Part shown: one piece after another, positions 1-64,000 of the stretch | Layout of the letters: the number at the start of each line of letters is the position of its first letter | Position numbering within the stretch: the first letter of the stretch is position 1 | Assembly: GCA_942492865.1 (NCBI GenBank) | Contig: OW818650.1 | Span: forward strand, 1,520,057 to 1,584,056 | Source of the DNA: an uncultured Bacteroidales bacterium | GTDB taxonomy: Bacteria > Bacteroidota > Bacteroidia > Bacteroidales > VadinHA17 | Direction: 5' to 3' | DNA length: 64,000 nucleotides | Notes under the pieces: generated by a model | What the model was told of the DNA's origin: nothing | The model's input: only the letters and a program-made list of their open reading frames with translations | Database searches by the model: none | Program-made: the position numbers and the translations under genes

Positions 1-2483
1 CCTTCTCCTGTTTCGGATGGTCTTTTCCTGCTTGAAAGATTTACTGATACACTATATGATCCACCTTCAGTTTCGCGAACTGTTTCAACATATATTATGT
101 CTAAAATCCCTTCAATTACTGCCAGTCCAAGATAATTTTCAGGCTTGTATTTCATTTCCTGTTCAAATGACAGGAAGACTGTCGCCTTCGGTATCGTGAG
201 GGGAAATGCTATCTTTTTGGTGATCTTACCCTCAGGCTGTTCTATTTTCCTGTCAATAAAATCTTCCTTACGTCCGGTTGAAGGAAGCGAACCTATATAT
301 TTTTCCACAACCGGGATCACTTTTTCCTGCTCAATATTTCCAACTATGAAAAAGTAAAACTCATCTGCATTCGCATACCTGTCGGCATGGATCTTTTTTA
401 TTTCATCAATAGCTACTCCTGAAATGGATTCCTTGTTTATCAGGGGGGTCCTTGGATTGTATCCGGTAGTTATCATCGAAATGCTGTCGCCTTTAATTTT
501 GTCAGGATCTTTATCCATGTTTGCATACTGTGCGGCAAATCGTCCAATGATAGCATTATGAGCCACGCTATCGAACCGCGGATTTGCAAAACGAAGATAA
601 AGGAGCTGCATCATCGTTTCGAAATCATCTGGGGTGGACGATCCCGCAATGCCTTCAGTTGTCTCGGTGAGAGAAAGGTTAACCGATGCTTTTTTCCCCG
701 AAAGCATTTTCTGAAGGGTGATATTATCATAATCTCCGGCACCATACATGGGGGTTACCGGTGAAAAGAGATAAGCAGGCATAACGAGATCCGTTTCAAG
801 CTTTGAAATTCCTCCGAAGCTGAATGCTGACAGCAGTACGTTATCCTTTTCATAATCGGCTTTCCTGTATATCACTTTTACATTATTTCCGAGAGTCCAT
901 TCGACGGCATTAAACTGTGGCAACTCTTTTTTACTGACAATTTTCGAACCTTTCAGTTCACCGCTTATCAACGATTCACCAAGTTCCGAATCTTCATAAG
1001 CTGGAAGCTCTGAATTTTTTACCCTGCCGATAATTTCCAGGGCTTTATCTTCCGTAAGGTGCGTTATCCCTTCTCCTTCAAGGCCCTGTACTACTATCGT
1101 CCTGTTTTCTTCACTCATAAGTTCTTTGAACTTTTCTGAGACTTCTTCAGTGGAAATACCTTCAATCACTTTTTTAAGGAATTCATAATCAAAATCTATT
1201 GAGGTCAGGGGTTCTCCATTAAGAAAAAATTCCTGGATACCGGCAACATACATATCATTATTGATCTTATCTTTTTGCTTCCAGGTGTTTTCATAATTTG
1301 AGAGCATTCTTGCCTTTGCACGTTCAAGCTCATTCTTGCTGAAGCCGAATCTCCTGGCACGCTCCGCCTCGGTATAGATGCCTTCAAGAGCAAGATCCTC
1401 CTCGTTCCTTCGTGCGTTTGCAGATATCGAAAAAGCATCGTAGCCTCTTGAATAATAGCCGCCGTAACTAACAGATCCTGAAATAAATGGTGCATTTCCC
1501 TGCTGCAGTAATTCATTGATCCTTGTATTGATCATAGAATTCATCAGATAAATGACATGGTTATTGCGGATATAACTTAAGTTTTTTTCAGCAGGTGGGA
1601 CAGATTTTCTCAGTGAAATAATATCAACTGAGGTTTCAGAGGCTTCTTTATCCGTGGCAAGAACAAAATAGGTCTCTTTGTGTGGAGGTACTGCCTCTAT
1701 GGTGCGAACGGGAGGATTTAATTCGGCCGGGATTTTTGAGAATAGTTCGGTTATTTTTGACTCAACTTCATCAACATTAATGTCGCCTACCACTGCAATG
1801 GCCTGTAGATCGGTCCTGTACCAGTCGTCGTAGAAACGCCTCAGTGTATTGTACTGGAAATTTTTAATAACATCTAGATCCCCAAGAATATTTCTCTCTG
1901 CATATTTTGAACCTTTTAAGACAACTGGTATAAACTGGAACAGCATGCGTCTCCATGCACTTAAACTGGTCCTGTATTCTTCTTCAATCACGCCTCTTTC
2001 AAGATCTATTTCTTTTTCATCAAGCTGAATAAAATCCGACCAGTCATGAAGTATCAGCAGGCAGGTATCTATAAGTCCCGGCGCTTCAACAGGCACATCT
2101 GAGAGATTGTAAACTGTTTCATCAAAAGAAGTGTATGCATTGATGTTCCTTCCGAATGCCACGCCATGTCTCTCGAGGCTGTGTATTAAAGAGTTTCCCG
2201 GAAAATGCCTGGTGCCATTGAAGGCCATGTGTTCAAGGAAGTGGGCAAGACCGTCCTGGTCATCGTCCTCGAGGATCGCTCCGACATTCTGTATTATATA
2301 AAAGCTTGCTCTTTTTTCAGGTTCCATGTTCCTCCTGATAAAATAAGTCAGTCCGTTGGAAAGCTTTCCCATCCTTATTTCAGGATCAATTGGCGCCTGG
2401 ATTTTCAGATCGTCCTGCGCATTTGTACGTAGTGCCGGAAGAAATGAAACAACAAAAATTATAAGATAACTAATTGCCTTCAT
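1..2483 (-). CDS. M16 family zinc protease (PqqL-like insulinase), 3' end runs off the window
   Basis: Not in the ORF track because it is open-ended. My minus-strand translation from ATG 2483 reads MKAISYLIIFVVSFLPALRTNAQDDLKIQAPIDPEIRMGKLSNGLTYFIRRN...GLAHFLEHMAFNGT (inverted zinc motif HxxEH), NAYTSFDETVY, IDLERGVIEEEYR. It has a signal peptide. The frame was spot-checked at 1201-1320 and is open there. Confidence 0.92.
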   Translation of the reverse strand, partial: MKAISYLIIFVVSFLPALRTNAQDDLKIQAPIDPEIRMGKLSNGLTYFIRRNMEPEKRASFYIIQNVGAILEDDDQDGLAHFLEHMAFNGTRHFPGNSLIHSLERHGVAFGRNINAYTSFDETVYNLSDVPVEAPGLIDTCLLILHDWSDFIQLDEKEIDLERGVIEEEYRTSLSAWRRMLFQFIPVVLKGSKYAERNILGDLDVIKNFQYNTLRRFYDDWYRTDLQAIAVVGDINVDEVESKITELFSKIPAELNPPVRTIEAVPPHKETYFVLATDKEASETSVDIISLRKSVPPAEKNLSYIRNNHVIYLMNSMINTRINELLQQGNAPFISGSVSYGGYYSRGYDAFSISANARRNEEDLALEGIYTEAERARRFGFSKNELERAKARMLSNYENTWKQKDKINNDMYVAGIQEFFLNGEPLTSIDFDYEFLKKVIEGISTEEVSEKFKELMSEENRTIVVQGLEGEGITHLTEDKALEIIGRVKNSELPAYEDSELGESLISGELKGSKIVSKKELPQFNAVEWTLGNNVKVIYRKADYEKDNVLLSAFSFGGISKLETDLVMPAYLFSPVTPMYGAGDYDNITLQKMLSGKKASVNLSLTETTEGIAGSSTPDDFETMMQLLYLRFANPRFDSVAHNAIIGRFAAQYANMDKDPDKIKGDSISMITTGYNPRTPLINKESISGVAIDEIKKIHADRYANADEFYFFIVGNIEQEKVIPVVEKYIGSLPSTGRKEDFIDRKIEQPEGKITKKIAFPLTIPKATVFLSFEQEMKYKPENYLGLAVIEGILDIIYVETVRETEGGSYSVSVNLSSRKRPSETGE

Positions 2484-2491
2484 TATTAATA

Positions 2492-3106
2492 TCAGAAAAG
2501 TCCGTGTAACTCTGCATTTATCTTGTCAATGACTTCACTCAGGTGATCACTGTTATTGGGGAAGTTGTAATGATCTGCCTCAATAATGAGCAATTTTCCG
2601 AGGTTATAGGTTTCAATCCAGGCTTCGTATCTCTCATTCAGTCTTTTAAGATAATCGATTCGGATAGAGCTTTCATATTCCCTTCCACGTTTCTGTATCT
2701 GGTTAACCAGTGTCGGAACGGAAGCCCTCAGGTAAAGCAAGAGATCGGGTGGTTGTACAAGTGAGCTCATCATCCTGAACAATGATGAATAATTCTCAAA
2801 GTCGCGTGTCGACATCAGGCCCATAGAGTGAAGGTTAGGCGCGAAAATATAGGCATCTTCATATATGGTGCGGTCCTGGATGATGGTTTCAGGTGATTTT
2901 TTTATTTCAATTATCTGGCTGAACCTGGAATTAAGAAAGAAGATCTGGAGATTAAAAGACCAGCGCTGCATATCCTCATAGAAATCGTTCAGGTAAGGAT
3001 TGTTCTCAATATCTTCATAGTGCGGTTTCCATCCGTAATGTTTTGCAAGGAGGCTGGTGAGCGTTGTTTTTCCCGATCCTATGTTTCCGGCAATTGCAAT
3101 ATGCAT
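2492..3106 (-). CDS. Deoxynucleoside kinase
   Basis: Walker A GNIGSGKTT, QDRTIYED motif, lid IQKRGREYE. Confidence 0.93.
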   Translation of the reverse strand: MHIAIAGNIGSGKTTLTSLLAKHYGWKPHYEDIENNPYLNDFYEDMQRWSFNLQIFFLNSRFSQIIEIKKSPETIIQDRTIYEDAYIFAPNLHSMGLMSTRDFENYSSLFRMMSSLVQPPDLLLYLRASVPTLVNQIQKRGREYESSIRIDYLKRLNERYEAWIETYNLGKLLIIEADHYNFPNNSDHLSEVIDKINAELHGLF

Positions 3107-3195
3107 AGTGTGTTAACTTTGGTTGATAAAAATACTAAAAGTTTAATTAAGGCTAAGAGCAGAAAAAAATAAAAGGTACAGCGATCAAATAATCC

Positions 3196-4731
3196 TCAGT
3201 TCTGCAATTCGGGTAATTTTATACCGGCAAACGGATAGAGTTCCTCGATAAATTCACGGTTATTTGACAATCGGGGTACTTTATTCTGCCCTCCAAGCTT
3301 GTTCTTTTGCCTGAGCCACGCATTGAAAGTTCCTTTGGGAACTGAGCGAACAACAGGTTTGGTAATGCTGATATCCTTGAATCTCTTTGCTTCATAATCG
3401 GAATTTACCGATTTCAGGAAATCATCAAGCTGCGTGGTAAACTTTTCAAGGCTTTCAGGTTCTGATTCAAACTCGATAAGCCATTCATGAGCGCCGCGTG
3501 AATTGTTATTCATGTAAATGGGGCCGGCAGTATATTCTGATATAACTGCTTGTGTAGCTTCACAGGCTTTATGAATGGCTTTGTCAGCATTGTCAATTAT
3601 TATCTCTTCACCAAAAGCATTTATAAAGTGCCTTGTTCTTCCGGATATCCTGAAACGATAAGGTTTAACAGAAGTGAATCTGATAGTATCACCAATCATG
3701 TATCTCCATAATCCACCGTTAGTAGAGATTACTATGGCATAATTTACTCCTGTTTCCACTTCTCCTATTGTGAAAGCAGCAGGGTTTGAAGCTCCCGCCT
3801 GATCGAGGGGAATGAATTCAAAGAAGATCCCATAATCGAGCATAAGAAGCATGTCGTCCCTTGCCGGGTCGTCCTGTATCCCGAAGAACCCTTCAGATGC
3901 ATTATAGGTTTCCATGTAACGCATCTGGGAACTGTTTATCAGGCTTCTGAACTGTTCACGGTAAGGTAAAAAGCTTATTCCTCCATGGAAAAAGACTTCA
4001 AGGTTCGGCCATACTTCAAGGAGGTTTGATTTTCCCGTGTATTTAAGGATATTTTTTAGCAGCACCAGGTTCCAGGAAGGAACTCCTGCAAAACTTGTGA
4101 CATTTTCGCTTACAGTTGACCTTGTTATTTTATCAAGTTTTTCCTCGAAATCTTCAATAAGGGCGATCTTCGGTTTTGGAATTCTTATAATTTCAACCCA
4201 GAAAGGAGCATTTTCGATTAAAATTGCTGAAAGATCACCATACAACGAATCATTGCTGAACTGATTTATTCTGTGGCTTCCTCCAAGTGTCAGGCTCTTT
4301 CCGCTGAATATCCTGGTCTGAGGGTTATTCGTCGCATAAATGGCAAGCAGATCTTTGGCACCACGGTAATGACATTCTTCGAGGGCCTCGCGGCTCATCG
4401 GAATGAATTTGCTCTTTGATGATGTTGTTCCTGAAGATTTGGCGAACCATTTTATCTCACCCGGCCAAAGAAGGTTTGTCTCTCCGTTACGCAATCTTTC
4501 GACATAAGGAACTATTTCTTCATATTGCTGGACCGGCATCCTTGACTGAAAATCTTTTATCGAAGAGACTGAGGAGTAGCGGTATTTTCTCCCCCATTCT
4601 GTATGGGACGCTTTTGCAAGAAGTTTATAGAGTGTTTCTTCCTGGGTTTCAACCGGAAATTTCTTAAACAGTTCAATCTGATTTAGTCTTTTAACATTCA
4701 GCCAATTTACGATAGAGGGTATTATGGACAT
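3196..4731 (-). CDS. GH3 auxin-responsive promoter family protein (acyl-adenylate/amido synthetase-like)
   Basis: SSGTT P-loop, YNASEGFFG, GLWRYMIGDT, GGQNKVPRL motifs typical of bacterial GH3. Confidence 0.9.
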   Translation of the reverse strand: MSIIPSIVNWLNVKRLNQIELFKKFPVETQEETLYKLLAKASHTEWGRKYRYSSVSSIKDFQSRMPVQQYEEIVPYVERLRNGETNLLWPGEIKWFAKSSGTTSSKSKFIPMSREALEECHYRGAKDLLAIYATNNPQTRIFSGKSLTLGGSHRINQFSNDSLYGDLSAILIENAPFWVEIIRIPKPKIALIEDFEEKLDKITRSTVSENVTSFAGVPSWNLVLLKNILKYTGKSNLLEVWPNLEVFFHGGISFLPYREQFRSLINSSQMRYMETYNASEGFFGIQDDPARDDMLLMLDYGIFFEFIPLDQAGASNPAAFTIGEVETGVNYAIVISTNGGLWRYMIGDTIRFTSVKPYRFRISGRTRHFINAFGEEIIIDNADKAIHKACEATQAVISEYTAGPIYMNNNSRGAHEWLIEFESEPESLEKFTTQLDDFLKSVNSDYEAKRFKDISITKPVVRSVPKGTFNAWLRQKNKLGGQNKVPRLSNNREFIEELYPFAGIKLPELQN

Positions 4732-4753
4732 CAGATTCAGACTTTATCTGGAG

Positions 4754-4761
4754 CAAAGATA
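4754..4761 (-). promoter_or_regulatory. Bacteroidetes sigmaA -7 element TATCTTTG upstream of the GH3 gene
   Basis: Matches TAnnTTTG, about 22 nt upstream of the ATG. Confidence 0.55.
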
Positions 4762-4791
4762 GATAAAAAATTCAGGGCCACTAAGTACAAT

Positions 4792-5517
4792 TTACCTGAA
4801 AACTTCTTTTAGGACCTCCAGTGATTTAAAATTTCTCAATCCGGGCAGGTGGATGGAATAGTATTTTAACAGTGTTTCCAGAATCTCGTTTCTTTCTGAC
4901 CCTGAAAGACTTATTATCTCTGTTTCATCAAATGAAGCTGCAAAGAATTCAGCAAGCTTTACCGAGATCTTTCTGTCAGCAAATTCCCCGTGAACTGGAG
5001 GCATCATTAAAAATATCCCGTTTTTCATATCGAAATACGGGTAAGAGGCACCGGCAGGAATTGTGGGTTCGAACCCCAGGAAACTGCTGAGCCCTGCAAG
5101 AAATGCAATATGGAAGTTTGCGAAGCCGGCCCTTTTCTTATCAAAATATATTATGGAATCTTCAATAAAATCGAAAAGTTCTGTGTTTGGAGTTTCTTCC
5201 TTTAATACTCCGTAAAGAAATTCTCCTAGGAATATTGCCACTGAGCTTTTCTTAATATCAGTATGAATGTCAGATGGGGCATACTCAACCGAAAATTCCT
5301 TAATCGTTTGCATGTTTCGCCCCTCCTTATGGTACATCTCCATGTTGAGTATGAACATTGGCTGAAAAAATACATTATGCTTACCTGATCTTTTATTTCT
5401 CATACCTTTAAGGAGGATGGTCTGCCGCCCGTATTCCCTTGTATAGAGATATACAATAATACCCGAATCAGAATACCTTATCTGATGTAGAACAATACCC
5501 CTCGTTTTGCCAAGCAT
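4792..5517 (-). CDS. recO: DNA repair protein RecO
   Basis: N-terminal OB fold (KTRGIVLHQIRYSDSGIIVYLYTREYG), C-terminal LLKYYSIHLP...SLEVL typical of Bacteroidetes RecO. Confidence 0.93.
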   Translation of the reverse strand: MLGKTRGIVLHQIRYSDSGIIVYLYTREYGRQTILLKGMRNKRSGKHNVFFQPMFILNMEMYHKEGRNMQTIKEFSVEYAPSDIHTDIKKSSVAIFLGEFLYGVLKEETPNTELFDFIEDSIIYFDKKRAGFANFHIAFLAGLSSFLGFEPTIPAGASYPYFDMKNGIFLMMPPVHGEFADRKISVKLAEFFAASFDETEIISLSGSERNEILETLLKYYSIHLPGLRNFKSLEVLKEVFR

Positions 5518-5571
5518 GGTTTCAGGTTTTTAATATCATAAAAATATTATATTTACGTAAATCAATTTCTA

Positions 5572-6954
5572 ATGGCACCGGCAAATAATGAGAAACTTGT
5601 AAAAACAATTGCCAGGCTGGCAAAGCAAAATAAGGAACTTGAAGAGAAGATAAAGATACTCAGTAAAGAGAATCAGAAACTTACGAGGGAGCATGAGAGG
5701 GTAAAAGCGCTTTATGATAAGATCTCTCCTGAAGATATCAAGGTACCTGACGAGGCCGGCAAAAAGGAGAAGTCTCTTAAATTCACGATGGCGACCGTCC
5801 TGTTCGCCGATATTCATGGTTTCTCAAAGATTGAGGATGACACCGATTCTTCGGCTCTGATGGATGAGCTCGATGTTATTATGTGGGAATTCAATTCCAT
5901 TGCAGAACATTATAAAATTGAAAAGATGAAAACAATTGGGGACACCTTCATGTGTGCAGGAGGGATACCCGTAAAGAATATTACCAATCCCATCGATGTT
6001 GTAATGGCTTCTCTGGAGATGATGAGGTGTCTGGAAAAGCATAACGGGCACGGAAGGTGGGAGCTTAAGATAGGTATTCACACCGGACCGGTGACAGCAA
6101 GCATTTCAGGAAAGAAAAAAACCAGCTATGACATTAAAGGCGATACAGTGAATACCGCCAGCCGCGTTGAAGCGGTTTCTGAGAAGAACTCGGTCCTGAT
6201 CTCGGTAATGACCTACGAGCTGGTAAAGGAATTTTTTGACTGCGAGTATTATGGTAAGCTTCCTGTAAAATACAAAGGCGATCTGCAGGTTTACAGAGTA
6301 CTTGGTCTTAAACCGGAGTTCTCTGATGACGGAATAACCCCAAATAAAAATTTCAGGATAAGGTTCGGGCTGATACAGTTTACTGACATACAGGAGGTGG
6401 TACTTGACAAGCTGGAAAGGGAGCTGCCCGATCAGTTATATTATCATAATGTGAAGCATACTGTTGATGTTGTAACTGAAGTGGAGCTTATTGGATGGGG
6501 AGAGGGCTGCACCGATGAAGAGATCCTTTATCTCAAGCTTGCAGGGTTATTTCACGATGCGGGCCATACTGTATCGTATGATGACCATGAATACCAGGGA
6601 ACACTCATTGCAGGGCAGATGCTTCCGGAATACAATTATTCTCCTGAACAGATTGAGAGGATTTGTTCGATCATAATGGCAACAAAGCTTCCGCCCAGGC
6701 CATCCAATCTTCTTGAAAGCATAATATGCGATTCTGATCTTGATTACCTTGGGAGAAGTGACTTTATCCCTGTTTCAAATAACCTTTATGAAGAGCTTAA
6801 GGCTAGGAATAAGATGAAATCCCTGAATGACTGGAATAAACTGCAGGTGAAATTCATTTCAGGTCACCAGTATTTTACCAACACCGCAAGAAGCCTCAGG
6901 GAAGTAAATAAGCAGCTTCAGATTGAGCGTATACAAAACCTGATAACCGATTGA
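5572..6954 (+). CDS. Soluble class III adenylate/guanylate cyclase with N-terminal coiled coil and C-terminal intact HD domain (cyclase A)
   Basis: Heptad-rich N-terminus. Cyclase motifs VLFADI, EKMKTIGD, YDIKGDTVNTASR. HD motifs YYHNVKH, LFHDAGH (HD at 6553-6558), DHE, ICDSDLDYLGR. No TM segment. Confidence 0.9.
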   Translation: MAPANNEKLVKTIARLAKQNKELEEKIKILSKENQKLTREHERVKALYDKISPEDIKVPDEAGKKEKSLKFTMATVLFADIHGFSKIEDDTDSSALMDELDVIMWEFNSIAEHYKIEKMKTIGDTFMCAGGIPVKNITNPIDVVMASLEMMRCLEKHNGHGRWELKIGIHTGPVTASISGKKKTSYDIKGDTVNTASRVEAVSEKNSVLISVMTYELVKEFFDCEYYGKLPVKYKGDLQVYRVLGLKPEFSDDGITPNKNFRIRFGLIQFTDIQEVVLDKLERELPDQLYYHNVKHTVDVVTEVELIGWGEGCTDEEILYLKLAGLFHDAGHTVSYDDHEYQGTLIAGQMLPEYNYSPEQIERICSIIMATKLPPRPSNLLESIICDSDLDYLGRSDFIPVSNNLYEELKARNKMKSLNDWNKLQVKFISGHQYFTNTARSLREVNKQLQIERIQNLITD

Positions 6955-6955
6955 T

Positions 6956-9238
6956 CTATTTAATAACAAGCATTTTGGTAACGATTGATTCCGTTCCGTC
7001 ATTACTTGCGCAGAAGATAAGATAGACCCCGGTTGCAACGCGTTTGCCGTTATAAGTTTTAAGGTCCCATGAAGCTTCTCCTCCTGTTGAAACGGTCTTA
7101 TAAACCAGATTCCCGCTTATATCGGTTATAGTTATGCTGGATTCTCTCATCAGGCCTGCTATTGTAACGTTTCCGGTAAAATCTTGTCTTACGGGATTAG
7201 GGAATGCATATACACCGGAAAACCGTTCTTTTCCTTCGGGTGCATCACCCCTGTATGATACAACTCCCTTTGTGGTTGCAAACCATACTATGCCTGTCTT
7301 GTTATCGGCTGCAAGCGATAGGATATCGTCCGAAAGGATAGGACTGTTCCTCTCATTGAAATGTCTCACTACGTTCACTCCGTCAGCCGAAAGCAGGTAT
7401 GCTCCGGAATTTTTTGTTCCAAGCCACTTCCTGTTCGCCCCGTCAACTGCAATGGAACGTATCGATTCAGTTGAAAGAACATAGTCAGCCAATCCCGATC
7501 CGTCATTTCTCGGAACCTTTATCCTTGAAGCCTTAAGGTCCTCATTAAAAACATTTTCGGAATTATAATATATGAGCGGTCCTTCATCGGTCCCGATCCA
7601 GATGTTTCCATCAAAATCCTCGGTTATCGTATGGGCCACCGGAATTATTTTGTTTTCCGTATCCCTGATGATCATCAGTTTTGACCTGTTGTTCCTGTCA
7701 TCAAGTACAAAGATGCCGGTTCCCCTTGGCAGCGTAATCCACTTATGCCCCAACCGGGTAATAATTAAGTCGCCGACAGTGGGAGATTCAATTGTAACTG
7801 GGTGAACAACCCATTCTGCCGTGAGACCGGGTTTCAGTACCTTGATGCTGCCCGGAACCTGTGTCTGTGTCATCCATAAATTTCCCGAAGGGTCGAAAGC
7901 CATTCCGCATATTCTTACATAATCCTGGTTTGGAATTATTGTCTGGAGAGGCGAATTTGTATAAGTATATCTTTTTTTAAGCTGGTTATTCTCATATTCG
8001 AGCAAACCTCCACCCCATGTCGCAACAAAAATGTGACCCGGATTCTTTGGATCAGCTATTGCCCTCATTGCATCGTGCAGTGTATCGGATGTGATAGCTG
8101 ACCAGTTATTGTTTTCATATACGGATACCTGTAATGGTTTTAATATCTGGGTCCAGCTGACATTTGCACCGCCGCCTGACAAAAGTACTTTACCATTATG
8201 GGCGTAAACATGGAAGATATCATTCGATATAGGGCCGGGAAGAGTAAGTGTGGTAAAATTGCCCGCGGCCTGGTATCTTATAAGCCCCGACTTGCTATCA
8301 GCAATCCATATTGTCCCGTTATCGGCAACTGCATTAGAGATAGCGGGTGTACCGGTCCCATAGCCGGCAATTGTTTCGAGCAACGCCCCCTGGTTGTTGT
8401 AATGCCTTACAGCTCCGGGGGAAGAGACAGTGAAGCCGTTGGATCCAATGTCAGGGTCGATGGAAACGTTCTTTAAACCCTGTGGATATGTGAATTGTGT
8501 TACATCAGGGTCCAGAACGAAAATTACATCGCCCGATGGTTCTGATCTGTTTGCATATATCCTGGAGCCGGCTGTCACTATTGATGTAAACCTGCCGCTA
8601 AGATTTACTTCAGTTGTCCAGCTTCCGTAATAGGAGAGTCCGGGATTTGAAATATCGGCTGTGTATATTCCTGTCTCGGTTGCAGCATATATCCGGTTAT
8701 TGAGAAAGGCAATGTCCCATGTTTCATTTTCCTGGATCCCGGGTCCTGGCTTCCATGTATCGCGGATCTCTTTCCTTGCTATATCGATAACCACTATTCC
8801 AAAGCTGCTCATCAGATAGGCATACTTTCCATAAGTCCTTATCCTGTTTATTATTTTGCGTCCGGGAATATATTTTCGGCTTATATCTGGAATATTAAAA
8901 AATGAATTTTCAATCAGGATATCAATATTGGTTGAAGTGTAAGCGATTATTAGAGCTTTATTCGCATCGGACCATGCAATGGTGCTGATACCTGTTTCGC
9001 TGAGGCCCGTGACTGGAGAGAGCTTTCTGAGTTCTGAAAATTCCTTGTTATATACCAGGATTGATGAACCAGTAGAGGCATAGACGTTTTCACCGGAAAC
9101 TGCAACATACTTTGCAGAGTTGTAAACAAGATGATCGGACCAGATTCCAACAGGGGTCTGCCCTTTTAAAAGCGGAAAGAGTGTTAGCAGAACTATTGTT
9201 AAATAATAATTTTTCATCAGGAGGATAACTGATCTCAC
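6956..9238 (-). CDS. porZ: PorZ-like beta-propeller protein with T9SS C-terminal sorting domain
   Basis: Signal peptide, GIWSDHLVY start, Reg_prop-like repeats (DGNIWIGTDEG, AVDGANRKWLGT), C-terminal VYAFPNPV...WD...G..VATGVYL CTD. Flanked by rdgB and recO. The symbol rests on resemblance. Confidence 0.78.
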   Translation of the reverse strand: MRSVILLMKNYYLTIVLLTLFPLLKGQTPVGIWSDHLVYNSAKYVAVSGENVYASTGSSILVYNKEFSELRKLSPVTGLSETGISTIAWSDANKALIIAYTSTNIDILIENSFFNIPDISRKYIPGRKIINRIRTYGKYAYLMSSFGIVVIDIARKEIRDTWKPGPGIQENETWDIAFLNNRIYAATETGIYTADISNPGLSYYGSWTTEVNLSGRFTSIVTAGSRIYANRSEPSGDVIFVLDPDVTQFTYPQGLKNVSIDPDIGSNGFTVSSPGAVRHYNNQGALLETIAGYGTGTPAISNAVADNGTIWIADSKSGLIRYQAAGNFTTLTLPGPISNDIFHVYAHNGKVLLSGGGANVSWTQILKPLQVSVYENNNWSAITSDTLHDAMRAIADPKNPGHIFVATWGGGLLEYENNQLKKRYTYTNSPLQTIIPNQDYVRICGMAFDPSGNLWMTQTQVPGSIKVLKPGLTAEWVVHPVTIESPTVGDLIITRLGHKWITLPRGTGIFVLDDRNNRSKLMIIRDTENKIIPVAHTITEDFDGNIWIGTDEGPLIYYNSENVFNEDLKASRIKVPRNDGSGLADYVLSTESIRSIAVDGANRKWLGTKNSGAYLLSADGVNVVRHFNERNSPILSDDILSLAADNKTGIVWFATTKGVVSYRGDAPEGKERFSGVYAFPNPVRQDFTGNVTIAGLMRESSITITDISGNLVYKTVSTGGEASWDLKTYNGKRVATGVYLIFCASNDGTESIVTKMLVIK

Positions 9239-9285
9239 GGGTAAATATACAGAATAACAGCGGGTGAAGAAGTTTTATTGTTGAG

Positions 9286-9864
9286 TCAGGCCTGTGATGA
9301 CAGAAACTCTCTTAATTTTTCGAAAGCCCGTGATCTGTGTGAAATGGTATTTTTTTCATCAAGGTCCATTTCGGCAAAAGTACGAGTCTGCCCCTCAGGG
9401 ACGAAAACCGCATCATATCCGAATCCATTACTGCCTTTCCTTTCAGCCGTGATCTCTCCCTTTACAATTCCTTCGAAAAGATATTCCCTGTCATTATAAA
9501 CAAGTGCTATCACGGTACGGAACCGTGCATTACGGTTTTTTATATTCTCAAGGAGGGAAAGAGCCTTCTCAATATTTGCATTTGAATCTTTGTTTTCGCC
9601 TGCAAAACGGGCCGATTTAACACCTGGTTTTCCTCCCAGAGCATCAATCTCCAGACCTGTGTCATCGGCAAAAACATTCATTCCGGTTATCCCGTGAATG
9701 AATTTTGCCTTAAACATGGCATTACCTTCAAGTGTAGGTTCATCTTCAGGAATATCTTCGGTGAAATTGATATTAGCAAGACTTACAAGGTCAAAGCTGC
9801 CTCCCAGAATATGCTTTATTTCTTTCAGCTTGTGATCGTTGTTGGTTGCAAAGATTATCTTCAT
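9286..9864 (-). CDS. rdgB: Non-canonical purine NTP pyrophosphatase (ITP/XTP/dITP)
   Basis: FATNNDHKL, DDTGLEIDALGGKPGVKSAR, GFGYD, SHR motifs. Confidence 0.96.
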   Translation of the reverse strand: MKIIFATNNDHKLKEIKHILGGSFDLVSLANINFTEDIPEDEPTLEGNAMFKAKFIHGITGMNVFADDTGLEIDALGGKPGVKSARFAGENKDSNANIEKALSLLENIKNRNARFRTVIALVYNDREYLFEGIVKGEITAERKGSNGFGYDAVFVPEGQTRTFAEMDLDEKNTISHRSRAFEKLREFLSSQA

Positions 9865-9965
9865 AAGATCTAAAGTATTTTAAAATAAATAGATATATTA
9901 AGCCTGGCTTATCGAAGCGGTCAAAAAAAATCTTTACAAAGGTTAGAAAAAGCAGGCATAATTGG

Positions 9966-9973
9966 TATTTTTG
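9966..9973 (+). promoter_or_regulatory. -7 element TATTTTTG upstream of cyclase B
   Basis: Matches TAnnTTTG, 22 nt before ATG 9996. Confidence 0.55.
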
Positions 9974-9995
9974 GATTAATTAAACAGGATATTTT

Positions 9996-11831
9996 ATGCA
10001 CAGTCCGATACGTGCAGTCTTTTTATTTTGCATTATTCTATCATTGCTGACCGGAAAATCATCATTTGCGGGTTCCCGGCATCAACATGAGATGTCGCTC
10101 GAAGGGATTATTCTTAACGGCGATTCCTTAATTTCAATAAGTGAAGGAACAAATGGTCCGGGCAGTGAAATGGTAATCGGTTATGATAACAATGATGTAA
10201 GATTTGAATTAAGTGCACCCGGCGATTATGAATTCCGCTACTTTCTTAAAGGATTTGATAAAAAAGATACCAAATGGCAGAATACAACCTATAAGGAATA
10301 CACCAACCTAAGGGCCGGGCATTATATTTTTCAGGTCAGTTCGCGTGATCAGGCAGGGAATGAAAAGGATTCGCTGTCATTTGAGTTTAGGGTTCTTCCT
10401 AAATGGTATTTTTCATATCCGGCAATAGTGATGTACCTGGTGCTGGCTTCTCTCATAGTATGGTCATTGTATAATTATCTGAGACTCAGGTTTGCAAAGG
10501 TACAGTACACTCTCGAACAAATCATTAACCAGCGAACCGAGGACCTGATACTTGCCAAGGAAAAAACAGAAGCTTTGCTGGCAAATGTGCTGCCGAAAGA
10601 TACTGCGCAGGAGCTCATGGCAAAAGGCAAAGCCACCAAGATTAAATACAATTTTGTTACGGTACTGTTTTCCGATATACAGGGATTCACCAAAATAGCT
10701 GAAGAGATGAATCCTGAAGTACTGATTGATGAACTTGATAAATTCTTTTTCCATTTTGATTCCGTTGTAGAAAAGTTTGGAATAGAAAAGATAAAGACTA
10801 TAGGTGACGCATACATGTGTGCAGGAGGTATCCCGGAGAAGAACAGGACCAATCCCATTGAAGTTATCCTGGCTGCAATTGAAATGCAGAATTACATGAA
10901 TGACCTCAAAGAAGCCTCAAAGCTGATAGGTATAAAATACTGGGATATACGCATAGGGATACATACGGGAACAGTGGTTGCAGGAGTTGTCGGACAAAAG
11001 AAACTATCCTACGATATCTGGGGAGATACAGTAAATACAGCCAGCAGGATGGAATCGGCAGGGGAGGCGGGTAAAATAAATATTTCCGGTACCACCTATG
11101 AATTCGTCAAGGAATTTTTTGTATGTGAACATCGCGGTAAAATGCCTGTCAAGTACAAAGGTGAGCTTGACATGTATTTTGTGGAAGGGATCATTCCGGG
11201 ATTGAGAGATGAAAAGGGAAATCCGAACAGGCAGTTCATGCTTAAGATGCAGCTCATAAAACTGCAGGACATAGAGGAGATCATCTCAAAATTATTTGAC
11301 GATGAGGCATCGCCGAACCTCTATTTCCATAATTCCTCACTTTTCAGAAATATTGTGAATTCTGTTGAAATCCTTTCAAACGCAGAAATCGTTTTTCTTG
11401 AAGATTACATAAACCTGAAGCTTGCATCTATATTCCTGCTGACAGGATTTATTTCCGACTATCATAAGCCAATGGAGGCTTCTCTCAGGCTTGTTGATGA
11501 GATCCTTCCAAAGTACGGGTTTGATGACAGAAATATTGAAGTAACTAAAAAGCTTATTTGCAATTCGTTCATGAATGTGCACGAATCATTGCAGGATAAG
11601 ATCCTGCACGATGCGCTATATGAGTATATGGGCCGGGTAGACTATATAAAACTGACTGAAAAGCTTCTAAGGGAGAGGGCCGAATACGGGATGATCTCTG
11701 ATAATAAAACATGGATCGAATCGCAGCAAAAGCAGCTTGCTGATCATAATTTTCTGACCGGGACCGCTAAATTGTTGAGAAGTAAATCAATTGAAGATCA
11801 GATCTCCGAACTTCAGTCAGCGGTTAAATAA
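9996..11831 (+). CDS. Membrane class III adenylate cyclase: signal peptide, Y_Y_Y domain, TM, coiled coil, cyclase, degenerate HD domain (cyclase B)
   Basis: Y_Y_Y-like FRYFLKGFD...YTNLRAGHYIFQV, TM AIVMYLVLASLIVWSL, canonical cyclase VLFSDI/EKIKTIGD/YDIWGDTVNTASR. The HD-like tail has the HD pair replaced by LL (11436-11441). Confidence 0.9.
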   Translation: MHSPIRAVFLFCIILSLLTGKSSFAGSRHQHEMSLEGIILNGDSLISISEGTNGPGSEMVIGYDNNDVRFELSAPGDYEFRYFLKGFDKKDTKWQNTTYKEYTNLRAGHYIFQVSSRDQAGNEKDSLSFEFRVLPKWYFSYPAIVMYLVLASLIVWSLYNYLRLRFAKVQYTLEQIINQRTEDLILAKEKTEALLANVLPKDTAQELMAKGKATKIKYNFVTVLFSDIQGFTKIAEEMNPEVLIDELDKFFFHFDSVVEKFGIEKIKTIGDAYMCAGGIPEKNRTNPIEVILAAIEMQNYMNDLKEASKLIGIKYWDIRIGIHTGTVVAGVVGQKKLSYDIWGDTVNTASRMESAGEAGKINISGTTYEFVKEFFVCEHRGKMPVKYKGELDMYFVEGIIPGLRDEKGNPNRQFMLKMQLIKLQDIEEIISKLFDDEASPNLYFHNSSLFRNIVNSVEILSNAEIVFLEDYINLKLASIFLLTGFISDYHKPMEASLRLVDEILPKYGFDDRNIEVTKKLICNSFMNVHESLQDKILHDALYEYMGRVDYIKLTEKLLRERAEYGMISDNKTWIESQQKQLADHNFLTGTAKLLRSKSIEDQISELQSAVK

Positions 11832-11875
11832 ATCCTTTTTCCTTCTGAAAGCAGATAATTTTAGTATTAAAAATG

Positions 11876-11883
11876 TACTTTTG
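11876..11883 (+). promoter_or_regulatory. -7 element TACTTTTG upstream of ilvE
   Basis: Matches TAnnTTTG, 26 nt before the ATG. Confidence 0.6.
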
Positions 11884-11909
11884 CGTATTCTTGATTTAAA
11901 GTATTTTAT

Positions 11910-12929
11910 ATGGAAAAGTTGGATTGGAAAAATCTGCCTTTTGGTTACATGAAGACAGATTATAATGTTCGTTGTATTTTTAAGAACGGTGAGTGGGGAA
12001 AGCTTGAAATATCCTCGTCGGAGTATATTGACATTCATATTGCATCAACAGCCCTGCATTATGGGCAGGAGGCATTTGAAGGTCTGAAAGCCTATATGGG
12101 CAAAGATGGGAAAATAAGACTCTTCAGATGGCAGCAAAATTCGAAAAGGCTGATCCATTCATCCGAAGGCATTAAGATGCCCGCTCTCCCTGAAGAAAGG
12201 TTTAAAGAGGCAATTACTAAAGTTATAGAATTAAACAAAAGATTCGTCCCGCCATACGGTTCGGGAGCAACACTTTATATCAGGCCATTGATGTTTGGAA
12301 GCGGAGCTGAAGTAGGTGTTAAACCGGCAACTGAATACACTTTCATCGTTTTCGTCACTCCGGTAGGCCCTTATTTTAAAGAAGGAGTCAAACCTGTGAA
12401 CATGATGATATGCAGGGAGTATGACAGGGCCGCTCCCCTGGGTACAGGGACATACAAGGTGGGAGGAAATTATGCAGCGAGCCTAAGAGCCATTGAAGCT
12501 GGTCATTCAGCAGGTTTTTCCAATGTTATTTTTCTTGATGCGAGAGAAAAGAAGTATGTTGACGAATGTGGGCCGGCCAACTTTTTTGGTATCAAGGATA
12601 ATACATATATAACACCTAAATCGGAATCCATACTCGGCTCCGTAACCAATATGAGCCTGATTGAGATTGCACAGAGCCTTGGCATGAAGACTGAACGCAG
12701 ACCGGTACCAGTGGAGGAGCTTGCAACTTTTACTGAAGCAGGAGCATGTGGAACAGCAGCAGTTATAAGCCCTATTGCAAAGATCTTTGATCCTCAGACC
12801 AACGCTGTTTATGAATATTGTAAAAACGGACAGACCGGAGAGGCCATAATGAAGCTTTATAATAAACTTGTTGCCATCCAGTGCGGTGATGCAACCGATG
12901 AATTCGGATGGATAACAATAGTTGAATAG
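11910..12929 (+). CDS. ilvE: Branched-chain amino acid aminotransferase
   Basis: LHYGQEAFEGLKAY, YIRP, KVGGNYAAS (PLP Lys), EAGACGTAAVISP. Confidence 0.96.
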   Translation: MEKLDWKNLPFGYMKTDYNVRCIFKNGEWGKLEISSSEYIDIHIASTALHYGQEAFEGLKAYMGKDGKIRLFRWQQNSKRLIHSSEGIKMPALPEERFKEAITKVIELNKRFVPPYGSGATLYIRPLMFGSGAEVGVKPATEYTFIVFVTPVGPYFKEGVKPVNMMICREYDRAAPLGTGTYKVGGNYAASLRAIEAGHSAGFSNVIFLDAREKKYVDECGPANFFGIKDNTYITPKSESILGSVTNMSLIEIAQSLGMKTERRPVPVEELATFTEAGACGTAAVISPIAKIFDPQTNAVYEYCKNGQTGEAIMKLYNKLVAIQCGDATDEFGWITIVE

Positions 12930-12970
12930 TAATCCCGGGAAAACCGGTCAAAGCGAAAACTCATAAGCTC

Positions 12971-13849
12971 TTGAAAGGAAAAGATACAGGTTTGTCAAAA
13001 GGGAAGTTAAGGAGCTCCTACCTTACGCTTGTAATAAGCGTATCGCTTGTGCTGTTCTTACTTGGCATTCTTGGCCTGGTGCTCATCAATGCAAAGGAAT
13101 TGTCAGAATATTTCAGAGAAAGCCTTTCATTTTCGGTTATGCTGGCCGACGATGCCAAGGAAGCTGACATAAGGATGCTTCAAAAAGACCTGGATGCAAA
13201 GAAATATGTAAAAGCGACCGACTACATTTCCAAAGAGGAAGCTGCAATTAAGATGAAAGATGAACTTGGAGAGGACTTCATCAGTTTTCTTGGAGACAAT
13301 CCCCTTCCTCCTTCCATTGATGTTTATCTGTATTCATCTTACACGCTTCCCGACAGTGTTGCCAAAATTGAAAAGTATATTCTGGAATATCCATTTGTAA
13401 AGGAAGTTTACTACCAGGAATCATTATTGTTCCTTATAAATGAAAATGTGAAAAAGATAAGCGTTTTCCTGCTGATAATAAGTTCATTCCTCTTCCTGAT
13501 TGCCCTTACCATCATTAATAACACAGTAAGGCTTGCAATCTACTCAAAGAGATTTCTGATCAGGACCATGCAGCTGGTTGGAGCTACCAAATCTTTCATA
13601 AGGAAACCTTTTCTTCTGCAGAGCGCCATACACGGACTTATTGCAGCACTTCTTGCAATGACTCTTCTTCTGGGCCTTCTTTACCTTATAGAAAAGGAAT
13701 TTTTCATGATGTTCACTTTTCAAAGTATTAATTCATTGCTCCTACTGGGTGCGTTTATTATAATGACCGGTGTATTGATCAATATTGTATCAACATTTTT
13801 TTCTGTTAACAGGTATTTAAGTATTTCAGAAGACGAACTTTATTATTGA
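12971..13849 (+). CDS. ftsX: Cell division permease FtsX
   Basis: N-terminal TM, DNPLPPSIDVYL, IRTMQLVGATKSFIRKPF, three C-terminal TMs. Confidence 0.93.
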   Translation: MKGKDTGLSKGKLRSSYLTLVISVSLVLFLLGILGLVLINAKELSEYFRESLSFSVMLADDAKEADIRMLQKDLDAKKYVKATDYISKEEAAIKMKDELGEDFISFLGDNPLPPSIDVYLYSSYTLPDSVAKIEKYILEYPFVKEVYYQESLLFLINENVKKISVFLLIISSFLFLIALTIINNTVRLAIYSKRFLIRTMQLVGATKSFIRKPFLLQSAIHGLIAALLAMTLLLGLLYLIEKEFFMMFTFQSINSLLLLGAFIIMTGVLINIVSTFFSVNRYLSISEDELYY

Positions 13850-13856
13850 AATTATT

Positions 13857-14117
13857 ATGGCCGCAAAAAATGAAAAAAAGGAAAAAATAAATTTTGCCCT
13901 TGGGCGGGAAAACTATAAGTTACTGGCTATAGGTTTTGCTATCATAGTTATCGGATTCCTTCTGATGCTTGGTGGTAAATCGGAAAGTCCGGATGTCTTC
14001 AGCGATGATATTTTCAGCTTCAGAAGAATTACATTGGCCCCGGTAGTTGTTCTTGCAGGTTTTGTCTTCGAAATATGGGCAATAATGAAGAAACCGAAAG
14101 ATCATTTAAGTGACTAA
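13857..14117 (+). CDS. DUF3098-like small membrane protein
   Basis: FALGRENYKLLAIG...FSFRRITLAP; conserved position after ftsX in Bacteroidetes. Confidence 0.85.
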   Translation: MAAKNEKKEKINFALGRENYKLLAIGFAIIVIGFLLMLGGKSESPDVFSDDIFSFRRITLAPVVVLAGFVFEIWAIMKKPKDHLSD

Positions 14118-14147
14118 AGTGACTAAAGTGACTAAAGTGACTAAAGT
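14108..14147. repeat. Tandem repeat (AAGTGACTA)x4 + AAGT, flanked by TCATTTAA direct repeats (14102-14109 and 14151-14158)
   Basis: Read directly from the sequence; overlaps the DUF3098 stop codon. Confidence 0.95.
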
Positions 14148-14190
14148 TGGTCATTTAATAAGATTTGCCTCACTATAGGCATTTTATTTA

Positions 14191-14901
14191 ATGGAAACTG
14201 AAATAAAAAGTATATATGAGGAGGGTCAGATCCTGCTATTTGATAAGCCGCTTTACTGGACCTCCTTCGATCTTGTCAATAAAGTAAGGCTGATAATCCG
14301 GAGCAATTTAGGGATCCGGAAAATTAAGGTAGGGCATGCCGGAACACTAGATCCGCTTGCCAGCGGTCTTATGATAATCTGCACAGGAAAATTCACAAAG
14401 AAAATTGACGAGTTCCGGGACCTTGACAAGGAGTACGTTTCAACAATTCACCTCGGAGAAACAACACCATCGTATGATCTTGAAACAGAAGTCGACGGTC
14501 ATTACCCTACAGAACATATTACCGAAGAGATTGTTAATAAGGTACTAATGGATTTCAAAGGCAAACAGGAACAAATACCTCCTCTACATTCGGCGAAGAT
14601 GATTGACGGGAAAAGGGCATACAGTTACGCAAGAAAAGGAATAGAAAGAGTGCTTGAACCTGTAACAGTATATTTTCATGATATTGAATTGCTTACGTTC
14701 GGCATCCCTGAAATTAAAGTAAGGCTGCGCTGCAGCAAAGGGACTTATATACGTTCTTTTGCAAAAGATTTCGGACAGGCTCTGAACAGCGGGGCATATT
14801 TATCAGGATTGATCAGGACTTCCATTGGCTCTTTCAAACTGAAAGATGCAATAACGATAGAAAAATTTGAGGAAAAACTCAAGGAAATGAAACAAATCTG
14901 A
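14191..14901 (+). CDS. truB: tRNA pseudouridine(55) synthase
   Basis: DKPLYWTSFD, KVGHAGTLDPLASG, CSKGTYIRS. Confidence 0.96.
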   Translation: METEIKSIYEEGQILLFDKPLYWTSFDLVNKVRLIIRSNLGIRKIKVGHAGTLDPLASGLMIICTGKFTKKIDEFRDLDKEYVSTIHLGETTPSYDLETEVDGHYPTEHITEEIVNKVLMDFKGKQEQIPPLHSAKMIDGKRAYSYARKGIERVLEPVTVYFHDIELLTFGIPEIKVRLRCSKGTYIRSFAKDFGQALNSGAYLSGLIRTSIGSFKLKDAITIEKFEEKLKEMKQI

Positions 14902-14947
14902 AAAATTTACGTATAACGGTTTCTTTTAATATAATTCTTTTAAAAAT

Positions 14948-15997
14948 ATGAAATTATCTCAATTCAAGTACACCTTGCCTCCGGATCTTATTGCTCTTTA
15001 CCCGTCAGATAACAGGGATGAGTCGCGTTTATTTGTAGTGGACAGGAAATCAGGAAAATTTGAGCACAGGATCTTTAAAGATATAACAGATTATTTCAGT
15101 GAGGACGATATACTTGTTTTTAATAATACTAAAGTTTTTCCTGCCCGGTTATATGGTAATAAGGAAAAGACAGGAGCTGAGATCGAAGTTTTTCTTTTAC
15201 GTGAACTGAACCGTGAGCAACGACTCTGGGACGTGCTTGTAGATCCGGCCAGGAAAATAAGGATCGGAAATAAACTCTATTTCGGCGAAGATGATCTGCT
15301 GGTGGCTGAGGTAATAGATAATACCACCTCGCGCGGCAGAACTCTGAGGTTTCTTTTTGACGGTTCATACGAGGAGTTCAAACAGACTCTTTACAGCCTC
15401 GGAAAAACTCCTCTGCCCAAATTCATAAACAGACCAGTGGAGCCCGAAGACAATGAAAGATATCAGACCATTTTTGCAAAGCACGAGGGAGCTGTTGCAG
15501 CACCTACAGCCGGACTTCACTTCAGCAGGGAGCTGCTGAAAAAGCTTGAGATAAAGGGAGTTGAATTTGCCGAGATAACACTCCACGTGGGACTTGGAAA
15601 TTTCAGGAGCGTCGATGTTGAAGATCTGACAAAGCATAAGGTTGATTCTGAAAGGATCATAATCAACGATAAAGCCGTTGATATAGTCAACAAGGCCAAA
15701 GACAGGAAGTCAAAGATCTGTGCCGTGGGGACAACCGTTGTCAGGACCCTCGAAAGCTCGGTCTCAACCGATGGCTATCTGAAACCCTACGATGGCTGGA
15801 CAAACAAGTTCATCTTTCCTCCATACGATTTCAAGGTTCCTGATATGATGATCAGCAATTTCCACCTGCCATATTCAACACTTCTTATGATGGTAGCCGC
15901 ATTCGGCGGTTTTGATCTGGTAATGGATGCCTATAAACATGCCATTAAAGAGAAATACAGATTCGGAACCTATGGCGATGCAATGCTTGTATTATAA
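14948..15997 (+). CDS. queA: S-adenosylmethionine:tRNA ribosyltransferase-isomerase
   Basis: [56 protein letters not shown]. Confidence 0.97.
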
Positions 15998-16006
15998 ACC
16001 GGAGTT

Positions 16007-16894
16007 TTATTTCCTTAACAGATAAATAAGTGAGCTGCTCTTCTTCACATTGAACATCGATTTCAGAAAGAAGATCTTCCCTTTGATCATGCCGGTAACA
16101 AAAGAAAAGCGGTTACCTTTATATTTCTCACTCAGTGCGGAGATATAAAATGCATCGAAAGGCATGTTTTTGATCCCCTTACATTCGAATCCGGCTTTCT
16201 GAAGAAAATGACCGAATGAGGATGGATTAAAATGCCAGATATGTCGGGGCACATCATAAGCTGCCCAGTATTTGCCATAATGAATCGCATCGTACGAGTT
16301 GTTGTTTGGCAGGGCAACAATGCATGAACCACCCGGTTTCAGGAGGCTCATAATCCGGGGAAAATATATGTAAGGATCGTGAAAATGTTCCAGTACATGC
16401 CATAGAGTTATGCAGTCGTAGCTTTGAGAAGGAATAAAATCTATCTGAGCGGGTGTGAATACCTTCAGGTTAAACTTTGAAACAGCAGATGCCCGTGCCC
16501 TTTCATCAGTCTCAATACCTGTGACCTGCCATCCTGCCTTCTTCATCGCTGCTGCAAAATATCCTGTTCCGCATCCGACATCAAGAAGAGCGCCTTTTTT
16601 AAGACCGGTCTGTTGCCGCACAAGCTCCGTCTTTTTCATTAACATAAAACTACGTGCCAGCTTATAAAGCTTGTTGGATATTCCTTTAGAGGTGTCGCTG
16701 TGTGAAATGTATTCTTCCGAACTGTAATACCTTGTCATTTCGGATTCATGAGGATGATCCTGGGTGAAGCAGGTTTCACAAACGGCACATTTATACAAGG
16801 CAAAGCTTTCTCCGCTTACAAAATGATCGTTGCAAACCATGTGCTCCGAAATCTTCTCCGAGTAACAGATTGGGCAATTGGTATAGACAGCCAT
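16007..16894 (-). CDS. Class I SAM-dependent methyltransferase with N-terminal Cys motif
   Basis: LLDVGCGTG, CITLWHVLEH, N-terminal CPIC..C..C. Likely start is ATG 16894, 1 nt after the yfhO stop; the track start is 16921. Confidence 0.88.
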   Translation of the reverse strand: MAVYTNCPICYSEKISEHMVCNDHFVSGESFALYKCAVCETCFTQDHPHESEMTRYYSSEEYISHSDTSKGISNKLYKLARSFMLMKKTELVRQQTGLKKGALLDVGCGTGYFAAAMKKAGWQVTGIETDERARASAVSKFNLKVFTPAQIDFIPSQSYDCITLWHVLEHFHDPYIYFPRIMSLLKPGGSCIVALPNNNSYDAIHYGKYWAAYDVPRHIWHFNPSSFGHFLQKAGFECKGIKNMPFDAFYISALSEKYKGNRFSFVTGMIKGKIFFLKSMFNVKKSSSLIYLLRK

Positions 16895-16895
16895 T

Positions 16896-19361
16896 CTACC
16901 TGGTTTTACTCCATTTAACAATTCCGGCAGTGATATAGCCCAGTATCAGCAGGATAAGCAAAACGGAGCTCGCCAGTGAAATTTTATTTCCTGTTATATA
17001 TGATTCAGGGTTAAAAGAAAAACGTATTTCATGTTCTCCCGCAGGTACGATCATGCCGCGCAGTACATAATTTGTACGGAAATGGGCAACTTCTTTCCCG
17101 TCAATAAAGCTCTTCCATCCTTCAGGATAATAGATCTCAGAAAAGACAGTAAGTCTTTCATTACCGGTCGAATATCTGTATATCAGCTCATTAGCCTTGT
17201 AGGAAGAGAGCCATATAGTGTCTGATGCCATTCCAGGGTACCGGCTGCCGGGTATAAGATCTTTAAAACGGACGTCGACGATTGCCTCTGATGAAGGATC
17301 GAAGCTGTTGATCGCCGAGATCTCCTTTTCAGCGTTTTCGACAAATATCGGGTTTTCTGCAAACCAGGCATTTCCGAGAGCATAAGGATTGATAAGGGGA
17401 GGCGCTTCGGGAACAACAATGGCATACCTGGTATTCAGCATATTAAGTGAATTGGTAGTCCTGAAAACTCCGGTAAAGGCGTTCTGTAGCTCTTCAATTG
17501 ACTTGGCATTCCTGACAGAGGCTTCAAAAGACATGATATCCCTGCTTACCGCCGAGTCAATCAGCTCCTGGTACCTGCGAAGCTTGGCTCCATGATAACC
17601 TCCGATGGAGTGGTGAAAATATGAAGTTGGAGAGTTGTCGTTGAAAGTTGAGACGCTCATGTTCAATACCCTGTTTTCAGAAGGATCCTTCAGAATAAAT
17701 GCATCTGCTGCCGAGGGAGTTAAAGATTTCTGGATGGCAGAGGGCCTTTCAAACCGGTCAGCATTCAGGTACCTTTTATCGATACCCCACATATCCAGAA
17801 TAATAAGTAAGGCCAGGATCAGAATTGAGTACTCTTTTCGGAGCTTATCATAAAGAAAAGATATAATTGTAATACCCGCCGCAACTATGAAAAACAACGA
17901 TCTCAGACTGTCATTTATTAAGAGCTCTTTCCTGTCGGCAATAATAGCATTCCTTAACCAGTCGGGGAAAACGCTTTCATGCGGATTCATGAAAGAACCG
18001 GCTATCCCCGGGATCGTAATGAACAGGATCAGCAGGCCAAGCGCTATCCCGCCGGAAATCTTAAAACCTTTTATAATATCTTTTTTCAGAAGAGAACCGT
18101 TATAAATATCGCGCAGGGCTATTAAACCGAGCAAGGGTATGCAGAATTGAGCAATTACCAGCGCCATTGTTACTGCCCTGAACTTGTTGTAGCCCGGGAA
18201 ATATTCAATGAAAAAGTTGGTAAACGGCATGAAGTTTTTTCCCCAGGCAAGCATCACCGACAGCAGGGTTGCCGCTACCAGCCACCATTTTTCCCTTCCT
18301 TTAACAAGAACTATACCCAGGAGGAAAAGGAAGATTACGACAGCCCCTATATAATGCGGTCCGTCAGTCCCGGGCTGTGGACCCCAGTATTTAAGTATCT
18401 GGTTGGCATATTCAACAGCATTGTTCTGTTTTAATGCTTTGTAAGTTTCAGAATCACGATCAAAGGGTTTACTCGATCCGCCTCTGAAGTCGGGGACAAG
18501 AAGATTAAATGTTTCACCAACACCATAGCTCCAGGAAGTAATATAGTTTTTATCAAGCCCCGATGTTGCATTTTCATTATTTGCAGTCAGTTCCGATGCT
18601 CCTCTTATCGAGTATTTACCGTATTGATAAACAGTGTAAAGACTTGCAAAATTTATCCCTATTGCAATGACAAAGGGAATTACAAGGATGGCCGATGTTT
18701 TGAAGAATTTTGCCAGAGTTGATGATCTGAATGCATATATTAATTCAACAATAGCAAAAACAAGCAGGCACAGGAAACCATAATACGTTATCTGAGGATG
18801 ATTTGCCGTAATCTCCAGTGTCAGAATAAGAGCTGTAAGCAGCGCTCCTTTAACGGCATTGTACCTGTAGGCATAGTAAATGCTTCCTATCAAAGGAGCC
18901 ATGTAAACCAGGGCAATTGCCTGTGTGTTATGTCCTGCTGCCAGGATCTGGAAGAGGAATGCTGAAAGGCCGTAAGCTATGCTGCCCGTGATCGCCAGCC
19001 AGGGGTTAATACCAAATATCAGCAGCAGTATATAGAAGCCAGCCATGGCAAGGAACAGTACCGAAACAGGCATTTTGAAAACTCTCAGAAGGGTATCGAG
19101 CTTTTTGAAGAGGTTACCCGGGTACCTAGTCGAAATAAGATAAGCTGGCATTCCGCCGAAGATCGAATTGGTCCATAAGGGCTCCTCACCATATTTTTCG
19201 CGGTGATCCTGTATTTCTTTTGAATTGATCCTTGAAACCAATGAATCGTTTGCCCTGAGCACTTTTCCTTCAAGTACGGGATAAAAGTATGTAAATGAGA
19301 TTATTGCAAAAACTGCGAATGCAATCAGGTGAGGTATGGCGATTCTAAGTTTGTTTTTCAT
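16896..19361 (-). CDS. YfhO family membrane protein (GT-C fold glycosyltransferase-like)
   Basis: PLWTNSIFGGMPAY, ANHPQITYY, SIGGYHGAKLRRYQELI, C-terminal VFSEIYYPEGWK...NYVLRG; polytopic. Confidence 0.88.
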   Translation of the reverse strand: MKNKLRIAIPHLIAFAVFAIISFTYFYPVLEGKVLRANDSLVSRINSKEIQDHREKYGEEPLWTNSIFGGMPAYLISTRYPGNLFKKLDTLLRVFKMPVSVLFLAMAGFYILLLIFGINPWLAITGSIAYGLSAFLFQILAAGHNTQAIALVYMAPLIGSIYYAYRYNAVKGALLTALILTLEITANHPQITYYGFLCLLVFAIVELIYAFRSSTLAKFFKTSAILVIPFVIAIGINFASLYTVYQYGKYSIRGASELTANNENATSGLDKNYITSWSYGVGETFNLLVPDFRGGSSKPFDRDSETYKALKQNNAVEYANQILKYWGPQPGTDGPHYIGAVVIFLFLLGIVLVKGREKWWLVAATLLSVMLAWGKNFMPFTNFFIEYFPGYNKFRAVTMALVIAQFCIPLLGLIALRDIYNGSLLKKDIIKGFKISGGIALGLLILFITIPGIAGSFMNPHESVFPDWLRNAIIADRKELLINDSLRSLFFIVAAGITIISFLYDKLRKEYSILILALLIILDMWGIDKRYLNADRFERPSAIQKSLTPSAADAFILKDPSENRVLNMSVSTFNDNSPTSYFHHSIGGYHGAKLRRYQELIDSAVSRDIMSFEASVRNAKSIEELQNAFTGVFRTTNSLNMLNTRYAIVVPEAPPLINPYALGNAWFAENPIFVENAEKEISAINSFDPSSEAIVDVRFKDLIPGSRYPGMASDTIWLSSYKANELIYRYSTGNERLTVFSEIYYPEGWKSFIDGKEVAHFRTNYVLRGMIVPAGEHEIRFSFNPESYITGNKISLASSVLLILLILGYITAGIVKWSKTR

Positions 19362-19382
19362 GACTCAGGATATTTTGACTTT

Positions 19383-19390
19383 CAAAGTTA
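19383..19390 (-). promoter_or_regulatory. -7 element TAACTTTG upstream of yfhO
   Basis: Matches TAnnTTTG, 21 nt before the start. Confidence 0.55.
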
Positions 19391-19433
19391 ACAGGAAATG
19401 CGTTTTAGTGGTTAGGGCCGGGATAAAAAGCTT

Positions 19434-20951
19434 TTACAGATCATCGGTTATATTTTTCAGCGACATCAGGTTCTCCTTAAGCTTTCTCAGATTTGTCCAT
19501 TTTTTAAAGAAGCTTTTCAGGAACTGCAGTTCCACGGGTTCGTAAAAATTAAAAAAATAAAGAATAAACGGAAATGACAGGAAGAGGATAAGTTTAATGA
19601 ACAGTCTTGGGATCAGCTCCATATCATTGAACACTATTCCTGCAAAAGACAGTATTGACCCTGTAATGAATATAAGTGTTACTTTCCCTGTCTGATAAGG
19701 GATATAATAAGCTTTTTGTGCAATGTACTGCAGCAGCCACCAGTAAAAAAATTGAGAGATCAATGTTGCAACTGCGGCTCCCATAGCATTCCATACCGGG
19801 ATAAACAGGAGATTCAGAATTATATTAAGGGCGGTGGAAACAATTATTGTAAAACTGATCTTACGGGTTTTTTTAGTGACTATAAGTCCATACACCGACA
19901 CTTCCCTGAGGTTCATGAAATAGGTCGAAATGGCAAGCACAGGTACAAGTAAATATGCGCTCCATAATTCAGTGGTCTTGACAAACACCTTGATCACTTC
20001 AAGCGAAAACAGTGATACGCCTATTATCCCCCCCATAACAACCCACGACGAATAAAGCATGGTCTTTGCATAGAACCTTCCATTATCCGGTGAATCGATT
20101 TTCTGTATCATCCGGGGAAATACAGCAAGCTTGATAGTATCAACAAGTATCAGCTTAAGCGATGATGAAACCTTGTAGGCAAGGGTGTAGATTGCAACAT
20201 ATTTTAGAGGTGCAAGAGAATTAAGTGCATACCTGTCAATGGCATTCAGCATTACAGATGCAAAATTTGCAAGCACGAGGGGCATTCCGTAATTCACCAT
20301 CGGTTTCCATATATTTAAGTCAAAACCGATGGAGCAGTTCTTTATTGAAAGTGGTAAAAGAACCAGGATTATCAATGCGTTCCCTATTACCTGGGCAAGA
20401 TAAATTCCTGCAATTCCCATATCCCGGAAGATGATAAAATATACTGTCAGGATGAGTACTGTAACAAGCTTTGCCAGGTTGGTAAGCATAAACAGGAATG
20501 ACCGTGCCTGGAGCCTGAGCAGGGTATTCATCAGGTTGTTGATACCCTGCAATGCAGAAGAAATTATGATATAAACAATTGCAAGTCTCCAGGTTGCAGT
20601 GTCAAAGATCATCTCCGAAATATTGCCTGAAAGGGGGATAAGGAGAAAGGCAAATAAAAAGCTGAGGATTATCTGGGTAATAAAGGTCATGAAGAAGATT
20701 TCCTTCTGGCTGCCCGGATGTTCTTTTGCCCAGTACCATCTTGTGAGAGATTGTGGGAGGGATGACGAAAGCAAGGCAATGAGTATCAGCCCTGATAAAT
20801 CGAGGATCCCTATAATTCCGAAGTCTTCTATTGAAAAATATTCAGGATTTGTATAAAGTGGTATTAGTACAAACCCAATCACCTTTACGGCGAGATTTCC
20901 AAAACCAAAAATAAAGGAATCCTTAATGGACGACCTGATGGAATTTAACAT
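19434..20951 (-). CDS. Wzx-like oligosaccharide flippase
   Basis: About 12-14 hydrophobic segments, YGMPLV..., IDRYAL..., MGAAVATLISQ motifs of the polysaccharide biosynthesis/MOP family. Confidence 0.88.
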   Translation of the reverse strand: MLNSIRSSIKDSFIFGFGNLAVKVIGFVLIPLYTNPEYFSIEDFGIIGILDLSGLILIALLSSSLPQSLTRWYWAKEHPGSQKEIFFMTFITQIILSFLFAFLLIPLSGNISEMIFDTATWRLAIVYIIISSALQGINNLMNTLLRLQARSFLFMLTNLAKLVTVLILTVYFIIFRDMGIAGIYLAQVIGNALIILVLLPLSIKNCSIGFDLNIWKPMVNYGMPLVLANFASVMLNAIDRYALNSLAPLKYVAIYTLAYKVSSSLKLILVDTIKLAVFPRMIQKIDSPDNGRFYAKTMLYSSWVVMGGIIGVSLFSLEVIKVFVKTTELWSAYLLVPVLAISTYFMNLREVSVYGLIVTKKTRKISFTIIVSTALNIILNLLFIPVWNAMGAAVATLISQFFYWWLLQYIAQKAYYIPYQTGKVTLIFITGSILSFAGIVFNDMELIPRLFIKLILFLSFPFILYFFNFYEPVELQFLKSFFKKWTNLRKLKENLMSLKNITDDL

Positions 20952-20961
20952 AGATGAAAAT

Positions 20962-20969
20962 CAAAGATA
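20962..20969 (-). promoter_or_regulatory. -7 element TATCTTTG upstream of the flippase
   Basis: Matches TAnnTTTG, but only 10 nt before the ATG, so the leader would be very short. Confidence 0.4.
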
Positions 20970-21003
20970 GCTTATCAAAAATACGTTAAACAATTGAAAA
21001 GTC

Positions 21004-22065
21004 TTAACTGATCCTGCCTGTCCCGATCTCTTCCGGGTACCCGAGCAAAATAACCTCGGAATGACAAAGGTTTTTCTTTATACCGGCCGACAGTTTCCTG
21101 ATGCAGAATACATAGTCCGGCAGCATTTCTTCAAGCAAAGGTTTTATGCCAAAGAATTCTGATGGATTATGATATATGGCAATGGATAGAACAGGCCTAT
21201 ACCTTTTTAAGGTTGCCGATGCACCCTTTACAAAATCGAGCCCGGCGCCTTCAATATCTGCCTTGATGAATCGCGGAGAAATGTTGTACCCTGATGCAAT
21301 ATCATCAATAGTTCTTCTTATGACAGTTATTTCATCATATTTTCCTGATTTTCTGATTAGTGAAAACCCTGATGAGCCGGTATCGGCAACAGAGACAGGT
21401 AATTCGCCTTCAGATGCCGAGATCCCTGCGTTTATAATTTCATACCTCCCGGTACTTATATTGTTTGCAGCCATGTTTTCCTTATATCTTTTGATTGATT
21501 TCAGGGAAATCTCAATTGAATATATCTTTTTATACCCGTATTCATTCAATGCAATTGCAGAGTCGCCTGTAAAAGCCCCGGCATCAATAAAATCCTGGTT
21601 TTTTATATAATCCCTCACGGAATGCGGAAGCAATTTCAGGCCATGGTGGAAATAAAATACAGATTCATCAATATGCTTTGCAGGAAATTTTATTATTCTT
21701 CCGACTGTGTTCAATTCTTTTTCAATAAGTCTTTTTGAACTTTCAGTCTCCACCGGCAGCAGACCGCCGATAACTTCATCGTCTTCAGGGATCCTTCTTT
21801 TGTACTTTTCATCAGGATAATGGATGAGTCTCTGAAGTATCACATCTATTGTATGAACCGACTCATCATCCAGGCCTCTCTTAAGATCGGCGACCTTCCT
21901 ATCCATATCGGATTTCAGAAAAAAATCCTTAAAGCTTCCTCCAAGGCTGTCGGTGATATATATTGTATAAGGCTTAACAGACTCCCTTACAGCATTTATT
22001 ACCGACACAAGTAAGAAATAGATGCCGGGTAGTTTTTCTCTCAGATATGGACCGGGTTTTATCAT
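21004..22065 (-). CDS. FkbM family methyltransferase
   Basis: FIDAGAFTGDS, FIKADIEGA, RPVLSIAIYH. Confidence 0.9.
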   Translation of the reverse strand: MIKPGPYLREKLPGIYFLLVSVINAVRESVKPYTIYITDSLGGSFKDFFLKSDMDRKVADLKRGLDDESVHTIDVILQRLIHYPDEKYKRRIPEDDEVIGGLLPVETESSKRLIEKELNTVGRIIKFPAKHIDESVFYFHHGLKLLPHSVRDYIKNQDFIDAGAFTGDSAIALNEYGYKKIYSIEISLKSIKRYKENMAANNISTGRYEIINAGISASEGELPVSVADTGSSGFSLIRKSGKYDEITVIRRTIDDIASGYNISPRFIKADIEGAGLDFVKGASATLKRYRPVLSIAIYHNPSEFFGIKPLLEEMLPDYVFCIRKLSAGIKKNLCHSEVILLGYPEEIGTGRIS

Positions 22066-22067
22066 TT

Positions 22068-22931
22068 CTATTTATTCAGTATCATTCGGGTAATGTGACT
22101 TTTAAAATATCTTTTCCACGTTACATAATGCGGATACTTCAAAATGCTTTTCAGTGGCTGAGACTCATTATTAAAGTTCAGTGCAAAATCGCCAAGATGC
22201 CGGCTTTTAACAACAGGTAATCCCCTGTAAAAACTGTTGCTTACATTTCCTCCATGGAAGAGCTGGATCCATAGGGGTTTCTTAAGTATGAATCTTGAAT
22301 TGCGTGCTTTCCTCTTAAAAAATTCAAGCCAAATCTCCTTAATTGCAAATAAACGCAGAGAGTCCCATTTTGTATGGCCCTTCATAAATATTCCCCTTAT
22401 GCCGGTTCCGGTATTCTCTATCAGGCTGATAAAAGGCGACATCGGGTAATAATAGTGAGACATTGTCCTGTCGGCGATATTCAGAATGTACCCTGAGGCC
22501 AGGGAAATTAAAAATCCGTGTTTTTCAACGAAGTTTTCCTGTATTGTCTTTACGGCATCTTTGTGCAGGCAGTCGTCATTATCAACCCTTGTTGTTATTA
22601 CCCATTTTTCAGAACCTGAAAGCCGCCCGGTTACTTCAGAAATATAATTTTCATTGAATCCTTCGAATCCGTTACAATGACAGATCTTAATGAATGGATA
22701 TTGATCGAGGAAATCAAGTGAATGCCTTAATTCATCGGGAGTGGCTGAGTCAAAATATAACAACCAGGTGAATGCCTTGCTGCTCTGGTTCACTAAAGAC
22801 GGGAGGCAGTATTCCCTGAACAGGCTTATCCGGTTGCGGGTCCAGCTGATCCATTTATCATAATCATCATTATCCGAAAGTGGAAAATTTCTCAGATTGA
22901 ACTGTGTGATTATGAAATGAGAGTAATTCAT
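22068..22931 (-). CDS. Putative rhamnosyltransferase-like GT-A protein
   Basis: HFIITQFNL, LFREYCLPSLVNQ, FTWLLYFD, ITTRVDNDD. Confidence 0.72.
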   Translation of the reverse strand: MNYSHFIITQFNLRNFPLSDNDDYDKWISWTRNRISLFREYCLPSLVNQSSKAFTWLLYFDSATPDELRHSLDFLDQYPFIKICHCNGFEGFNENYISEVTGRLSGSEKWVITTRVDNDDCLHKDAVKTIQENFVEKHGFLISLASGYILNIADRTMSHYYYPMSPFISLIENTGTGIRGIFMKGHTKWDSLRLFAIKEIWLEFFKRKARNSRFILKKPLWIQLFHGGNVSNSFYRGLPVVKSRHLGDFALNFNNESQPLKSILKYPHYVTWKRYFKSHITRMILNK

Positions 22932-22933
22932 TT

Positions 22934-24130
22934 TTAACGAGGGTAGCTGTATGCCGAAACTAAATTTTCTTTAAAAACCCCTGTATTATACTTATCAAGA
23001 ACAGCCTTCTTCCCATTGATCCCCATTTGTTTCCTTAGGGGCTCATCATTAACAAGCTTTATTATTGCCTCATGAAGTTCAGTCATATTACTGAATACAA
23101 TGCCGCAATTTTCCTTTTCTGTTAATTCCTTCTGGGGCCCGCAATCAGAAACAATCAAAGGTCTTTCACCGAGCATGTACTCATAGATCTTATTGGCCAC
23201 GCCCGATTCATGCTGAGGGTTTTTGTGGAAAGGAGCAATGCAGATATCACTTATCTTAAGATAACAGGGGAAATCCCTCGAATTTATCCACGGGATATAA
23301 TGCAACCTGCTTTTAACAACATCCTGGTGAGTCATTTCCATGAACCTGCTTTTGTCCTTTTTATCCACCGGTCCTATCAGCAGAAAGTTTACATTATGAC
23401 CTTCTCTCACCAGGCCGGTAAAAACATTTATTGCATCAAAAATTCCTCTTCTCTCTGCAATAACACCATAATATAAGATTATGGGATAACTATTTTCAAA
23501 CGGGGTTGTTACAGGATTTTTGCAACCAGGTTCAGCCTGCTGAAGGTTGGGAACATTCGGAAATACAGTAAATTTTTCCGGGGCCAGATCAGGATATTTT
23601 TTCAGAAGATGATCCCTGAAACCGGCGCTGAGCACTATTATCCTGTCGGCGTACTTTAGATATTCCTTCTCCTTTTTCTTCCATTTTTCAGGTTGTGAGA
23701 AAAGATGTCTGAAAAAGCCTTTGGTCCAGTTATAAGTAGTTACAGAATACGGATAATTCTCATGAAGATCGAGTACCAGCGGGATTTTTTTCCCGGAGCT
23801 TTTAATTCCCCGGCGGGCTGCCCGGGCCATATAAAGATCATGCACATGTAATGCCTCAACTGAATTGGCTGTGATAAAATCCCTGATCATTGAAGCCCAC
23901 ATCCATTCATATACCGCGAATGTATTTTGAAGAAAAAACATTATGTTCTTCAATGTTCTCGATATGCTTATCCGGGTAATATTAATCCCTTCAAGAGGCT
24001 TGTTATCTTTTCCGGAAAAGCTGAAACACAGAACTGAGATCCCGAAGCCGCTTTCCTTAAGAATTTCAATTTCTTTAAGGACCCGTATGTCGTTATTCAG
24101 CTCATTATCGACAACAATTCCGATTTTCAT
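22934..24130 (-). CDS. Glycosyltransferase family 4
   Basis: LHVHDL, ILYYGVIAERRGI, HESGVANKIYEY (GT-B). Confidence 0.9.
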   Translation of the reverse strand: MKIGIVVDNELNNDIRVLKEIEILKESGFGISVLCFSFSGKDNKPLEGINITRISISRTLKNIMFFLQNTFAVYEWMWASMIRDFITANSVEALHVHDLYMARAARRGIKSSGKKIPLVLDLHENYPYSVTTYNWTKGFFRHLFSQPEKWKKKEKEYLKYADRIIVLSAGFRDHLLKKYPDLAPEKFTVFPNVPNLQQAEPGCKNPVTTPFENSYPIILYYGVIAERRGIFDAINVFTGLVREGHNVNFLLIGPVDKKDKSRFMEMTHQDVVKSRLHYIPWINSRDFPCYLKISDICIAPFHKNPQHESGVANKIYEYMLGERPLIVSDCGPQKELTEKENCGIVFSNMTELHEAIIKLVNDEPLRKQMGINGKKAVLDKYNTGVFKENLVSAYSYPR

Positions 24131-24173
24131 AAGAGTTACTGGGAATGAAATACTAAGGTAGATATTTTAATTC

Positions 24174-25445
24174 TCACTTACTTAAAAGCGGTATGATCTT
24201 TCTTGTAAGCTCGCGCCTGCTGTAAGCTTCCGGTGAAGTGATGTTAATGCCCGACCTGCCTGATTTAATGTCTGATAGGTGATTTGCGATTTCCTCTGAA
24301 CCGGAATATGTGAAGGTATGCCCGTGACCCGTTTGCCCTATTATTCTGGCAGCATCGCCATCGGAAGGTCCGAGGCAGATTATTGGTTTTTGTGAAGCCA
24401 GGTACTCAAACAATTTACCCGTGAGAATGCATTTATTGCCTGAATGATCGGGAATTATAAGAAGAAGAACCGACGATGACATCATAAAGTCAATTGCCTT
24501 CAGGTGTGATACATGTGGAATGAATTCGAATCTTTCATCTCCTAGTGTTCCGGTTATCCTTTTTCTTATGGATGAAGAGATGCTGCCCACCAGTCTGAAA
24601 AGGTAATCATTTCCCATGTTGCCGAATTTTTCAAGAGCTTCCAGGAATCCTTCTACCGGATATGAGTCGGATAATGTTCCTATATACGAAATAATAAACC
24701 GGTCGGGTTTTTCTGCCAGGGTATTTCTGAAATCGTCCTCATCATATCCATTGGTTATCACTTCGATCTTTCCCGAGATCCCATCAACTTTTGACTGGAG
24801 CGATTCTTTTAAAGTATCTCCAACGGTAATAATGCTGTCAGAGGCTTTCAGTACCTTCTTTTCATATTTTCTGTCGATCATTTTTGAGAGGAAGGTGGGA
24901 TAAAACATATCGTAATAGAAAATGTCGGTCCAGGGATCTCGGAGGTCGGCGATCCAGTTCAGCCCGGGGAATATTTTTTTTAGTTCAAGCCCTATAAGCT
25001 GTGTGGAATGCGGGGGGCTTGATGTAATGACATGGCTTATTCCTTCTTTTAAAATTATTTCCACAGCCTTATCAATAGCGTACCTGTTCCATCCTTTCCT
25101 TGGGTCGGGAATAAAAAAATTTCCCCTTATGAAGCGGGAAATTTTTCCCGTCAGTGAATTGTTTGAGTTTGTTGCAAATCCTGCTGAAGGTACTTTTGAT
25201 TTGTCACCTGAATAGAGTCTGAACCAGTCGGTTGCTTTTGTCCTGAAGACCTTTATTGCTGGCGGTATTTCATTTTCCAGTGAAGGATCTGCAGCAGGAT
25301 ATGTTGCATACTCACGATCTACAGTAAGTATTACCGGTTCCCATCCAAACTCAAAAAGATATTTTGAAAACTTGAGCCATCGCTGAACGCCGGCTCCTGA
25401 ACCGGGTGGCCAGTAATATGTAATGATCAGGACTCTTTTCATCAA
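24174..25445 (-). CDS. Glycosyltransferase family 4 (Bacteroidetes type)
   Basis: ITYYWPPGSGAGVQRWLKF, TSSPPHS, ADLRDPWT, TGKLFEYL. Confidence 0.92.
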   Translation of the reverse strand: MMKRVLIITYYWPPGSGAGVQRWLKFSKYLFEFGWEPVILTVDREYATYPAADPSLENEIPPAIKVFRTKATDWFRLYSGDKSKVPSAGFATNSNNSLTGKISRFIRGNFFIPDPRKGWNRYAIDKAVEIILKEGISHVITSSPPHSTQLIGLELKKIFPGLNWIADLRDPWTDIFYYDMFYPTFLSKMIDRKYEKKVLKASDSIITVGDTLKESLQSKVDGISGKIEVITNGYDEDDFRNTLAEKPDRFIISYIGTLSDSYPVEGFLEALEKFGNMGNDYLFRLVGSISSSIRKRITGTLGDERFEFIPHVSHLKAIDFMMSSSVLLLIIPDHSGNKCILTGKLFEYLASQKPIICLGPSDGDAARIIGQTGHGHTFTYSGSEEIANHLSDIKSGRSGINITSPEAYSRRELTRKIIPLLSK

Positions 25446-26995
25446 AACAGCTTTTTAAGGAGTGTTCCTATGCTTACTTTTTCTGAAATGATATTCTTAA
25501 GGCCCGATATACTGACACGTTCCTGTTGCATCGAATCGCGGTACCTTATTGTAACTGTATTATCTTCAATTGTCTGGTGGTCAATGGTTATGCAATAAGG
25601 AGTTCCTATCGCATCCTGTCGTCTGTACCGTCGGCCAATGGAATCTTTATCATCATACTGGCAATTGAAATCAAACCGGAGATCATGCACTATTTTTTCT
25701 GCTATTTCAGGCAGCCCGTCTTTTTTAACAAGGGGCATAACAGCCAGCTTAACAGGGGCAAGAAATACCGGCAGCTTCAGTACAATCCTGGAATCTTTTG
25801 ATCCGTCTTCCTTCTTTAGTTCTTCTTCGTGATAAGCGGCCGAAATTACCTGCAGAAACATTCTGTCAACCCCGATTGAGGTCTCGATAACATAAGGAAC
25901 ATAAGATTCTCCCTTTTCAGGATCAAAATACTGCAGTTTCTTTCCCGAGTATTCCTGGTGTTGCTTGAGGTCATAATCAGTCCTGGAATGGATTCCTTCT
26001 ACCTCCTTATAACCGAATGGGAACTTAAATTCTATATCTGTTGCGGCATTGGCATAATGAGCGAGCTTCACGTGATCGTGGAACCTGTAATTTTCAGCGC
26101 CAAAGCCCAGGTTCTGATGCCATTTCATTCTTGCTTCCTTCCATTTCCTGAACCAATCCAGTTCGGTGCCGGGCTGAACGAAGAATTGCATCTCCATCTG
26201 TTCAAACTCCCTCATCCTGAATATAAATTGCCTGGCTACAATTTCGTTCCTGAATGCTTTTCCTATCTGGGCTATCCCGAATGGTATTTTCATCCTTCCT
26301 GTTTTCTGAACATTAAGGAAATTGACAAATATACCCTGAGCAGTTTCGGGCCTGAGATAGATCTTGTTTGCACCTTCGGAGGTTGAACCCATTTCTGTCG
26401 AGAACATAAGGTTGAACTGCCTTACATCTGTCCAGTTCCTTGTTCCCGATATTGGACAAACTATTTCATTATCAACTATTATGTTTTTTAATCCCGCAAG
26501 GTCATTCTCATTCAGGGCTTTACTGAAGGCTGCATTGATCTCATCTATTTTAACCTGGTTGGCAAGAACCCTCGGATTTGTCTCCCTGAATTTTCCTTCA
26601 TCGAATGCAGCTCCAAACCTCTCCCTGGCCTTATCGATCTCTTTCTGGATCTTCTGGTCGATCTTTGCAATATGTTCTTCGATCAGGACATCAGCCCTGT
26701 ATCTTTTTTTGGAATCCCTGTTATCAATGAGGGGGTCGTTAAATGCATCGACATGGCCCGAGGCTTTCCATATAGTGGGATGCATAAATATTGCTGAATC
26801 GATACCTACTATATTATCATTCAGCAGGACCATGCTGTCCCACCAGTATTTTTTAATATTGTTTTTCAGTTCAACACCATACTGGCCGTAATCGTAAACC
26901 GCACTCAATCCATCGTAGATCTCGCTCGACGGGAAAACATATCCGTATTCCTTGCAGTGAGCAACCAGTTGTTTGAAAATATCTTCCTGAGCCAT
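25442..26995 (-). CDS. glyS: Glycine--tRNA ligase (homodimeric class IIa)
   Basis: YLRPETAQGIF, FRNEI..RQFIFRMREFEQME, VIETSIGVDR, anticodon-binding domain IGRRYRRQD. Confidence 0.97.
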   Translation of the reverse strand: MAQEDIFKQLVAHCKEYGYVFPSSEIYDGLSAVYDYGQYGVELKNNIKKYWWDSMVLLNDNIVGIDSAIFMHPTIWKASGHVDAFNDPLIDNRDSKKRYRADVLIEEHIAKIDQKIQKEIDKARERFGAAFDEGKFRETNPRVLANQVKIDEINAAFSKALNENDLAGLKNIIVDNEIVCPISGTRNWTDVRQFNLMFSTEMGSTSEGANKIYLRPETAQGIFVNFLNVQKTGRMKIPFGIAQIGKAFRNEIVARQFIFRMREFEQMEMQFFVQPGTELDWFRKWKEARMKWHQNLGFGAENYRFHDHVKLAHYANAATDIEFKFPFGYKEVEGIHSRTDYDLKQHQEYSGKKLQYFDPEKGESYVPYVIETSIGVDRMFLQVISAAYHEEELKKEDGSKDSRIVLKLPVFLAPVKLAVMPLVKKDGLPEIAEKIVHDLRFDFNCQYDDKDSIGRRYRRQDAIGTPYCITIDHQTIEDNTVTIRYRDSMQQERVSISGLKNIISEKVSIGTLLKKLF

Positions 26996-27023
26996 AATTA
27001 ATTTATATGAATTTTGAGGAATG

Positions 27024-27031
27024 CAAAATTA
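27024..27031 (-). promoter_or_regulatory. -7 element TAATTTTG upstream of glyS
   Basis: Matches TAnnTTTG. Confidence 0.55.
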
Positions 27032-27160
27032 ACTCAAAAACTTAATGATTCAAAGGCCGGGGGATTCAAAGTTAGCAGGTCCCACTCTGGGCTATTAACT
27101 AGGGCTTCCAGACTTTCTTAACTATTTGTATATTTACATCTTGGTACTGACATAAGATTT

Positions 27161-28738
27161 ATGAGAAAAAGGACTGATTTTTTAGTGATCGGATCGGGGC
27201 TTGCAGGACTTTTATTTGCCCTTAAAGCCTCCAAATACGGGAAGGTTACTGTTGTTACCAAGTCTGAGCTGAAGGATTCAAATACCTTTTATGCCCAGGG
27301 AGGTATTGCTGCGGTATTCAGTGATCCCGATAATTTTGAGAAACATATCAGGGATACCGTCATTGCGGGTGATGGTTATTGCAATGAAGAGGTAGTGAGG
27401 ATGGTGGTCCAGGAAGCTCCTGAAAGAATTAAGGATCTTATAGAACTTGGAGTTAACTTTGACAAAAAAGTTAATGGCGCCTATGATCTTGCAAGGGAAG
27501 GGGGCCATTCCGAATACCGGATCCTTCATTCAAAGGACAAAACCGGAGAGATTATTCAAAAGACCCTGATGGAAAGGGTTAAAAATAACCCGCGCATCGA
27601 AATATTTGAAAATCATTTTGCCATCGAGCTTCTCACCCAGCATCACCTGGGGGAAGTAGTAAAAAAGAATTATCCCGGAATAAAGTGTTTTGGCGCGTAT
27701 ATTGCAAACCTGGCCAATAACCAGGTTATAACTTTTCTGTCAAAAGTGACTGTTGTGGCGACCGGCGGCCTTGGCAATGCTTACCTGACTACCACCAATC
27801 CCGAAGTTGCAACGGGCGATGGAGTCGCTATGGTTTACAGGGCAAAAGGGAATGTGGAAAATATGGAATTCATTCAGTTCCATCCTACGTCACTCTATGA
27901 TCCTGACAAGCGGCCATCATTCCTGATCACTGAAGCCCTGAGAGGTTACGGGGCACTTCTGAGAAATTATTCAGGCGACAAATTCATGACACGATACGAC
28001 AACCGCGGATCGCTTGCCCCGCGCGATATTGTTGCACGGGCCATAGATAACGAAATGAAAATATGGGGCGATGACCATGTGTGGCTCGACTGCACACACC
28101 TCGATGAAGATGGTCTCAGGCAAAATTTCCCCAATGTATATGAACATTGCCTTGAGCGCAGTATCGATATAACCAAAGACTGGATACCGGTTGTTCCTGC
28201 AGCGCATTATTCGTGCGGCGGTGTTAAGGTTGACATGGATGGCCAGAGTAATATTGACAGGCTCTACGCAATAGGTGAGGCCTCGTCAACAGGGCTTCAC
28301 GGCGCTAACAGACTGGCATCCAATTCATTGATTGAGGCAGCAGTTTATGCCCACCGTGCGGCTCATAATGCCGGCCCCCGAGTCGCAGAACTGACTTTTG
28401 AGGAAAAAATTCCAAACTGGGACTATAAAGGTACCACCCACCTCGAGGAAATGGTTCTGATAACCCAGAGTCTTAAGGAATTCCAGATGATTATGAGTAA
28501 TTATGTTGGAATTGTGCGATCGGACATAAGGCTTGAAAGGGCAATGGTGCGGCTGGAGATTTTATACAAAGAGGTCGAGAGCCTTTACAAAAGATCACTT
28601 ATTTCCAAAAAGATCTGCGAGGTCCGAAATCTTATCCAGGTCGGATATATAATTATCAAAATGGCCCGGGGCCGCCATGAGAGTATTGGTGGCCATTATT
28701 CAATAGATTACCCTCCAAGGTCACACTCCGAATTCTGA
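27161..28738 (+). CDS. nadB: L-aspartate oxidase
   Basis: VIGSGLAG, NTFYAQGGIA, REGGHS, QFHPT, AHYSCGG, LHGANRLASNSL. Confidence 0.97.
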   Translation: MRKRTDFLVIGSGLAGLLFALKASKYGKVTVVTKSELKDSNTFYAQGGIAAVFSDPDNFEKHIRDTVIAGDGYCNEEVVRMVVQEAPERIKDLIELGVNFDKKVNGAYDLAREGGHSEYRILHSKDKTGEIIQKTLMERVKNNPRIEIFENHFAIELLTQHHLGEVVKKNYPGIKCFGAYIANLANNQVITFLSKVTVVATGGLGNAYLTTTNPEVATGDGVAMVYRAKGNVENMEFIQFHPTSLYDPDKRPSFLITEALRGYGALLRNYSGDKFMTRYDNRGSLAPRDIVARAIDNEMKIWGDDHVWLDCTHLDEDGLRQNFPNVYEHCLERSIDITKDWIPVVPAAHYSCGGVKVDMDGQSNIDRLYAIGEASSTGLHGANRLASNSLIEAAVYAHRAAHNAGPRVAELTFEEKIPNWDYKGTTHLEEMVLITQSLKEFQMIMSNYVGIVRSDIRLERAMVRLEILYKEVESLYKRSLISKKICEVRNLIQVGYIIIKMARGRHESIGGHYSIDYPPRSHSEF

Positions 28739-28745
28739 GCAGCTG

Positions 28746-29696
28746 ATGAATCACATTGAATCATCCTTCATAGGGAAAAACCATCTGTGGCGCTATGTAA
28801 TAATGCTGGTAACCATATTTGCTGCAATGAACACTATCGGAAGCCTGCCGCTTTTCCTGAAGATCATACAGGTATCGGCAAATGATCCAGTAGCAGCCGC
28901 CAACTTTGCCAGTCAGCCAAATAATCCAACTCATCTGGGAGTAAGTTCGAATACCGGACTGATGATGTTTCTGCTGCCTTTCGCAGCTGGGTTTGCAGCC
29001 TTTTTACTGCTGGTCAGGCCTGTTCACCAAAAAACTTTCAGGATTATTGTAAACGGCACACGGAACATACGATGGAGACATTTTTTCACCGGAGCTTTTG
29101 TATGGCTTGCTGTGTCAGGTGCATACCTGTTTGTTTACCTGAAGGTTGATCCTGAAAATATTGTTCTGAAGAATAATTCGGAGACACTCATTACCCTGAT
29201 AGTTGTATCACTTGTCTTTTTCCCGTTCCAGGCAGGGCTGGAAGAGGTGGTATTCAGGGGTTACCTTATGCAGGGTTTATCGCTTATTGTTCGCCAGAGA
29301 TGGTTTCCACTGGTAATAACATCACTTTTTTTTGCCTTGCTTCATTCTTTCAACCCTGAAGTAAAGGATTTTGGCTTTTATACCATGATGCCTCATTATA
29401 TCCTTTTCGGATTGATTTTCGGCATAACAACCATACTTGATGACGGGATTGAAGTGGCGGCAGGCGCTCATACAATAAACAATGCATTTCTTTCGGTGAT
29501 GATAACCCAGAAATCGTCAGCACTTCAGACAGATTCTGTTTTCGAGCAGCTTGAAGTGTACCCATGGACCGAATTCAGCATGCTTCTGATAATGGGACTG
29601 CTGTTCATCCTTATAATGAAGAAATTGCTTGGATGGAAGAATTTCAGGTTGTTGTTTGCCAGGGTTGAAGAAAAAGAAACGGTTCAGATACCGTAA
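28746..29696 (+). CDS. CPBP (CAAX protease-like) intramembrane metalloprotease
   Basis: EEVVFRGYL, FFALLHS, GAHTINN. Confidence 0.9.
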   Translation: MNHIESSFIGKNHLWRYVIMLVTIFAAMNTIGSLPLFLKIIQVSANDPVAAANFASQPNNPTHLGVSSNTGLMMFLLPFAAGFAAFLLLVRPVHQKTFRIIVNGTRNIRWRHFFTGAFVWLAVSGAYLFVYLKVDPENIVLKNNSETLITLIVVSLVFFPFQAGLEEVVFRGYLMQGLSLIVRQRWFPLVITSLFFALLHSFNPEVKDFGFYTMMPHYILFGLIFGITTILDDGIEVAAGAHTINNAFLSVMITQKSSALQTDSVFEQLEVYPWTEFSMLLIMGLLFILIMKKLLGWKNFRLLFARVEEKETVQIP

Positions 29697-30697
29697 ACAG
29701 AGGTATCTTCATCCGGACGGAAATCGCCCCATCTCTGCCTGATCTCTTCAATAATGTTCTTTATTTCATCCACATCGGTTGAAGTGACCAGCCTCAGTCT
29801 TGTTTCCCTGAAATGAGGCAATCCCTTGAAATAGTTTGACAGGTGGCGACGCATTTCGAATATTGCTCTTGTGCCTTCCTTGAATTCAAGCGATTTATCA
29901 AGATGAAGAAGCGCTATTTCGGCTTTTTCTGATACAGTTGGCTCGGGTATTAAGTTGCCATTGTCAAGGTATTCCCTGATCTGACGAAATATCCAGGGTC
30001 TGCCTACTGTTGCCCTTCCGATCATTATCCCGTCCACACCATACCTGTCGAACATTTCCCTGGCCTTTACAGCTCCATCGATGTCGCCGTTCCCTATTAC
30101 CGGTATTTTCATTCTCGGGTTGTTTTTGACTTCCCCGATAAGAGTCCAGTCGGCCACTCCTTTGTAAAGCTGGTTCCTTGTCCGGCCATGGATTGTCAGG
30201 GCTTTTATGCCGGTGTCCTGAAGTCTCTCGGCTATTTCAACAATTTCCTTGCTGTCTTCGTCCCATCCGAGTCTTGTTTTAACTGTGACCGGCAACTTAA
30301 CTGCGTTTACAATAGCCTTTGTCATTTCCATCATCAGGGGAATATTTCTGAGCATGCCAGCGCCAGCGCCCCTGTTTGCTATCTTCTTGACCGGACAGCC
30401 GAAGTTTATGTCAATGAGTTCGGGTTTTGCATCCTCGGCAATAAGAGCTGCCTCCACCATTGCATCTGTCAGATGTCCGTAGAGCTGGATTCCTATCGGC
30501 CTTTCCGAGTCGTAAATATCAAGCTTTTTTACGCTTTTTTGTCCGTCGCGGATAAGTCCGTCGGATGAGATAAATTCAGTATACATCACATCGGCTCCCT
30601 GGGACTTGCAGATAGTCCTGAACGAAGGATCGGTAATATCCTCCATGGGAGCAAGAAACAATGGATATTTCCTTAAAGAGACATTCCCTATTATCAA
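29684..30697 (-). CDS. dusB: tRNA-dihydrouridine synthase B
   Basis: LAPMEDITD, DINFGCPVKK, VTVKTRLGW, HGRTR, NGDI, MIGR; TTG start overlaps the upstream stop. Confidence 0.95.
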   Translation of the reverse strand: MIIGNVSLRKYPLFLAPMEDITDPSFRTICKSQGADVMYTEFISSDGLIRDGQKSVKKLDIYDSERPIGIQLYGHLTDAMVEAALIAEDAKPELIDINFGCPVKKIANRGAGAGMLRNIPLMMEMTKAIVNAVKLPVTVKTRLGWDEDSKEIVEIAERLQDTGIKALTIHGRTRNQLYKGVADWTLIGEVKNNPRMKIPVIGNGDIDGAVKAREMFDRYGVDGIMIGRATVGRPWIFRQIREYLDNGNLIPEPTVSEKAEIALLHLDKSLEFKEGTRAIFEMRRHLSNYFKGLPHFRETRLRLVTSTDVDEIKNIIEEIRQRWGDFRPDEDTSVYGI

Positions 30698-31425
30698 ATT
30701 CTTACTTCTCCATTATAGCCCAGGGAACCTGCCCTGGAAATTTCATTTTTCCTGTAGAAATATACCAGACCGTAATTTTCGCACTCACATTTTCTCCTGT
30801 CATCAGGGAGGGTCTTGTAAGTGGATTCAACCTCATTCCATAGCTGGAGAATTATATTGTCAGCCTCCTGTCGAAGTTCCAGGGTCCTGTCTGTCTGGTC
30901 AAGGGTCTTACGGGTAAAGGACTTGTAATTGTTCATTGCTTCAATGAAGTTCTTATAACGTACCTTAACAACAGCAATGGTCGGATTTGTGATTGGACTG
31001 CCACCTTTCCTTATTCTGTATTCTTCACCTTCAATTATCCTTTTTCCCCAATTGACAAGTTCATTTTCAGTATTAAACGATGGAACATTGGGATCATTGG
31101 TGGCAAGGCCGAAGTAGGCTCTTGTTTCTGCAGGCAGATCGCCCCGGATGATTGCCATGTTCATTACCCTGACAAAGTGCGTCAGATATAGTTTTGCCTT
31201 CTTTACAACCTCCCCGAATTCCCTGGATCTTTTGTTCTGAACTGATAACGCCTGTCGTTGCTGAATGAGCGAATGTTCAAAGAGTGGAAGAAATTTTTGC
31301 AGCCTGATGATTGTTTTTGGCGAGTATGCCATCAGGGTAGGGGGCAGCTCTTCTCCCCTTCCAAGTGCAGTCTTCATAGCTCTGATTCGCGCAGCATCGG
31401 TGTTTGGTAATCTTCTGTAGGGCAT
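30694..31425 (-). CDS. Conserved Bacteroidetes hypothetical protein (MPYRRLPNTD...)
   Basis: 243-aa ORF with a helical-looking sequence. I recall this N-terminus in Bacteroidales hypothetical proteins; no function recognised. Confidence 0.75.
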   Translation of the reverse strand: MPYRRLPNTDAARIRAMKTALGRGEELPPTLMAYSPKTIIRLQKFLPLFEHSLIQQRQALSVQNKRSREFGEVVKKAKLYLTHFVRVMNMAIIRGDLPAETRAYFGLATNDPNVPSFNTENELVNWGKRIIEGEEYRIRKGGSPITNPTIAVVKVRYKNFIEAMNNYKSFTRKTLDQTDRTLELRQEADNIILQLWNEVESTYKTLPDDRRKCECENYGLVYFYRKNEISRAGSLGYNGEVRI

Positions 31426-31665
31426 GGTTGATTTCGGGTTAATAAATTGTTAATAAAGCTTACGAATATAATTATATTTTGTTAACAACAAAGTTATTCG
31501 CAATTATTATTCGTCTGATTATTAAAATGATCAGATTAAAACGTTGATCAGAGGAGTCTAAATCCTGAAAAATGAAGTAATTTGGGATTGCCTAAGAGGT
31601 TTTAAACAAAGTAATCCGGCCTATCCCTAGAACACCCTCCCTTTGTGAGAGTGGATAGAATCTAT

Positions 31666-32187
31666 TTATTTGGATATATAAGTCTTAAAGGCGCATTCGT
31701 CCTGAACAGTAAATACCTTAAATCCTTTTGTCTTCAGCATGTCGATTATCGGGGCCGGAACAAATGGTGTCTGCAACTCAAATATCCCTCCGGGCTGAAG
31801 TCCGTTTGTGTGCCGGAGGATATCGGCCATAGGGCTTTCTCCTGAATTAATAATTTTTGAAGCATCAAAAGACGTTACTATTCTGCTATCCTCAAACCAG
31901 TCAGGAGTTTTGTCAGATAAAAACTCAGAGTCAGCATCAGCAGTTTCTTCTCCGGTGAGGCCTGAATTTTCGCGCAGCTTATTGATAATGTAATCGACTT
32001 TCAGTCCGCCTACGACTGCCACCTGCTGAAGGGTTGCCACACGTGCCACAGTTCTTCTGAGGACCGGATTCTTCAGTTTTTCAAATAATGGCGACATGTC
32101 CATGAGCACTGCTTCCAGATCGGGATATGCATCCAGGAGCTCTCCCACCTTTGTTTTTGGTGTGATCGGTATCTTATGTGAAGACAT
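31666..32187 (-). CDS. DUF1858 domain protein
   Basis: ITPKTKVGELLDAYPDL...LKNPVLRRTVARVATL. Likely start is ATG 32187; the track extends to 32235. Confidence 0.82.
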   Translation of the reverse strand: MSSHKIPITPKTKVGELLDAYPDLEAVLMDMSPLFEKLKNPVLRRTVARVATLQQVAVVGGLKVDYIINKLRENSGLTGEETADADSEFLSDKTPDWFEDSRIVTSFDASKIINSGESPMADILRHTNGLQPGGIFELQTPFVPAPIIDMLKTKGFKVFTVQDECAFKTYISK

Positions 32188-32191
32188 ACGT

Positions 32192-33427
32192 TTATTTTTT
32201 GGCAGAATATGACAGCAGGCGCTGCTCTCCTTCAAGCTTGCGAAGAGCTGTCAGGTCCTGTGTAAATTCTATTGTTCCGATATATTTGTTCTCTTTATCG
32301 CGAAGCGCATAATATTCAATCAGTATGAATCTTCCCTTCATATTGATCCAGAATGATGCACTGTTCTGCGATCCGCTTTTAAAATCTATCAGGATCTGTT
32401 CTACCACATGGACACTCGAGGGAGGGTGGCACATTCTTACGTCTCTTCCGATAATGGCCCTGTTGCGTGGAAATATACGTTCCGGACCCTGGCTGAAGAA
32501 TTTTACTTTGTCGTTACTATCTACAAAAGTTATATCTATGGGAAGAGTTTTAAAGAGAGCTTCAATTTCTTCAGAGTTGAAGCTTCCAGTACTAAGGTGT
32601 ACCTTGCTGCCTGTGTTATACGATATTTCACCGGTTTCGGCTAATTCAGGTTTCCATTCAACCTGCGGATCGTAGAGACAGTATCCAAATTCATCAGTCT
32701 GCCGGTAAACTGCATACCATTCCTCGTCGGTGAGAGTATCCATACACATCGGGAGAAGGATCTCCTCCTCTTTTGAGATCATATCAGAGACCCCCTTTGC
32801 TGCCGGTATCAGTATGAATTCTATCATTGAAGCCGTCTCTTCAGGGGTAATATATCCGGTGGCGCTTACTGCTTCTATGGAAGCCTTCAGCATTTCCCTT
32901 ATTTCATCATGCTTTCCCCACATCACTTTCGGCGGACCGGTAATTTCATGTTTTTCAAGAAACGGGAAAACGAGGTATTCTTTCCTTAAGTAATGTTTAT
33001 CAACATCCATCAGGCTGTTGAGCAGGGAATGAACCTGAAGGAGCCAGTCATTTACCTCTTTTTGACGGAGTGATTTACCATCGACTAAAAGTTTCTCGAG
33101 CAGGGCCAGGACTTTTCCCAGTTCAATATTCTCCTTTTTGAAAGTATCAACAGGATGGCCATCGGGGATATCCTTTGCCCCGGTTTGTTCTATATGGCCT
33201 TCGAGAACCATCTGATGTATATCGCAGAACTTGAGTACTTCTTCAACCGGCAGGCCTTCATTTATTAATTCCTGTTCAACTTCAACAACTTCATCATAGG
33301 GTATTCCTTTCAGGAGTTCGACAAGGCGGCCCCGTACCTGCTCAGGAGCTTCACCTTTATGAAGCTGCAGTATCATGTGCTTAAGAAGTTCCTTGCATTT
33401 TTCCGAATTATTTATCAGTTCACTCAT
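32192..33427 (-). CDS. DUF438 / hemerythrin / PAS_10 domain protein
   Basis: DUF438 N-terminus (QLHKGEAPEQV..EQEL..CDIH), hemerythrin-like HYLRKE..MWGKHDEIR..KEE, PAS LPIDITFVD..VRMCHPP. Confidence 0.9.
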   Translation of the reverse strand: MSELINNSEKCKELLKHMILQLHKGEAPEQVRGRLVELLKGIPYDEVVEVEQELINEGLPVEEVLKFCDIHQMVLEGHIEQTGAKDIPDGHPVDTFKKENIELGKVLALLEKLLVDGKSLRQKEVNDWLLQVHSLLNSLMDVDKHYLRKEYLVFPFLEKHEITGPPKVMWGKHDEIREMLKASIEAVSATGYITPEETASMIEFILIPAAKGVSDMISKEEEILLPMCMDTLTDEEWYAVYRQTDEFGYCLYDPQVEWKPELAETGEISYNTGSKVHLSTGSFNSEEIEALFKTLPIDITFVDSNDKVKFFSQGPERIFPRNRAIIGRDVRMCHPPSSVHVVEQILIDFKSGSQNSASFWINMKGRFILIEYYALRDKENKYIGTIEFTQDLTALRKLEGEQRLLSYSAKK

Positions 33428-33445
33428 GTAATATATTTTATAAAC

Positions 33446-33453
33446 AAATTTAA
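33446..33453 (-). promoter_or_regulatory. -7 element TAAATTTG upstream of DUF438
   Basis: Matches TAnnTTTG. Confidence 0.5.
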
Positions 33454-33488
33454 GAAATGGAAAGCGTTATTTCAATGATTTAGGTATT

Positions 33489-34505
33489 TCAAATACGTGC
33501 AAGCGCTATGCAGGCAGCATGTATGCTTATCGTAAGGGCCAGGTATAACTTCCTTGCATTATCGGGTTTCATTTTTAAGAATTTATATTTTATTGAATCA
33601 TGGTGGCAACCTGCAAGGCAGTCGCCGCACAGAGTGCATGAAATTGATGGCTTCCTGTTTTTAATATCCTGAGCATTCAGTGCATCATATTTACAGAATT
33701 TTGTACAATTCATGCAAAGGGTGCAGCTCTGGTCAATGTACATTCTGAAAGGATTGACATATCTGAATACATTTACCAGTGTACCCACAGGGCAGTAAAG
33801 CACACAATGAATCATCTTTTTGCTTCGCGCCGAAAAGAAGATCATTACCAAAATTCCTCCTATCCCAAAAGCTGCTGCAATCAGAGTAGCTGTCAGCACC
33901 GGTACATTTAACCATCGGAGAAGCAACGCCATAAATATTACGAGGATCAGAATAGTTGACTTGATCGCTCCTTTGTGTTTCAGGATCTTCCTTGAAGTTT
34001 TTCCCGATGAAGCGATATTGTCGAAGGCGCCAAAATAACAGAACTGGCTGCACCAGGCCGGTCCTGTGATAATCACGGTGCTTATGAACAGTATTGTCAT
34101 AACAGAAAGCTGTGCCCTGTATATAGGTCCGCCTATTATCATCATAGGGATAGGAAGGTGAAGCTTGCCTGTCATCAGGAATTTTTCAAAACCCGAGAGG
34201 CCCGCTATAAGCTGTGAAAAAAAGACAATTGAAAAGACCGTCCAGGTTATTTTTCTCCATTTCGGAACATTAAGCGGATCCTGCATTTTATATACAATGA
34301 AAGAGCCATACAATGAGATCACTATTATTTCAATCCATCCCCCCCCTTTAAAAAAGCGTTCTGCTATAAGCATGGGGTTTTCGACTTTCACCTGCACAAA
34401 GGCAAGGAGAATTAATGTCAGAGAAAAGACTACAAGTGGCAGCCTGTATTTGGAAATAAGGGTAGGCTGGGGCGCTGCTAGGGTATAAATGGAATTGGCA
34501 TTCAT
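33489..34505 (-). CDS. Membrane 4Fe-4S binding protein (NapH/NosR-like polyferredoxin)
   Basis: CxxxCxxG motifs (CSQFCYFG, CVLYCPVG) between TMs; C-terminal CTLCMNCTKFC and CTLCGDCLAGC. Confidence 0.88.
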   Translation of the reverse strand: MNANSIYTLAAPQPTLISKYRLPLVVFSLTLILLAFVQVKVENPMLIAERFFKGGGWIEIIVISLYGSFIVYKMQDPLNVPKWRKITWTVFSIVFFSQLIAGLSGFEKFLMTGKLHLPIPMMIIGGPIYRAQLSVMTILFISTVIITGPAWCSQFCYFGAFDNIASSGKTSRKILKHKGAIKSTILILVIFMALLLRWLNVPVLTATLIAAAFGIGGILVMIFFSARSKKMIHCVLYCPVGTLVNVFRYVNPFRMYIDQSCTLCMNCTKFCKYDALNAQDIKNRKPSISCTLCGDCLAGCHHDSIKYKFLKMKPDNARKLYLALTISIHAACIALARI

Positions 34506-34945
34506 TATTTAAGCAGTGATGAAACGGTTAGTTCTTTTTTATATACTCTTTCAGCAAGGCTTTGTACGGTTTCCTCCGAGATCAGATTACCGATAGATTC
34601 TCTGATCGGCGCATATCGGTCATGAAGAGGACAGGGATTATTATCATCGCATTGCTTCAATCCGAATGCGCATCCTGAAAAGGTTTTATTCCCTTCAATT
34701 GCAGAGATCAAAGTTCTGAGAGGCAGATCCGGTTTTCCGGAATCAAAAAAGAATCCGCCACCTTTTCCTTTAAGCGACTCAATAAAGCCGGCCCTTACCA
34801 GCCTCTGCAGGATCTTTGCCGTAAAGAAATGCGGAGCTTCGATCTCTTTTGCAACTTCCGCCATTCCCGGCCTTCTTTTCTTTAGATTCTGCAACTTAAT
34901 GTATACCAAGCCTCTGAGGGCATATTCCGTTTCCTTGTTAAACAT
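34505..34945 (-). CDS. Rrf2 family transcriptional regulator with Fe-S ligands
   Basis: FNKETEYALRGL, KILQRL...LKGKGGGF, CAFGLKQC...CPLH. Confidence 0.93.
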   Translation of the reverse strand: MFNKETEYALRGLVYIKLQNLKKRRPGMAEVAKEIEAPHFFTAKILQRLVRAGFIESLKGKGGGFFFDSGKPDLPLRTLISAIEGNKTFSGCAFGLKQCDDNNPCPLHDRYAPIRESIGNLISEETVQSLAERVYKKELTVSSLLK

Positions 34946-34973
34946 TCCTGTTGATGTTTAGTTAATGCTGTGA

Positions 34974-34981
34974 CAAAAATA
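34974..34981 (-). promoter_or_regulatory. -7 element TATTTTTG of the rrf2 promoter
   Basis: Matches TAnnTTTG, divergent from the ric promoter. Confidence 0.55.
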
Positions 34982-35001
34982 ACAAAAATTTATAAAAAAC
35001 A

Positions 35002-35021
35002 AAAAGACCTTATTGTCTTTT
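35002..35021. promoter_or_regulatory. Palindromic operator AAAAGAC-N6-GTCTTTT, probable Rrf2 site
   Basis: Perfect 7-bp inverted repeat lying between two divergent -7 elements. Confidence 0.7.
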
Positions 35022-35034
35022 AATAAATAATTCA

Positions 35035-35042
35035 TACTTTTG
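35035..35042 (+). promoter_or_regulatory. -7 element TACTTTTG of the ric operon promoter
   Basis: Matches TAnnTTTG, 25 nt before ATG 35068. Confidence 0.6.
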
Positions 35043-35067
35043 TCAGACCAAATCAAAAATAACTATT

Positions 35068-35760
35068 ATGAAAACAGAAAATATGAATGCTATTTCGATA
35101 GGAGAGATTGTTGCTCTGGATCACAGGGCAGCATCGGTTTTCAGAGAAGCGGGTATTGATTTTTGCTGCGGGGGTAAAAAGAGCATTGACCAGGCTTGCA
35201 CTGAAAAAAATATCGATCCCCTGGAAATCAGGAATAAGCTAAAAGATCTTGAAACTTTTCCAAACACATCGACCCATAACTTTAATGAATGGGACCTTGT
35301 ATTTCTTTCTGACTATATTGTTAATGCACATCATAAGTATGTCAGGAAGGCACTACCCGAGATACTGTTTTACACTCAGAAAATAGCTGACGTTCATGGT
35401 CACAATCATTCTGAACTTAATGAAGTGGCCGATCTTTTTTCGCAGATCAGCCGCGAGCTCCTTCAGCACATGGAAAATGAAGAAAAAGTCCTTTTTCCTG
35501 CAATAAAAGAATTTCAGAATTCAGGCTCTGCAGAGGCAAAGGAAATCATTGCCGATGAAATATCACGGTTATCCGGTGAGCATGAATTTGCCGGGGGAGC
35601 TATGGATAAGATCAATGAAATTACCGGCGGCTACGCTGTACCACAGGATGGATGCAATTCATACCGGCTTGCCTTCAAGCTTCTGAATGAATTTGAAGAT
35701 GATCTTCATATTCACGTGCATCTTGAAAACAATATTTTATTTCCCAAAGCATTAAACTAA
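35068..35760 (+). CDS. ric: Iron-sulfur cluster repair di-iron protein
   Basis: IDFCCGG, IVNAHHKYVR, HMENEEKVLFP, EHE, HVHLENNILFP. Confidence 0.95.
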   Translation: MKTENMNAISIGEIVALDHRAASVFREAGIDFCCGGKKSIDQACTEKNIDPLEIRNKLKDLETFPNTSTHNFNEWDLVFLSDYIVNAHHKYVRKALPEILFYTQKIADVHGHNHSELNEVADLFSQISRELLQHMENEEKVLFPAIKEFQNSGSAEAKEIIADEISRLSGEHEFAGGAMDKINEITGGYAVPQDGCNSYRLAFKLLNEFEDDLHIHVHLENNILFPKALN

Positions 35761-35765
35761 GAATT

Positions 35766-36308
35766 ATGAATACAGCAACAAAAACCCTTGAGAACGACCA
35801 TGTTCACATACTTAAGCTTATAGATGTTATGGAACAGGTCACATATTCGGATGAGCCGGATACAGATCATATAGAAAAAATTTTATCTATCATCAGAAAT
35901 TTTGCCGATGGTCTCCATCATGCCCGGGAAGAAGAAATATTCTTTCCGTTACTTGCAGAAAGAGGATTTTCCGCAACCCAGGGACCTGTGGCGGTAATGC
36001 TGCATGAGCATGAGCAGGGAAGAAATTTTGTCAGGGGCATAGCCGGCAGCATTGAATTATATAAAAAGGGAAACAAGTCAGCCGCGAATGACATCTACGC
36101 CAATATGATGGGATATGCCGGTTTGCTCCGCAATCATATTTCAAAAGAAAACAATATCCTTTTCAAAATGGCCGACAAGGCGCTCTCGGAGTCAGATCAA
36201 ACTAATCTTACTGAGCGTTTTGCAGAGGCTGAAAAAAACCATGCTGTAAAAACTGAAGAGTTTGTAACACAGATCCGGGAACTGGCATCAGTTTATAACC
36301 TGATATAA
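35766..36308 (+). CDS. Hemerythrin domain protein
   Basis: ENDH, HHAREEEIFFP, MLHEHEQGR, HISKENNILF. Confidence 0.9.
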   Translation: MNTATKTLENDHVHILKLIDVMEQVTYSDEPDTDHIEKILSIIRNFADGLHHAREEEIFFPLLAERGFSATQGPVAVMLHEHEQGRNFVRGIAGSIELYKKGNKSAANDIYANMMGYAGLLRNHISKENNILFKMADKALSESDQTNLTERFAEAEKNHAVKTEEFVTQIRELASVYNLI

Positions 36309-36342
36309 ATCAATTAAATCATTAATTAAAATTCTTTACCCT

Positions 36343-38592
36343 ATGACAACAAGAAAACTCTGGATTGGCTTTATCCTTGTTATGGTTTTATCCTTTGCTG
36401 TTCTTCTCTATTACGGCAGGGAGATCTACCATCAGGCTCCCCCTGTACCTGAAAAAGTCGTCACCAGCGATGGCAGGACCCTGTTCACCGGTCAGGATAT
36501 AAAAGACGGGCAGAATGTCTGGCAATCTCTTGGCGGGCAGGAACTGGGAACTGTTTGGGGGCATGGCGCCTACCAGGCTCCTGACTGGAGCGCTGACTGG
36601 CTTCACAAGGAAGCGATGTTCATTCTCAATAAGCTGGCTATGCAGCATGACGGTTCAACGTACGACAGGGTGAGTGAAGAGAGGCAGGCCTTTCTGAAAG
36701 TATTGTTGCAGAAAGATCTCAGGAAAAACACCTATGATCCGGAGACCGGCACTCTCACCGTTTCTGTTGTAAGAGCAGAGGCGATTGCCGATAACAGCCG
36801 GTATTACACCGGATTATTTACAAACGATCCGCAACTTGCCGACCTTAGAGATTATTACAGTATTCCCGATAATTCGCTGAAAGATCCGGAAAGGGCCAGG
36901 CTCCTTAATGCATTCTTTTTCTGGACCTCCTGGGCATGTGTCACCGAGAGACCCGGTCAGGCTATTACATATACAAATAACTGGCCCGCCGAAGATCTTG
37001 TTGCAAACAGGCCTACAGGCGCATTACTTCTCTGGACAGGATTCAGCGTTATGCTCCTTCTGGCAGGTATCGGCCTGATGGTGTGGTACTATGCCCGCCG
37101 GAAAACAGATGAGGATGAGGTTCCTTCCGATTATCCTCTTCTGAAGGAAACACAGTCTCCATCGCAGAAAGCTACTGTTAAATATTTCTGGATAGTTTCT
37201 GCTTTATTGCTTGTCCAGGTGATACTCGGAGTTATAACGGCTCATTATGGTGTTGAAGGACAAGCCTTTTACGGCTTCCCGCTTGCAGATTTTCTTCCTT
37301 ATTCAGTTACCCGCACCTGGCATATCCAGATAGCAATCTTCTGGATAGCTACCTCGTGGCTTGCAACGGGATTATATTATGCTCCGGCAATCTCAGGCTA
37401 TGAACCGAAATATCAGAAACTCGGAGTGAATTTTCTCTTTATTGCCCTCCTTATTATAGTTGTAGGATCGCTTGCCGGCCAGTGGATGGGTGTAATGCAG
37501 AAATTGGGATTCGTGCAGAACTTCTGGTTCGGACACCAGGGATATGAATATGTAGATCTGGGAAGATTCTGGCAGCTATTCCTTTTTGTCGGGTTGATTA
37601 TCTGGCTTCTGTTAATGGGAAGAGCTATATGGCCGGCTCTGAAACAGAAATCGGAAAGCAGGAACCTGCTTCTGCTGTTCCTTATTTCTTCAGTTGCCAT
37701 TGCAGCATTCTATGGTGCAGGATTAATGTGGGGAAGACAAACGAATTTAGCAATTGCAGAATACTGGCGCTGGTGGGTGGTTCATCTCTGGGTTGAGGGA
37801 TTTTTCGAGGTTTTTGCCACAGTAGTTGTTGCGTTCCTCTTTGTAAGATTAAGGCTTCTGCGGGCTGCAACTGCAACCACTGCAGTTCTTTTTGCAACAA
37901 TCGTTTTCCTGTCGGGAGGAATACTCGGGACGTTCCATCATCTCTACTTCACCGGTACTCCAACAGCAGTTATGGCAATCGGATCAACATTCAGCGCCCT
38001 TGAAGTGGTGCCTCTGGTACTTATGGGTTTTGAAGCCTGGGACCATATAAAATTAAGCAGGAGTTCAGAATGGATAAAAGCTTACAGGTGGCCCATTTAC
38101 AGTTTTATTGCTGTTGCTTTCTGGAACCTTGTTGGAGCCGGCATCTTTGGCTTTCTTATCAATCCCCCGATTGCTCTCTATTACATGCAGGGACTTAATA
38201 CAACTCCTGTTCACGGCCATACTGCCCTCTTCGGAGTGTATGGAATGTTCGGCATAGGCCTCATGCTTTTTGTCCTTCGCGACATGGATAAAGGCGCAAT
38301 ATGGAATGAAAAATGGATAAAGTTTGCTTTCTGGAGCATCAATATAGGCCTGGCCGCGATGGTTCTGCTTAGCGTACTTCCGATTGGCCTGGCCCAGACT
38401 GTGGCCAGCGTTAAGGAGGGCCTGTGGTATGCCCGGTCGGCAGAATTCCTCCAGACGCCAGCCATGCATACCCTTAAGTGGATGAGGGTCTTTGGTGACA
38501 CCATCTTTGCTTTGGGTACAGTTGCACTGGCGTACTTTATATTTGGACTGAAGCTGGGTTGGAGCATTGAGAAGGGTAGACGAAATGATTAG
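36343..38592 (+). CDS. norB: Quinol-dependent nitric oxide reductase (qNOR)
   Basis: 749 aa single subunit; WGHGAYQAPDWSADWLH, WWVVHLWVEGFFE, GTFHHLYF, VHGHTALFG. Confidence 0.96.
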   Translation: MTTRKLWIGFILVMVLSFAVLLYYGREIYHQAPPVPEKVVTSDGRTLFTGQDIKDGQNVWQSLGGQELGTVWGHGAYQAPDWSADWLHKEAMFILNKLAMQHDGSTYDRVSEERQAFLKVLLQKDLRKNTYDPETGTLTVSVVRAEAIADNSRYYTGLFTNDPQLADLRDYYSIPDNSLKDPERARLLNAFFFWTSWACVTERPGQAITYTNNWPAEDLVANRPTGALLLWTGFSVMLLLAGIGLMVWYYARRKTDEDEVPSDYPLLKETQSPSQKATVKYFWIVSALLLVQVILGVITAHYGVEGQAFYGFPLADFLPYSVTRTWHIQIAIFWIATSWLATGLYYAPAISGYEPKYQKLGVNFLFIALLIIVVGSLAGQWMGVMQKLGFVQNFWFGHQGYEYVDLGRFWQLFLFVGLIIWLLLMGRAIWPALKQKSESRNLLLLFLISSVAIAAFYGAGLMWGRQTNLAIAEYWRWWVVHLWVEGFFEVFATVVVAFLFVRLRLLRAATATTAVLFATIVFLSGGILGTFHHLYFTGTPTAVMAIGSTFSALEVVPLVLMGFEAWDHIKLSRSSEWIKAYRWPIYSFIAVAFWNLVGAGIFGFLINPPIALYYMQGLNTTPVHGHTALFGVYGMFGIGLMLFVLRDMDKGAIWNEKWIKFAFWSINIGLAAMVLLSVLPIGLAQTVASVKEGLWYARSAEFLQTPAMHTLKWMRVFGDTIFALGTVALAYFIFGLKLGWSIEKGRRND

Positions 38593-38621
38593 TTAAAGTT
38601 GGTTATAATTGTGTGGTTTTT

Positions 38622-38658
38622 ACAATGGTGCGACATCAGGTTCGCACCATTGTTTTTT
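38622..38658 (+). terminator. Intrinsic terminator after qNOR
   Basis: 12-bp perfect stem ACAATGGTGCGA / TCGCACCATTGT, 8-nt loop, followed by TTTTT. Confidence 0.9.
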
Positions 38659-38734
38659 ATGCGGGAACAGGTGCCGTTTTTTCTTGTTGCCCTGTTTTTA
38701 AATCAGTAACTTAGTATTTTATAATCTGTTTGCT

Positions 38735-40114
38735 ATGTTTAAAAGGGAAGTTTATATTAGAAGGAGAGAAGAGCTCCATAAGAAGATGAAAACCGGAATT
38801 GCATTGTTCATTGGCAATCCTGAATCACCGGTTAATTATCCGGCCAATGCTTATCATTTCAGGCAGGATAGTGATTTTCTTTATTTTTTCGGACCTGATC
38901 TTCCAGGGTTCGCAGGGATAATGGATTTTGATTCGGGCAGGGATCTCCTTTTTGCCAATGATTTTGGAATGGACGATATAGTATGGATGGGCCCCCAGCC
39001 GCTGGTTAAGGATATTGCGCTTGGTTGCGGCATATCTGAAAGCTTTCCTATGTCAAAGCTTGATGATATGATCAGGGATGCGATTGACAAAAAGAGACAG
39101 ATACATTTTCTTCCTCCCTACCGCGGAGAAACAAAAATGACACTTGGAGCACTTCTAAAGGAGAATCCGTGCCAGATGAAAACTTTGGCCTCGGTCGATC
39201 TTATTAAAGCAGTTGTTTCGATGAGGGCTTTTAAGAGTGAAGAAGAAATTGAAGAAATAGAAAAAGCAGTTGATATTGCTTATGAAATGCATGTCACTGC
39301 CATGAAAATGTGTAAACCCGGGGTAAGCGAGCAGACTATCTTCGGAACTATTGAGGGAATTGCAAAGTCAAAAGGATGGGGAACCTCATTTCCAAGTATT
39401 ATCAGTATGAACGGGCAGACCCTCCATAACCATTACCATGGGAACATACTGGAAAAAGGCAGGCTGATGGTAGCTGACGCAGGCGCTGAGACAAATCTTC
39501 ATTATGCTTCAGATATCACAAGGACAACACCGGTGGGCGGGAAATTCAGTAACCAGCAAAAGGAGATCTATGAGATAGTACTGATGGCCAACAGTGAAGC
39601 CATTAAGGCTACTAAACCCGGACTGTCGCACCGTGATAATCATTTTATGGCCTGCAGGATCATTGCCTCCGGGCTAAAGGCGCTCGGACTGATGAAGGGT
39701 GATGTGGACGACATTGTTTCCAAAGGGGCCCATGCACTTTTCATGCCTCATGGTCTTGGTCACATGATGGGACTCGATGTTCATGACATGGAAGGTTTAG
39801 GCGAGAACTATTCAGGTTATAATGAAGAGGTAAAGCGCAGCGACCAGTTTGGAACAGCTTTTCTGAGGTTTGCACTGCCTTATAAACCCGGACACGTTTT
39901 TACCGTAGAACCGGGATGCTATTTTATTCCCGAGCTTATTGAACAATGGAAAGCTGAAAAGAAATTCAGCGATTTTATCAACTTCGACAGTATAAAAGCA
40001 TACATGTCAATAGGCGGGATAAGGATAGAAGATAATGTACTTATTACAGAAAAGGGGCACAAGGTTCTTGGAAGGCCGATCCCTAAAAGTGTTGCAGAAG
40101 TTGAAGCTGTTTAA
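38735..40114 (+). CDS. pepP: Xaa-Pro aminopeptidase (M24B)
   Basis: FRQDSDFLYF, VADAG, YASDITRT, PHGLGHMMGLDVHD, TVEPG, GIRIEDN. Confidence 0.9.
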   Translation: MFKREVYIRRREELHKKMKTGIALFIGNPESPVNYPANAYHFRQDSDFLYFFGPDLPGFAGIMDFDSGRDLLFANDFGMDDIVWMGPQPLVKDIALGCGISESFPMSKLDDMIRDAIDKKRQIHFLPPYRGETKMTLGALLKENPCQMKTLASVDLIKAVVSMRAFKSEEEIEEIEKAVDIAYEMHVTAMKMCKPGVSEQTIFGTIEGIAKSKGWGTSFPSIISMNGQTLHNHYHGNILEKGRLMVADAGAETNLHYASDITRTTPVGGKFSNQQKEIYEIVLMANSEAIKATKPGLSHRDNHFMACRIIASGLKALGLMKGDVDDIVSKGAHALFMPHGLGHMMGLDVHDMEGLGENYSGYNEEVKRSDQFGTAFLRFALPYKPGHVFTVEPGCYFIPELIEQWKAEKKFSDFINFDSIKAYMSIGGIRIEDNVLITEKGHKVLGRPIPKSVAEVEAV

Positions 40115-40116
40115 GA

Positions 40117-41520
40117 TTATTTATTCGAAGCTCTTCCCGGGAATACAGGAAGGCTTTCATGTCCTTCCCGATCGACCGACTGGATCCCGAAGAAGTAGTT
40201 ATCTTTTGAATACGGAACAGTAACTTCATTTCCGGTCACAAAAATTTTCTTCTCCCACAAAGGCTGTGAGGTCTCACGCATTAGCACATAGTATCCGGCA
40301 GGACTTTCGCCTTTTGAAGGAGCTTCCCAGCGGAGGGTTGTTTTGTTTGTAAGTCCTGTTACAACAATTCCGCAATTTTCAGGCTCATAAGGAGCAAGGG
40401 CAAGGCTGGCAATTGAAGCAAGATTGACTCCAGAATTTTTTCTGACATATTCAAAATCAACATTTTCGGGCAGATCTCCTTCACTTATGCCATTAACAAT
40501 GGCCGGTACTTTATGAGTTCTGTCGTAGTTTTCATTAAATTCACAGATCCTTACAGCAGGGAATCCGGCTTCAGCAAAAGGAGTATGATCACCGCCGCGC
40601 CCGAACCTGTCGTTTCTGTAAATCAGAGTTACATCGAGCTGTTCCACATATCTTTCGCCTATTTCTTTAATATACCTTGCAAGCTGCCTTGACCTGCTGT
40701 CATTCTCACCTGAGGTGTATCTCCGAAGGTCTGCCATCTGTTGAGTTTCGTAAGCAGGAATTCCTTCGCTGAACACTCTCACCCTCATATTGTCATTAAG
40801 AAGTGTTTCGCTCGATCCGCTGTTCCCTATCATATCGTTGTTCAGCATTGCAATAATGTTCCATTTTTCTTCTTTTGCTACCAGGGCCATTTTTTTAGAA
40901 CCATAAAGTCCATGCTCTTCACCTGAAACGGCCATAAAAACTATTGTAGCGGAAAATTTTCGTGAAGACATTATCCTTACCAGTTCCAGTATGGCAGCCA
41001 CACCCGAACCATCATCATTTGCTCCCGGTGCAAAGCTGGTACTGTCGTTTGGAAGGGTAGCGCGGGTGTCGAGATGTGCGCTTATAATTATGATCCTGTC
41101 ATCTGCGGGGTCGGTCCCTTTCAGGGTTGCTACAACGTTCTTAAGTGTGGTTGATTTTGGAATTCTTTCTTCCGGTCCTCCGGCAGTGTAATCCACAAGT
41201 TGCACGCTCAGCCTTTTGCCTGATGAAGGAATGCTTTTCTCCATTTCTGTCCTGATCCAGTTCCATGATGCACCGATACCTTTTACGGGATCGTTCTGAG
41301 AACTCAGGTTATGACGGGTGTGGAAGCTGACAAGTTTCCTTACGTGCTTTTCAAGATTTGCGGCTGAGATCTCATCAACCATTTTTTTTATTTCAGGATC
41401 CCGGTTTATTATTGTCTGTGCAACGCCTGAGAATGCAATAAACAGCATTATCAGGATCAGGCAGTACTTTTTTAAATTACCCTCCCAGGAGGGGTTAGGG
41501 GTGGGTTTCTTCACTTTCAA
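40117..41520 (-). CDS. M28 family peptidase with C-terminal FN3-like domain
   Basis: [29 protein letters not shown]; beta-rich C-terminus; start codon uncertain. Confidence 0.88.
41480..41505. repeat. REP-like GC-rich element CCCTCCCAGGAGGGGTTAGGGGTGGG
   Basis: CCCTCC/GGAGGG inverted repeat; the minus strand encodes PTPNPSWEG; resembles a dispersed Bacteroidetes intergenic palindrome. Confidence 0.6.
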
Positions 41521-42251
41521 TAAGCTTTATAATACTCCCTGAACAGTCGGGCTATATCCACCAGCTTGATATTTTTTGGGCACTCGGCTTCGCACGCCCC
41601 TGTATTGGAACAGTTACCGAAGCCCAGTTCGTCGTGTTTGGCAATCATGGCCCTTACTCTTTCTTTGGCTTCGACACGGCCCTGTGGCAGCAGTGAAAGC
41701 TGTGAGATCTTTGCAGATACGAACAGCATTGCCGATGCATTCTTGCAGGCAGCCACGCAGGCTCCGCATCCTATGCAGATGGCTGCATCGAAGGCCAGGT
41801 CGGAATTCTTTTTTGGAACAGGAATGGTATTTGCTTCAGGAGCCGAACCTGCATTTACCGAGATGAAACCGCCGGCAATCTGAATTTTATCAAAAGCCTG
41901 TCTGTCGACAATAAGGTCTTTGATCACAGGAAACGGTTTAGCCCTCCAGGGTTCGATCCATATTGTATCGCCATCATTAAAATATCTCATCGATAAATGG
42001 CATGTTGTAATCGAAGGCATCGGACCATGAGGGTGTCCGTTTATATACACTCCGCAGGAACCGCAAATTCCCTCGCGGCAATCGTGATCAAATGCAACCG
42101 GGTTGCCTCCCTCCTCAACCAGCTTTTTATTAAGGGCGTCGAGCATCTCGAGAAAAGCCATTTTTGGCGAAACATCCTCCATGAAATAAGTTTCAAAGCC
42201 GCCTTTGGCTTTGGCATTCTTCTGACGCCATATTTTTAATGTGAGCTTCAT
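41517..42251 (-). CDS. sdhB: Succinate dehydrogenase/fumarate reductase Fe-S subunit
   Basis: [35 protein letters not shown]. Confidence 0.95.
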
Positions 42252-42310
42252 ATTATATATTTTTCTAAAATCAATTATATAAACTATAAGGTCTGTTGCT
42301 TTAATTAACT

Positions 42311-42367
42311 GGTTCGTGGTATGGGGTATGAGGTTCGGGGAAGAATTCGTATCCCGGGCCCCGTACC
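42311..42367. repeat. Imperfect heptamer repeats in inverted arrangement between sdhA and sdhB
   Basis: GGTTCGT GGTATGG GGTATGA GGTTCGG, then TCGTATC CCGGGCC CCGTACC. Confidence 0.7.
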
Positions 42368-42369
42368 TT

Positions 42370-44289
42370 TTACTTATAGCTTCTTACCTTCATTTCAACT
42401 TCTTCGAAGGTGAGTTGCTCTTTGTGCAGGATATGAGGTTTTCCTTCTCCTGCATATTCCCAAACTGACACGTAAGCATAATCCTTGTCATTCCTGAGAG
42501 CTTCACCGTCAGGGGTCTGGAATTCTTCCCTGAAGTGAGCCCCGCATGATTCTTTCCTGTTAAGGGCATCAGTAAGGAGCAGTATAGAAACTTCAAAATA
42601 GTCGGCAACTCTTCCGGCTTTTTCAAGCTCCTGATTCAGCTCATCACCGCTTCCGGGGATATTAAGATCTCTCCAGAACTCATCCTTCAGTTCATTAACA
42701 AGCCGGAGACCTTTTGTCAGACCTTCCTCGTTCCTTATCATTCCGCAATAGTCCCACATGATCTTACCAAGCTTTTTATGAAAGGATGCTGCAGTCTGTT
42801 TTCCCTTTATGGCAAGAAACTTACTGATCCTTTCTTTTACACCCTTTTCTGCTTCATCAAATTCAGGGAGGCTGGTCGATATTTTAGGAGTGCTTATTTC
42901 ATCAGCGAGATAATTTGAGATGGTGCCTGGAAGAATGAAATACCCGTCGCCCGAAGTTTGCATCAGTGAAGCTGCCCCAAGCCTGTTTGCACCATGATCG
43001 GAGAAGTTTGATTCACCGATGGCATACAATCCGGGTATTGTGGTCATTAATTCGTAATTAACCCATAATCCTCCCATTGTATAATGACCGGCCGGATAGA
43101 TACGCATAGGTTCTTTATAGGGATCTATCCCGGTAATGGTTTTATACATTTCGAAGAGATTGCCATATTTGCCTTCAATCACTTTTTCACCCTGCTTTTT
43201 TATAGCATCCCTGAAGTCAAGATTCACCGCGAGCCCTGTTTCGCCGACTCCATAACCGGCATCGCACCGTTCCTTTGCAGCTCTTGATGCTACATCACGC
43301 GGTACAAGATTCCCATAGGAAGGATAGCGTCTTTCGAGGTAATAATCTCTTTCATCGTCAGGTATGGTGTTGGCAGGCCTGTTATCGCCTTTCACTTTAG
43401 GAACCCATACCCGGCCATCGTTACGCAGAGACTCAGACATAAGAGTAAGCTTTGCCTGGAATTCGTTCAGCTGGGGAATGCAGGTAGGATGGATCTGTAT
43501 AAAACTCGGGTTTGCAAAAAAGGCGCCTTTTTTATGGGCCTTCCATGCGGCTGAAGCATTAGAATTGACTGCAAGGGTTGAAAGGTAATAGATTGTACCG
43601 TATCCGCCGGTGGCAAGTACAACTGCATGGGCTCCGTGCCTCTCTATTTCACCTGTGATAAGATTACGGGTGATTATGCCGCGTGCCTTACCGTCAACAA
43701 CAACGATATCAAGCATCTCACGGCGGGGATACATGGTCACGTTCCCCTTGCTGATCTGCCTGTTAAGCGATGAATATGCACCCACAAGGCATTGTTGCCC
43801 GGTCTGCCCTTTTGAGTAAAAAGTCCGTGAAACCTGCACTCCGCCGAAGGACCTGGTGTCAAGAGTGCCGCCATAATCACGTGCAAAAGGAACACCGAGC
43901 GCCGTATAATGATCGATAACCTCATTACTTACCTCTGCTGCCCTGTAAACATTGGCTTCACGCGACCTGAAGTCGCCTCCCTTTATCATATCATAGAACA
44001 GCCGGTAAACACTGTCGCCATCATTCTGGTAGTTTTTGGCTGCATTTATTCCGCCTTGTGCCGCAACAGAATGTGCCCTCCTCGGAGAATCCTGGTAGCA
44101 GAAGGTCTTTACCCTGTAGCCAAGCTCCCCAAGTGATGAAGAGGCACCTGCTCCGGAGAGACCCGTGCCGATGACAATAATCTCGAGTTTCTTCTTGTTG
44201 GCAGGGTTTACAAGTTTTACCGATGATTTATAATTGGTCCATTTCTGTGCCAGTGGACCTTCCGGTATCTTTGAATTGAGTTTATCCAT
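42370..44289 (-). CDS. sdhA: Succinate dehydrogenase/fumarate reductase flavoprotein
   Basis: [22 protein letters not shown] (FAD His), QIHPT, HYTMGG, HGANRLG. Confidence 0.96.
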
Positions 44290-44312
44290 GATCTATATTT
44301 TTTCTTTCAGAA

Positions 44313-44957
44313 CTACCTGAGCAGCCATATTGAAATTGAAATATAAGCGAATCCGGCAGGAATTGTTATTGAGTATATTATCGCAACCACTCTCACTACA
44401 GGTGTCCATATCCTGTGATTGAGCCCCATGGTCTGAAAAGCAGAGTAAAAAGCATGATACAGGTGAAGGCCAAGAATTGCAAAGCTGAAGAGGTAAATAT
44501 AGTTATAGGCTGGTATCTTGAAAAGATTATGGGCTATTGTATAAAAATCTTCAGGATTTCCGGGGACCAATCCTAGTTTTATAAAGAAGAAATTAAAAAA
44601 GTGGAGCACAAGGAAGGTAAGTACCACGGCGCCGGTCCAGATCATGAATCTTGAGAAAAATGATGTCTCTGATTTGTTTGTTTTTGCATAACCGACAGGC
44701 CTCGACATCCAGTTTTGTATCTGTATATAGATACCCCAGCATATATGAACAAGAATGGCAAGCATCAGTAAAACTTCCACAATTCTTATAAGAGGGAAAT
44801 TTGACATAAACTCGGCAGCTTTATTATAAACCTCAGGCTCGTTCCGTAGAAGTAAAAGATTTATCCCAAGGTGAACCGGCAGATAAATAAGCAGAAATAT
44901 TCCTGCCAGGGCCATGACAAATTTCTTGGAAATAGAAGAGAACAATAATTTCTCCAT
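44313..44957 (-). CDS. sdhC: Succinate dehydrogenase/fumarate reductase cytochrome b subunit
   Basis: SSISKKFVMALAG, His ligands in VHL, VHI, LHF, LHLYHAFYSAFQTMG. Likely start is ATG 44957; the track gives 45035. Confidence 0.93.
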   Translation of the reverse strand: MEKLLFSSISKKFVMALAGIFLLIYLPVHLGINLLLLRNEPEVYNKAAEFMSNFPLIRIVEVLLMLAILVHICWGIYIQIQNWMSRPVGYAKTNKSETSFFSRFMIWTGAVVLTFLVLHFFNFFFIKLGLVPGNPEDFYTIAHNLFKIPAYNYIYLFSFAILGLHLYHAFYSAFQTMGLNHRIWTPVVRVVAIIYSITIPAGFAYISISIWLLR

Positions 44958-45091
44958 TTGTATTAAGATATTTACAGATTTAGAGAGAGATGCAAAAATG
45001 CGGTTAAAGATAAAAATTATCAATTGTTTATCCAATTGGTTTGAACAAATAGAGGTTAGTCAACATGATATTTAACATAATCATTAAATAG

Positions 45092-45099
45092 TAACTTTG
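45092..45099 (+). promoter_or_regulatory. -7 element TAACTTTG upstream of the hydrolase
   Basis: Matches TAnnTTTG; implies the true start is ATG 45115. Confidence 0.55.
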
Positions 45100-45114
45100 C
45101 ATAAACCACAACAG

Positions 45115-45915
45115 ATGGAAGGATATTTTCAATACAGCAACAAACAGATCCGATATACAATTACAGGTTCGGGTAAGGTTATCGTTCTTCTCCATGGTTA
45201 TCTTGAATCCATTGAAGCCTGGACCGATTTTGCCTCAAAACTTGCAGAAAAATTCACAGTTATTTGCATTGATCTTCCGGGGCATGGGTTGTCGGGTGTT
45301 TACGGTGAAACTCATACTATGGAATTTATGGCGACCGCCGTTAATGAACTGCTTGCAGGTTTAGGTATAAAAAAGATCTTTCTTGCAGGCCATTCACTGG
45401 GAGGTTATGTTACTCTTGCCTTCCTTGAATTATTTCCTGATATCCTTACCGGGTATTGTCTTTTTCATTCTCATCCTTTTGCCGATCAGCCTGCAACAAT
45501 TGAGAAACGGAAAATGGAAATTCAATATGTTAAAGAGGGAAAGAAGAACATTATGTATTCCCTCAACATTGAGAAGATGTTTGCAGCAATAAATCTTTCA
45601 AGGTTTCCCCTGCAGGTAAAACGCTTAAAGGAGCTGGCATCTAAAACTCCCGACTATGGCATTACAGCAATGCTAAACGGAATGATGGCAAGGCCATCGA
45701 GGGCAGGTGTGATGGAGAAGGGCCTTGTGCCTTGCCTTTGGATACTGGGTGCTATGGATAGCCATATTCAACACGAGGAGATCCCGAAAAAAGTTAATCT
45801 GCCTGAAAATACCAGGGTTGTGGTCCTTAAAAATTCAGGACATATAGGATTTATTGAGGAAGAAGCTGAATCTCTGAAGGCTTTTACTGCGTTTATGGAT
45901 ATGGTGGAATATTAA
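45115..45915 (+). CDS. Alpha/beta fold hydrolase
   Basis: LLHGYLES, IDLPGHG, GHSLGG nucleophile elbow, SGHIG. Confidence 0.92.
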   Translation: MEGYFQYSNKQIRYTITGSGKVIVLLHGYLESIEAWTDFASKLAEKFTVICIDLPGHGLSGVYGETHTMEFMATAVNELLAGLGIKKIFLAGHSLGGYVTLAFLELFPDILTGYCLFHSHPFADQPATIEKRKMEIQYVKEGKKNIMYSLNIEKMFAAINLSRFPLQVKRLKELASKTPDYGITAMLNGMMARPSRAGVMEKGLVPCLWILGAMDSHIQHEEIPKKVNLPENTRVVVLKNSGHIGFIEEEAESLKAFTAFMDMVEY

Positions 45916-45926
45916 GACCGGAGCAA

Positions 45927-47528
45927 TCACTGAACAGCGCTGGCTTCGAGATATTCAACAGCCGATTTCAGTGTTGTGTCTATTTGTTCCCATATCGGGT
46001 AAAAACCCATGTTATCGAGAATATTACGGGCCACATACGCTTTGAGCTGAACGGATATTATCCTGCCTGAGATCATTAGTCCCTCCTTATCCTGTTCTAT
46101 TCCTTTGGCTGAGGCATATCTTACAAACTGATCAAGTAATCCCTGTTTATCAAGATATTTTTCCAGTTCATCGGCTTCCACGTATTTTTTCAGTTGTTCC
46201 CTGTTCACTTCTGTGTACTTCATTGCGAAGCTGAAGATCTGGGGCCTGACTTTCAGAAAATAGGGTGAAATGCCGCTCGTATCGACAGGTACGAACCTGT
46301 CGGGCATTATCCCTCCACCGCCATAGACAATCCTGCCTCCGGGGGTGGTGAATTTTAACGAATCGGGGAACTGGGTAGAATCGGATACTTCAAATTCTCC
46401 CCTTGCAATTCTATGTGAGAAGTCATTATAATAATCTTCAAATCCTTTTTCGTAAGGCTTCTGAATGGATCTTCCGGTAGGGGTATAGTATCTTGCAATG
46501 GTAAGCCTCATTCCTGAACCGTCGCTGAAAGAAACAGGTTCCTGAACCAGACCTTTCCCAAAAGAGCGTCTTCCGATGATTGTTCCACGGTCATTGTCCT
46601 GGATTGCCCCTGCAAGTATTTCGCTTGCCGATGCGCTGTACTCATCAATGAGCACCACCAGGTCTCCTGTTGCAAACTCACCCTTGCCTGTTGCCCTTGC
46701 TTCCTGCCTTGGCTGTTTTCTTCCCTCTGTATAGACAATAAGCTGTCCGCGTTTAAGGAACTGATTTGCAATCCTTATGGCGGCTTCCATTATACCTCCT
46801 GAGTTACCCCGCAGATCGACAATAAGCTTTGTCATTCCCTTATCCTTAAGTTCCGTAAGCTTATCCATGAACTCATCGTATGTTGTCATGGCAAAATTGT
46901 TGATCTTGATATAACCTGTATTCTTACTAACCATATAAGCTATATCTATGCTGTACATTGGAATTTTATCGCGTGTTATTTCAAAAGGAAGAAGATCCCT
47001 GTGTCCGTTACGTAATATTTTTATCCGAACAAGAGTTCCTTTGGGGCCCTTCAGCATGCCCATCACCTTTTCATCACTGATCCCTTTCCCGGCAACAAGC
47101 GAGTCGTTAACATAGAGTATCTTGTCTCCTGGGAGAAGGCCCAGCTTTTCAGACGGGCCGCCGGGTATTGTGCTAATTACCAGTATGGTGTCGGTCAGTA
47201 AGTTGAATGATATTCCTATCCCTTCAAAGTTTCCCTGCAAGGGTTCATTTGCCCTGGCAAGATCACTGGCAGGGATATAGACCGAATGCGGGTCCAGTTT
47301 TTTCAACATTGCAGGTATGGCAGCTTCAATAAGATCTTCACTGCCGACAGAATCAACATAATTGGTCTCAATAATGCTGATGATGTTCTTCAGCTTATCG
47401 TTTTTTGTTCTCTGCTGTGGTGCGACATTCCTCCCCGGCAAATAAACACCGATCATAATTCCTATTGCAACTGCAACCGATATAATTAACGGGAGATATG
47501 TATTTCTGCTTAAATTATTGTTCTTCAT
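45927..47528 (-). CDS. S41 family C-terminal processing peptidase (CtpA/Prc)
   Basis: LDPHSVY, PDZ (FEGIGI), DLRGNSGG, SASASEI, FGKGLVQ, LTIARYYTP. Confidence 0.94.
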   Translation of the reverse strand: MKNNNLSRNTYLPLIISVAVAIGIMIGVYLPGRNVAPQQRTKNDKLKNIISIIETNYVDSVGSEDLIEAAIPAMLKKLDPHSVYIPASDLARANEPLQGNFEGIGISFNLLTDTILVISTIPGGPSEKLGLLPGDKILYVNDSLVAGKGISDEKVMGMLKGPKGTLVRIKILRNGHRDLLPFEITRDKIPMYSIDIAYMVSKNTGYIKINNFAMTTYDEFMDKLTELKDKGMTKLIVDLRGNSGGIMEAAIRIANQFLKRGQLIVYTEGRKQPRQEARATGKGEFATGDLVVLIDEYSASASEILAGAIQDNDRGTIIGRRSFGKGLVQEPVSFSDGSGMRLTIARYYTPTGRSIQKPYEKGFEDYYNDFSHRIARGEFEVSDSTQFPDSLKFTTPGGRIVYGGGGIMPDRFVPVDTSGISPYFLKVRPQIFSFAMKYTEVNREQLKKYVEADELEKYLDKQGLLDQFVRYASAKGIEQDKEGLMISGRIISVQLKAYVARNILDNMGFYPIWEQIDTTLKSAVEYLEASAVQ

Positions 47529-47985
47529 AAATATCTTTTTCCAGATCTATAAATACCATTTCAATGCCTGCCCTTTTAAGTAGCTCAAGACCGTCAACAT
47601 TATGATACCTGTTGCTGTAAACAACCCTCTTTATGCCCGATTGTATTATCAGCTTCGAGCATTCCATGCAGGGAGAAGAGGTAATATACAGGGTTGAATC
47701 CTCACTTGAGTTATTTGATTTTGCAACTTTTGTGATTGCATTTGCCTCAGCATGCAGAACGTATGGTTTTGTCACATTGTTATCATCTTCACATACATTC
47801 TCAAATCCGGCCGGCGTACCATTGTAACCATCTGATATGATCATTTTTCCCTTCACAATAAGGGCGCCTACCTGCCTTCTCCTGCAATAGGAGTTCTGAG
47901 CCCATATATGAGCCATTTCGAGATATCTTTTGTCAAAAGTTTTCTGTTTGGTTCCATAGGGACGCAGAATACTTTTTAACGGCAT
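47515..47985 (-). CDS. dCMP deaminase family protein
   Basis: GYNGTP, HAEANAI, PCMEC. Confidence 0.93.
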   Translation of the reverse strand: MPLKSILRPYGTKQKTFDKRYLEMAHIWAQNSYCRRRQVGALIVKGKMIISDGYNGTPAGFENVCEDDNNVTKPYVLHAEANAITKVAKSNNSSEDSTLYITSSPCMECSKLIIQSGIKRVVYSNRYHNVDGLELLKRAGIEMVFIDLEKDIYEEQ

Positions 47986-48014
47986 ACTTAAAGATTTACG
48001 GATTTTAAAAGGCT

Positions 48015-48022
48015 CAAAGTTA
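48015..48022 (-). promoter_or_regulatory. -7 element TAACTTTG upstream of the dCMP deaminase
   Basis: Matches TAnnTTTG. Confidence 0.55.
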
Positions 48023-48152
48023 ATGATTTTTTGTCTTTTGCTAATAGGCTTGTGAGCACAATGCCAATAAAACTGTTTGTATGAAAGGAAATGATAACTT
48101 TAAGTTCCCCCTTGGAGCATTCAAACATGTCAGAAAATAATTATAAGGGACT

Positions 48153-49064
48153 ATGAAAGACCCAAAAGAAAATATCACCCGTAATAACACTATGAAAGGC
48201 AGAAACCTCCTTATAACCATTGTGCTGAATATGGCAATCACCATAGCACAGGTTATTGGCGGACTTATAGCAGGCAGTATGGCCCTTATAACAGATGCCA
48301 TCCATAACTTCAGCGATGTTCTCTCATTGATTATCAGCTATACGGCTGCCAGAATATCGGGGCGTAAACATACCCTTCGTCAGACTTATGGTTACAAGCG
48401 GGCCGGTATTTTTGCCGCATTTATTAATACTGCGACTCTGCTTGTTATCGGTGGCGTTCTGATCTGGGAGGCAGTAACCAGGCTTATAGATCCTCAGCCT
48501 ATAGATGGTGGCATAGTAATCTATCTGGCCGGACTGGGGATTTTGCTGAACGGACTGAGTGTACTGCTGATCAGGACTGATGCGGCAAAAAGCATGAATA
48601 TGCGCTCGGCGTACCTCCACATGTTTATGGATATGATGACCTCTATGGCTGTCCTTCTGGGAGGTTTGGCAATTAAATATTTAGGCTGGAACCGTGTTGA
48701 CGGGGTACTGACTATATTAATTTCAATTTATCTTATCTACAGCAGCTGGGGTCTTTTCTATGAGTCAGTCAGAATCTTTATGCAATTCACTCCCTCAGGT
48801 ATCGATATAGAGGAAATTGCCGCTAAAATCACTGCTATTGAGGGAGTTAAGAATCTTCACCATGTGCACGTCTGGCAACTCGATGATCAGGAGCTTATGA
48901 TGGAGGGACATATCGATCTTGATCATGATTTCACGATCTCACAGTTTGAGAAAATCCTTGAAAAAGTTGAAGTAATCCTTGAAAGTTACAGCATCCATCA
49001 TTTCAATATCCAGCCGGAACTGGAAAGGGAGGACCAGAAAGAGCTGATCATCAGGAAGCATTGA
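48153..49064 (+). CDS. Cation diffusion facilitator (CzcD-like)
   Basis: DAIHNFSD, TYGYKR, AYLHMFMD, HHVHVW, HHFNIQPE. Confidence 0.94.
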   Translation: MKDPKENITRNNTMKGRNLLITIVLNMAITIAQVIGGLIAGSMALITDAIHNFSDVLSLIISYTAARISGRKHTLRQTYGYKRAGIFAAFINTATLLVIGGVLIWEAVTRLIDPQPIDGGIVIYLAGLGILLNGLSVLLIRTDAAKSMNMRSAYLHMFMDMMTSMAVLLGGLAIKYLGWNRVDGVLTILISIYLIYSSWGLFYESVRIFMQFTPSGIDIEEIAAKITAIEGVKNLHHVHVWQLDDQELMMEGHIDLDHDFTISQFEKILEKVEVILESYSIHHFNIQPELEREDQKELIIRKH

Positions 49065-49089
49065 TGAAGGGAAATGTTCAGTTAATATA

Positions 49090-49797
49090 TCATGTGAAAG
49101 ATTCTTTTACAAACTGCAACAGGTTCTCTTCAGTTCTTATTATCATGTCGGGGCTTATCGACTGGTAATGTATTTCGGCATTGTAGTGATCTTCTGCCCT
49201 GGTCATTTTGACTTTAATGTTATTGCCTGAAATAATCCATGGAAGTTCAAGCATCCGTTTAAGGAGCATATCCTGAATTTTTTCAGCAGGGTATTTCGAA
49301 CCGATCTTCAGATTGATCACCCTTCCGATATATTTTCCGCTTTCGGATGGCTTTTTTATATTTTCATTTATTAGTCTTGTATAGGTTACACAGACTTCCT
49401 CTCCATCGCCTGTTACAATCTGCATTGACCGGAAACCAAGTTTCTTTATTGTCCCGTTAATAATGGATGTGTCAATCATCTGGCCCGGCTCAAAGGCATT
49501 ATCAGCTTTGAGAATGATACCTGATACGATATCACGCAGCAGATACCACCCGGTAATGGCAACAATTACTGTAACAAGCCCTGCCGCCAGAAAATCGTAG
49601 TATTTATAATCCCTGAATAACTGATAAAAAGCCCAGAAGGAAAAGGAGAACCATATAACCACTTCGACAACAGGAACGATACGGAGAAAGAACGTCCTGA
49701 CTTTAGTCTTTCTGATGAAGACGAAAATGATCCATCCGGCGGCTTTTAAAACTAAATAGAGTGCAATTGCAAATGCCAGGATTTTAATATATGTCAT
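49090..49797 (-). CDS. Small MscS-domain (mechanosensitive channel-like) protein
   Basis: Three N-terminal TMs, LRDIVSGII, FEPGQMI..GTIKKLGFRSMQIVTGDG beta domain; ATGA overlap with the upstream gene. Confidence 0.75.
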   Translation of the reverse strand: MTYIKILAFAIALYLVLKAAGWIIFVFIRKTKVRTFFLRIVPVVEVVIWFSFSFWAFYQLFRDYKYYDFLAAGLVTVIVAITGWYLLRDIVSGIILKADNAFEPGQMIDTSIINGTIKKLGFRSMQIVTGDGEEVCVTYTRLINENIKKPSESGKYIGRVINLKIGSKYPAEKIQDMLLKRMLELPWIISGNNIKVKMTRAEDHYNAEIHYQSISPDMIIRTEENLLQFVKESFT

Positions 49798-52700
49798 ACC
49801 AGTTCAAGGTTTTTTAATTTTTTTACAAGCAGAATTTCCAATGCCGGATTTAAGGAATATATTCCGGGGAATTTCTCTATAAGTAATCCTTTCCGGAGCA
49901 ACAGTTGAATTGTCTTTTCGGTGCTGTCTGAATCGTTCTGCAGCATCGATGAAAGATTTTTGACCGAGAATCGCCGGTGGAGGACAAACTGAAGGATAAA
50001 GATTATCTCCTCCTGTTTCATAGTTCCCGGCAGATTAATCCCTTCCTTTGGAGGGGGATCAATATAGAGGATGCTGTCTGAAATTTTCTTTATGCCGGCC
50101 AGCCATAGATTCATTGCATAGCCCGGGTTGCCCGAAGAAAGGTTGAATATCCTGTTGAACAGACGGGCATATTCCCTTTTGGTCATAGAATCTTCTTCCT
50201 TTTTATTCAATATGAATTTCATACCCGATGCCCTGTGTCTGATCAGGATAAGATCCCTCAGTTCCCGGGCATCGGATGGCTGGCAAAATACGAGACCGAG
50301 GGCCCAGCTGTTTACCGATGAAAGCTGATTGATTATCTTAAGTGAATGCTGGTTTACATTGACTATGAAGAGGATTTTTTTACCGAACTGCCTTACCAGG
50401 GAAATAATTTTCTCCACGACCTGTGTCCCCGAAGGCTTCCTTTCCCACCACAGTTCAAGGTCATTTATTATTATAACGCTTTCACCGGGTAATGCCTCTA
50501 ATCTTTCTGTTAAAGTGCCGGTTCCATAGATGTTTTTAAGAAGTGTCTCTTCAAAGAGCTCTGCACTCGCAGTGCATTCAAGAGGGGCTCTTAAGCTGAA
50601 GATATTTTGCTTTGAAAAATGAAGATTTGCCAGATGTTTGCTGAGGCTTGATTTTCCTGAACTTCTTTCCCCGGTTATTATAAGCATGCCAGGGTTGCCC
50701 TCTGAAAAGCTTCTTACAGCCCTGCTGCCTTCAGATATTTCTTCTTCCATGCCTACCCAGAAGTCTTCGCCAATGCTTGAACTGCCTGAGAACAGATTGG
50801 AATAGTAAAACGGCAGATCCTGCATCACTGCATTATCGGGAGATATCTTTTTGAGGAACCCGCTGAATTCATCACCCTGGAAAAGAATTTCTTTCTGCCT
50901 TAACTGATCAAGGCGATTTGCCCACAATAACCCTTCACTCCTGCCGTAAAGCAACTTTACATACTGGTTAGTAACCTTTTCTCCGGTTGATCTTAAAATC
51001 TTACGTAGCCGGTAGGATATTTTCTGTTTGTCCGTTTCACGGGTCACTTTACTGAGGCTCCTGGAAGTTTTGACAATTACAGCCGACGATAAGGGCTCAA
51101 GAGCATTTTTCAGACCCTGATCTATGCTTTTGTTTAACTCAGATATTATCCTGAGAATGTTATCTCTCTCGTTCCCGATATTGTTGATAAGGTTTTCCCT
51201 GAGTATTTTCACCTGCTCATCTATCTGCAGGGCGTTATAATAATTTCCGATATTGTCGAGGTTGAAACTTGCAAGCCTTATCAGATCGCGTATCGTACTT
51301 ACAGAATCCGACAATTTCCGGTTAACGCTCAGAGATTGTTTTTTGATCCTTTCTCCAAGCTCTGTGCTGATGAAATAATCTGCTGTTTTCCTGACCGAAA
51401 CAGCAAAGTCGTTAATATTTCTGATATTTTCAAAGCTCATGTTATCAGGAATAGGATCGCCGGTTATTTCCAGTGTCTCTGGCAGCTCTTCCACGGCTTC
51501 TTTTACTTCCTTTATTATCCTGGCAAATACATTGTCGAGTTTCGGAAGCTCTATCATATTCTGGCTGATGATCTTCTGCTTCTCCCCATTCCCATTGCCA
51601 ACTCCTTCGAGCATCCTTACCTGCTCTTCAAATTTTGAGAGTGAAAAGAGGAGTCTTTGCTCAATAGCTGATCCGATTTCCTGTTGTGCATTACCAATAA
51701 TATTTGTCAGCCTGATCCCTAATGATAAAAAGATGAAATCCATGTATGTCCTGTTAACATGGTTTGTCATGAATTTAAGCCATATTTCAGGAAATTCCGA
51801 CAGCTTTTCTTTCAGGGTTTCTGATTTTCTGTATACTTTGTTGAACCTTGCGGCCATGTAATTTGCCCGTGGCCCTTCAATCATTTTACCAAAGCTCTTA
51901 AGATCATCACCCAGTTTGGCTATCATACGGTTGCCCTGACCATAGATAAAGAGTTGATTCTCGGATCTAAGCTCTCTGGCATGTGTCAGTTGGTCGTTTC
52001 CTTCCTTAATAAGCTCATCGCCTGTCAGCTTTCCCGATACTGCTTTTTCAATCACTTCCTTGTTCTTTATAAGAATTCCTCTCACCATTGCAAAAGCTTT
52101 CAGGTTCTGCTCATTGAACTTTTCACATAAATCCATGAAAAATTCAAGCCTTTTCCGGTAGATGTAATATCTGGCTGCAGGTAATACACTTATATTAACC
52201 GCCTTTTTTTTACGGCTGATACTGAGCCATATTAGTACTGCTGTCCTGCTAATCTGCCCTGTCAGCCTACGGGGTTTGAAGTGCCTGAACTCTTCTTTAG
52301 GGAATTCACGTCTTATTAAAGTAGGCAGGGTATTGATAGCTTCTTCTGATTTATGAAGAAACCGCAGGATACCTTTTCGTAGTATTTTGTTTTCAAAGGA
52401 GATCTGATTGTTCTTAATCTGAATGAGTAATTTCAAAGCCTGATCTGCATAATCACCTGATATATTGAGGTATTCAGTCAGCTTTTCGCCGGCAACACCG
52501 TTCAGCTTAAGCCTTTCAAAGGTTCTTTCCGTAATTCGTGTCAGATTATCTGTTAAATTATTCCGGTTCTCAAGGATGCTGAAGAAAGTGTCATTCAAAA
52601 ATTCTTCTGACTGCTTCTTAATTATGAGTGCAGCCCCTGAAAGCTCATTTGAGATAATGTCAACACCAGACAGTCCCTGTGCATTAAGGTTGGCAGCATC

Positions 52701-54917
52701 AGGCCTCTGCTCAGGGTTTAAAGCATAAACGTTAATGTTTTCATCAGGAAGTCCGGCTGATACATTTATTTCCTCGAAAGCTGATGATGCATGTATTATG
52801 AGGCATGTTCCAAGGGTGTCCGTAAGCTTGTTTGTACGGGCTATCACATCTGAAACATCGTTCCTTATAAAATCGGGATGTTCTAATATTATGAGGTCTG
52901 TATCCAGCGATTCTGATCCCATTATCTCCTCCACTGAAAGTCTAGCTACGTTATTTATCACTTTCACATTTGTTCTTACGCGGTAGTTTTCAGTCGCCTG
53001 TCCGGCAAGGGAATAGAATCTTTCATCATTTACGCTTTCCGGGTTGATCGCCAGTATTCTTAATTCCGCATTTCTCCATTTGTGTGAGGCGTTGATGAAA
53101 CGCATCAGGTGTAAGGCCAGACTAAGGTTTCTTCCCGATCCGCTCCACCAGAAATCTATTCTTTTATATTTCCCGAAGCCGGTTGACTTATCGTACTTAA
53201 GGAATGCAAGGCTGTAGTCTAACTTGTTAAGAGTTAAAAGAAGCTCCATCAGCTTTCCGGGGTTATCAGTATGCCGTGCCCATCCCATCAGAATGGTATT
53301 AGGTTCAAATCCGGCAAAACCATAAACCCTGCTTATCATTCCAATTCCGTCATAAATATTCCTGAAGGCATGACGCCTTGTAATTATATTGGTATTCTGT
53401 CCGTAATCCTCAATGCTTACACTGGCAGTTTTATCAAAGAGCATATCCTCTTCAGGATTTTCCACCAGTTCGAAATTGGTCATTATCCCCAACCTTCCGG
53501 TTATTGATTCTGAAATTTCGATAAGGTGGGGCCTTTCCTTTATTCCACCGCTGAAAAGTATAACATTGGGTCTCCAGTTCCTGTTGCTGACCTGGCTCCG
53601 TAAGAGCCTGAACAAGCCTGTCCTTACCAGTGATTGCCAGAAGCTTGATCTTGTATCGCCCGATTGCAGCGTAAGTTCCTTTCTTCTGAAGTACATGAAT
53701 AAAGAACCTAATAAGATGGAGGCAATCAGGAATGCAATGACATCAAGCTGGATCATAATAATTATACAGGTCAGAGCGCCTATTATGCTAACGATCCGGG
53801 GAATCTTAAATGTAGGCATAAAGTCGCTGCTGGCCCAGCTCTCAATTGCATAGGTTATGTTCATGAAGCCGTATGTGAGCACAAAAAAGATTGTGACCAG
53901 TCGCGCTATTGTATTCAGTTCACCTATCAGGATACCTGCTTCGGCAATCACAAATGTCAGTATAAGGGCAGTCCGTGGTTCATCCATCGGACCATGACCT
54001 TTGCTTAAAAAGTAGGGAGAGATCCGGTCCTTTGCCAGTGCCTGCATGATCCTCGGGGAAGCATTAATGCTGCCGAGCGCCGATGAAAGAGTGGCGCCCA
54101 GGATACCGGCAATAACAATTTGCGGGACCAGTGATATTTTTAACAGCACATCAGGATCATTTACCAGCAGCTGACGGTCTACTGTCATTGAAAAAAAAAC
54201 GGCCAGCGCTATGTAGGTTATAAATCCAATAACAATGGCTGAAAGTGTTCCACGCGGAATGGCTTTCCTGGGATCCCTCAGATCGCCCGACATTGAGATG
54301 CCTGTCTCGAAGCCTGTAGCTGCAGGGAAAAAAATTGCAAACAGGGTAATCCACGGCAGTGATTCGGGTAATACATCAAACTGCTGTGAAGCCGGGCTGA
54401 AATCATGCTTTCCAAGAAAAACTGAAAGGAGCGACAACACCATAGCCACCATGATTATATACTGAGCTTTGATATTCAGGGATGTGCTTATAAAAGTAAC
54501 AACAGTTATAAACAGAAGCGTTATTGACCCTGCAACACGAATGGAGAAAAGATTTACCTCCATATTAAGTGTTTTAAGCAGAACCTCTGTAAAACCTATA
54601 ATGTATAAGCTGATGCTTAATGACAATCCTAGAAAAAGAGCAAGCCCAAGCGTCCCGCCGATAGGTAGTCCCAGACTGCGTGAAATAACATAGTATGCAC
54701 CTCCCGTTCCGATCTTTTTATCGGTTGCAATGGATGAAACACTTAACCCGGTTGTTATTGATATTATATGAGCAACGATTATTATACTTATTGTGGTAAA
54801 AAGCCCGGCCTGGCCGGTTATCCAGGGCAGCCTGAGGTACATGATCACTCCGAGTATTGTCAGTATTGCAGGTGTGAAAACACCGCTGAAAACCCCGTAT
54901 TTTGAGGATTTGGCCAT
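49794..54917 (-). CDS. SLC12/cation-chloride-cotransporter-like APC permease fused to a long helical region and a C-terminal P-loop NTPase
   Basis: KYGVFSGVFTPAILTILGVIMYLRL, GGAYYVISRSLG, FFPAATG..G.SMSGDL.DP, RNWRPN (SLC12 C-domain), Walker A GERSSGKS (50649-50672), Walker B IIINDLE. Likely start is ATG 54917; the track gives 54968. Confidence 0.85.
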   Translation of the reverse strand: MAKSSKYGVFSGVFTPAILTILGVIMYLRLPWITGQAGLFTTISIIIVAHIISITTGLSVSSIATDKKIGTGGAYYVISRSLGLPIGGTLGLALFLGLSLSISLYIIGFTEVLLKTLNMEVNLFSIRVAGSITLLFITVVTFISTSLNIKAQYIIMVAMVLSLLSVFLGKHDFSPASQQFDVLPESLPWITLFAIFFPAATGFETGISMSGDLRDPRKAIPRGTLSAIVIGFITYIALAVFFSMTVDRQLLVNDPDVLLKISLVPQIVIAGILGATLSSALGSINASPRIMQALAKDRISPYFLSKGHGPMDEPRTALILTFVIAEAGILIGELNTIARLVTIFFVLTYGFMNITYAIESWASSDFMPTFKIPRIVSIIGALTCIIIMIQLDVIAFLIASILLGSLFMYFRRKELTLQSGDTRSSFWQSLVRTGLFRLLRSQVSNRNWRPNVILFSGGIKERPHLIEISESITGRLGIMTNFELVENPEEDMLFDKTASVSIEDYGQNTNIITRRHAFRNIYDGIGMISRVYGFAGFEPNTILMGWARHTDNPGKLMELLLTLNKLDYSLAFLKYDKSTGFGKYKRIDFWWSGSGRNLSLALHLMRFINASHKWRNAELRILAINPESVNDERFYSLAGQATENYRVRTNVKVINNVARLSVEEIMGSESLDTDLIILEHPDFIRNDVSDVIARTNKLTDTLGTCLIIHASSAFEEINVSAGLPDENINVYALNPEQRPDAANLNAQGLSGVDIISNELSGAALIIKKQSEEFLNDTFFSILENRNNLTDNLTRITERTFERLKLNGVAGEKLTEYLNISGDYADQALKLLIQIKNNQISFENKILRKGILRFLHKSEEAINTLPTLIRREFPKEEFRHFKPRRLTGQISRTAVLIWLSISRKKKAVNISVLPAARYYIYRKRLEFFMDLCEKFNEQNLKAFAMVRGILIKNKEVIEKAVSGKLTGDELIKEGNDQLTHARELRSENQLFIYGQGNRMIAKLGDDLKSFGKMIEGPRANYMAARFNKVYRKSETLKEKLSEFPEIWLKFMTNHVNRTYMDFIFLSLGIRLTNIIGNAQQEIGSAIEQRLLFSLSKFEEQVRMLEGVGNGNGEKQKIISQNMIELPKLDNVFARIIKEVKEAVEELPETLEITGDPIPDNMSFENIRNINDFAVSVRKTADYFISTELGERIKKQSLSVNRKLSDSVSTIRDLIRLASFNLDNIGNYYNALQIDEQVKILRENLINNIGNERDNILRIISELNKSIDQGLKNALEPLSSAVIVKTSRSLSKVTRETDKQKISYRLRKILRSTGEKVTNQYVKLLYGRSEGLLWANRLDQLRQKEILFQGDEFSGFLKKISPDNAVMQDLPFYYSNLFSGSSSIGEDFWVGMEEEISEGSRAVRSFSEGNPGMLIITGERSSGKSSLSKHLANLHFSKQNIFSLRAPLECTASAELFEETLLKNIYGTGTLTERLEALPGESVIIINDLELWWERKPSGTQVVEKIISLVRQFGKKILFIVNVNQHSLKIINQLSSVNSWALGLVFCQPSDARELRDLILIRHRASGMKFILNKKEEDSMTKREYARLFNRIFNLSSGNPGYAMNLWLAGIKKISDSILYIDPPPKEGINLPGTMKQEEIIFILQFVLHRRFSVKNLSSMLQNDSDSTEKTIQLLLRKGLLIEKFPGIYSLNPALEILLVKKLKNLELV

Positions 54918-55050
54918 AAAATATTTATTGTAAACTACTAATTTACCGAAAAAGTGGAAACTCTCCAAGCAAAAGCGCTTAAAGTGGATCGGAATCAGAG
55001 TTAGCTGAATATGCTGAAACTGTTACAGGATGGTCTTACTGACAGATATT

Positions 55051-55770
55051 TTAATTCTCTGATGGTGATCCGTTTTTAATTCTGCTTACTGACCCTTCTG
55101 GTATTTTTCTCCTGTTCCAAATAACGACCTGATAATTTCGCCAGAAATATGCTATGGGATAAGCAAAAACATGGATCATTCTTGTATATGGAAGTATTGC
55201 AAAAAAAATGAATGTTGAGATCAAATGGATTTTTACCATTACAGGCATGGCCATAACGGCTATGGCATCGGGTCGGAAGGTAATCACTGACCAGAGGTAA
55301 GGGGCCAGCACCATTGCAAACCACGATGATCCCCATCTTGCGAAAAAAGCCGTGTATAATCCGGTTAAAATTGTCCCTGTCAACACAATAAAAAGAATTA
55401 TATCCATAGGGCTTGTCACTGAACGGATCCTTTTGATCTTCGATCTTCTTATAATAAGTACGATAAGACCGATAAGACATGTAATGCCAAGTGCAAATGC
55501 TGATATTTCAAGGATATATAATCTCACGGGCCTGCCATTCCAGGCAAGTACGGTCCCGGGGAAGAGAAAACCGGCAAGATGACCAAAAAGCAATGTAACA
55601 ATACCCCAGTGAAATGGCCTGCTACCGAAAAACAATAATTTACTCTCAAGAAGCTGACTTGAAAGTGATGACACGCTGAATCTCTGGAACCAGTACCTGG
55701 CAATGCTTCCGGCAATTAGGGAAAATAATGCGAGGTATGGCAGAAGTATGAAAAATACTAATTCACTCAT
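55051..55770 (-). CDS. narI: Respiratory nitrate reductase gamma subunit
   Basis: SSLSSQLLE, FHWGI..GH, KIHL, PYTRMIH, RNYQVV. Confidence 0.95.
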   Translation of the reverse strand: MSELVFFILLPYLALFSLIAGSIARYWFQRFSVSSLSSQLLESKLLFFGSRPFHWGIVTLLFGHLAGFLFPGTVLAWNGRPVRLYILEISAFALGITCLIGLIVLIIRRSKIKRIRSVTSPMDIILFIVLTGTILTGLYTAFFARWGSSWFAMVLAPYLWSVITFRPDAIAVMAMPVMVKIHLISTFIFFAILPYTRMIHVFAYPIAYFWRNYQVVIWNRRKIPEGSVSRIKNGSPSEN

Positions 55771-56404
55771 TGGGACGGGTTATTTTATTTATCAGAAGGT
55801 TTTCATGTGATATTTTATTGCGGGGAGGCATCCTTTCATTCTTGCAGGCTTTGGCTGCCGGACTGATCTTAAATCTTTCGTAGTCAGATGCGGGATAATC
55901 TGTCTCCATTATTCTCAGCACTATTTGTAATAAACCTTTATAAATATTATCTGCATTGCTGAATTTTGAGATCATCTCATTCAGTGCAGGTACTAGCATT
56001 GAATAAACAAGCTCTTCTGCCAGCGAGGCATCCTTTATTTTTGGAATAAGCGTAAGTATATTTGTAAGATGATCGGGCAATTCGGTTCCGCAGTCATTAT
56101 GTGCCTTGTCCTGTTCCATCTTAATGTTTACAAGAAAAAGTGCCCGCCTGAAATCCTCACCGAACAAAATATAGCCCACATCAAGATTACAAAGGGCCTG
56201 GACGTCGAAAGTGCCAACATAATATTCCTGCCTGACATTTAATGGCTTTTCATTAATCTGCTTAATGAAAGGCTCAAGGTTTTTTCCCAGGTCACTGGAA
56301 TATGAATTTACAATGTTGTACCACCCGGATGAAAGATCATTCTGTTCATCTGACGGATACCTGAACATTTCAGCGAGGTTTGCGTAGTGGCTTAGATCGT
56401 TCAT
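55763..56404 (-). CDS. narJ: Nitrate reductase assembly chaperone
   Basis: LAEMFRYP, QEYYVGTFD, ELPDHL; position between narH and narI. Confidence 0.85.
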   Translation of the reverse strand: MNDLSHYANLAEMFRYPSDEQNDLSSGWYNIVNSYSSDLGKNLEPFIKQINEKPLNVRQEYYVGTFDVQALCNLDVGYILFGEDFRRALFLVNIKMEQDKAHNDCGTELPDHLTNILTLIPKIKDASLAEELVYSMLVPALNEMISKFSNADNIYKGLLQIVLRIMETDYPASDYERFKISPAAKACKNERMPPRNKISHENLLINKITRPNE

Positions 56405-57894
56405 TATAATCCTCTTTCGGGTTTCTGATTAAATCCAAAGCCAGTATTTTCTTTCCTTACATTCGTTTTTTCAATCAATTCGATAGCTTCTTCGCGGTGT
56501 GCGGGCGGGATAACAAACCTGTCGGAAAATCGTGCATGCACGGTCATGCTGAATATTTCATCAGCAGTATGTGATGAAATACCTGATTTGAAAAGTGCCT
56601 CGCCTGCTTCTGTGCGGCTTATATCTCCAACGGTTACGGCTCTGCGGTGTAATCTGACAGCCATCATTTTTTTCAGGCTGTTTTGTATCACAGAAACATC
56701 TCCTGCACTGAAAAGATTAGCAAGGTATTTTAAGGGAAGTCTCTGTTTCTCTATTAATTCCCAGAGATTTTTGCCGGATGTATTGTAAATATCTTTCTCC
56801 ACAACAGCCATTGCAGGCAGCAACGGCATAACATAAAAAAGATTGGGTATTGTCCGGAATTCGGGGTGTAAAGGCAGAGCCAGCCCCCATTCCTTTACGA
56901 ACCTGTAAACGGGCGATCTTCTCGCTGCCTCCATTGTGGAAGCAGGAATGCCTGCTTTTTCAGCATTTTTTATTACCTCAGGATCGTTCGGGTCGAGGTA
57001 AATGCCGAGTTGGTTTCTTACAAGATCACTGTCTTCAGAGGCAGCAACCTGGTGGATTTTGTCTGCATCATAAAGAAGCACTCCCAGGTACCTTATTTTG
57101 CCAACGCATGTATGCATGCACATTGGCGCCTGTCCAGTTTCAACACGCGGATAGCAAAGAATACATTTCTCCGATTTTCCCGTGAGCCAGTTATAATAAA
57201 CCTTTTTATAGGGACATCCGGTGATGCATAAACGCCATCCCTTGCATTTGTTTTGATTTACAAGGACGATCCCGTCTTCCCCGCGTTTGTAAAGTGCACC
57301 TGAAGGACAAGCGGCAACACACGCCGGGTTGGCACAGTGATTACATATCCTTGGGATATAGAAAAATACCATACGTTCAAGCCTGAAGAGGGCCTCCTGT
57401 TCCTCCTTGCTTATGTTCTTAAAATTCGGATCATTTTTTGCATATAGGGGAGACCCTCCAAGGTCATCATCCCAGTTTGGTCCGGATTTTACATTGATCG
57501 TTTCACCAGTAATGAGTGAGACAGGTTCTGCGGTAGGCTGGTTGTCGCCTTCAGGAGCGTCGAAAAGATTGCTGTAACGGTAGGTCCATGGTTCATAATA
57601 GTTATCAATAGTGGGCATGTTGGTATTATGGAACAATACTTTCATCCCCCTGGTTTTTCCTGCCCCTTTCAGGCGGATTGCCTCCCTGTCCAATTCCCAT
57701 CCACCCCTGTAAATGTCCTGGTCTTCCCATTTATAGGGATAACCGGTTCCGGGTTTGGTTTCCACATTGTTCCACCACATGTAATCTGTTCCCCGCCTGT
57801 CGGTCCAGACATTTTTACAGGCTATGGAGCAGGTATGGCAACCAATGCATTTGTCGAGGTGGAAGACCATGGATATTTGAGATCTTACATTCAT
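56404..57894 (-). CDS. narH: Respiratory nitrate reductase beta subunit
   Basis: CIGCHTCSIACK, WNNVETKPG, CNHCANPACVAACP, CITGCPYKK, CILCYP, CMHTC. Confidence 0.97.
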   Translation of the reverse strand: MNVRSQISMVFHLDKCIGCHTCSIACKNVWTDRRGTDYMWWNNVETKPGTGYPYKWEDQDIYRGGWELDREAIRLKGAGKTRGMKVLFHNTNMPTIDNYYEPWTYRYSNLFDAPEGDNQPTAEPVSLITGETINVKSGPNWDDDLGGSPLYAKNDPNFKNISKEEQEALFRLERMVFFYIPRICNHCANPACVAACPSGALYKRGEDGIVLVNQNKCKGWRLCITGCPYKKVYYNWLTGKSEKCILCYPRVETGQAPMCMHTCVGKIRYLGVLLYDADKIHQVAASEDSDLVRNQLGIYLDPNDPEVIKNAEKAGIPASTMEAARRSPVYRFVKEWGLALPLHPEFRTIPNLFYVMPLLPAMAVVEKDIYNTSGKNLWELIEKQRLPLKYLANLFSAGDVSVIQNSLKKMMAVRLHRRAVTVGDISRTEAGEALFKSGISSHTADEIFSMTVHARFSDRFVIPPAHREEAIELIEKTNVRKENTGFGFNQKPERGL

Positions 57895-57913
57895 GGAATC
57901 GGTTTTATAGAGT

Positions 57914-60900
57914 TTAAAATTCTACTTTATCCAATTTCTGGACTAATACGTATGTGTCTCTTGTCACCCCTACAGGCCCCCAGTAATTGATGTGATAAGT
58001 AAACTGGCCATAGCCTCCGGCGAGCAGGTTTGGCTTAAAGTGCAATCTTGTCAGACTGTTGTGTCCTCCTCCCCTGACGTTTCCCCTGCTGGGCGATTTC
58101 GGCGCTGTATATGTTCTTTCCGGAGAATGATAGACTATGCAGATGCCGGGAGGGATCCGGTTGCTTATGCAAGCCCGGGTACAATAAACGCCATTATCAT
58201 TCAGGACTTCAACCCAGTCATTGTCGGCGATGCCCATCTCCTCCGCATCTTTTTCATTAAGCCAGCATGGCTCTATTCCTCTTGAAAGAGTCAGCATCCT
58301 GATTGTATCACCAAAGGTTGAATGGATATGCCATTTACCGTGTGGTGTGAGGATGTTCAGCATTTTAGCCTTTCCTGAAGCCACAGTTTTATTAAGCTCC
58401 CCGAAAAGTTCAGGCCTTGGGGAGGGTTTATATGTCGGAAGGTTTTCTCCAAACCATATATAAGCTTCATTATCGAGATAGGAGTGCTGCCGGCCTGTAA
58501 GAGTGCGCCAGGGTGTGAGGTATTCAGTATTGATTGAAAAGGCTGAATATGCCCTTCCTTTGGTCATCAGACCCGACCACAGTGGTGAATTAAGTAAACG
58601 GCGGGGTTGTGACTGCAGGTCACCGTAGGTCGGGTTCAAATCATTGTTCACAGGTATTTCACGGCTGAAATCAATTCCAGTTTTCTTAGAGGATTCGGCA
58701 AATGCTCTTTCCGATAACCTTCCGTTTGTGACAGAGGAAAGCAGCAGCACTGCATTAATAGCTTCGGTATCATATTTTAAAGATGGAAATACCTCATCTC
58801 CAATATTGTTAACATGTTCATGGTCCTGAAGAAGCTGATCATAATAATCCTCTATCGAAAATGTAAGTCCATGTGCGCCAATTCTGCCACGCGCATTTCG
58901 TCCAAGGTTTATGAACTTTTCATAAAGTTTTGGATATTCTCTGGTAACAGGTACAATATGATGCATCGATTTCCCGGGAACAGCCTCACATTCACCTTTT
59001 GACCAGTCGAGTATCTTTGGCTGAGATATCTCGGCGCTTGTATCATGGTCAAGAGGCACGTTAACAAGATCCAGAACCGGTTCAGGAAAATGTTTTGCTG
59101 CCGACTCACTTGTAACCCTCGCTATCTCGCGGAATATTTCCCAGTCGCTCTTTGATTCCCAAACAGGAGGCACGGCTGCCCCGAGGGGATGTATAAAGGA
59201 ATGAAGATCGGTGGTATTGAGGTCAGCCTTTTCGTACCACGATGCTGAGGGAAGGATGATATCTGAATAAAGTGCCGATGTATCCATTCTTATGTTCAGG
59301 TCAACAACAAGGTCCATCTTCCCCTGCGGGGCATTTTCCTTCCATTCTAGTTCCTTAACAAATTTATCAGCCACTTCCTCTGCAATATCGTTATGATGAG
59401 TTCCGAGGTAATGCTTGAGAAAAAATTCATGTCCTTTGGCGCTCGACAAAATCGCATTTCCTCTCCATATATACCAGACCCTGGGAAAATTAGCCTCGTC
59501 ATCAGGGTTGGTAACCGAATATTTCAGACTTCCATCTTTTAACCTGCCTAAAACATAATCAATTATTGTCTTATCATCTTCTGCTCCGGCCTGTCGTGCT
59601 TCATTTACAATATCAAAAGTGCTTTTGTTGTATTGGGGAAAGAAAGGCATCCATCCGTTTTTTACTGCTTTAACTATGAGGTCAGCCGTATGCTGAGCCG
59701 AAAAATCATTTTTTGGGACTGAATTATAATCTGCCTGGTTACCGTCATATCTCCACTGGTCAGAATGGATGTAGTGCCAGATGGGGGCCTGCTGAAACCT
59801 GACTGGTTTCTGCCAGTCTTTCCCGGACATTATCACTGACCACGAGTCAAGAGGTGCAAGTTTCTCCTGCCCTACATAATGATTCATGCCTCCGCCGTTG
59901 ACCCCGATGCAGCCGGTGAACATCAGCGACAGTGAGGCTGCCCGGTAGATAAGGTTGGAGTGATACCATTGATTTACTCCTGTCCCGATAATTATCATGC
60001 ATTTTCCTTTGGTAAGCTCAGCTGTATGCCACCATTCCTGAGCAAACTGAATGACAGTAGAGCTGCTTATCCCTGTGTAAATTTCCTGCCATGCCGGCGT
60101 ATATGGGGCATTGGCATCATCATAGGTAAGGGGATAATCACCGGCAAGATTCCTGTTGATCCCAAATTGTCCCATAAGTAGATCATAGACAGTTGTATAT
60201 GCGACTTTGCCGGTTTTGGTTGCCAGATATCTGACAGGTACACCGCGAAGGATTTTTTTATTGCCTGAAAATTCCGTGAACCCGACCTGCAGTATATCAT
60301 CCGAATTGTTAATCAATGAGAGTACGGGATCATATTCTTCCCCGGTTTCCTCATCGATATATTTCAGATTCCATCCTCCTGTTTTATTCTGCCACCTCTG
60401 ACCCGAGCTTCCCGGGGGGCATACCAGTTCACCGGTTATTGCATCAAGATTGAGGAATTTCCAGTCCCCATTTTCGATCCCATTATACTTTGATATACTG
60501 CCGGCTCTTAGCAACCGGCCGGGCAGATAACTTTCCCCGTCGCTTTTTACCTCTACAAGGAAAGGGGCATCGGTATACCGTTTAACATAATCAATGAAAT
60601 AAGGTACCTTTTTTTCAAAATGCGCTTCTTTAAGGATAACATGCATCACAGCCATCCAGAATGCGCCATCCTGTCCGGCATGAACAGGGATCCACTGGTC
60701 CGAATACTTTGCAACCATACTGAAATCGGGAGAGAAGACTACAGTTTTGGTTCCGTTGTGACGGGCATCAGAGAAGAAATGAACATCGGGTGTTCTAGTC
60801 ATTGAAAGGTTGGCGCCCATGCAGGCGATGAACTTGGCATTGAACCAGTCGGCGCTTTCTGCAACGTCAGTTTGTTCCCCCCACATCTCGGGGAATGAGT

Positions 60901-61525
60901 TGGGAAGGTCACAGTACCAGTCATAGAAACTGAGGTGTACTCCTCCGAAAAGCTGGAGAAATCGTGATCCTGCTGCGAAGCTCATCATCGACATGGCAGG
61001 GATGGGAGAGAAACCAACCACCCTGTCGGGACCATATTTCTTTGCAGTGTATATATTTGCCGCACCGATTATTTCCAGGGCCTGTTCCCATGATGTTCTT
61101 CTAAGGCCTCCTTTTCCCCTGATCTTCTGATATCGTTTTCTCTTTTCCGGATCATTCTGGATGCTTTGCCAGGCAAGCAGAGCATCGCCGGTTATTTCTT
61201 TTTCCTGTATGAACATGTCAAGAAGGGCTCCCCGTATCATGGGATATTTGATCCTGACAGGGCTGTATATATACCATGAAGCAGATATTCCACGCTGACA
61301 ACCCCTGGGTTCATAAGGAGGTATTGAATTTTCAAGCAGAGGATAGTCGACTGCCTGGGTCTCCCAGACCACTATTCCCTCTTTCACATAGACACTCCAG
61401 GAGCAACCACCGGTGCAATTTACACCGTGAGTGCTCCGTACAACTTTATCATGCTGCCAGCGGTTACGATAAAACTCTTCCCATTGCCTCGTTTTGGGCG
61501 ATATTAAATCTTTTATCCAGCTCAT
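57914..61525 (-). CDS. narG: Respiratory nitrate reductase alpha subunit (cytoplasm-facing)
   Basis: [14 protein letters not shown] (His/3Cys FS0), [10 protein letters not shown] (Asp ligand), [10 protein letters not shown]; no Tat signal. Confidence 0.96.
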
Positions 61526-61549
61526 GAAGATAGTTTTGAATCAATATAA

Positions 61550-62407
61550 TTAAGGAATATTACGATTGTCATAAAAAACATAGACATGCACAAGGATAAA
61601 TAAGGCTGCAACAAAGCCTATTGCAAAGAACAGAGCTCCTCCTGACTGACGGATCGGGCCCACGCTGTTTCTTTCATCAACAGATTTTAACAAGGATATA
61701 AGGGCTACTGTCTCATTTTCGGTCAATGGCTTGTTCATCATTGCAGTTCTCATAACCGGGAAAGGAGGATTTGTAATTATCGCGGTCAAACCTGCCGGCC
61801 CTAACTTTGACCATGAAAAGGTAAGATCAAGAGCTACCCTTCCTCCACCGAGAAGAGACTGATCTCTGATGTTATGGCACGACATGCAGGGTGCTGTTTT
61901 ATTGACAAATCTAAATGTCCCGTTGAATAAGGCACGGCCTTCATCTGCATATTCGGCTGTATATTGCATTGAAACTGTGTCAGCAGAAACCTGTACGGAA
62001 TCCTGTGATATAGGCTTATCCTTCTGTGAAGGCTGGACTGCAGTCAGTGACCCCGGAGCCTGTGTCGCCCCTCCGGCTGATTTTATATGATCGATTATGC
62101 TTATTATCTGTTCATCCGACATATTATTGTCGGGCATTGGGATCTTGTTATATTCGTTATATATCGCAATTGCATCCTTATCACCGGCTTTGATAAGCTT
62201 CTGCGAAGAACGGATGAAACCAATGAGCCATTCATTGTCTCTCCTGTTGTGAATACCGGAAAGATCGGGCCCGATGAGACGGCCCCCATTTATTGTGTGA
62301 CAAGCTGCACATGTTGATTTGAATAATTCCCCGCCATTTTGACCGGATACTGGTAGATTTATGTAAAACAGAATCAGAAAGATGCCCAAAGGGAAGATCT
62401 TTTTCAT
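61550..62407 (-). CDS. Di-heme c-type cytochrome, membrane-anchored (NarC-like)
   Basis: Signal peptide, CAACH and CMSCH, candidate axial Met in IPMP and FPVM, C-terminal TM. Confidence 0.85.
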   Translation of the reverse strand: MKKIFPLGIFLILFYINLPVSGQNGGELFKSTCAACHTINGGRLIGPDLSGIHNRRDNEWLIGFIRSSQKLIKAGDKDAIAIYNEYNKIPMPDNNMSDEQIISIIDHIKSAGGATQAPGSLTAVQPSQKDKPISQDSVQVSADTVSMQYTAEYADEGRALFNGTFRFVNKTAPCMSCHNIRDQSLLGGGRVALDLTFSWSKLGPAGLTAIITNPPFPVMRTAMMNKPLTENETVALISLLKSVDERNSVGPIRQSGGALFFAIGFVAALFILVHVYVFYDNRNIP

Positions 62408-62561
62408 ACATAAAGTTATTTCAGTAATAAGCCAGGAAGAATCACTAAATTAGGAATAATATGTATGAAAAGAAAAATTAAATTGATATTTACATTAAAA
62501 ATTACCTGATGAATGTTCGTTTTCAGCCAGTTGTCCCAAATTTTCGTAATAACAATTATCA

Positions 62562-63836
62562 ATGGATGAAATCAAGTTGACAGGAACACCCGCCCGTGGT
62601 CTGACAGGGACCACAATTGGTTTCTTTTTCGGATTTGCCGCTGTTTCATTGTACGGACCAACGGCGATCAAATTCAAGGAAGCAATGGATCTCAGCCCTG
62701 CCATGATGGGCCTGCTTGTTGCAATTCCTTCACTTTCAGGCTCATTGTTGAGGATACCGTTTGGGGCCTGGGTTGATATAACCGGTGGCCGAAAGCCTTT
62801 TCTTGTCCTTCTCAGCCTTGCCCTGGCAGGGCTGGGTGGAGTCACCCTTCTTTTAAATACCTCATATCCCGGCAATATGGATGGTCTGTATGGACTGATT
62901 CTTTTTTTTGGGATGCTAAGCGGTTGTGGCATTGCCACTTTTTCGGCGGGGATAGGTCAGACTTCATACTGGTTTCCTGTAAAAAAACAGGGAGTGGCAC
63001 TTGGGACATACGCCGGACTCGGAAATCTTGCACCGGGTATCTTCTCTCTGATATTGCCTGTTTACCTTCAGCATTACGGATTCATTTCAGCTTACCTGGC
63101 ATGGTTTATATTCCTTCTCACAGGAACAGTTTTATACGCGCTTGTCGGAACTGATGCCTTTTATTTTCAATTTCTCAAATCCGGATTATCAGAAAATGAT
63201 AGTCGCGACAAAGCAAGGAAACTCGGGCAGGAGCTTTTTCCTTCGGGCAATGTCGGCGAGGTTTTGAGAAGATCGGCAAAAAATGCAAATACATGGAAGC
63301 TTGTTGCGCTTTATTTTACATCTTTCGGAGGATTTATTGCCCTTACGGCATGGTTGCCAATCTACTGGAACCAGTATTTTGGTCTTTCTCCTGTTAATGC
63401 AGGAATCTATACAGCTTCTTTTGCAATTTTGGCATCGGTTATCAGAGTTGGAGGAGGAACCGTATCAGACAAAATAGGTGGAGAAATGACAAGCATGCTG
63501 GCTATGGTCATTATTATTGCTGCTTCAGGTTTTTTTGTTTTTGCGCAGAAGCCGGTTTTGGCTGTTTTCGCCTCGGTTTTACTTGCATCCGGGATGGGAA
63601 TTAATAATGCAGCGGTTTTTAAAATGGTTCCCCGTTGCGTTCCCGGCGCCATTGGAGGTGCTGCAGGATGGATAGGTGGAATCGGTGCTTTCGGCGGTTT
63701 TGTAATTCCTCCGCTTCTTGGCCAGACCGTTTCTGTAATGGGGGATAGGGGATATGGAGCTGGTTTTTCAGTATTTATAGTTTTGGGATTAGCCAACCTG
63801 CTGATAATATACGGATTATTGAAAAAGAGCATTTAA
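62562..63836 (+). CDS. narK: NarK/NNP family MFS nitrate/nitrite transporter
   Basis: 12-TM MFS; conserved Arg in LLRIP and VIRVGGG, AGLGN and GGIGAFGG signatures; divergent from nar. Confidence 0.9.
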   Translation: MDEIKLTGTPARGLTGTTIGFFFGFAAVSLYGPTAIKFKEAMDLSPAMMGLLVAIPSLSGSLLRIPFGAWVDITGGRKPFLVLLSLALAGLGGVTLLLNTSYPGNMDGLYGLILFFGMLSGCGIATFSAGIGQTSYWFPVKKQGVALGTYAGLGNLAPGIFSLILPVYLQHYGFISAYLAWFIFLLTGTVLYALVGTDAFYFQFLKSGLSENDSRDKARKLGQELFPSGNVGEVLRRSAKNANTWKLVALYFTSFGGFIALTAWLPIYWNQYFGLSPVNAGIYTASFAILASVIRVGGGTVSDKIGGEMTSMLAMVIIIAASGFFVFAQKPVLAVFASVLLASGMGINNAAVFKMVPRCVPGAIGGAAGWIGGIGAFGGFVIPPLLGQTVSVMGDRGYGAGFSVFIVLGLANLLIIYGLLKKSI

Positions 63837-63957
63837 TTTATTTAAGGTAAACTATATCAAACGCTGGTCACAGCTAATAGAAAACTGATCTGCAGTGAGG
63901 ACAATTATTCTTATCTTTACTTAAGAGTTTTATTTCATCAGCTACAGGAGGAATATT

Positions 63958-64000
63958 ATGATGTCAAAACTTTTACTTCTGGCAATTTTCGGAATTGCAA
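63958..64000 (+). CDS. Partial ORF start (MMSKLLLLAIFGIA...), signal-peptide-like
   Basis: ATG after AGGAGG; runs off the window. Confidence 0.5.
   Translation, partial: MMSKLLLLAIFGIA

Follow-up and report, generated by a model that had tools for sequence, protein, structure and literature searches.

The window analysed here is a stretch of 64,000 nucleotides from an uncultured Bacteroidales bacterium, and it carries on its forward strand two genes, which we refer to as A and B, that each encode a class III cyclase-type domain followed by a linker and a C-terminal domain of HD type (table 1). Both open reading frames lie exactly where an earlier note, made from the letters alone, had placed them. 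A and B are separate transcription units flanking two opposite-strand genes, and both of these intervening genes are useful as synteny markers: the PorZ-like gene lies outside the module and is kept in all paired loci, and the Ham1 gene is kept upstream of B as well as upstream of the single long-form gene found in related genomes.

Table 1. Features of genes A and B and of the two genes between them, with positions in the window
Feature	Position	Strand	Basis
Gene A: soluble coiled coil, cyclase-homology domain and HD hydrolase domain, 460 aa	5572..6954	+	ORF; Pfam PF00211 and PF01966; without hydrophobic segment
A aa 1-70: coiled coil and degenerate remnant of signalling helix/cyclase transducer element (ALYDKISP)	5572..5781	+	Aligns to B aa 165-220; weak coiled-coil family matches
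A cyclase-homology domain	5782..6300	+	Guanylate_cyc PF00211 3.7e-38 (aa 71-243); all six canonical residues; arm altered (ASISG; W189K at nt 6136-6138)
A HD domain	6397..6951	+	HD PF01966 1.1e-05 (aa 295-389); ligands H292, N293, H296, D299, H328, D329, H332, H339, E340, D387, D389, D391; PDE-like YHNxxH...HDxxH motif
PorZ-like type IX secretion component	6956..9238	-	Pfam PorZ_N_b_propeller 1e-31 and Por_Secre_tail
Ham1/RdgB-type non-canonical NTP pyrophosphatase	9286..9864	-	Pfam Ham1p_like 5.5e-65
Gene B: membrane-anchored; Y_Y_Y, TM, signalling helix, canonical cyclase and pseudo-HD, 611 aa	9996..11831	+	ORF, Pfam, synteny
B signal/anchor (aa 1-26), periplasmic Y_Y_Y remnant (aa 73-133), TM helix (aa 137-162)	9996..10481	+	Pfam (Y_Y_Y 3.1e-10), hydrophobicity
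B signalling helix, canonical transducer-like motif (ALLANVLPKDTAQELMAKGK)	10482..10643	+	Sequence; 68% conserved
B canonical class III cyclase (D, K, D, D, W, N, R, K all present)	10644..11189	+	Guanylate_cyc 2.2e-55 (aa 217-398)
B pseudo-HD	11280..11828	+	Fold homolog kept, metal ligands lost: H to L, HD to LL at 11436-11441, H to F, HE to PM, D to L

The class III cyclase profile (PF00211) is significant for both proteins, and the PDB matches are to AC9, AC5 and Rv1625c-type domains. The common cyclase-linker-HD architecture that the earlier note had described is borne out by the Pfam assignments and by an alignment of A with B (37% identity over 450 aa, E 3e-98) that spans the linker and the C-terminal domain. 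The Pfam search gave no PF01966 match for the HD domain of B; an alignment of the two C-terminal domains by themselves, over 175 aa and with a single gap of 1 residue, gives 26% identity (E 2e-18), and the C-terminus of B is therefore a true HD homolog.

No hydrophobic segment was found in A, in agreement with the claim that it has no sensor, and all of its HD metal ligands are retained, as had also been claimed. The six canonical cyclase residues of A are D80, K120, D124, D187, N194 and R198, a mapping validated by alignment to AC9 C1 and C2; the canonical set comprises two Asp that bind metal, a Lys and an Asp for the substrate, and an Asn and an Arg for the transition state. Of the deviations from the cyclase consensus that had been listed for A, YDIKG was confirmed at aa 186, ASISG at aa 176 and LYDKISP at aa 47, but none of them hits one of these six residues; the cyclase decay of A in this strain consists of the arm (W189K, AGVVG to ASISG) and the transducer element only. 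At the aromatic position of the beta4-beta5 arm (YDIWG) A has Lys189 and B has Trp. The arm residue is Lys in 120 of 120 close A orthologs, and Trp is absent from all 88 tabulated A-type relatives, a set partly defined by that trait; Trp is present in 108 of 118 fused relatives and is kept even in both halves of mammalian AC9. The A of the window, having all six cyclase residues, may still be an active cyclase, which counts against the main reading given below.

The sensor parts of B (signal segment, Y_Y_Y and TM) and its canonical cyclase were recovered by Pfam and by hydrophobicity, the hydrophobic segments being aa 1-26 and 137-162. At the positions of the HD ligands B reads H-N-L-N-L-L-F-P-M-D-L-E, so that HN and one Asp remain of the ligand set. 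The substitutions reported earlier hold (HD to LL at precisely nt 11436-11441, KH to SL, HE to PM), GH to GF is found in addition, and they are not peculiar to the strain, the dead pattern being common to 120 of 120 B orthologs, all of which also have the cyclase pattern DKDDWNRK; that cyclase pattern is likewise kept by B in 19 of 19 partner loci. In the pseudo-HD, 42% of columns are at least 95% conserved among orthologs and many polar residues are invariant across the 120. The proposal that B senses fares poorly: the periplasmic part is the least conserved region of B (30%) and has been wholly lost in six partner loci.

Across seven species with both genes, the cyclase and HD domains of A are 72% and 80% conserved, and the cyclase and pseudo-HD of B 85% and 49%, so that the better conserved domains are reciprocal. 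The complementary domain decay, which had been noticed in one strain, is a family trait. The HD domain is the most conserved part of A, and aa 1-70 (51% across species) the least. All six cyclase residues are present in 115 of the 120 closest A orthologs, but these orthologs are 87% mutually identical in the cyclase domain, where 69% of columns are at least 95% conserved, and this conservation therefore says little. At the species level seven of eight relatives carry a catalytic substitution, and relatives 43-58% identical to A have a fully degenerate cyclase beside a near-invariant HD. Just 21 of 88 A-type relatives, which were selected for an intact HD core and partly defined by loss of the arm Trp, keep all six residues, and part of the A-type loci was retrieved with decayed A-types as query, which inflates the fraction with a decayed cyclase. 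Of the 88, 54 lack the first metal Asp, which changed at least 12 times on the tree, and Asn (84 of 88), Arg (88 of 88) and Lys (77 of 88) are retained, a C2-like pattern; in the commonest decayed form, NKDDKNRK, the first metal Asp alone is changed. Lineages of A differ in the cyclase residues that they have lost (K to H or R, N to H, D to E, or the metal Asp), and if the domain were a purely structural relic, the uneven survival of its Asn, Arg and Lys would have no explanation, a point against the main reading. The locus listings contain no A-type relative whose HD is dead, the 88-protein set having itself been chosen for an intact HD core.

The linkage of two cyclase genes about 3 kb apart, noted previously for the window, is repeated in 19 of the 38 A-type loci with enough downstream sequence; in the other 19, the downstream sequence that was fetched (at least 6 kb) contains no cyclase gene. 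The order RecO-A-PorZ-Ham1-B-BCAT is seen again in six species-level genomes and in 14 metagenome contigs. Six other loci (L006, L007, L008, L018, L010 and L011) have PorZ and Ham1 followed by one cyclase-HD gene, with BCAT next in L018. The RecO-PorZ interval is inside the locus only for L006, L007 and L018, none of which holds a cyclase homolog there, and recO and porZ abut in L007 and L018. The single gene encodes Reg_prop, Y_Y_Y, cyclase and HD in L006 and Y_Y_Y, cyclase and HD in L010, and five of the six loci have intact HD ligands; the exception is L018, where a long form has a dead HD and the A position holds no A. Sister Bacteroidales have at B's position one long gene (Reg_prop, Y_Y_Y, TM, cyclase and intact HD), of which B is the positional ortholog; A and B are therefore duplicates of a bifunctional ancestor that have become subfunctionalised. 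The commonest architecture, seen in 54 of the top 150 representatives, is also a long form that combines a canonical cyclase with an intact HD. Judged from these comparisons, the ancestor of A and B was one membrane enzyme that probably both made and broke a cyclic-nucleotide signal. In seven more distant partner loci the HD core of B is still intact, and death of the HD therefore postdates the duplication; neighbor-joining trees leave the order of duplication and domain loss unsettled, each domain tree being distorted by its accelerated domain.

The HD domain of A has the H...HD...D arrangement on a helical fold that characterises the HD superfamily, with a PF01966 match above the cut-off and a helical AF2 model of pLDDT 94. 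In motif, and perhaps in modelled fold, it is PDE-like: it shares with class I PDEs the H..HD..D metal site and the HNxxH motif, and the Foldseek matches of the model include many class I PDE structures, the catalytic domains of PDE5, PDE4 and PDE9 aligning with TMq 0.56-0.67 (E about 1e-3). Small generic HD hydrolases fit the model just as well, and 2pq7 and YpgQ are among the Foldseek matches. In profile searches against the PDB, 2pq7 (3e-08) and YedJ (9.4e-07) precede PDE9A (about 7e-04). The best neighbours in sequence and structure are 2pq7 and YedJ (3gw7), small HD hydrolases with no known substrate, and the NTP pyrophosphohydrolase YpgQ (5dqv), and these match at least as well as the PDEs. 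The HD of A differs from both groups in that the E-values are just 1e-3 to 1e-8, the PDE domain is about 100 residues longer, and PDEase_I (PF00233) scores below threshold (16.4 vs 24.8 bits; 0.0075), with only profile positions 1-47 of a catalytic domain of about 240 aa falling on the YHNxxH..HD stretch.

Gene context adds to this picture. Grouped at 50% identity, the HD family comprises 3,673 clusters; in most of the 150 top representatives the HD stands C-terminal to a cyclase. Stand-alone HD homologs (about 195 aa) adjoin cyclase genes in L033, L036, L048, L056, L058, L080 and L163, and one in L161 adjoins a gene for a cNMP-binding protein. Among four stand-alone HD genes picked from the match list, two have no cyclic-nucleotide gene within 5 kb, and three are followed by a gene for a YitT/DUF2179 membrane protein, not a cyclase. 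From the fusion, gene neighbourhood, motif and fold we infer that the HD domain hydrolyses 3',5'-cAMP. The domain might instead act on NTPs, as YpgQ does, on 2',3'-cNMPs or on a linear or other signalling nucleotide, and the pair would then be no cAMP on/off module; the top PDB matches, the PF00233 score and the YitT/DUF2179 neighbours favour this reading, which we consider unlikely given the pervasive fusion to class III cyclases, the stand-alone homologs next to cyclase and cNMP-binding protein genes, the PDE-type YHNxxH at the N-terminal motif and the many PDE structures among the Foldseek matches.

We favour, with somewhat more confidence than doubt, the view that A and B, which became subfunctionalised after the duplication of one bifunctional membrane enzyme, act as separate dimers on a shared cyclic-nucleotide pool. 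Comparison shows an ancestor in which a periplasmic Reg_prop/Y_Y_Y sensor and a TM helix were joined to a class III cyclase and an HD hydrolase; one gene of this form still occupies B's chromosomal position in sister Bacteroidales and in Marinilabiliales. B stayed in the ancestral position and kept the anchor, the signalling helix and a fully canonical cyclase of predicted ATP type (Lys/Asp pair); its HD lost every metal ligand yet is maintained as a folded pseudo-enzyme domain, which would have a structural or allosteric role in a putative cAMP-making homodimer. A was inserted between recO and porZ, losing the sensor and TM and changing the dimer arm (Trp to Lys) and the transducer element, and would now be a cytosolic enzyme that removes the messenger through its conserved HD. 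Its cyclase-homology domain may serve as a dimerisation or nucleotide-binding regulatory module, at most weakly active here and probably catalytically dead in most relatives. A and B could in this way set the "off" and "on" rates of one pool, and contact between them would be unnecessary.

The earlier note had proposed contact, in the form of an A:B heterodimer. Class III cyclases are head-to-tail dimers with composite active sites, and in a heterodimer of cyclase domains B would supply the anchor and the two metal Asp, and A would contribute in trans the Lys, Asp, Asn and Arg as well as the sole functional HD, giving one make-and-break complex. The C2-like decay of A-types, with NKDDKNRK as its commonest pattern, suits this arrangement, as does the remodelling of the arm, a dimer-interface element, in every A-type relative seen; the two genes lie close together in 19 loci, and A and B jointly rebuild the ancestor's domain set. 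Obligate heterodimeric cyclases such as C1/C2 and sGC alpha/beta, however, show reciprocal loss in both partners, and no such loss of catalytic halves is found here: the catalytic residues of B are complete in all 120 orthologs and all 19 partners, so that B has a complete homodimeric site without a partner, and the A of the window is complete as well. Different A lineages, moreover, lose residues from different halves of the site, half of the 38 A-types have no cyclase gene in the downstream sequence covered, and in L018, whose long form has a dead HD, the A position lacks an A. Because A has no TM and a degenerate transducer element, the single TM and signalling helix of B would lack a pair in a B:A dimer, and the two genes belong to separate transcription units, one to each side of two opposite-strand genes. 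On these grounds we regard the heterodimer as improbable, although a precedent exists in the chytrid NeoR/RGC, where neighbouring duplicated class III cyclases became obligate heterodimers (PMC10622942). A/B resembles the heterodimeric cyclases (mammalian C1/C2, sGC alpha/beta and chytrid NeoR/RGC, the chytrid genes also being neighbours; PMC10622942) in that the partners are duplication paralogs, one with an incomplete catalytic set, but in those systems complementary halves are lost in both or one partner is inactive alone, whereas B is complete in every ortholog and the losses of A vary by lineage.

The separate-dimer reading could also fail if A were simply the ancestor minus its sensor, a soluble bifunctional cyclase/hydrolase homodimer regulated by the coiled coil and independent of B. 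The six catalytic residues in the A of the window and in 115 of its 120 closest orthologs, the intact HD, and the viability of this combination implied by the commonest long forms are consistent with it. We nevertheless hold it to be quite improbable: those orthologs are too alike for residue conservation to mean much, nearly all species-level relatives (seven of eight) carry a catalytic substitution, the arm Trp kept in both AC9 halves is missing from every A-type, and the cyclase of A evolves faster than that of B (72% vs 85% conserved). Decidedly unlikely, too, is a bolder reading, in which this family of Bacteroidota would be the first in bacteria to unite in one protein a class III cyclase with a PDE-like HD acting on the same cyclic nucleotide, and in which the duplicated halves in the lineage of the window would still assemble into an A:B membrane complex that both writes and erases cAMP, with the C2-like domain of A completing one site with B, the HD of A as the only live hydrolase and the pseudo-HD of B docking onto or regulating it.

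For subfunctionalised duplicates acting on a shared pool, the closest parallel is RelA/SpoT. RelA has a dead HD and an active synthetase, SpoT has an active HD and a weak synthetase, and both act on one (p)ppGpp pool. By analogy these long RSH paralogs of Gammaproteobacteria, which also stem from a duplicated bifunctional ancestor, would correspond to B (RelA) and A (SpoT), and the two marks of such a pair, single-copy bifunctional relatives at the same locus and reciprocal domain degeneration in the duplicates, are both found here. They differ in that the synthetase is of nucleotidyltransferase type and makes (p)ppGpp, against a class III cyclase for cNMP here, in that the domain order is reversed and the B-type copy is membrane-anchored, and in that A and B are known from sequence. 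Composite GGDEF-EAL and GGDEF-HD-GYP proteins likewise hold a synthase and a hydrolase for one messenger in each polypeptide, one of them often degenerate and reused for allosteric nucleotide binding; in Caulobacter PdeA the EAL domain is activated by a degenerate GGDEF that binds GTP. The cyclase-homology domain of A and the pseudo-HD of B may be modelled on these degenerate domains, although messenger and folds differ. The Reg_prop and Y_Y_Y domains of the long single-gene relatives are those of the periplasmic part of Bacteroides hybrid two-component sensors, whose output is kinase, receiver and AraC rather than cyclase-HD; B keeps the membrane-proximal Y_Y_Y only, without their ligand-binding propellers.

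To our knowledge, no bacterial cyclase-PDE fusion for cAMP or cGMP has been described; a literature search found none, nor any paper on the A/B family or on a cyclase-HD fusion. Little of the cyclic-nucleotide signalling in Bacteroidota has been charted. Should the HD domain be a cAMP/cGMP PDE, bacteria would have a large and so far unrecognised PDE family akin to the eukaryotic class I enzymes, the long forms would be bifunctional enzymes that make and break the messenger under the control of a sensor, and the A/B pair would offer a natural experiment on subfunctionalisation, its intermediates alive in related genomes, as a counterpart of RelA/SpoT for another messenger. New allosteric nucleotide sensors may be sought among the pseudo-cyclase and pseudo-HD domains, which are candidates for this role. 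There are thousands of A-type and thousands of B-type proteins, and homologs of A with E at or below 1e-10 alone exceed 4,696.

The genes for A, a soluble protein with an N-terminal coiled coil, and B, a membrane-anchored protein, lie on the same strand of the window with two minus-strand genes between them; recO is divergent from A, and the genes for a branched-chain aminotransferase (BCAT) and ftsX lie downstream of B. A and B are 37% identical across 450 residues (E 3e-98) in an alignment that spans the pre-cyclase helix, the linker, and the entire C-terminal domain, which bears out the earlier proposal that they are paralogs with a common cyclase-linker-HD architecture. Pfam gives coiled-coil-type noise alone for the N-terminus of A and no match for the region C-terminal to the cyclase in B, and NCBIfam holds no meaningful family for either protein. 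The C-terminal domains aligned by themselves share 26% identity in a 175-aa alignment interrupted by one gap of a single residue, and the E value of 2e-18 to the HD domain of A rules out that the C-terminus of B is unrelated filler. No hydrophobic segment was detected in A, and no third paralog was found in the 64-kb window. A sigma-70 and terminator scan of positions 5400-12000, which does not extend to Bacteroidota promoters, gave 21 promoter-like and 9 terminator-like sites; these are near the shuffled means of 16.4 and 6.0 and were set aside.

Coordinates of A, B, their domains and the intervening genes in the window, and of YitT_membrane/DUF2179 genes in three loci with a stand-alone HD gene
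Feature	Sequence	Position (nt)	Strand	Length or residues	Basis
A	window	5572-6954	+	460 aa	ORF
A, Guanylate_cyc	window			aa 71-243	Pfam 3.7e-38
A, HD	window			aa 295-389	Pfam 1.1e-05
A, PDEase_I	window				Pfam 0.0075, sub-threshold
PorZ-like type IX secretion protein	window	6956-9238	-		Pfam
Ham1/RdgB NTP pyrophosphatase	window	9286-9864	-		Pfam
B	window	9996-11831	+	611 aa	ORF
B, hydrophobic segment	window			aa 1-26	
B, Y_Y_Y	window			aa 73-133	Pfam 3.1e-10
B, hydrophobic segment	window			aa 137-162	
B, Guanylate_cyc	window			aa 217-398	Pfam 2.2e-55
YitT_membrane/DUF2179 gene	L162	5592-6467			
YitT_membrane/DUF2179 gene	L163	5590-6462			
YitT_membrane/DUF2179 gene	L164	5592-6479			

The 12 HD ligand positions of A are occupied by H292, N293, H296, D299, H328, D329, H332, H339, E340, D387, D389, and D391; the corresponding residues of B are, in the same order, H, N, L, N, L, L, F, P, M, D, L, and E, and the codons of its HD to LL change were located at 11436-11441, as noted previously. 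All of the 120 closest A orthologs carry the full ligand set, and the domain is dead in all of the 120 closest B orthologs (66–82% identity), with H replaced by L or M, HD by LL or LF, and HE by PM. Both readings of the earlier note, an HD domain with its metal ligands retained in A and a dead one in B, thus extend to the closest orthologs, and the substitutions in B are not peculiar to this strain. Many polar residues of the pseudo-HD domain are invariant among B orthologs, from which we infer that it is under constraint.

The residue mapping of the A cyclase domain is validated by its alignment with C1 and C2 of mammalian AC9. A retains the pair of metal aspartates of C1 type (D80 and D124), the four C2-type residues K120, D187, N194, and R198, and the KxKG lysine. 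The β4–β5 arm reads ASISG...YDIKG in place of AGVVG...YDIWG, and the pre-cyclase helix motif reads ALYDKISP in place of ALLANVLP. The arm Trp is kept in C1 and C2 of AC9 alike, and we take it to lie at the C1/C2 interface beside the purine pocket. The deviations previously ascribed to the A cyclase are therefore present in the arm and the helix motif but fall outside the six catalytic residues, and the domain appears from its residues to have undergone no catalytic decay in this strain.

Across the family, by comparison of sequences, the decay of A and B is complementary. The cyclase residues D-K-D-D-W-N-R-K are found in 120/120 closest B orthologs; the arm residue is Lys in 120/120 closest A orthologs, five of which have a catalytic substitution. 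The cyclase domains of this A set are 87% identical to one another, with at least 95% conservation in 69% of columns, so the set is too shallow for conservation of the six residues to be informative as a sign of activity. GTDB representative genomes yielded eight further A-type genes; a catalytic residue is substituted in seven of them, and the partner B is canonical in every case. The changes affect the first metal Asp (D1; S in L002, N in L004), the specificity Asp (D3; E in L003), the substrate Lys (K; H in L027, R in L038), and the transition-state Asn (N; H in L031 and L042), and the KxKG lysine is replaced by Y in L004 and by T in L027 and L038. Mean identities over 21 pairs from seven species with both genes are 51% for the coil, 72% for the cyclase, and 80% for the HD domain of A, and 30% for the sensor, 68% for the helix, 85% for the cyclase, and 49% for the pseudo-HD domain of B.

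From 160 pooled loci we collected 88 proteins as A-type, on the criteria that they lack both the arm Trp and a long N-terminus and that their HD core is intact. All six cyclase residues survive in only 21 of them. The proportion of decay is inflated, since decayed A-types served as the query that retrieved the metagenome loci, but the recurrence of loss is unaffected. D1 is non-canonical in 54 of the 88 (at least 12 changes on a neighbor-joining [NJ] tree), D3 in 35 (at least 6), K in 11 (at least 7), and N in 4 (at least 2); the second metal Asp (D2) and the Arg are canonical throughout (0 changes). Representatives 43–58% identical to A have E-K-D-E, S-S-D-M, or V-T-D-T at D1-K-D2-D3 and a nearly invariant HD domain.

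The neighbourhood of the L004 A-type gene (9995-11389; 62% identical, N-K-D-D..Y) is unrelated, and no cyclase lies within 10 kb of this gene. In L003 (9650-13297), the A gene follows RecO, but two other minus-strand ORFs (396 and 320 aa) take the place of PorZ. The 829-aa protein P0247 from the representative search resembles A in its C-terminal half (51% identity; cyclase decayed to E-N-D-E, HD intact) and has ~360 additional N-terminal residues.

The loss in A-type cyclases is strongly asymmetric: the metal Asp disappears, whereas Asn, Arg, and Lys stay. An A homodimer that binds ATP at a site without catalytic activity would account for this asymmetry equally well as the A:B cyclase heterodimer suggested earlier, in favor of which it counts because such loss is expected of a C2-like subunit and not of a mere relic. 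The heterodimer would also be in keeping with the remodelled arm of A, the stable A/B linkage, and the precedent of chytrid NeoR/RGC, which shows that neighbouring class III cyclases that arose by duplication can turn into obligate heterodimers, with specificity in the cyclase domain (PMC10622942). We nevertheless consider it unlikely. Every catalytic residue is always kept in B, so the reciprocal loss that marks obligate heterodimers is missing, and the residues lost in A lineages may belong to the one half of the site or the other. Moreover, 19 of the 38 A-types with enough flank have no cyclase gene in the fetched downstream sequence (at least 6 kb), all 19 with non-canonical cyclase domains; A has neither a TM helix nor the canonical transducer element; and in one sister Bacteroidales locus, L018, the HD domain is dead and the A position holds no A gene.

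The order dNK-GH3-RecO-A-PorZ-Ham1-B-BCAT-FtsX-TruB-QueA is found in six species-level genomes (L001, L002, L027, L031, L038, and L042) and in 14 metagenome contigs extending as far as B. In the sister Bacteroidales L006, L007, L008, and L018 and the Marinilabiliales L010 and L011, one cyclase-HD gene follows Ham1, at the position of B, with HD ligands intact in all but L018. The RecO–PorZ interval contains no cyclase homolog in the three loci that include it (L006, L007, and L018), and recO and porZ abut in L007 and L018. Pfam assigns Reg_prop, Y_Y_Y, Guanylate_cyc, and HD to the L006 protein, a long form with an N-terminal sensor region, and Y_Y_Y, Guanylate_cyc, and HD to that of L010. An exhaustive search with a C-terminal-domain profile yielded 3,673 clusters at E ≤ 1e-3, in which proteins of ~1,200–1,300 aa with the long-form architecture predominate; 54 of the best 150 of these clusters exceed 1,100 aa and have a canonical cyclase and an intact HD domain. 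The single gene at the position of B and this architecture therefore show, by comparison, that A and B derive from one sensor-cyclase-HD gene, B being the positional heir and A the copy inserted between recO and porZ. In seven distant paired loci (L094, L105, L107, L112, L119, L128, and L155), whose proteins are 66–72% (A) and 47–55% (B) identical to those of the window, the losses in B are confined to acidic residues flanking an H..HD..D core that is still in place; the pair thus predates the death of the HD domain in B. The placement of A and B in NJ trees changes with the region used (cyclase, HD domain, or the two combined), as whichever domain has accelerated drags its clade outward, and the trees were dropped for dating the duplication against HD loss.

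The housekeeping block (deoxynucleoside kinase, GH3-family protein, RecO, PorZ, Ham1, BCAT, FtsX, TruB, and QueA) is collinear between the window (2492-15997) and L001, L002, L018, L027, L031, L038, and L042, with the GH3 and kinase genes of L018 relocated downstream of QueA. In the L018 long form (7452-11009; 1,186 aa), the cyclase is canonical and the HD domain dead (H-T-Y-Q-I-P...), and the N-terminal 790 residues match neither Reg_prop nor Y_Y_Y in Pfam at E ≤ 0.001; RecO and PorZ abut there with no A gene. L006, with its single long form, has a ~2.2-kb RecO–PorZ gap (1510-3729) without a cyclase homolog at E < 1e-10. In L005 (1049-3611), a 478-aa A-like protein with arm Lys, the canonical six residues, an intact HD domain, and no sensor is encoded directly upstream of BCAT, at the position of B; this represents either in-place sensor loss in that lineage or a rearranged pair.

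Single-sequence searches of PDB sequences with the HD domain of A and the pseudo-HD domain of B returned nothing even at E ≤ 10, and matches required a 13-member sequence profile. This profile matched 2pq7 (3e-08), Escherichia coli YedJ (9.4e-07), a Cas10 HD domain (1.6e-05), PDE9A (~7e-04, HNxxH..HD stretch only), and also an HD-GYP and YpgQ. With the AF2 model of the domain (mean pLDDT 94), the top Foldseek match was likewise 2pq7, followed by dozens of PDE5, PDE4, PDE9, PDE6, and PDE2 catalytic domains (TMq 0.56–0.67) with YpgQ, 2pjq, and 3dto interspersed. On the strength of the profile and the model, the domain is placed as a putative small HD hydrolase with a PDE-like metal site, which does not fix its substrate. 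In most representatives the HD domain is fused to class III cyclases, and this context, together with that of neighbouring genes, ties it functionally to cyclic nucleotides.

We propose that B would be a membrane-anchored adenylate cyclase, with ATP as the substrate because of its Lys/Asp pair and with a structural or allosteric role for its pseudo-HD domain. A would be a cytosolic hydrolase of the same messenger, its cyclase-homology domain becoming a dimerisation or nucleotide-binding module, and the two proteins would jointly set one cyclic-nucleotide pool. RelA and SpoT control one messenger pool, and degenerate GGDEF domains ahead of EAL domains turn into nucleotide-binding modules; A and B would resemble the former as two proteins on one pool, and the A cyclase-homology domain the latter as a repurposed domain, likenesses taken from established biology. 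That B senses, as suggested earlier, is doubtful: the periplasmic remnant is its fastest-evolving part, and in six partner loci (L029, L030, L031, L042, L128, and L146) a bare membrane hairpin replaces it, only 107–151 residues with one or two hydrophobic segments preceding the cyclase, such that the periplasmic Y_Y_Y is lost and the membrane anchor kept. Database labels for these proteins are domain names only (e.g., "class 3 adenylate cyclase/HD superfamily phosphodiesterase" and "HD domain-containing protein"). A full-text literature search found no description of cyclase-HD fusions, of the A/B pair, or of such cAMP enzymes in Bacteroidota, and the census papers examined do not mention the fusion. 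The logic, in which one bifunctional enzyme makes and breaks the messenger, its duplicates are subfunctionalised, and some domains persist as pseudo-enzymes, is known for other messengers; its use by a class III cyclase and an HD hydrolase, of which we found no description, is put forward here on comparative evidence only.

At least 7,676 proteins, carrying generic names only, belong to the family of stand-alone HD homologs, which are ~195 aa long. Their genes adjoin cyclase genes in L033, L036, L048, L056, L058, and L080, and in L163 the gene is divergent from a TPR-cyclase gene; two of the four stand-alone loci chosen from the match list of this family have no cyclase or cNMP-binding neighbour. 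In L033 (Taibaiella koreensis; 2197-11284), class III cyclase paralogs of 675–784 aa, four in tandem and all without HD, stand directly ahead of a stand-alone HD gene that encodes 199 aa and has its motif intact. In L161 (Larkinella terrae; 5001-8820), the HD gene overlaps tail-to-tail with the gene for a 1,081-aa HEAT and cNMP_binding protein, which may be an effector linked to the stand-alone family. A YitT_membrane/DUF2179 gene (~290 aa) begins within 10 bases after the HD gene in three of the four stand-alone loci examined, and the two look like a conserved two-gene unit.
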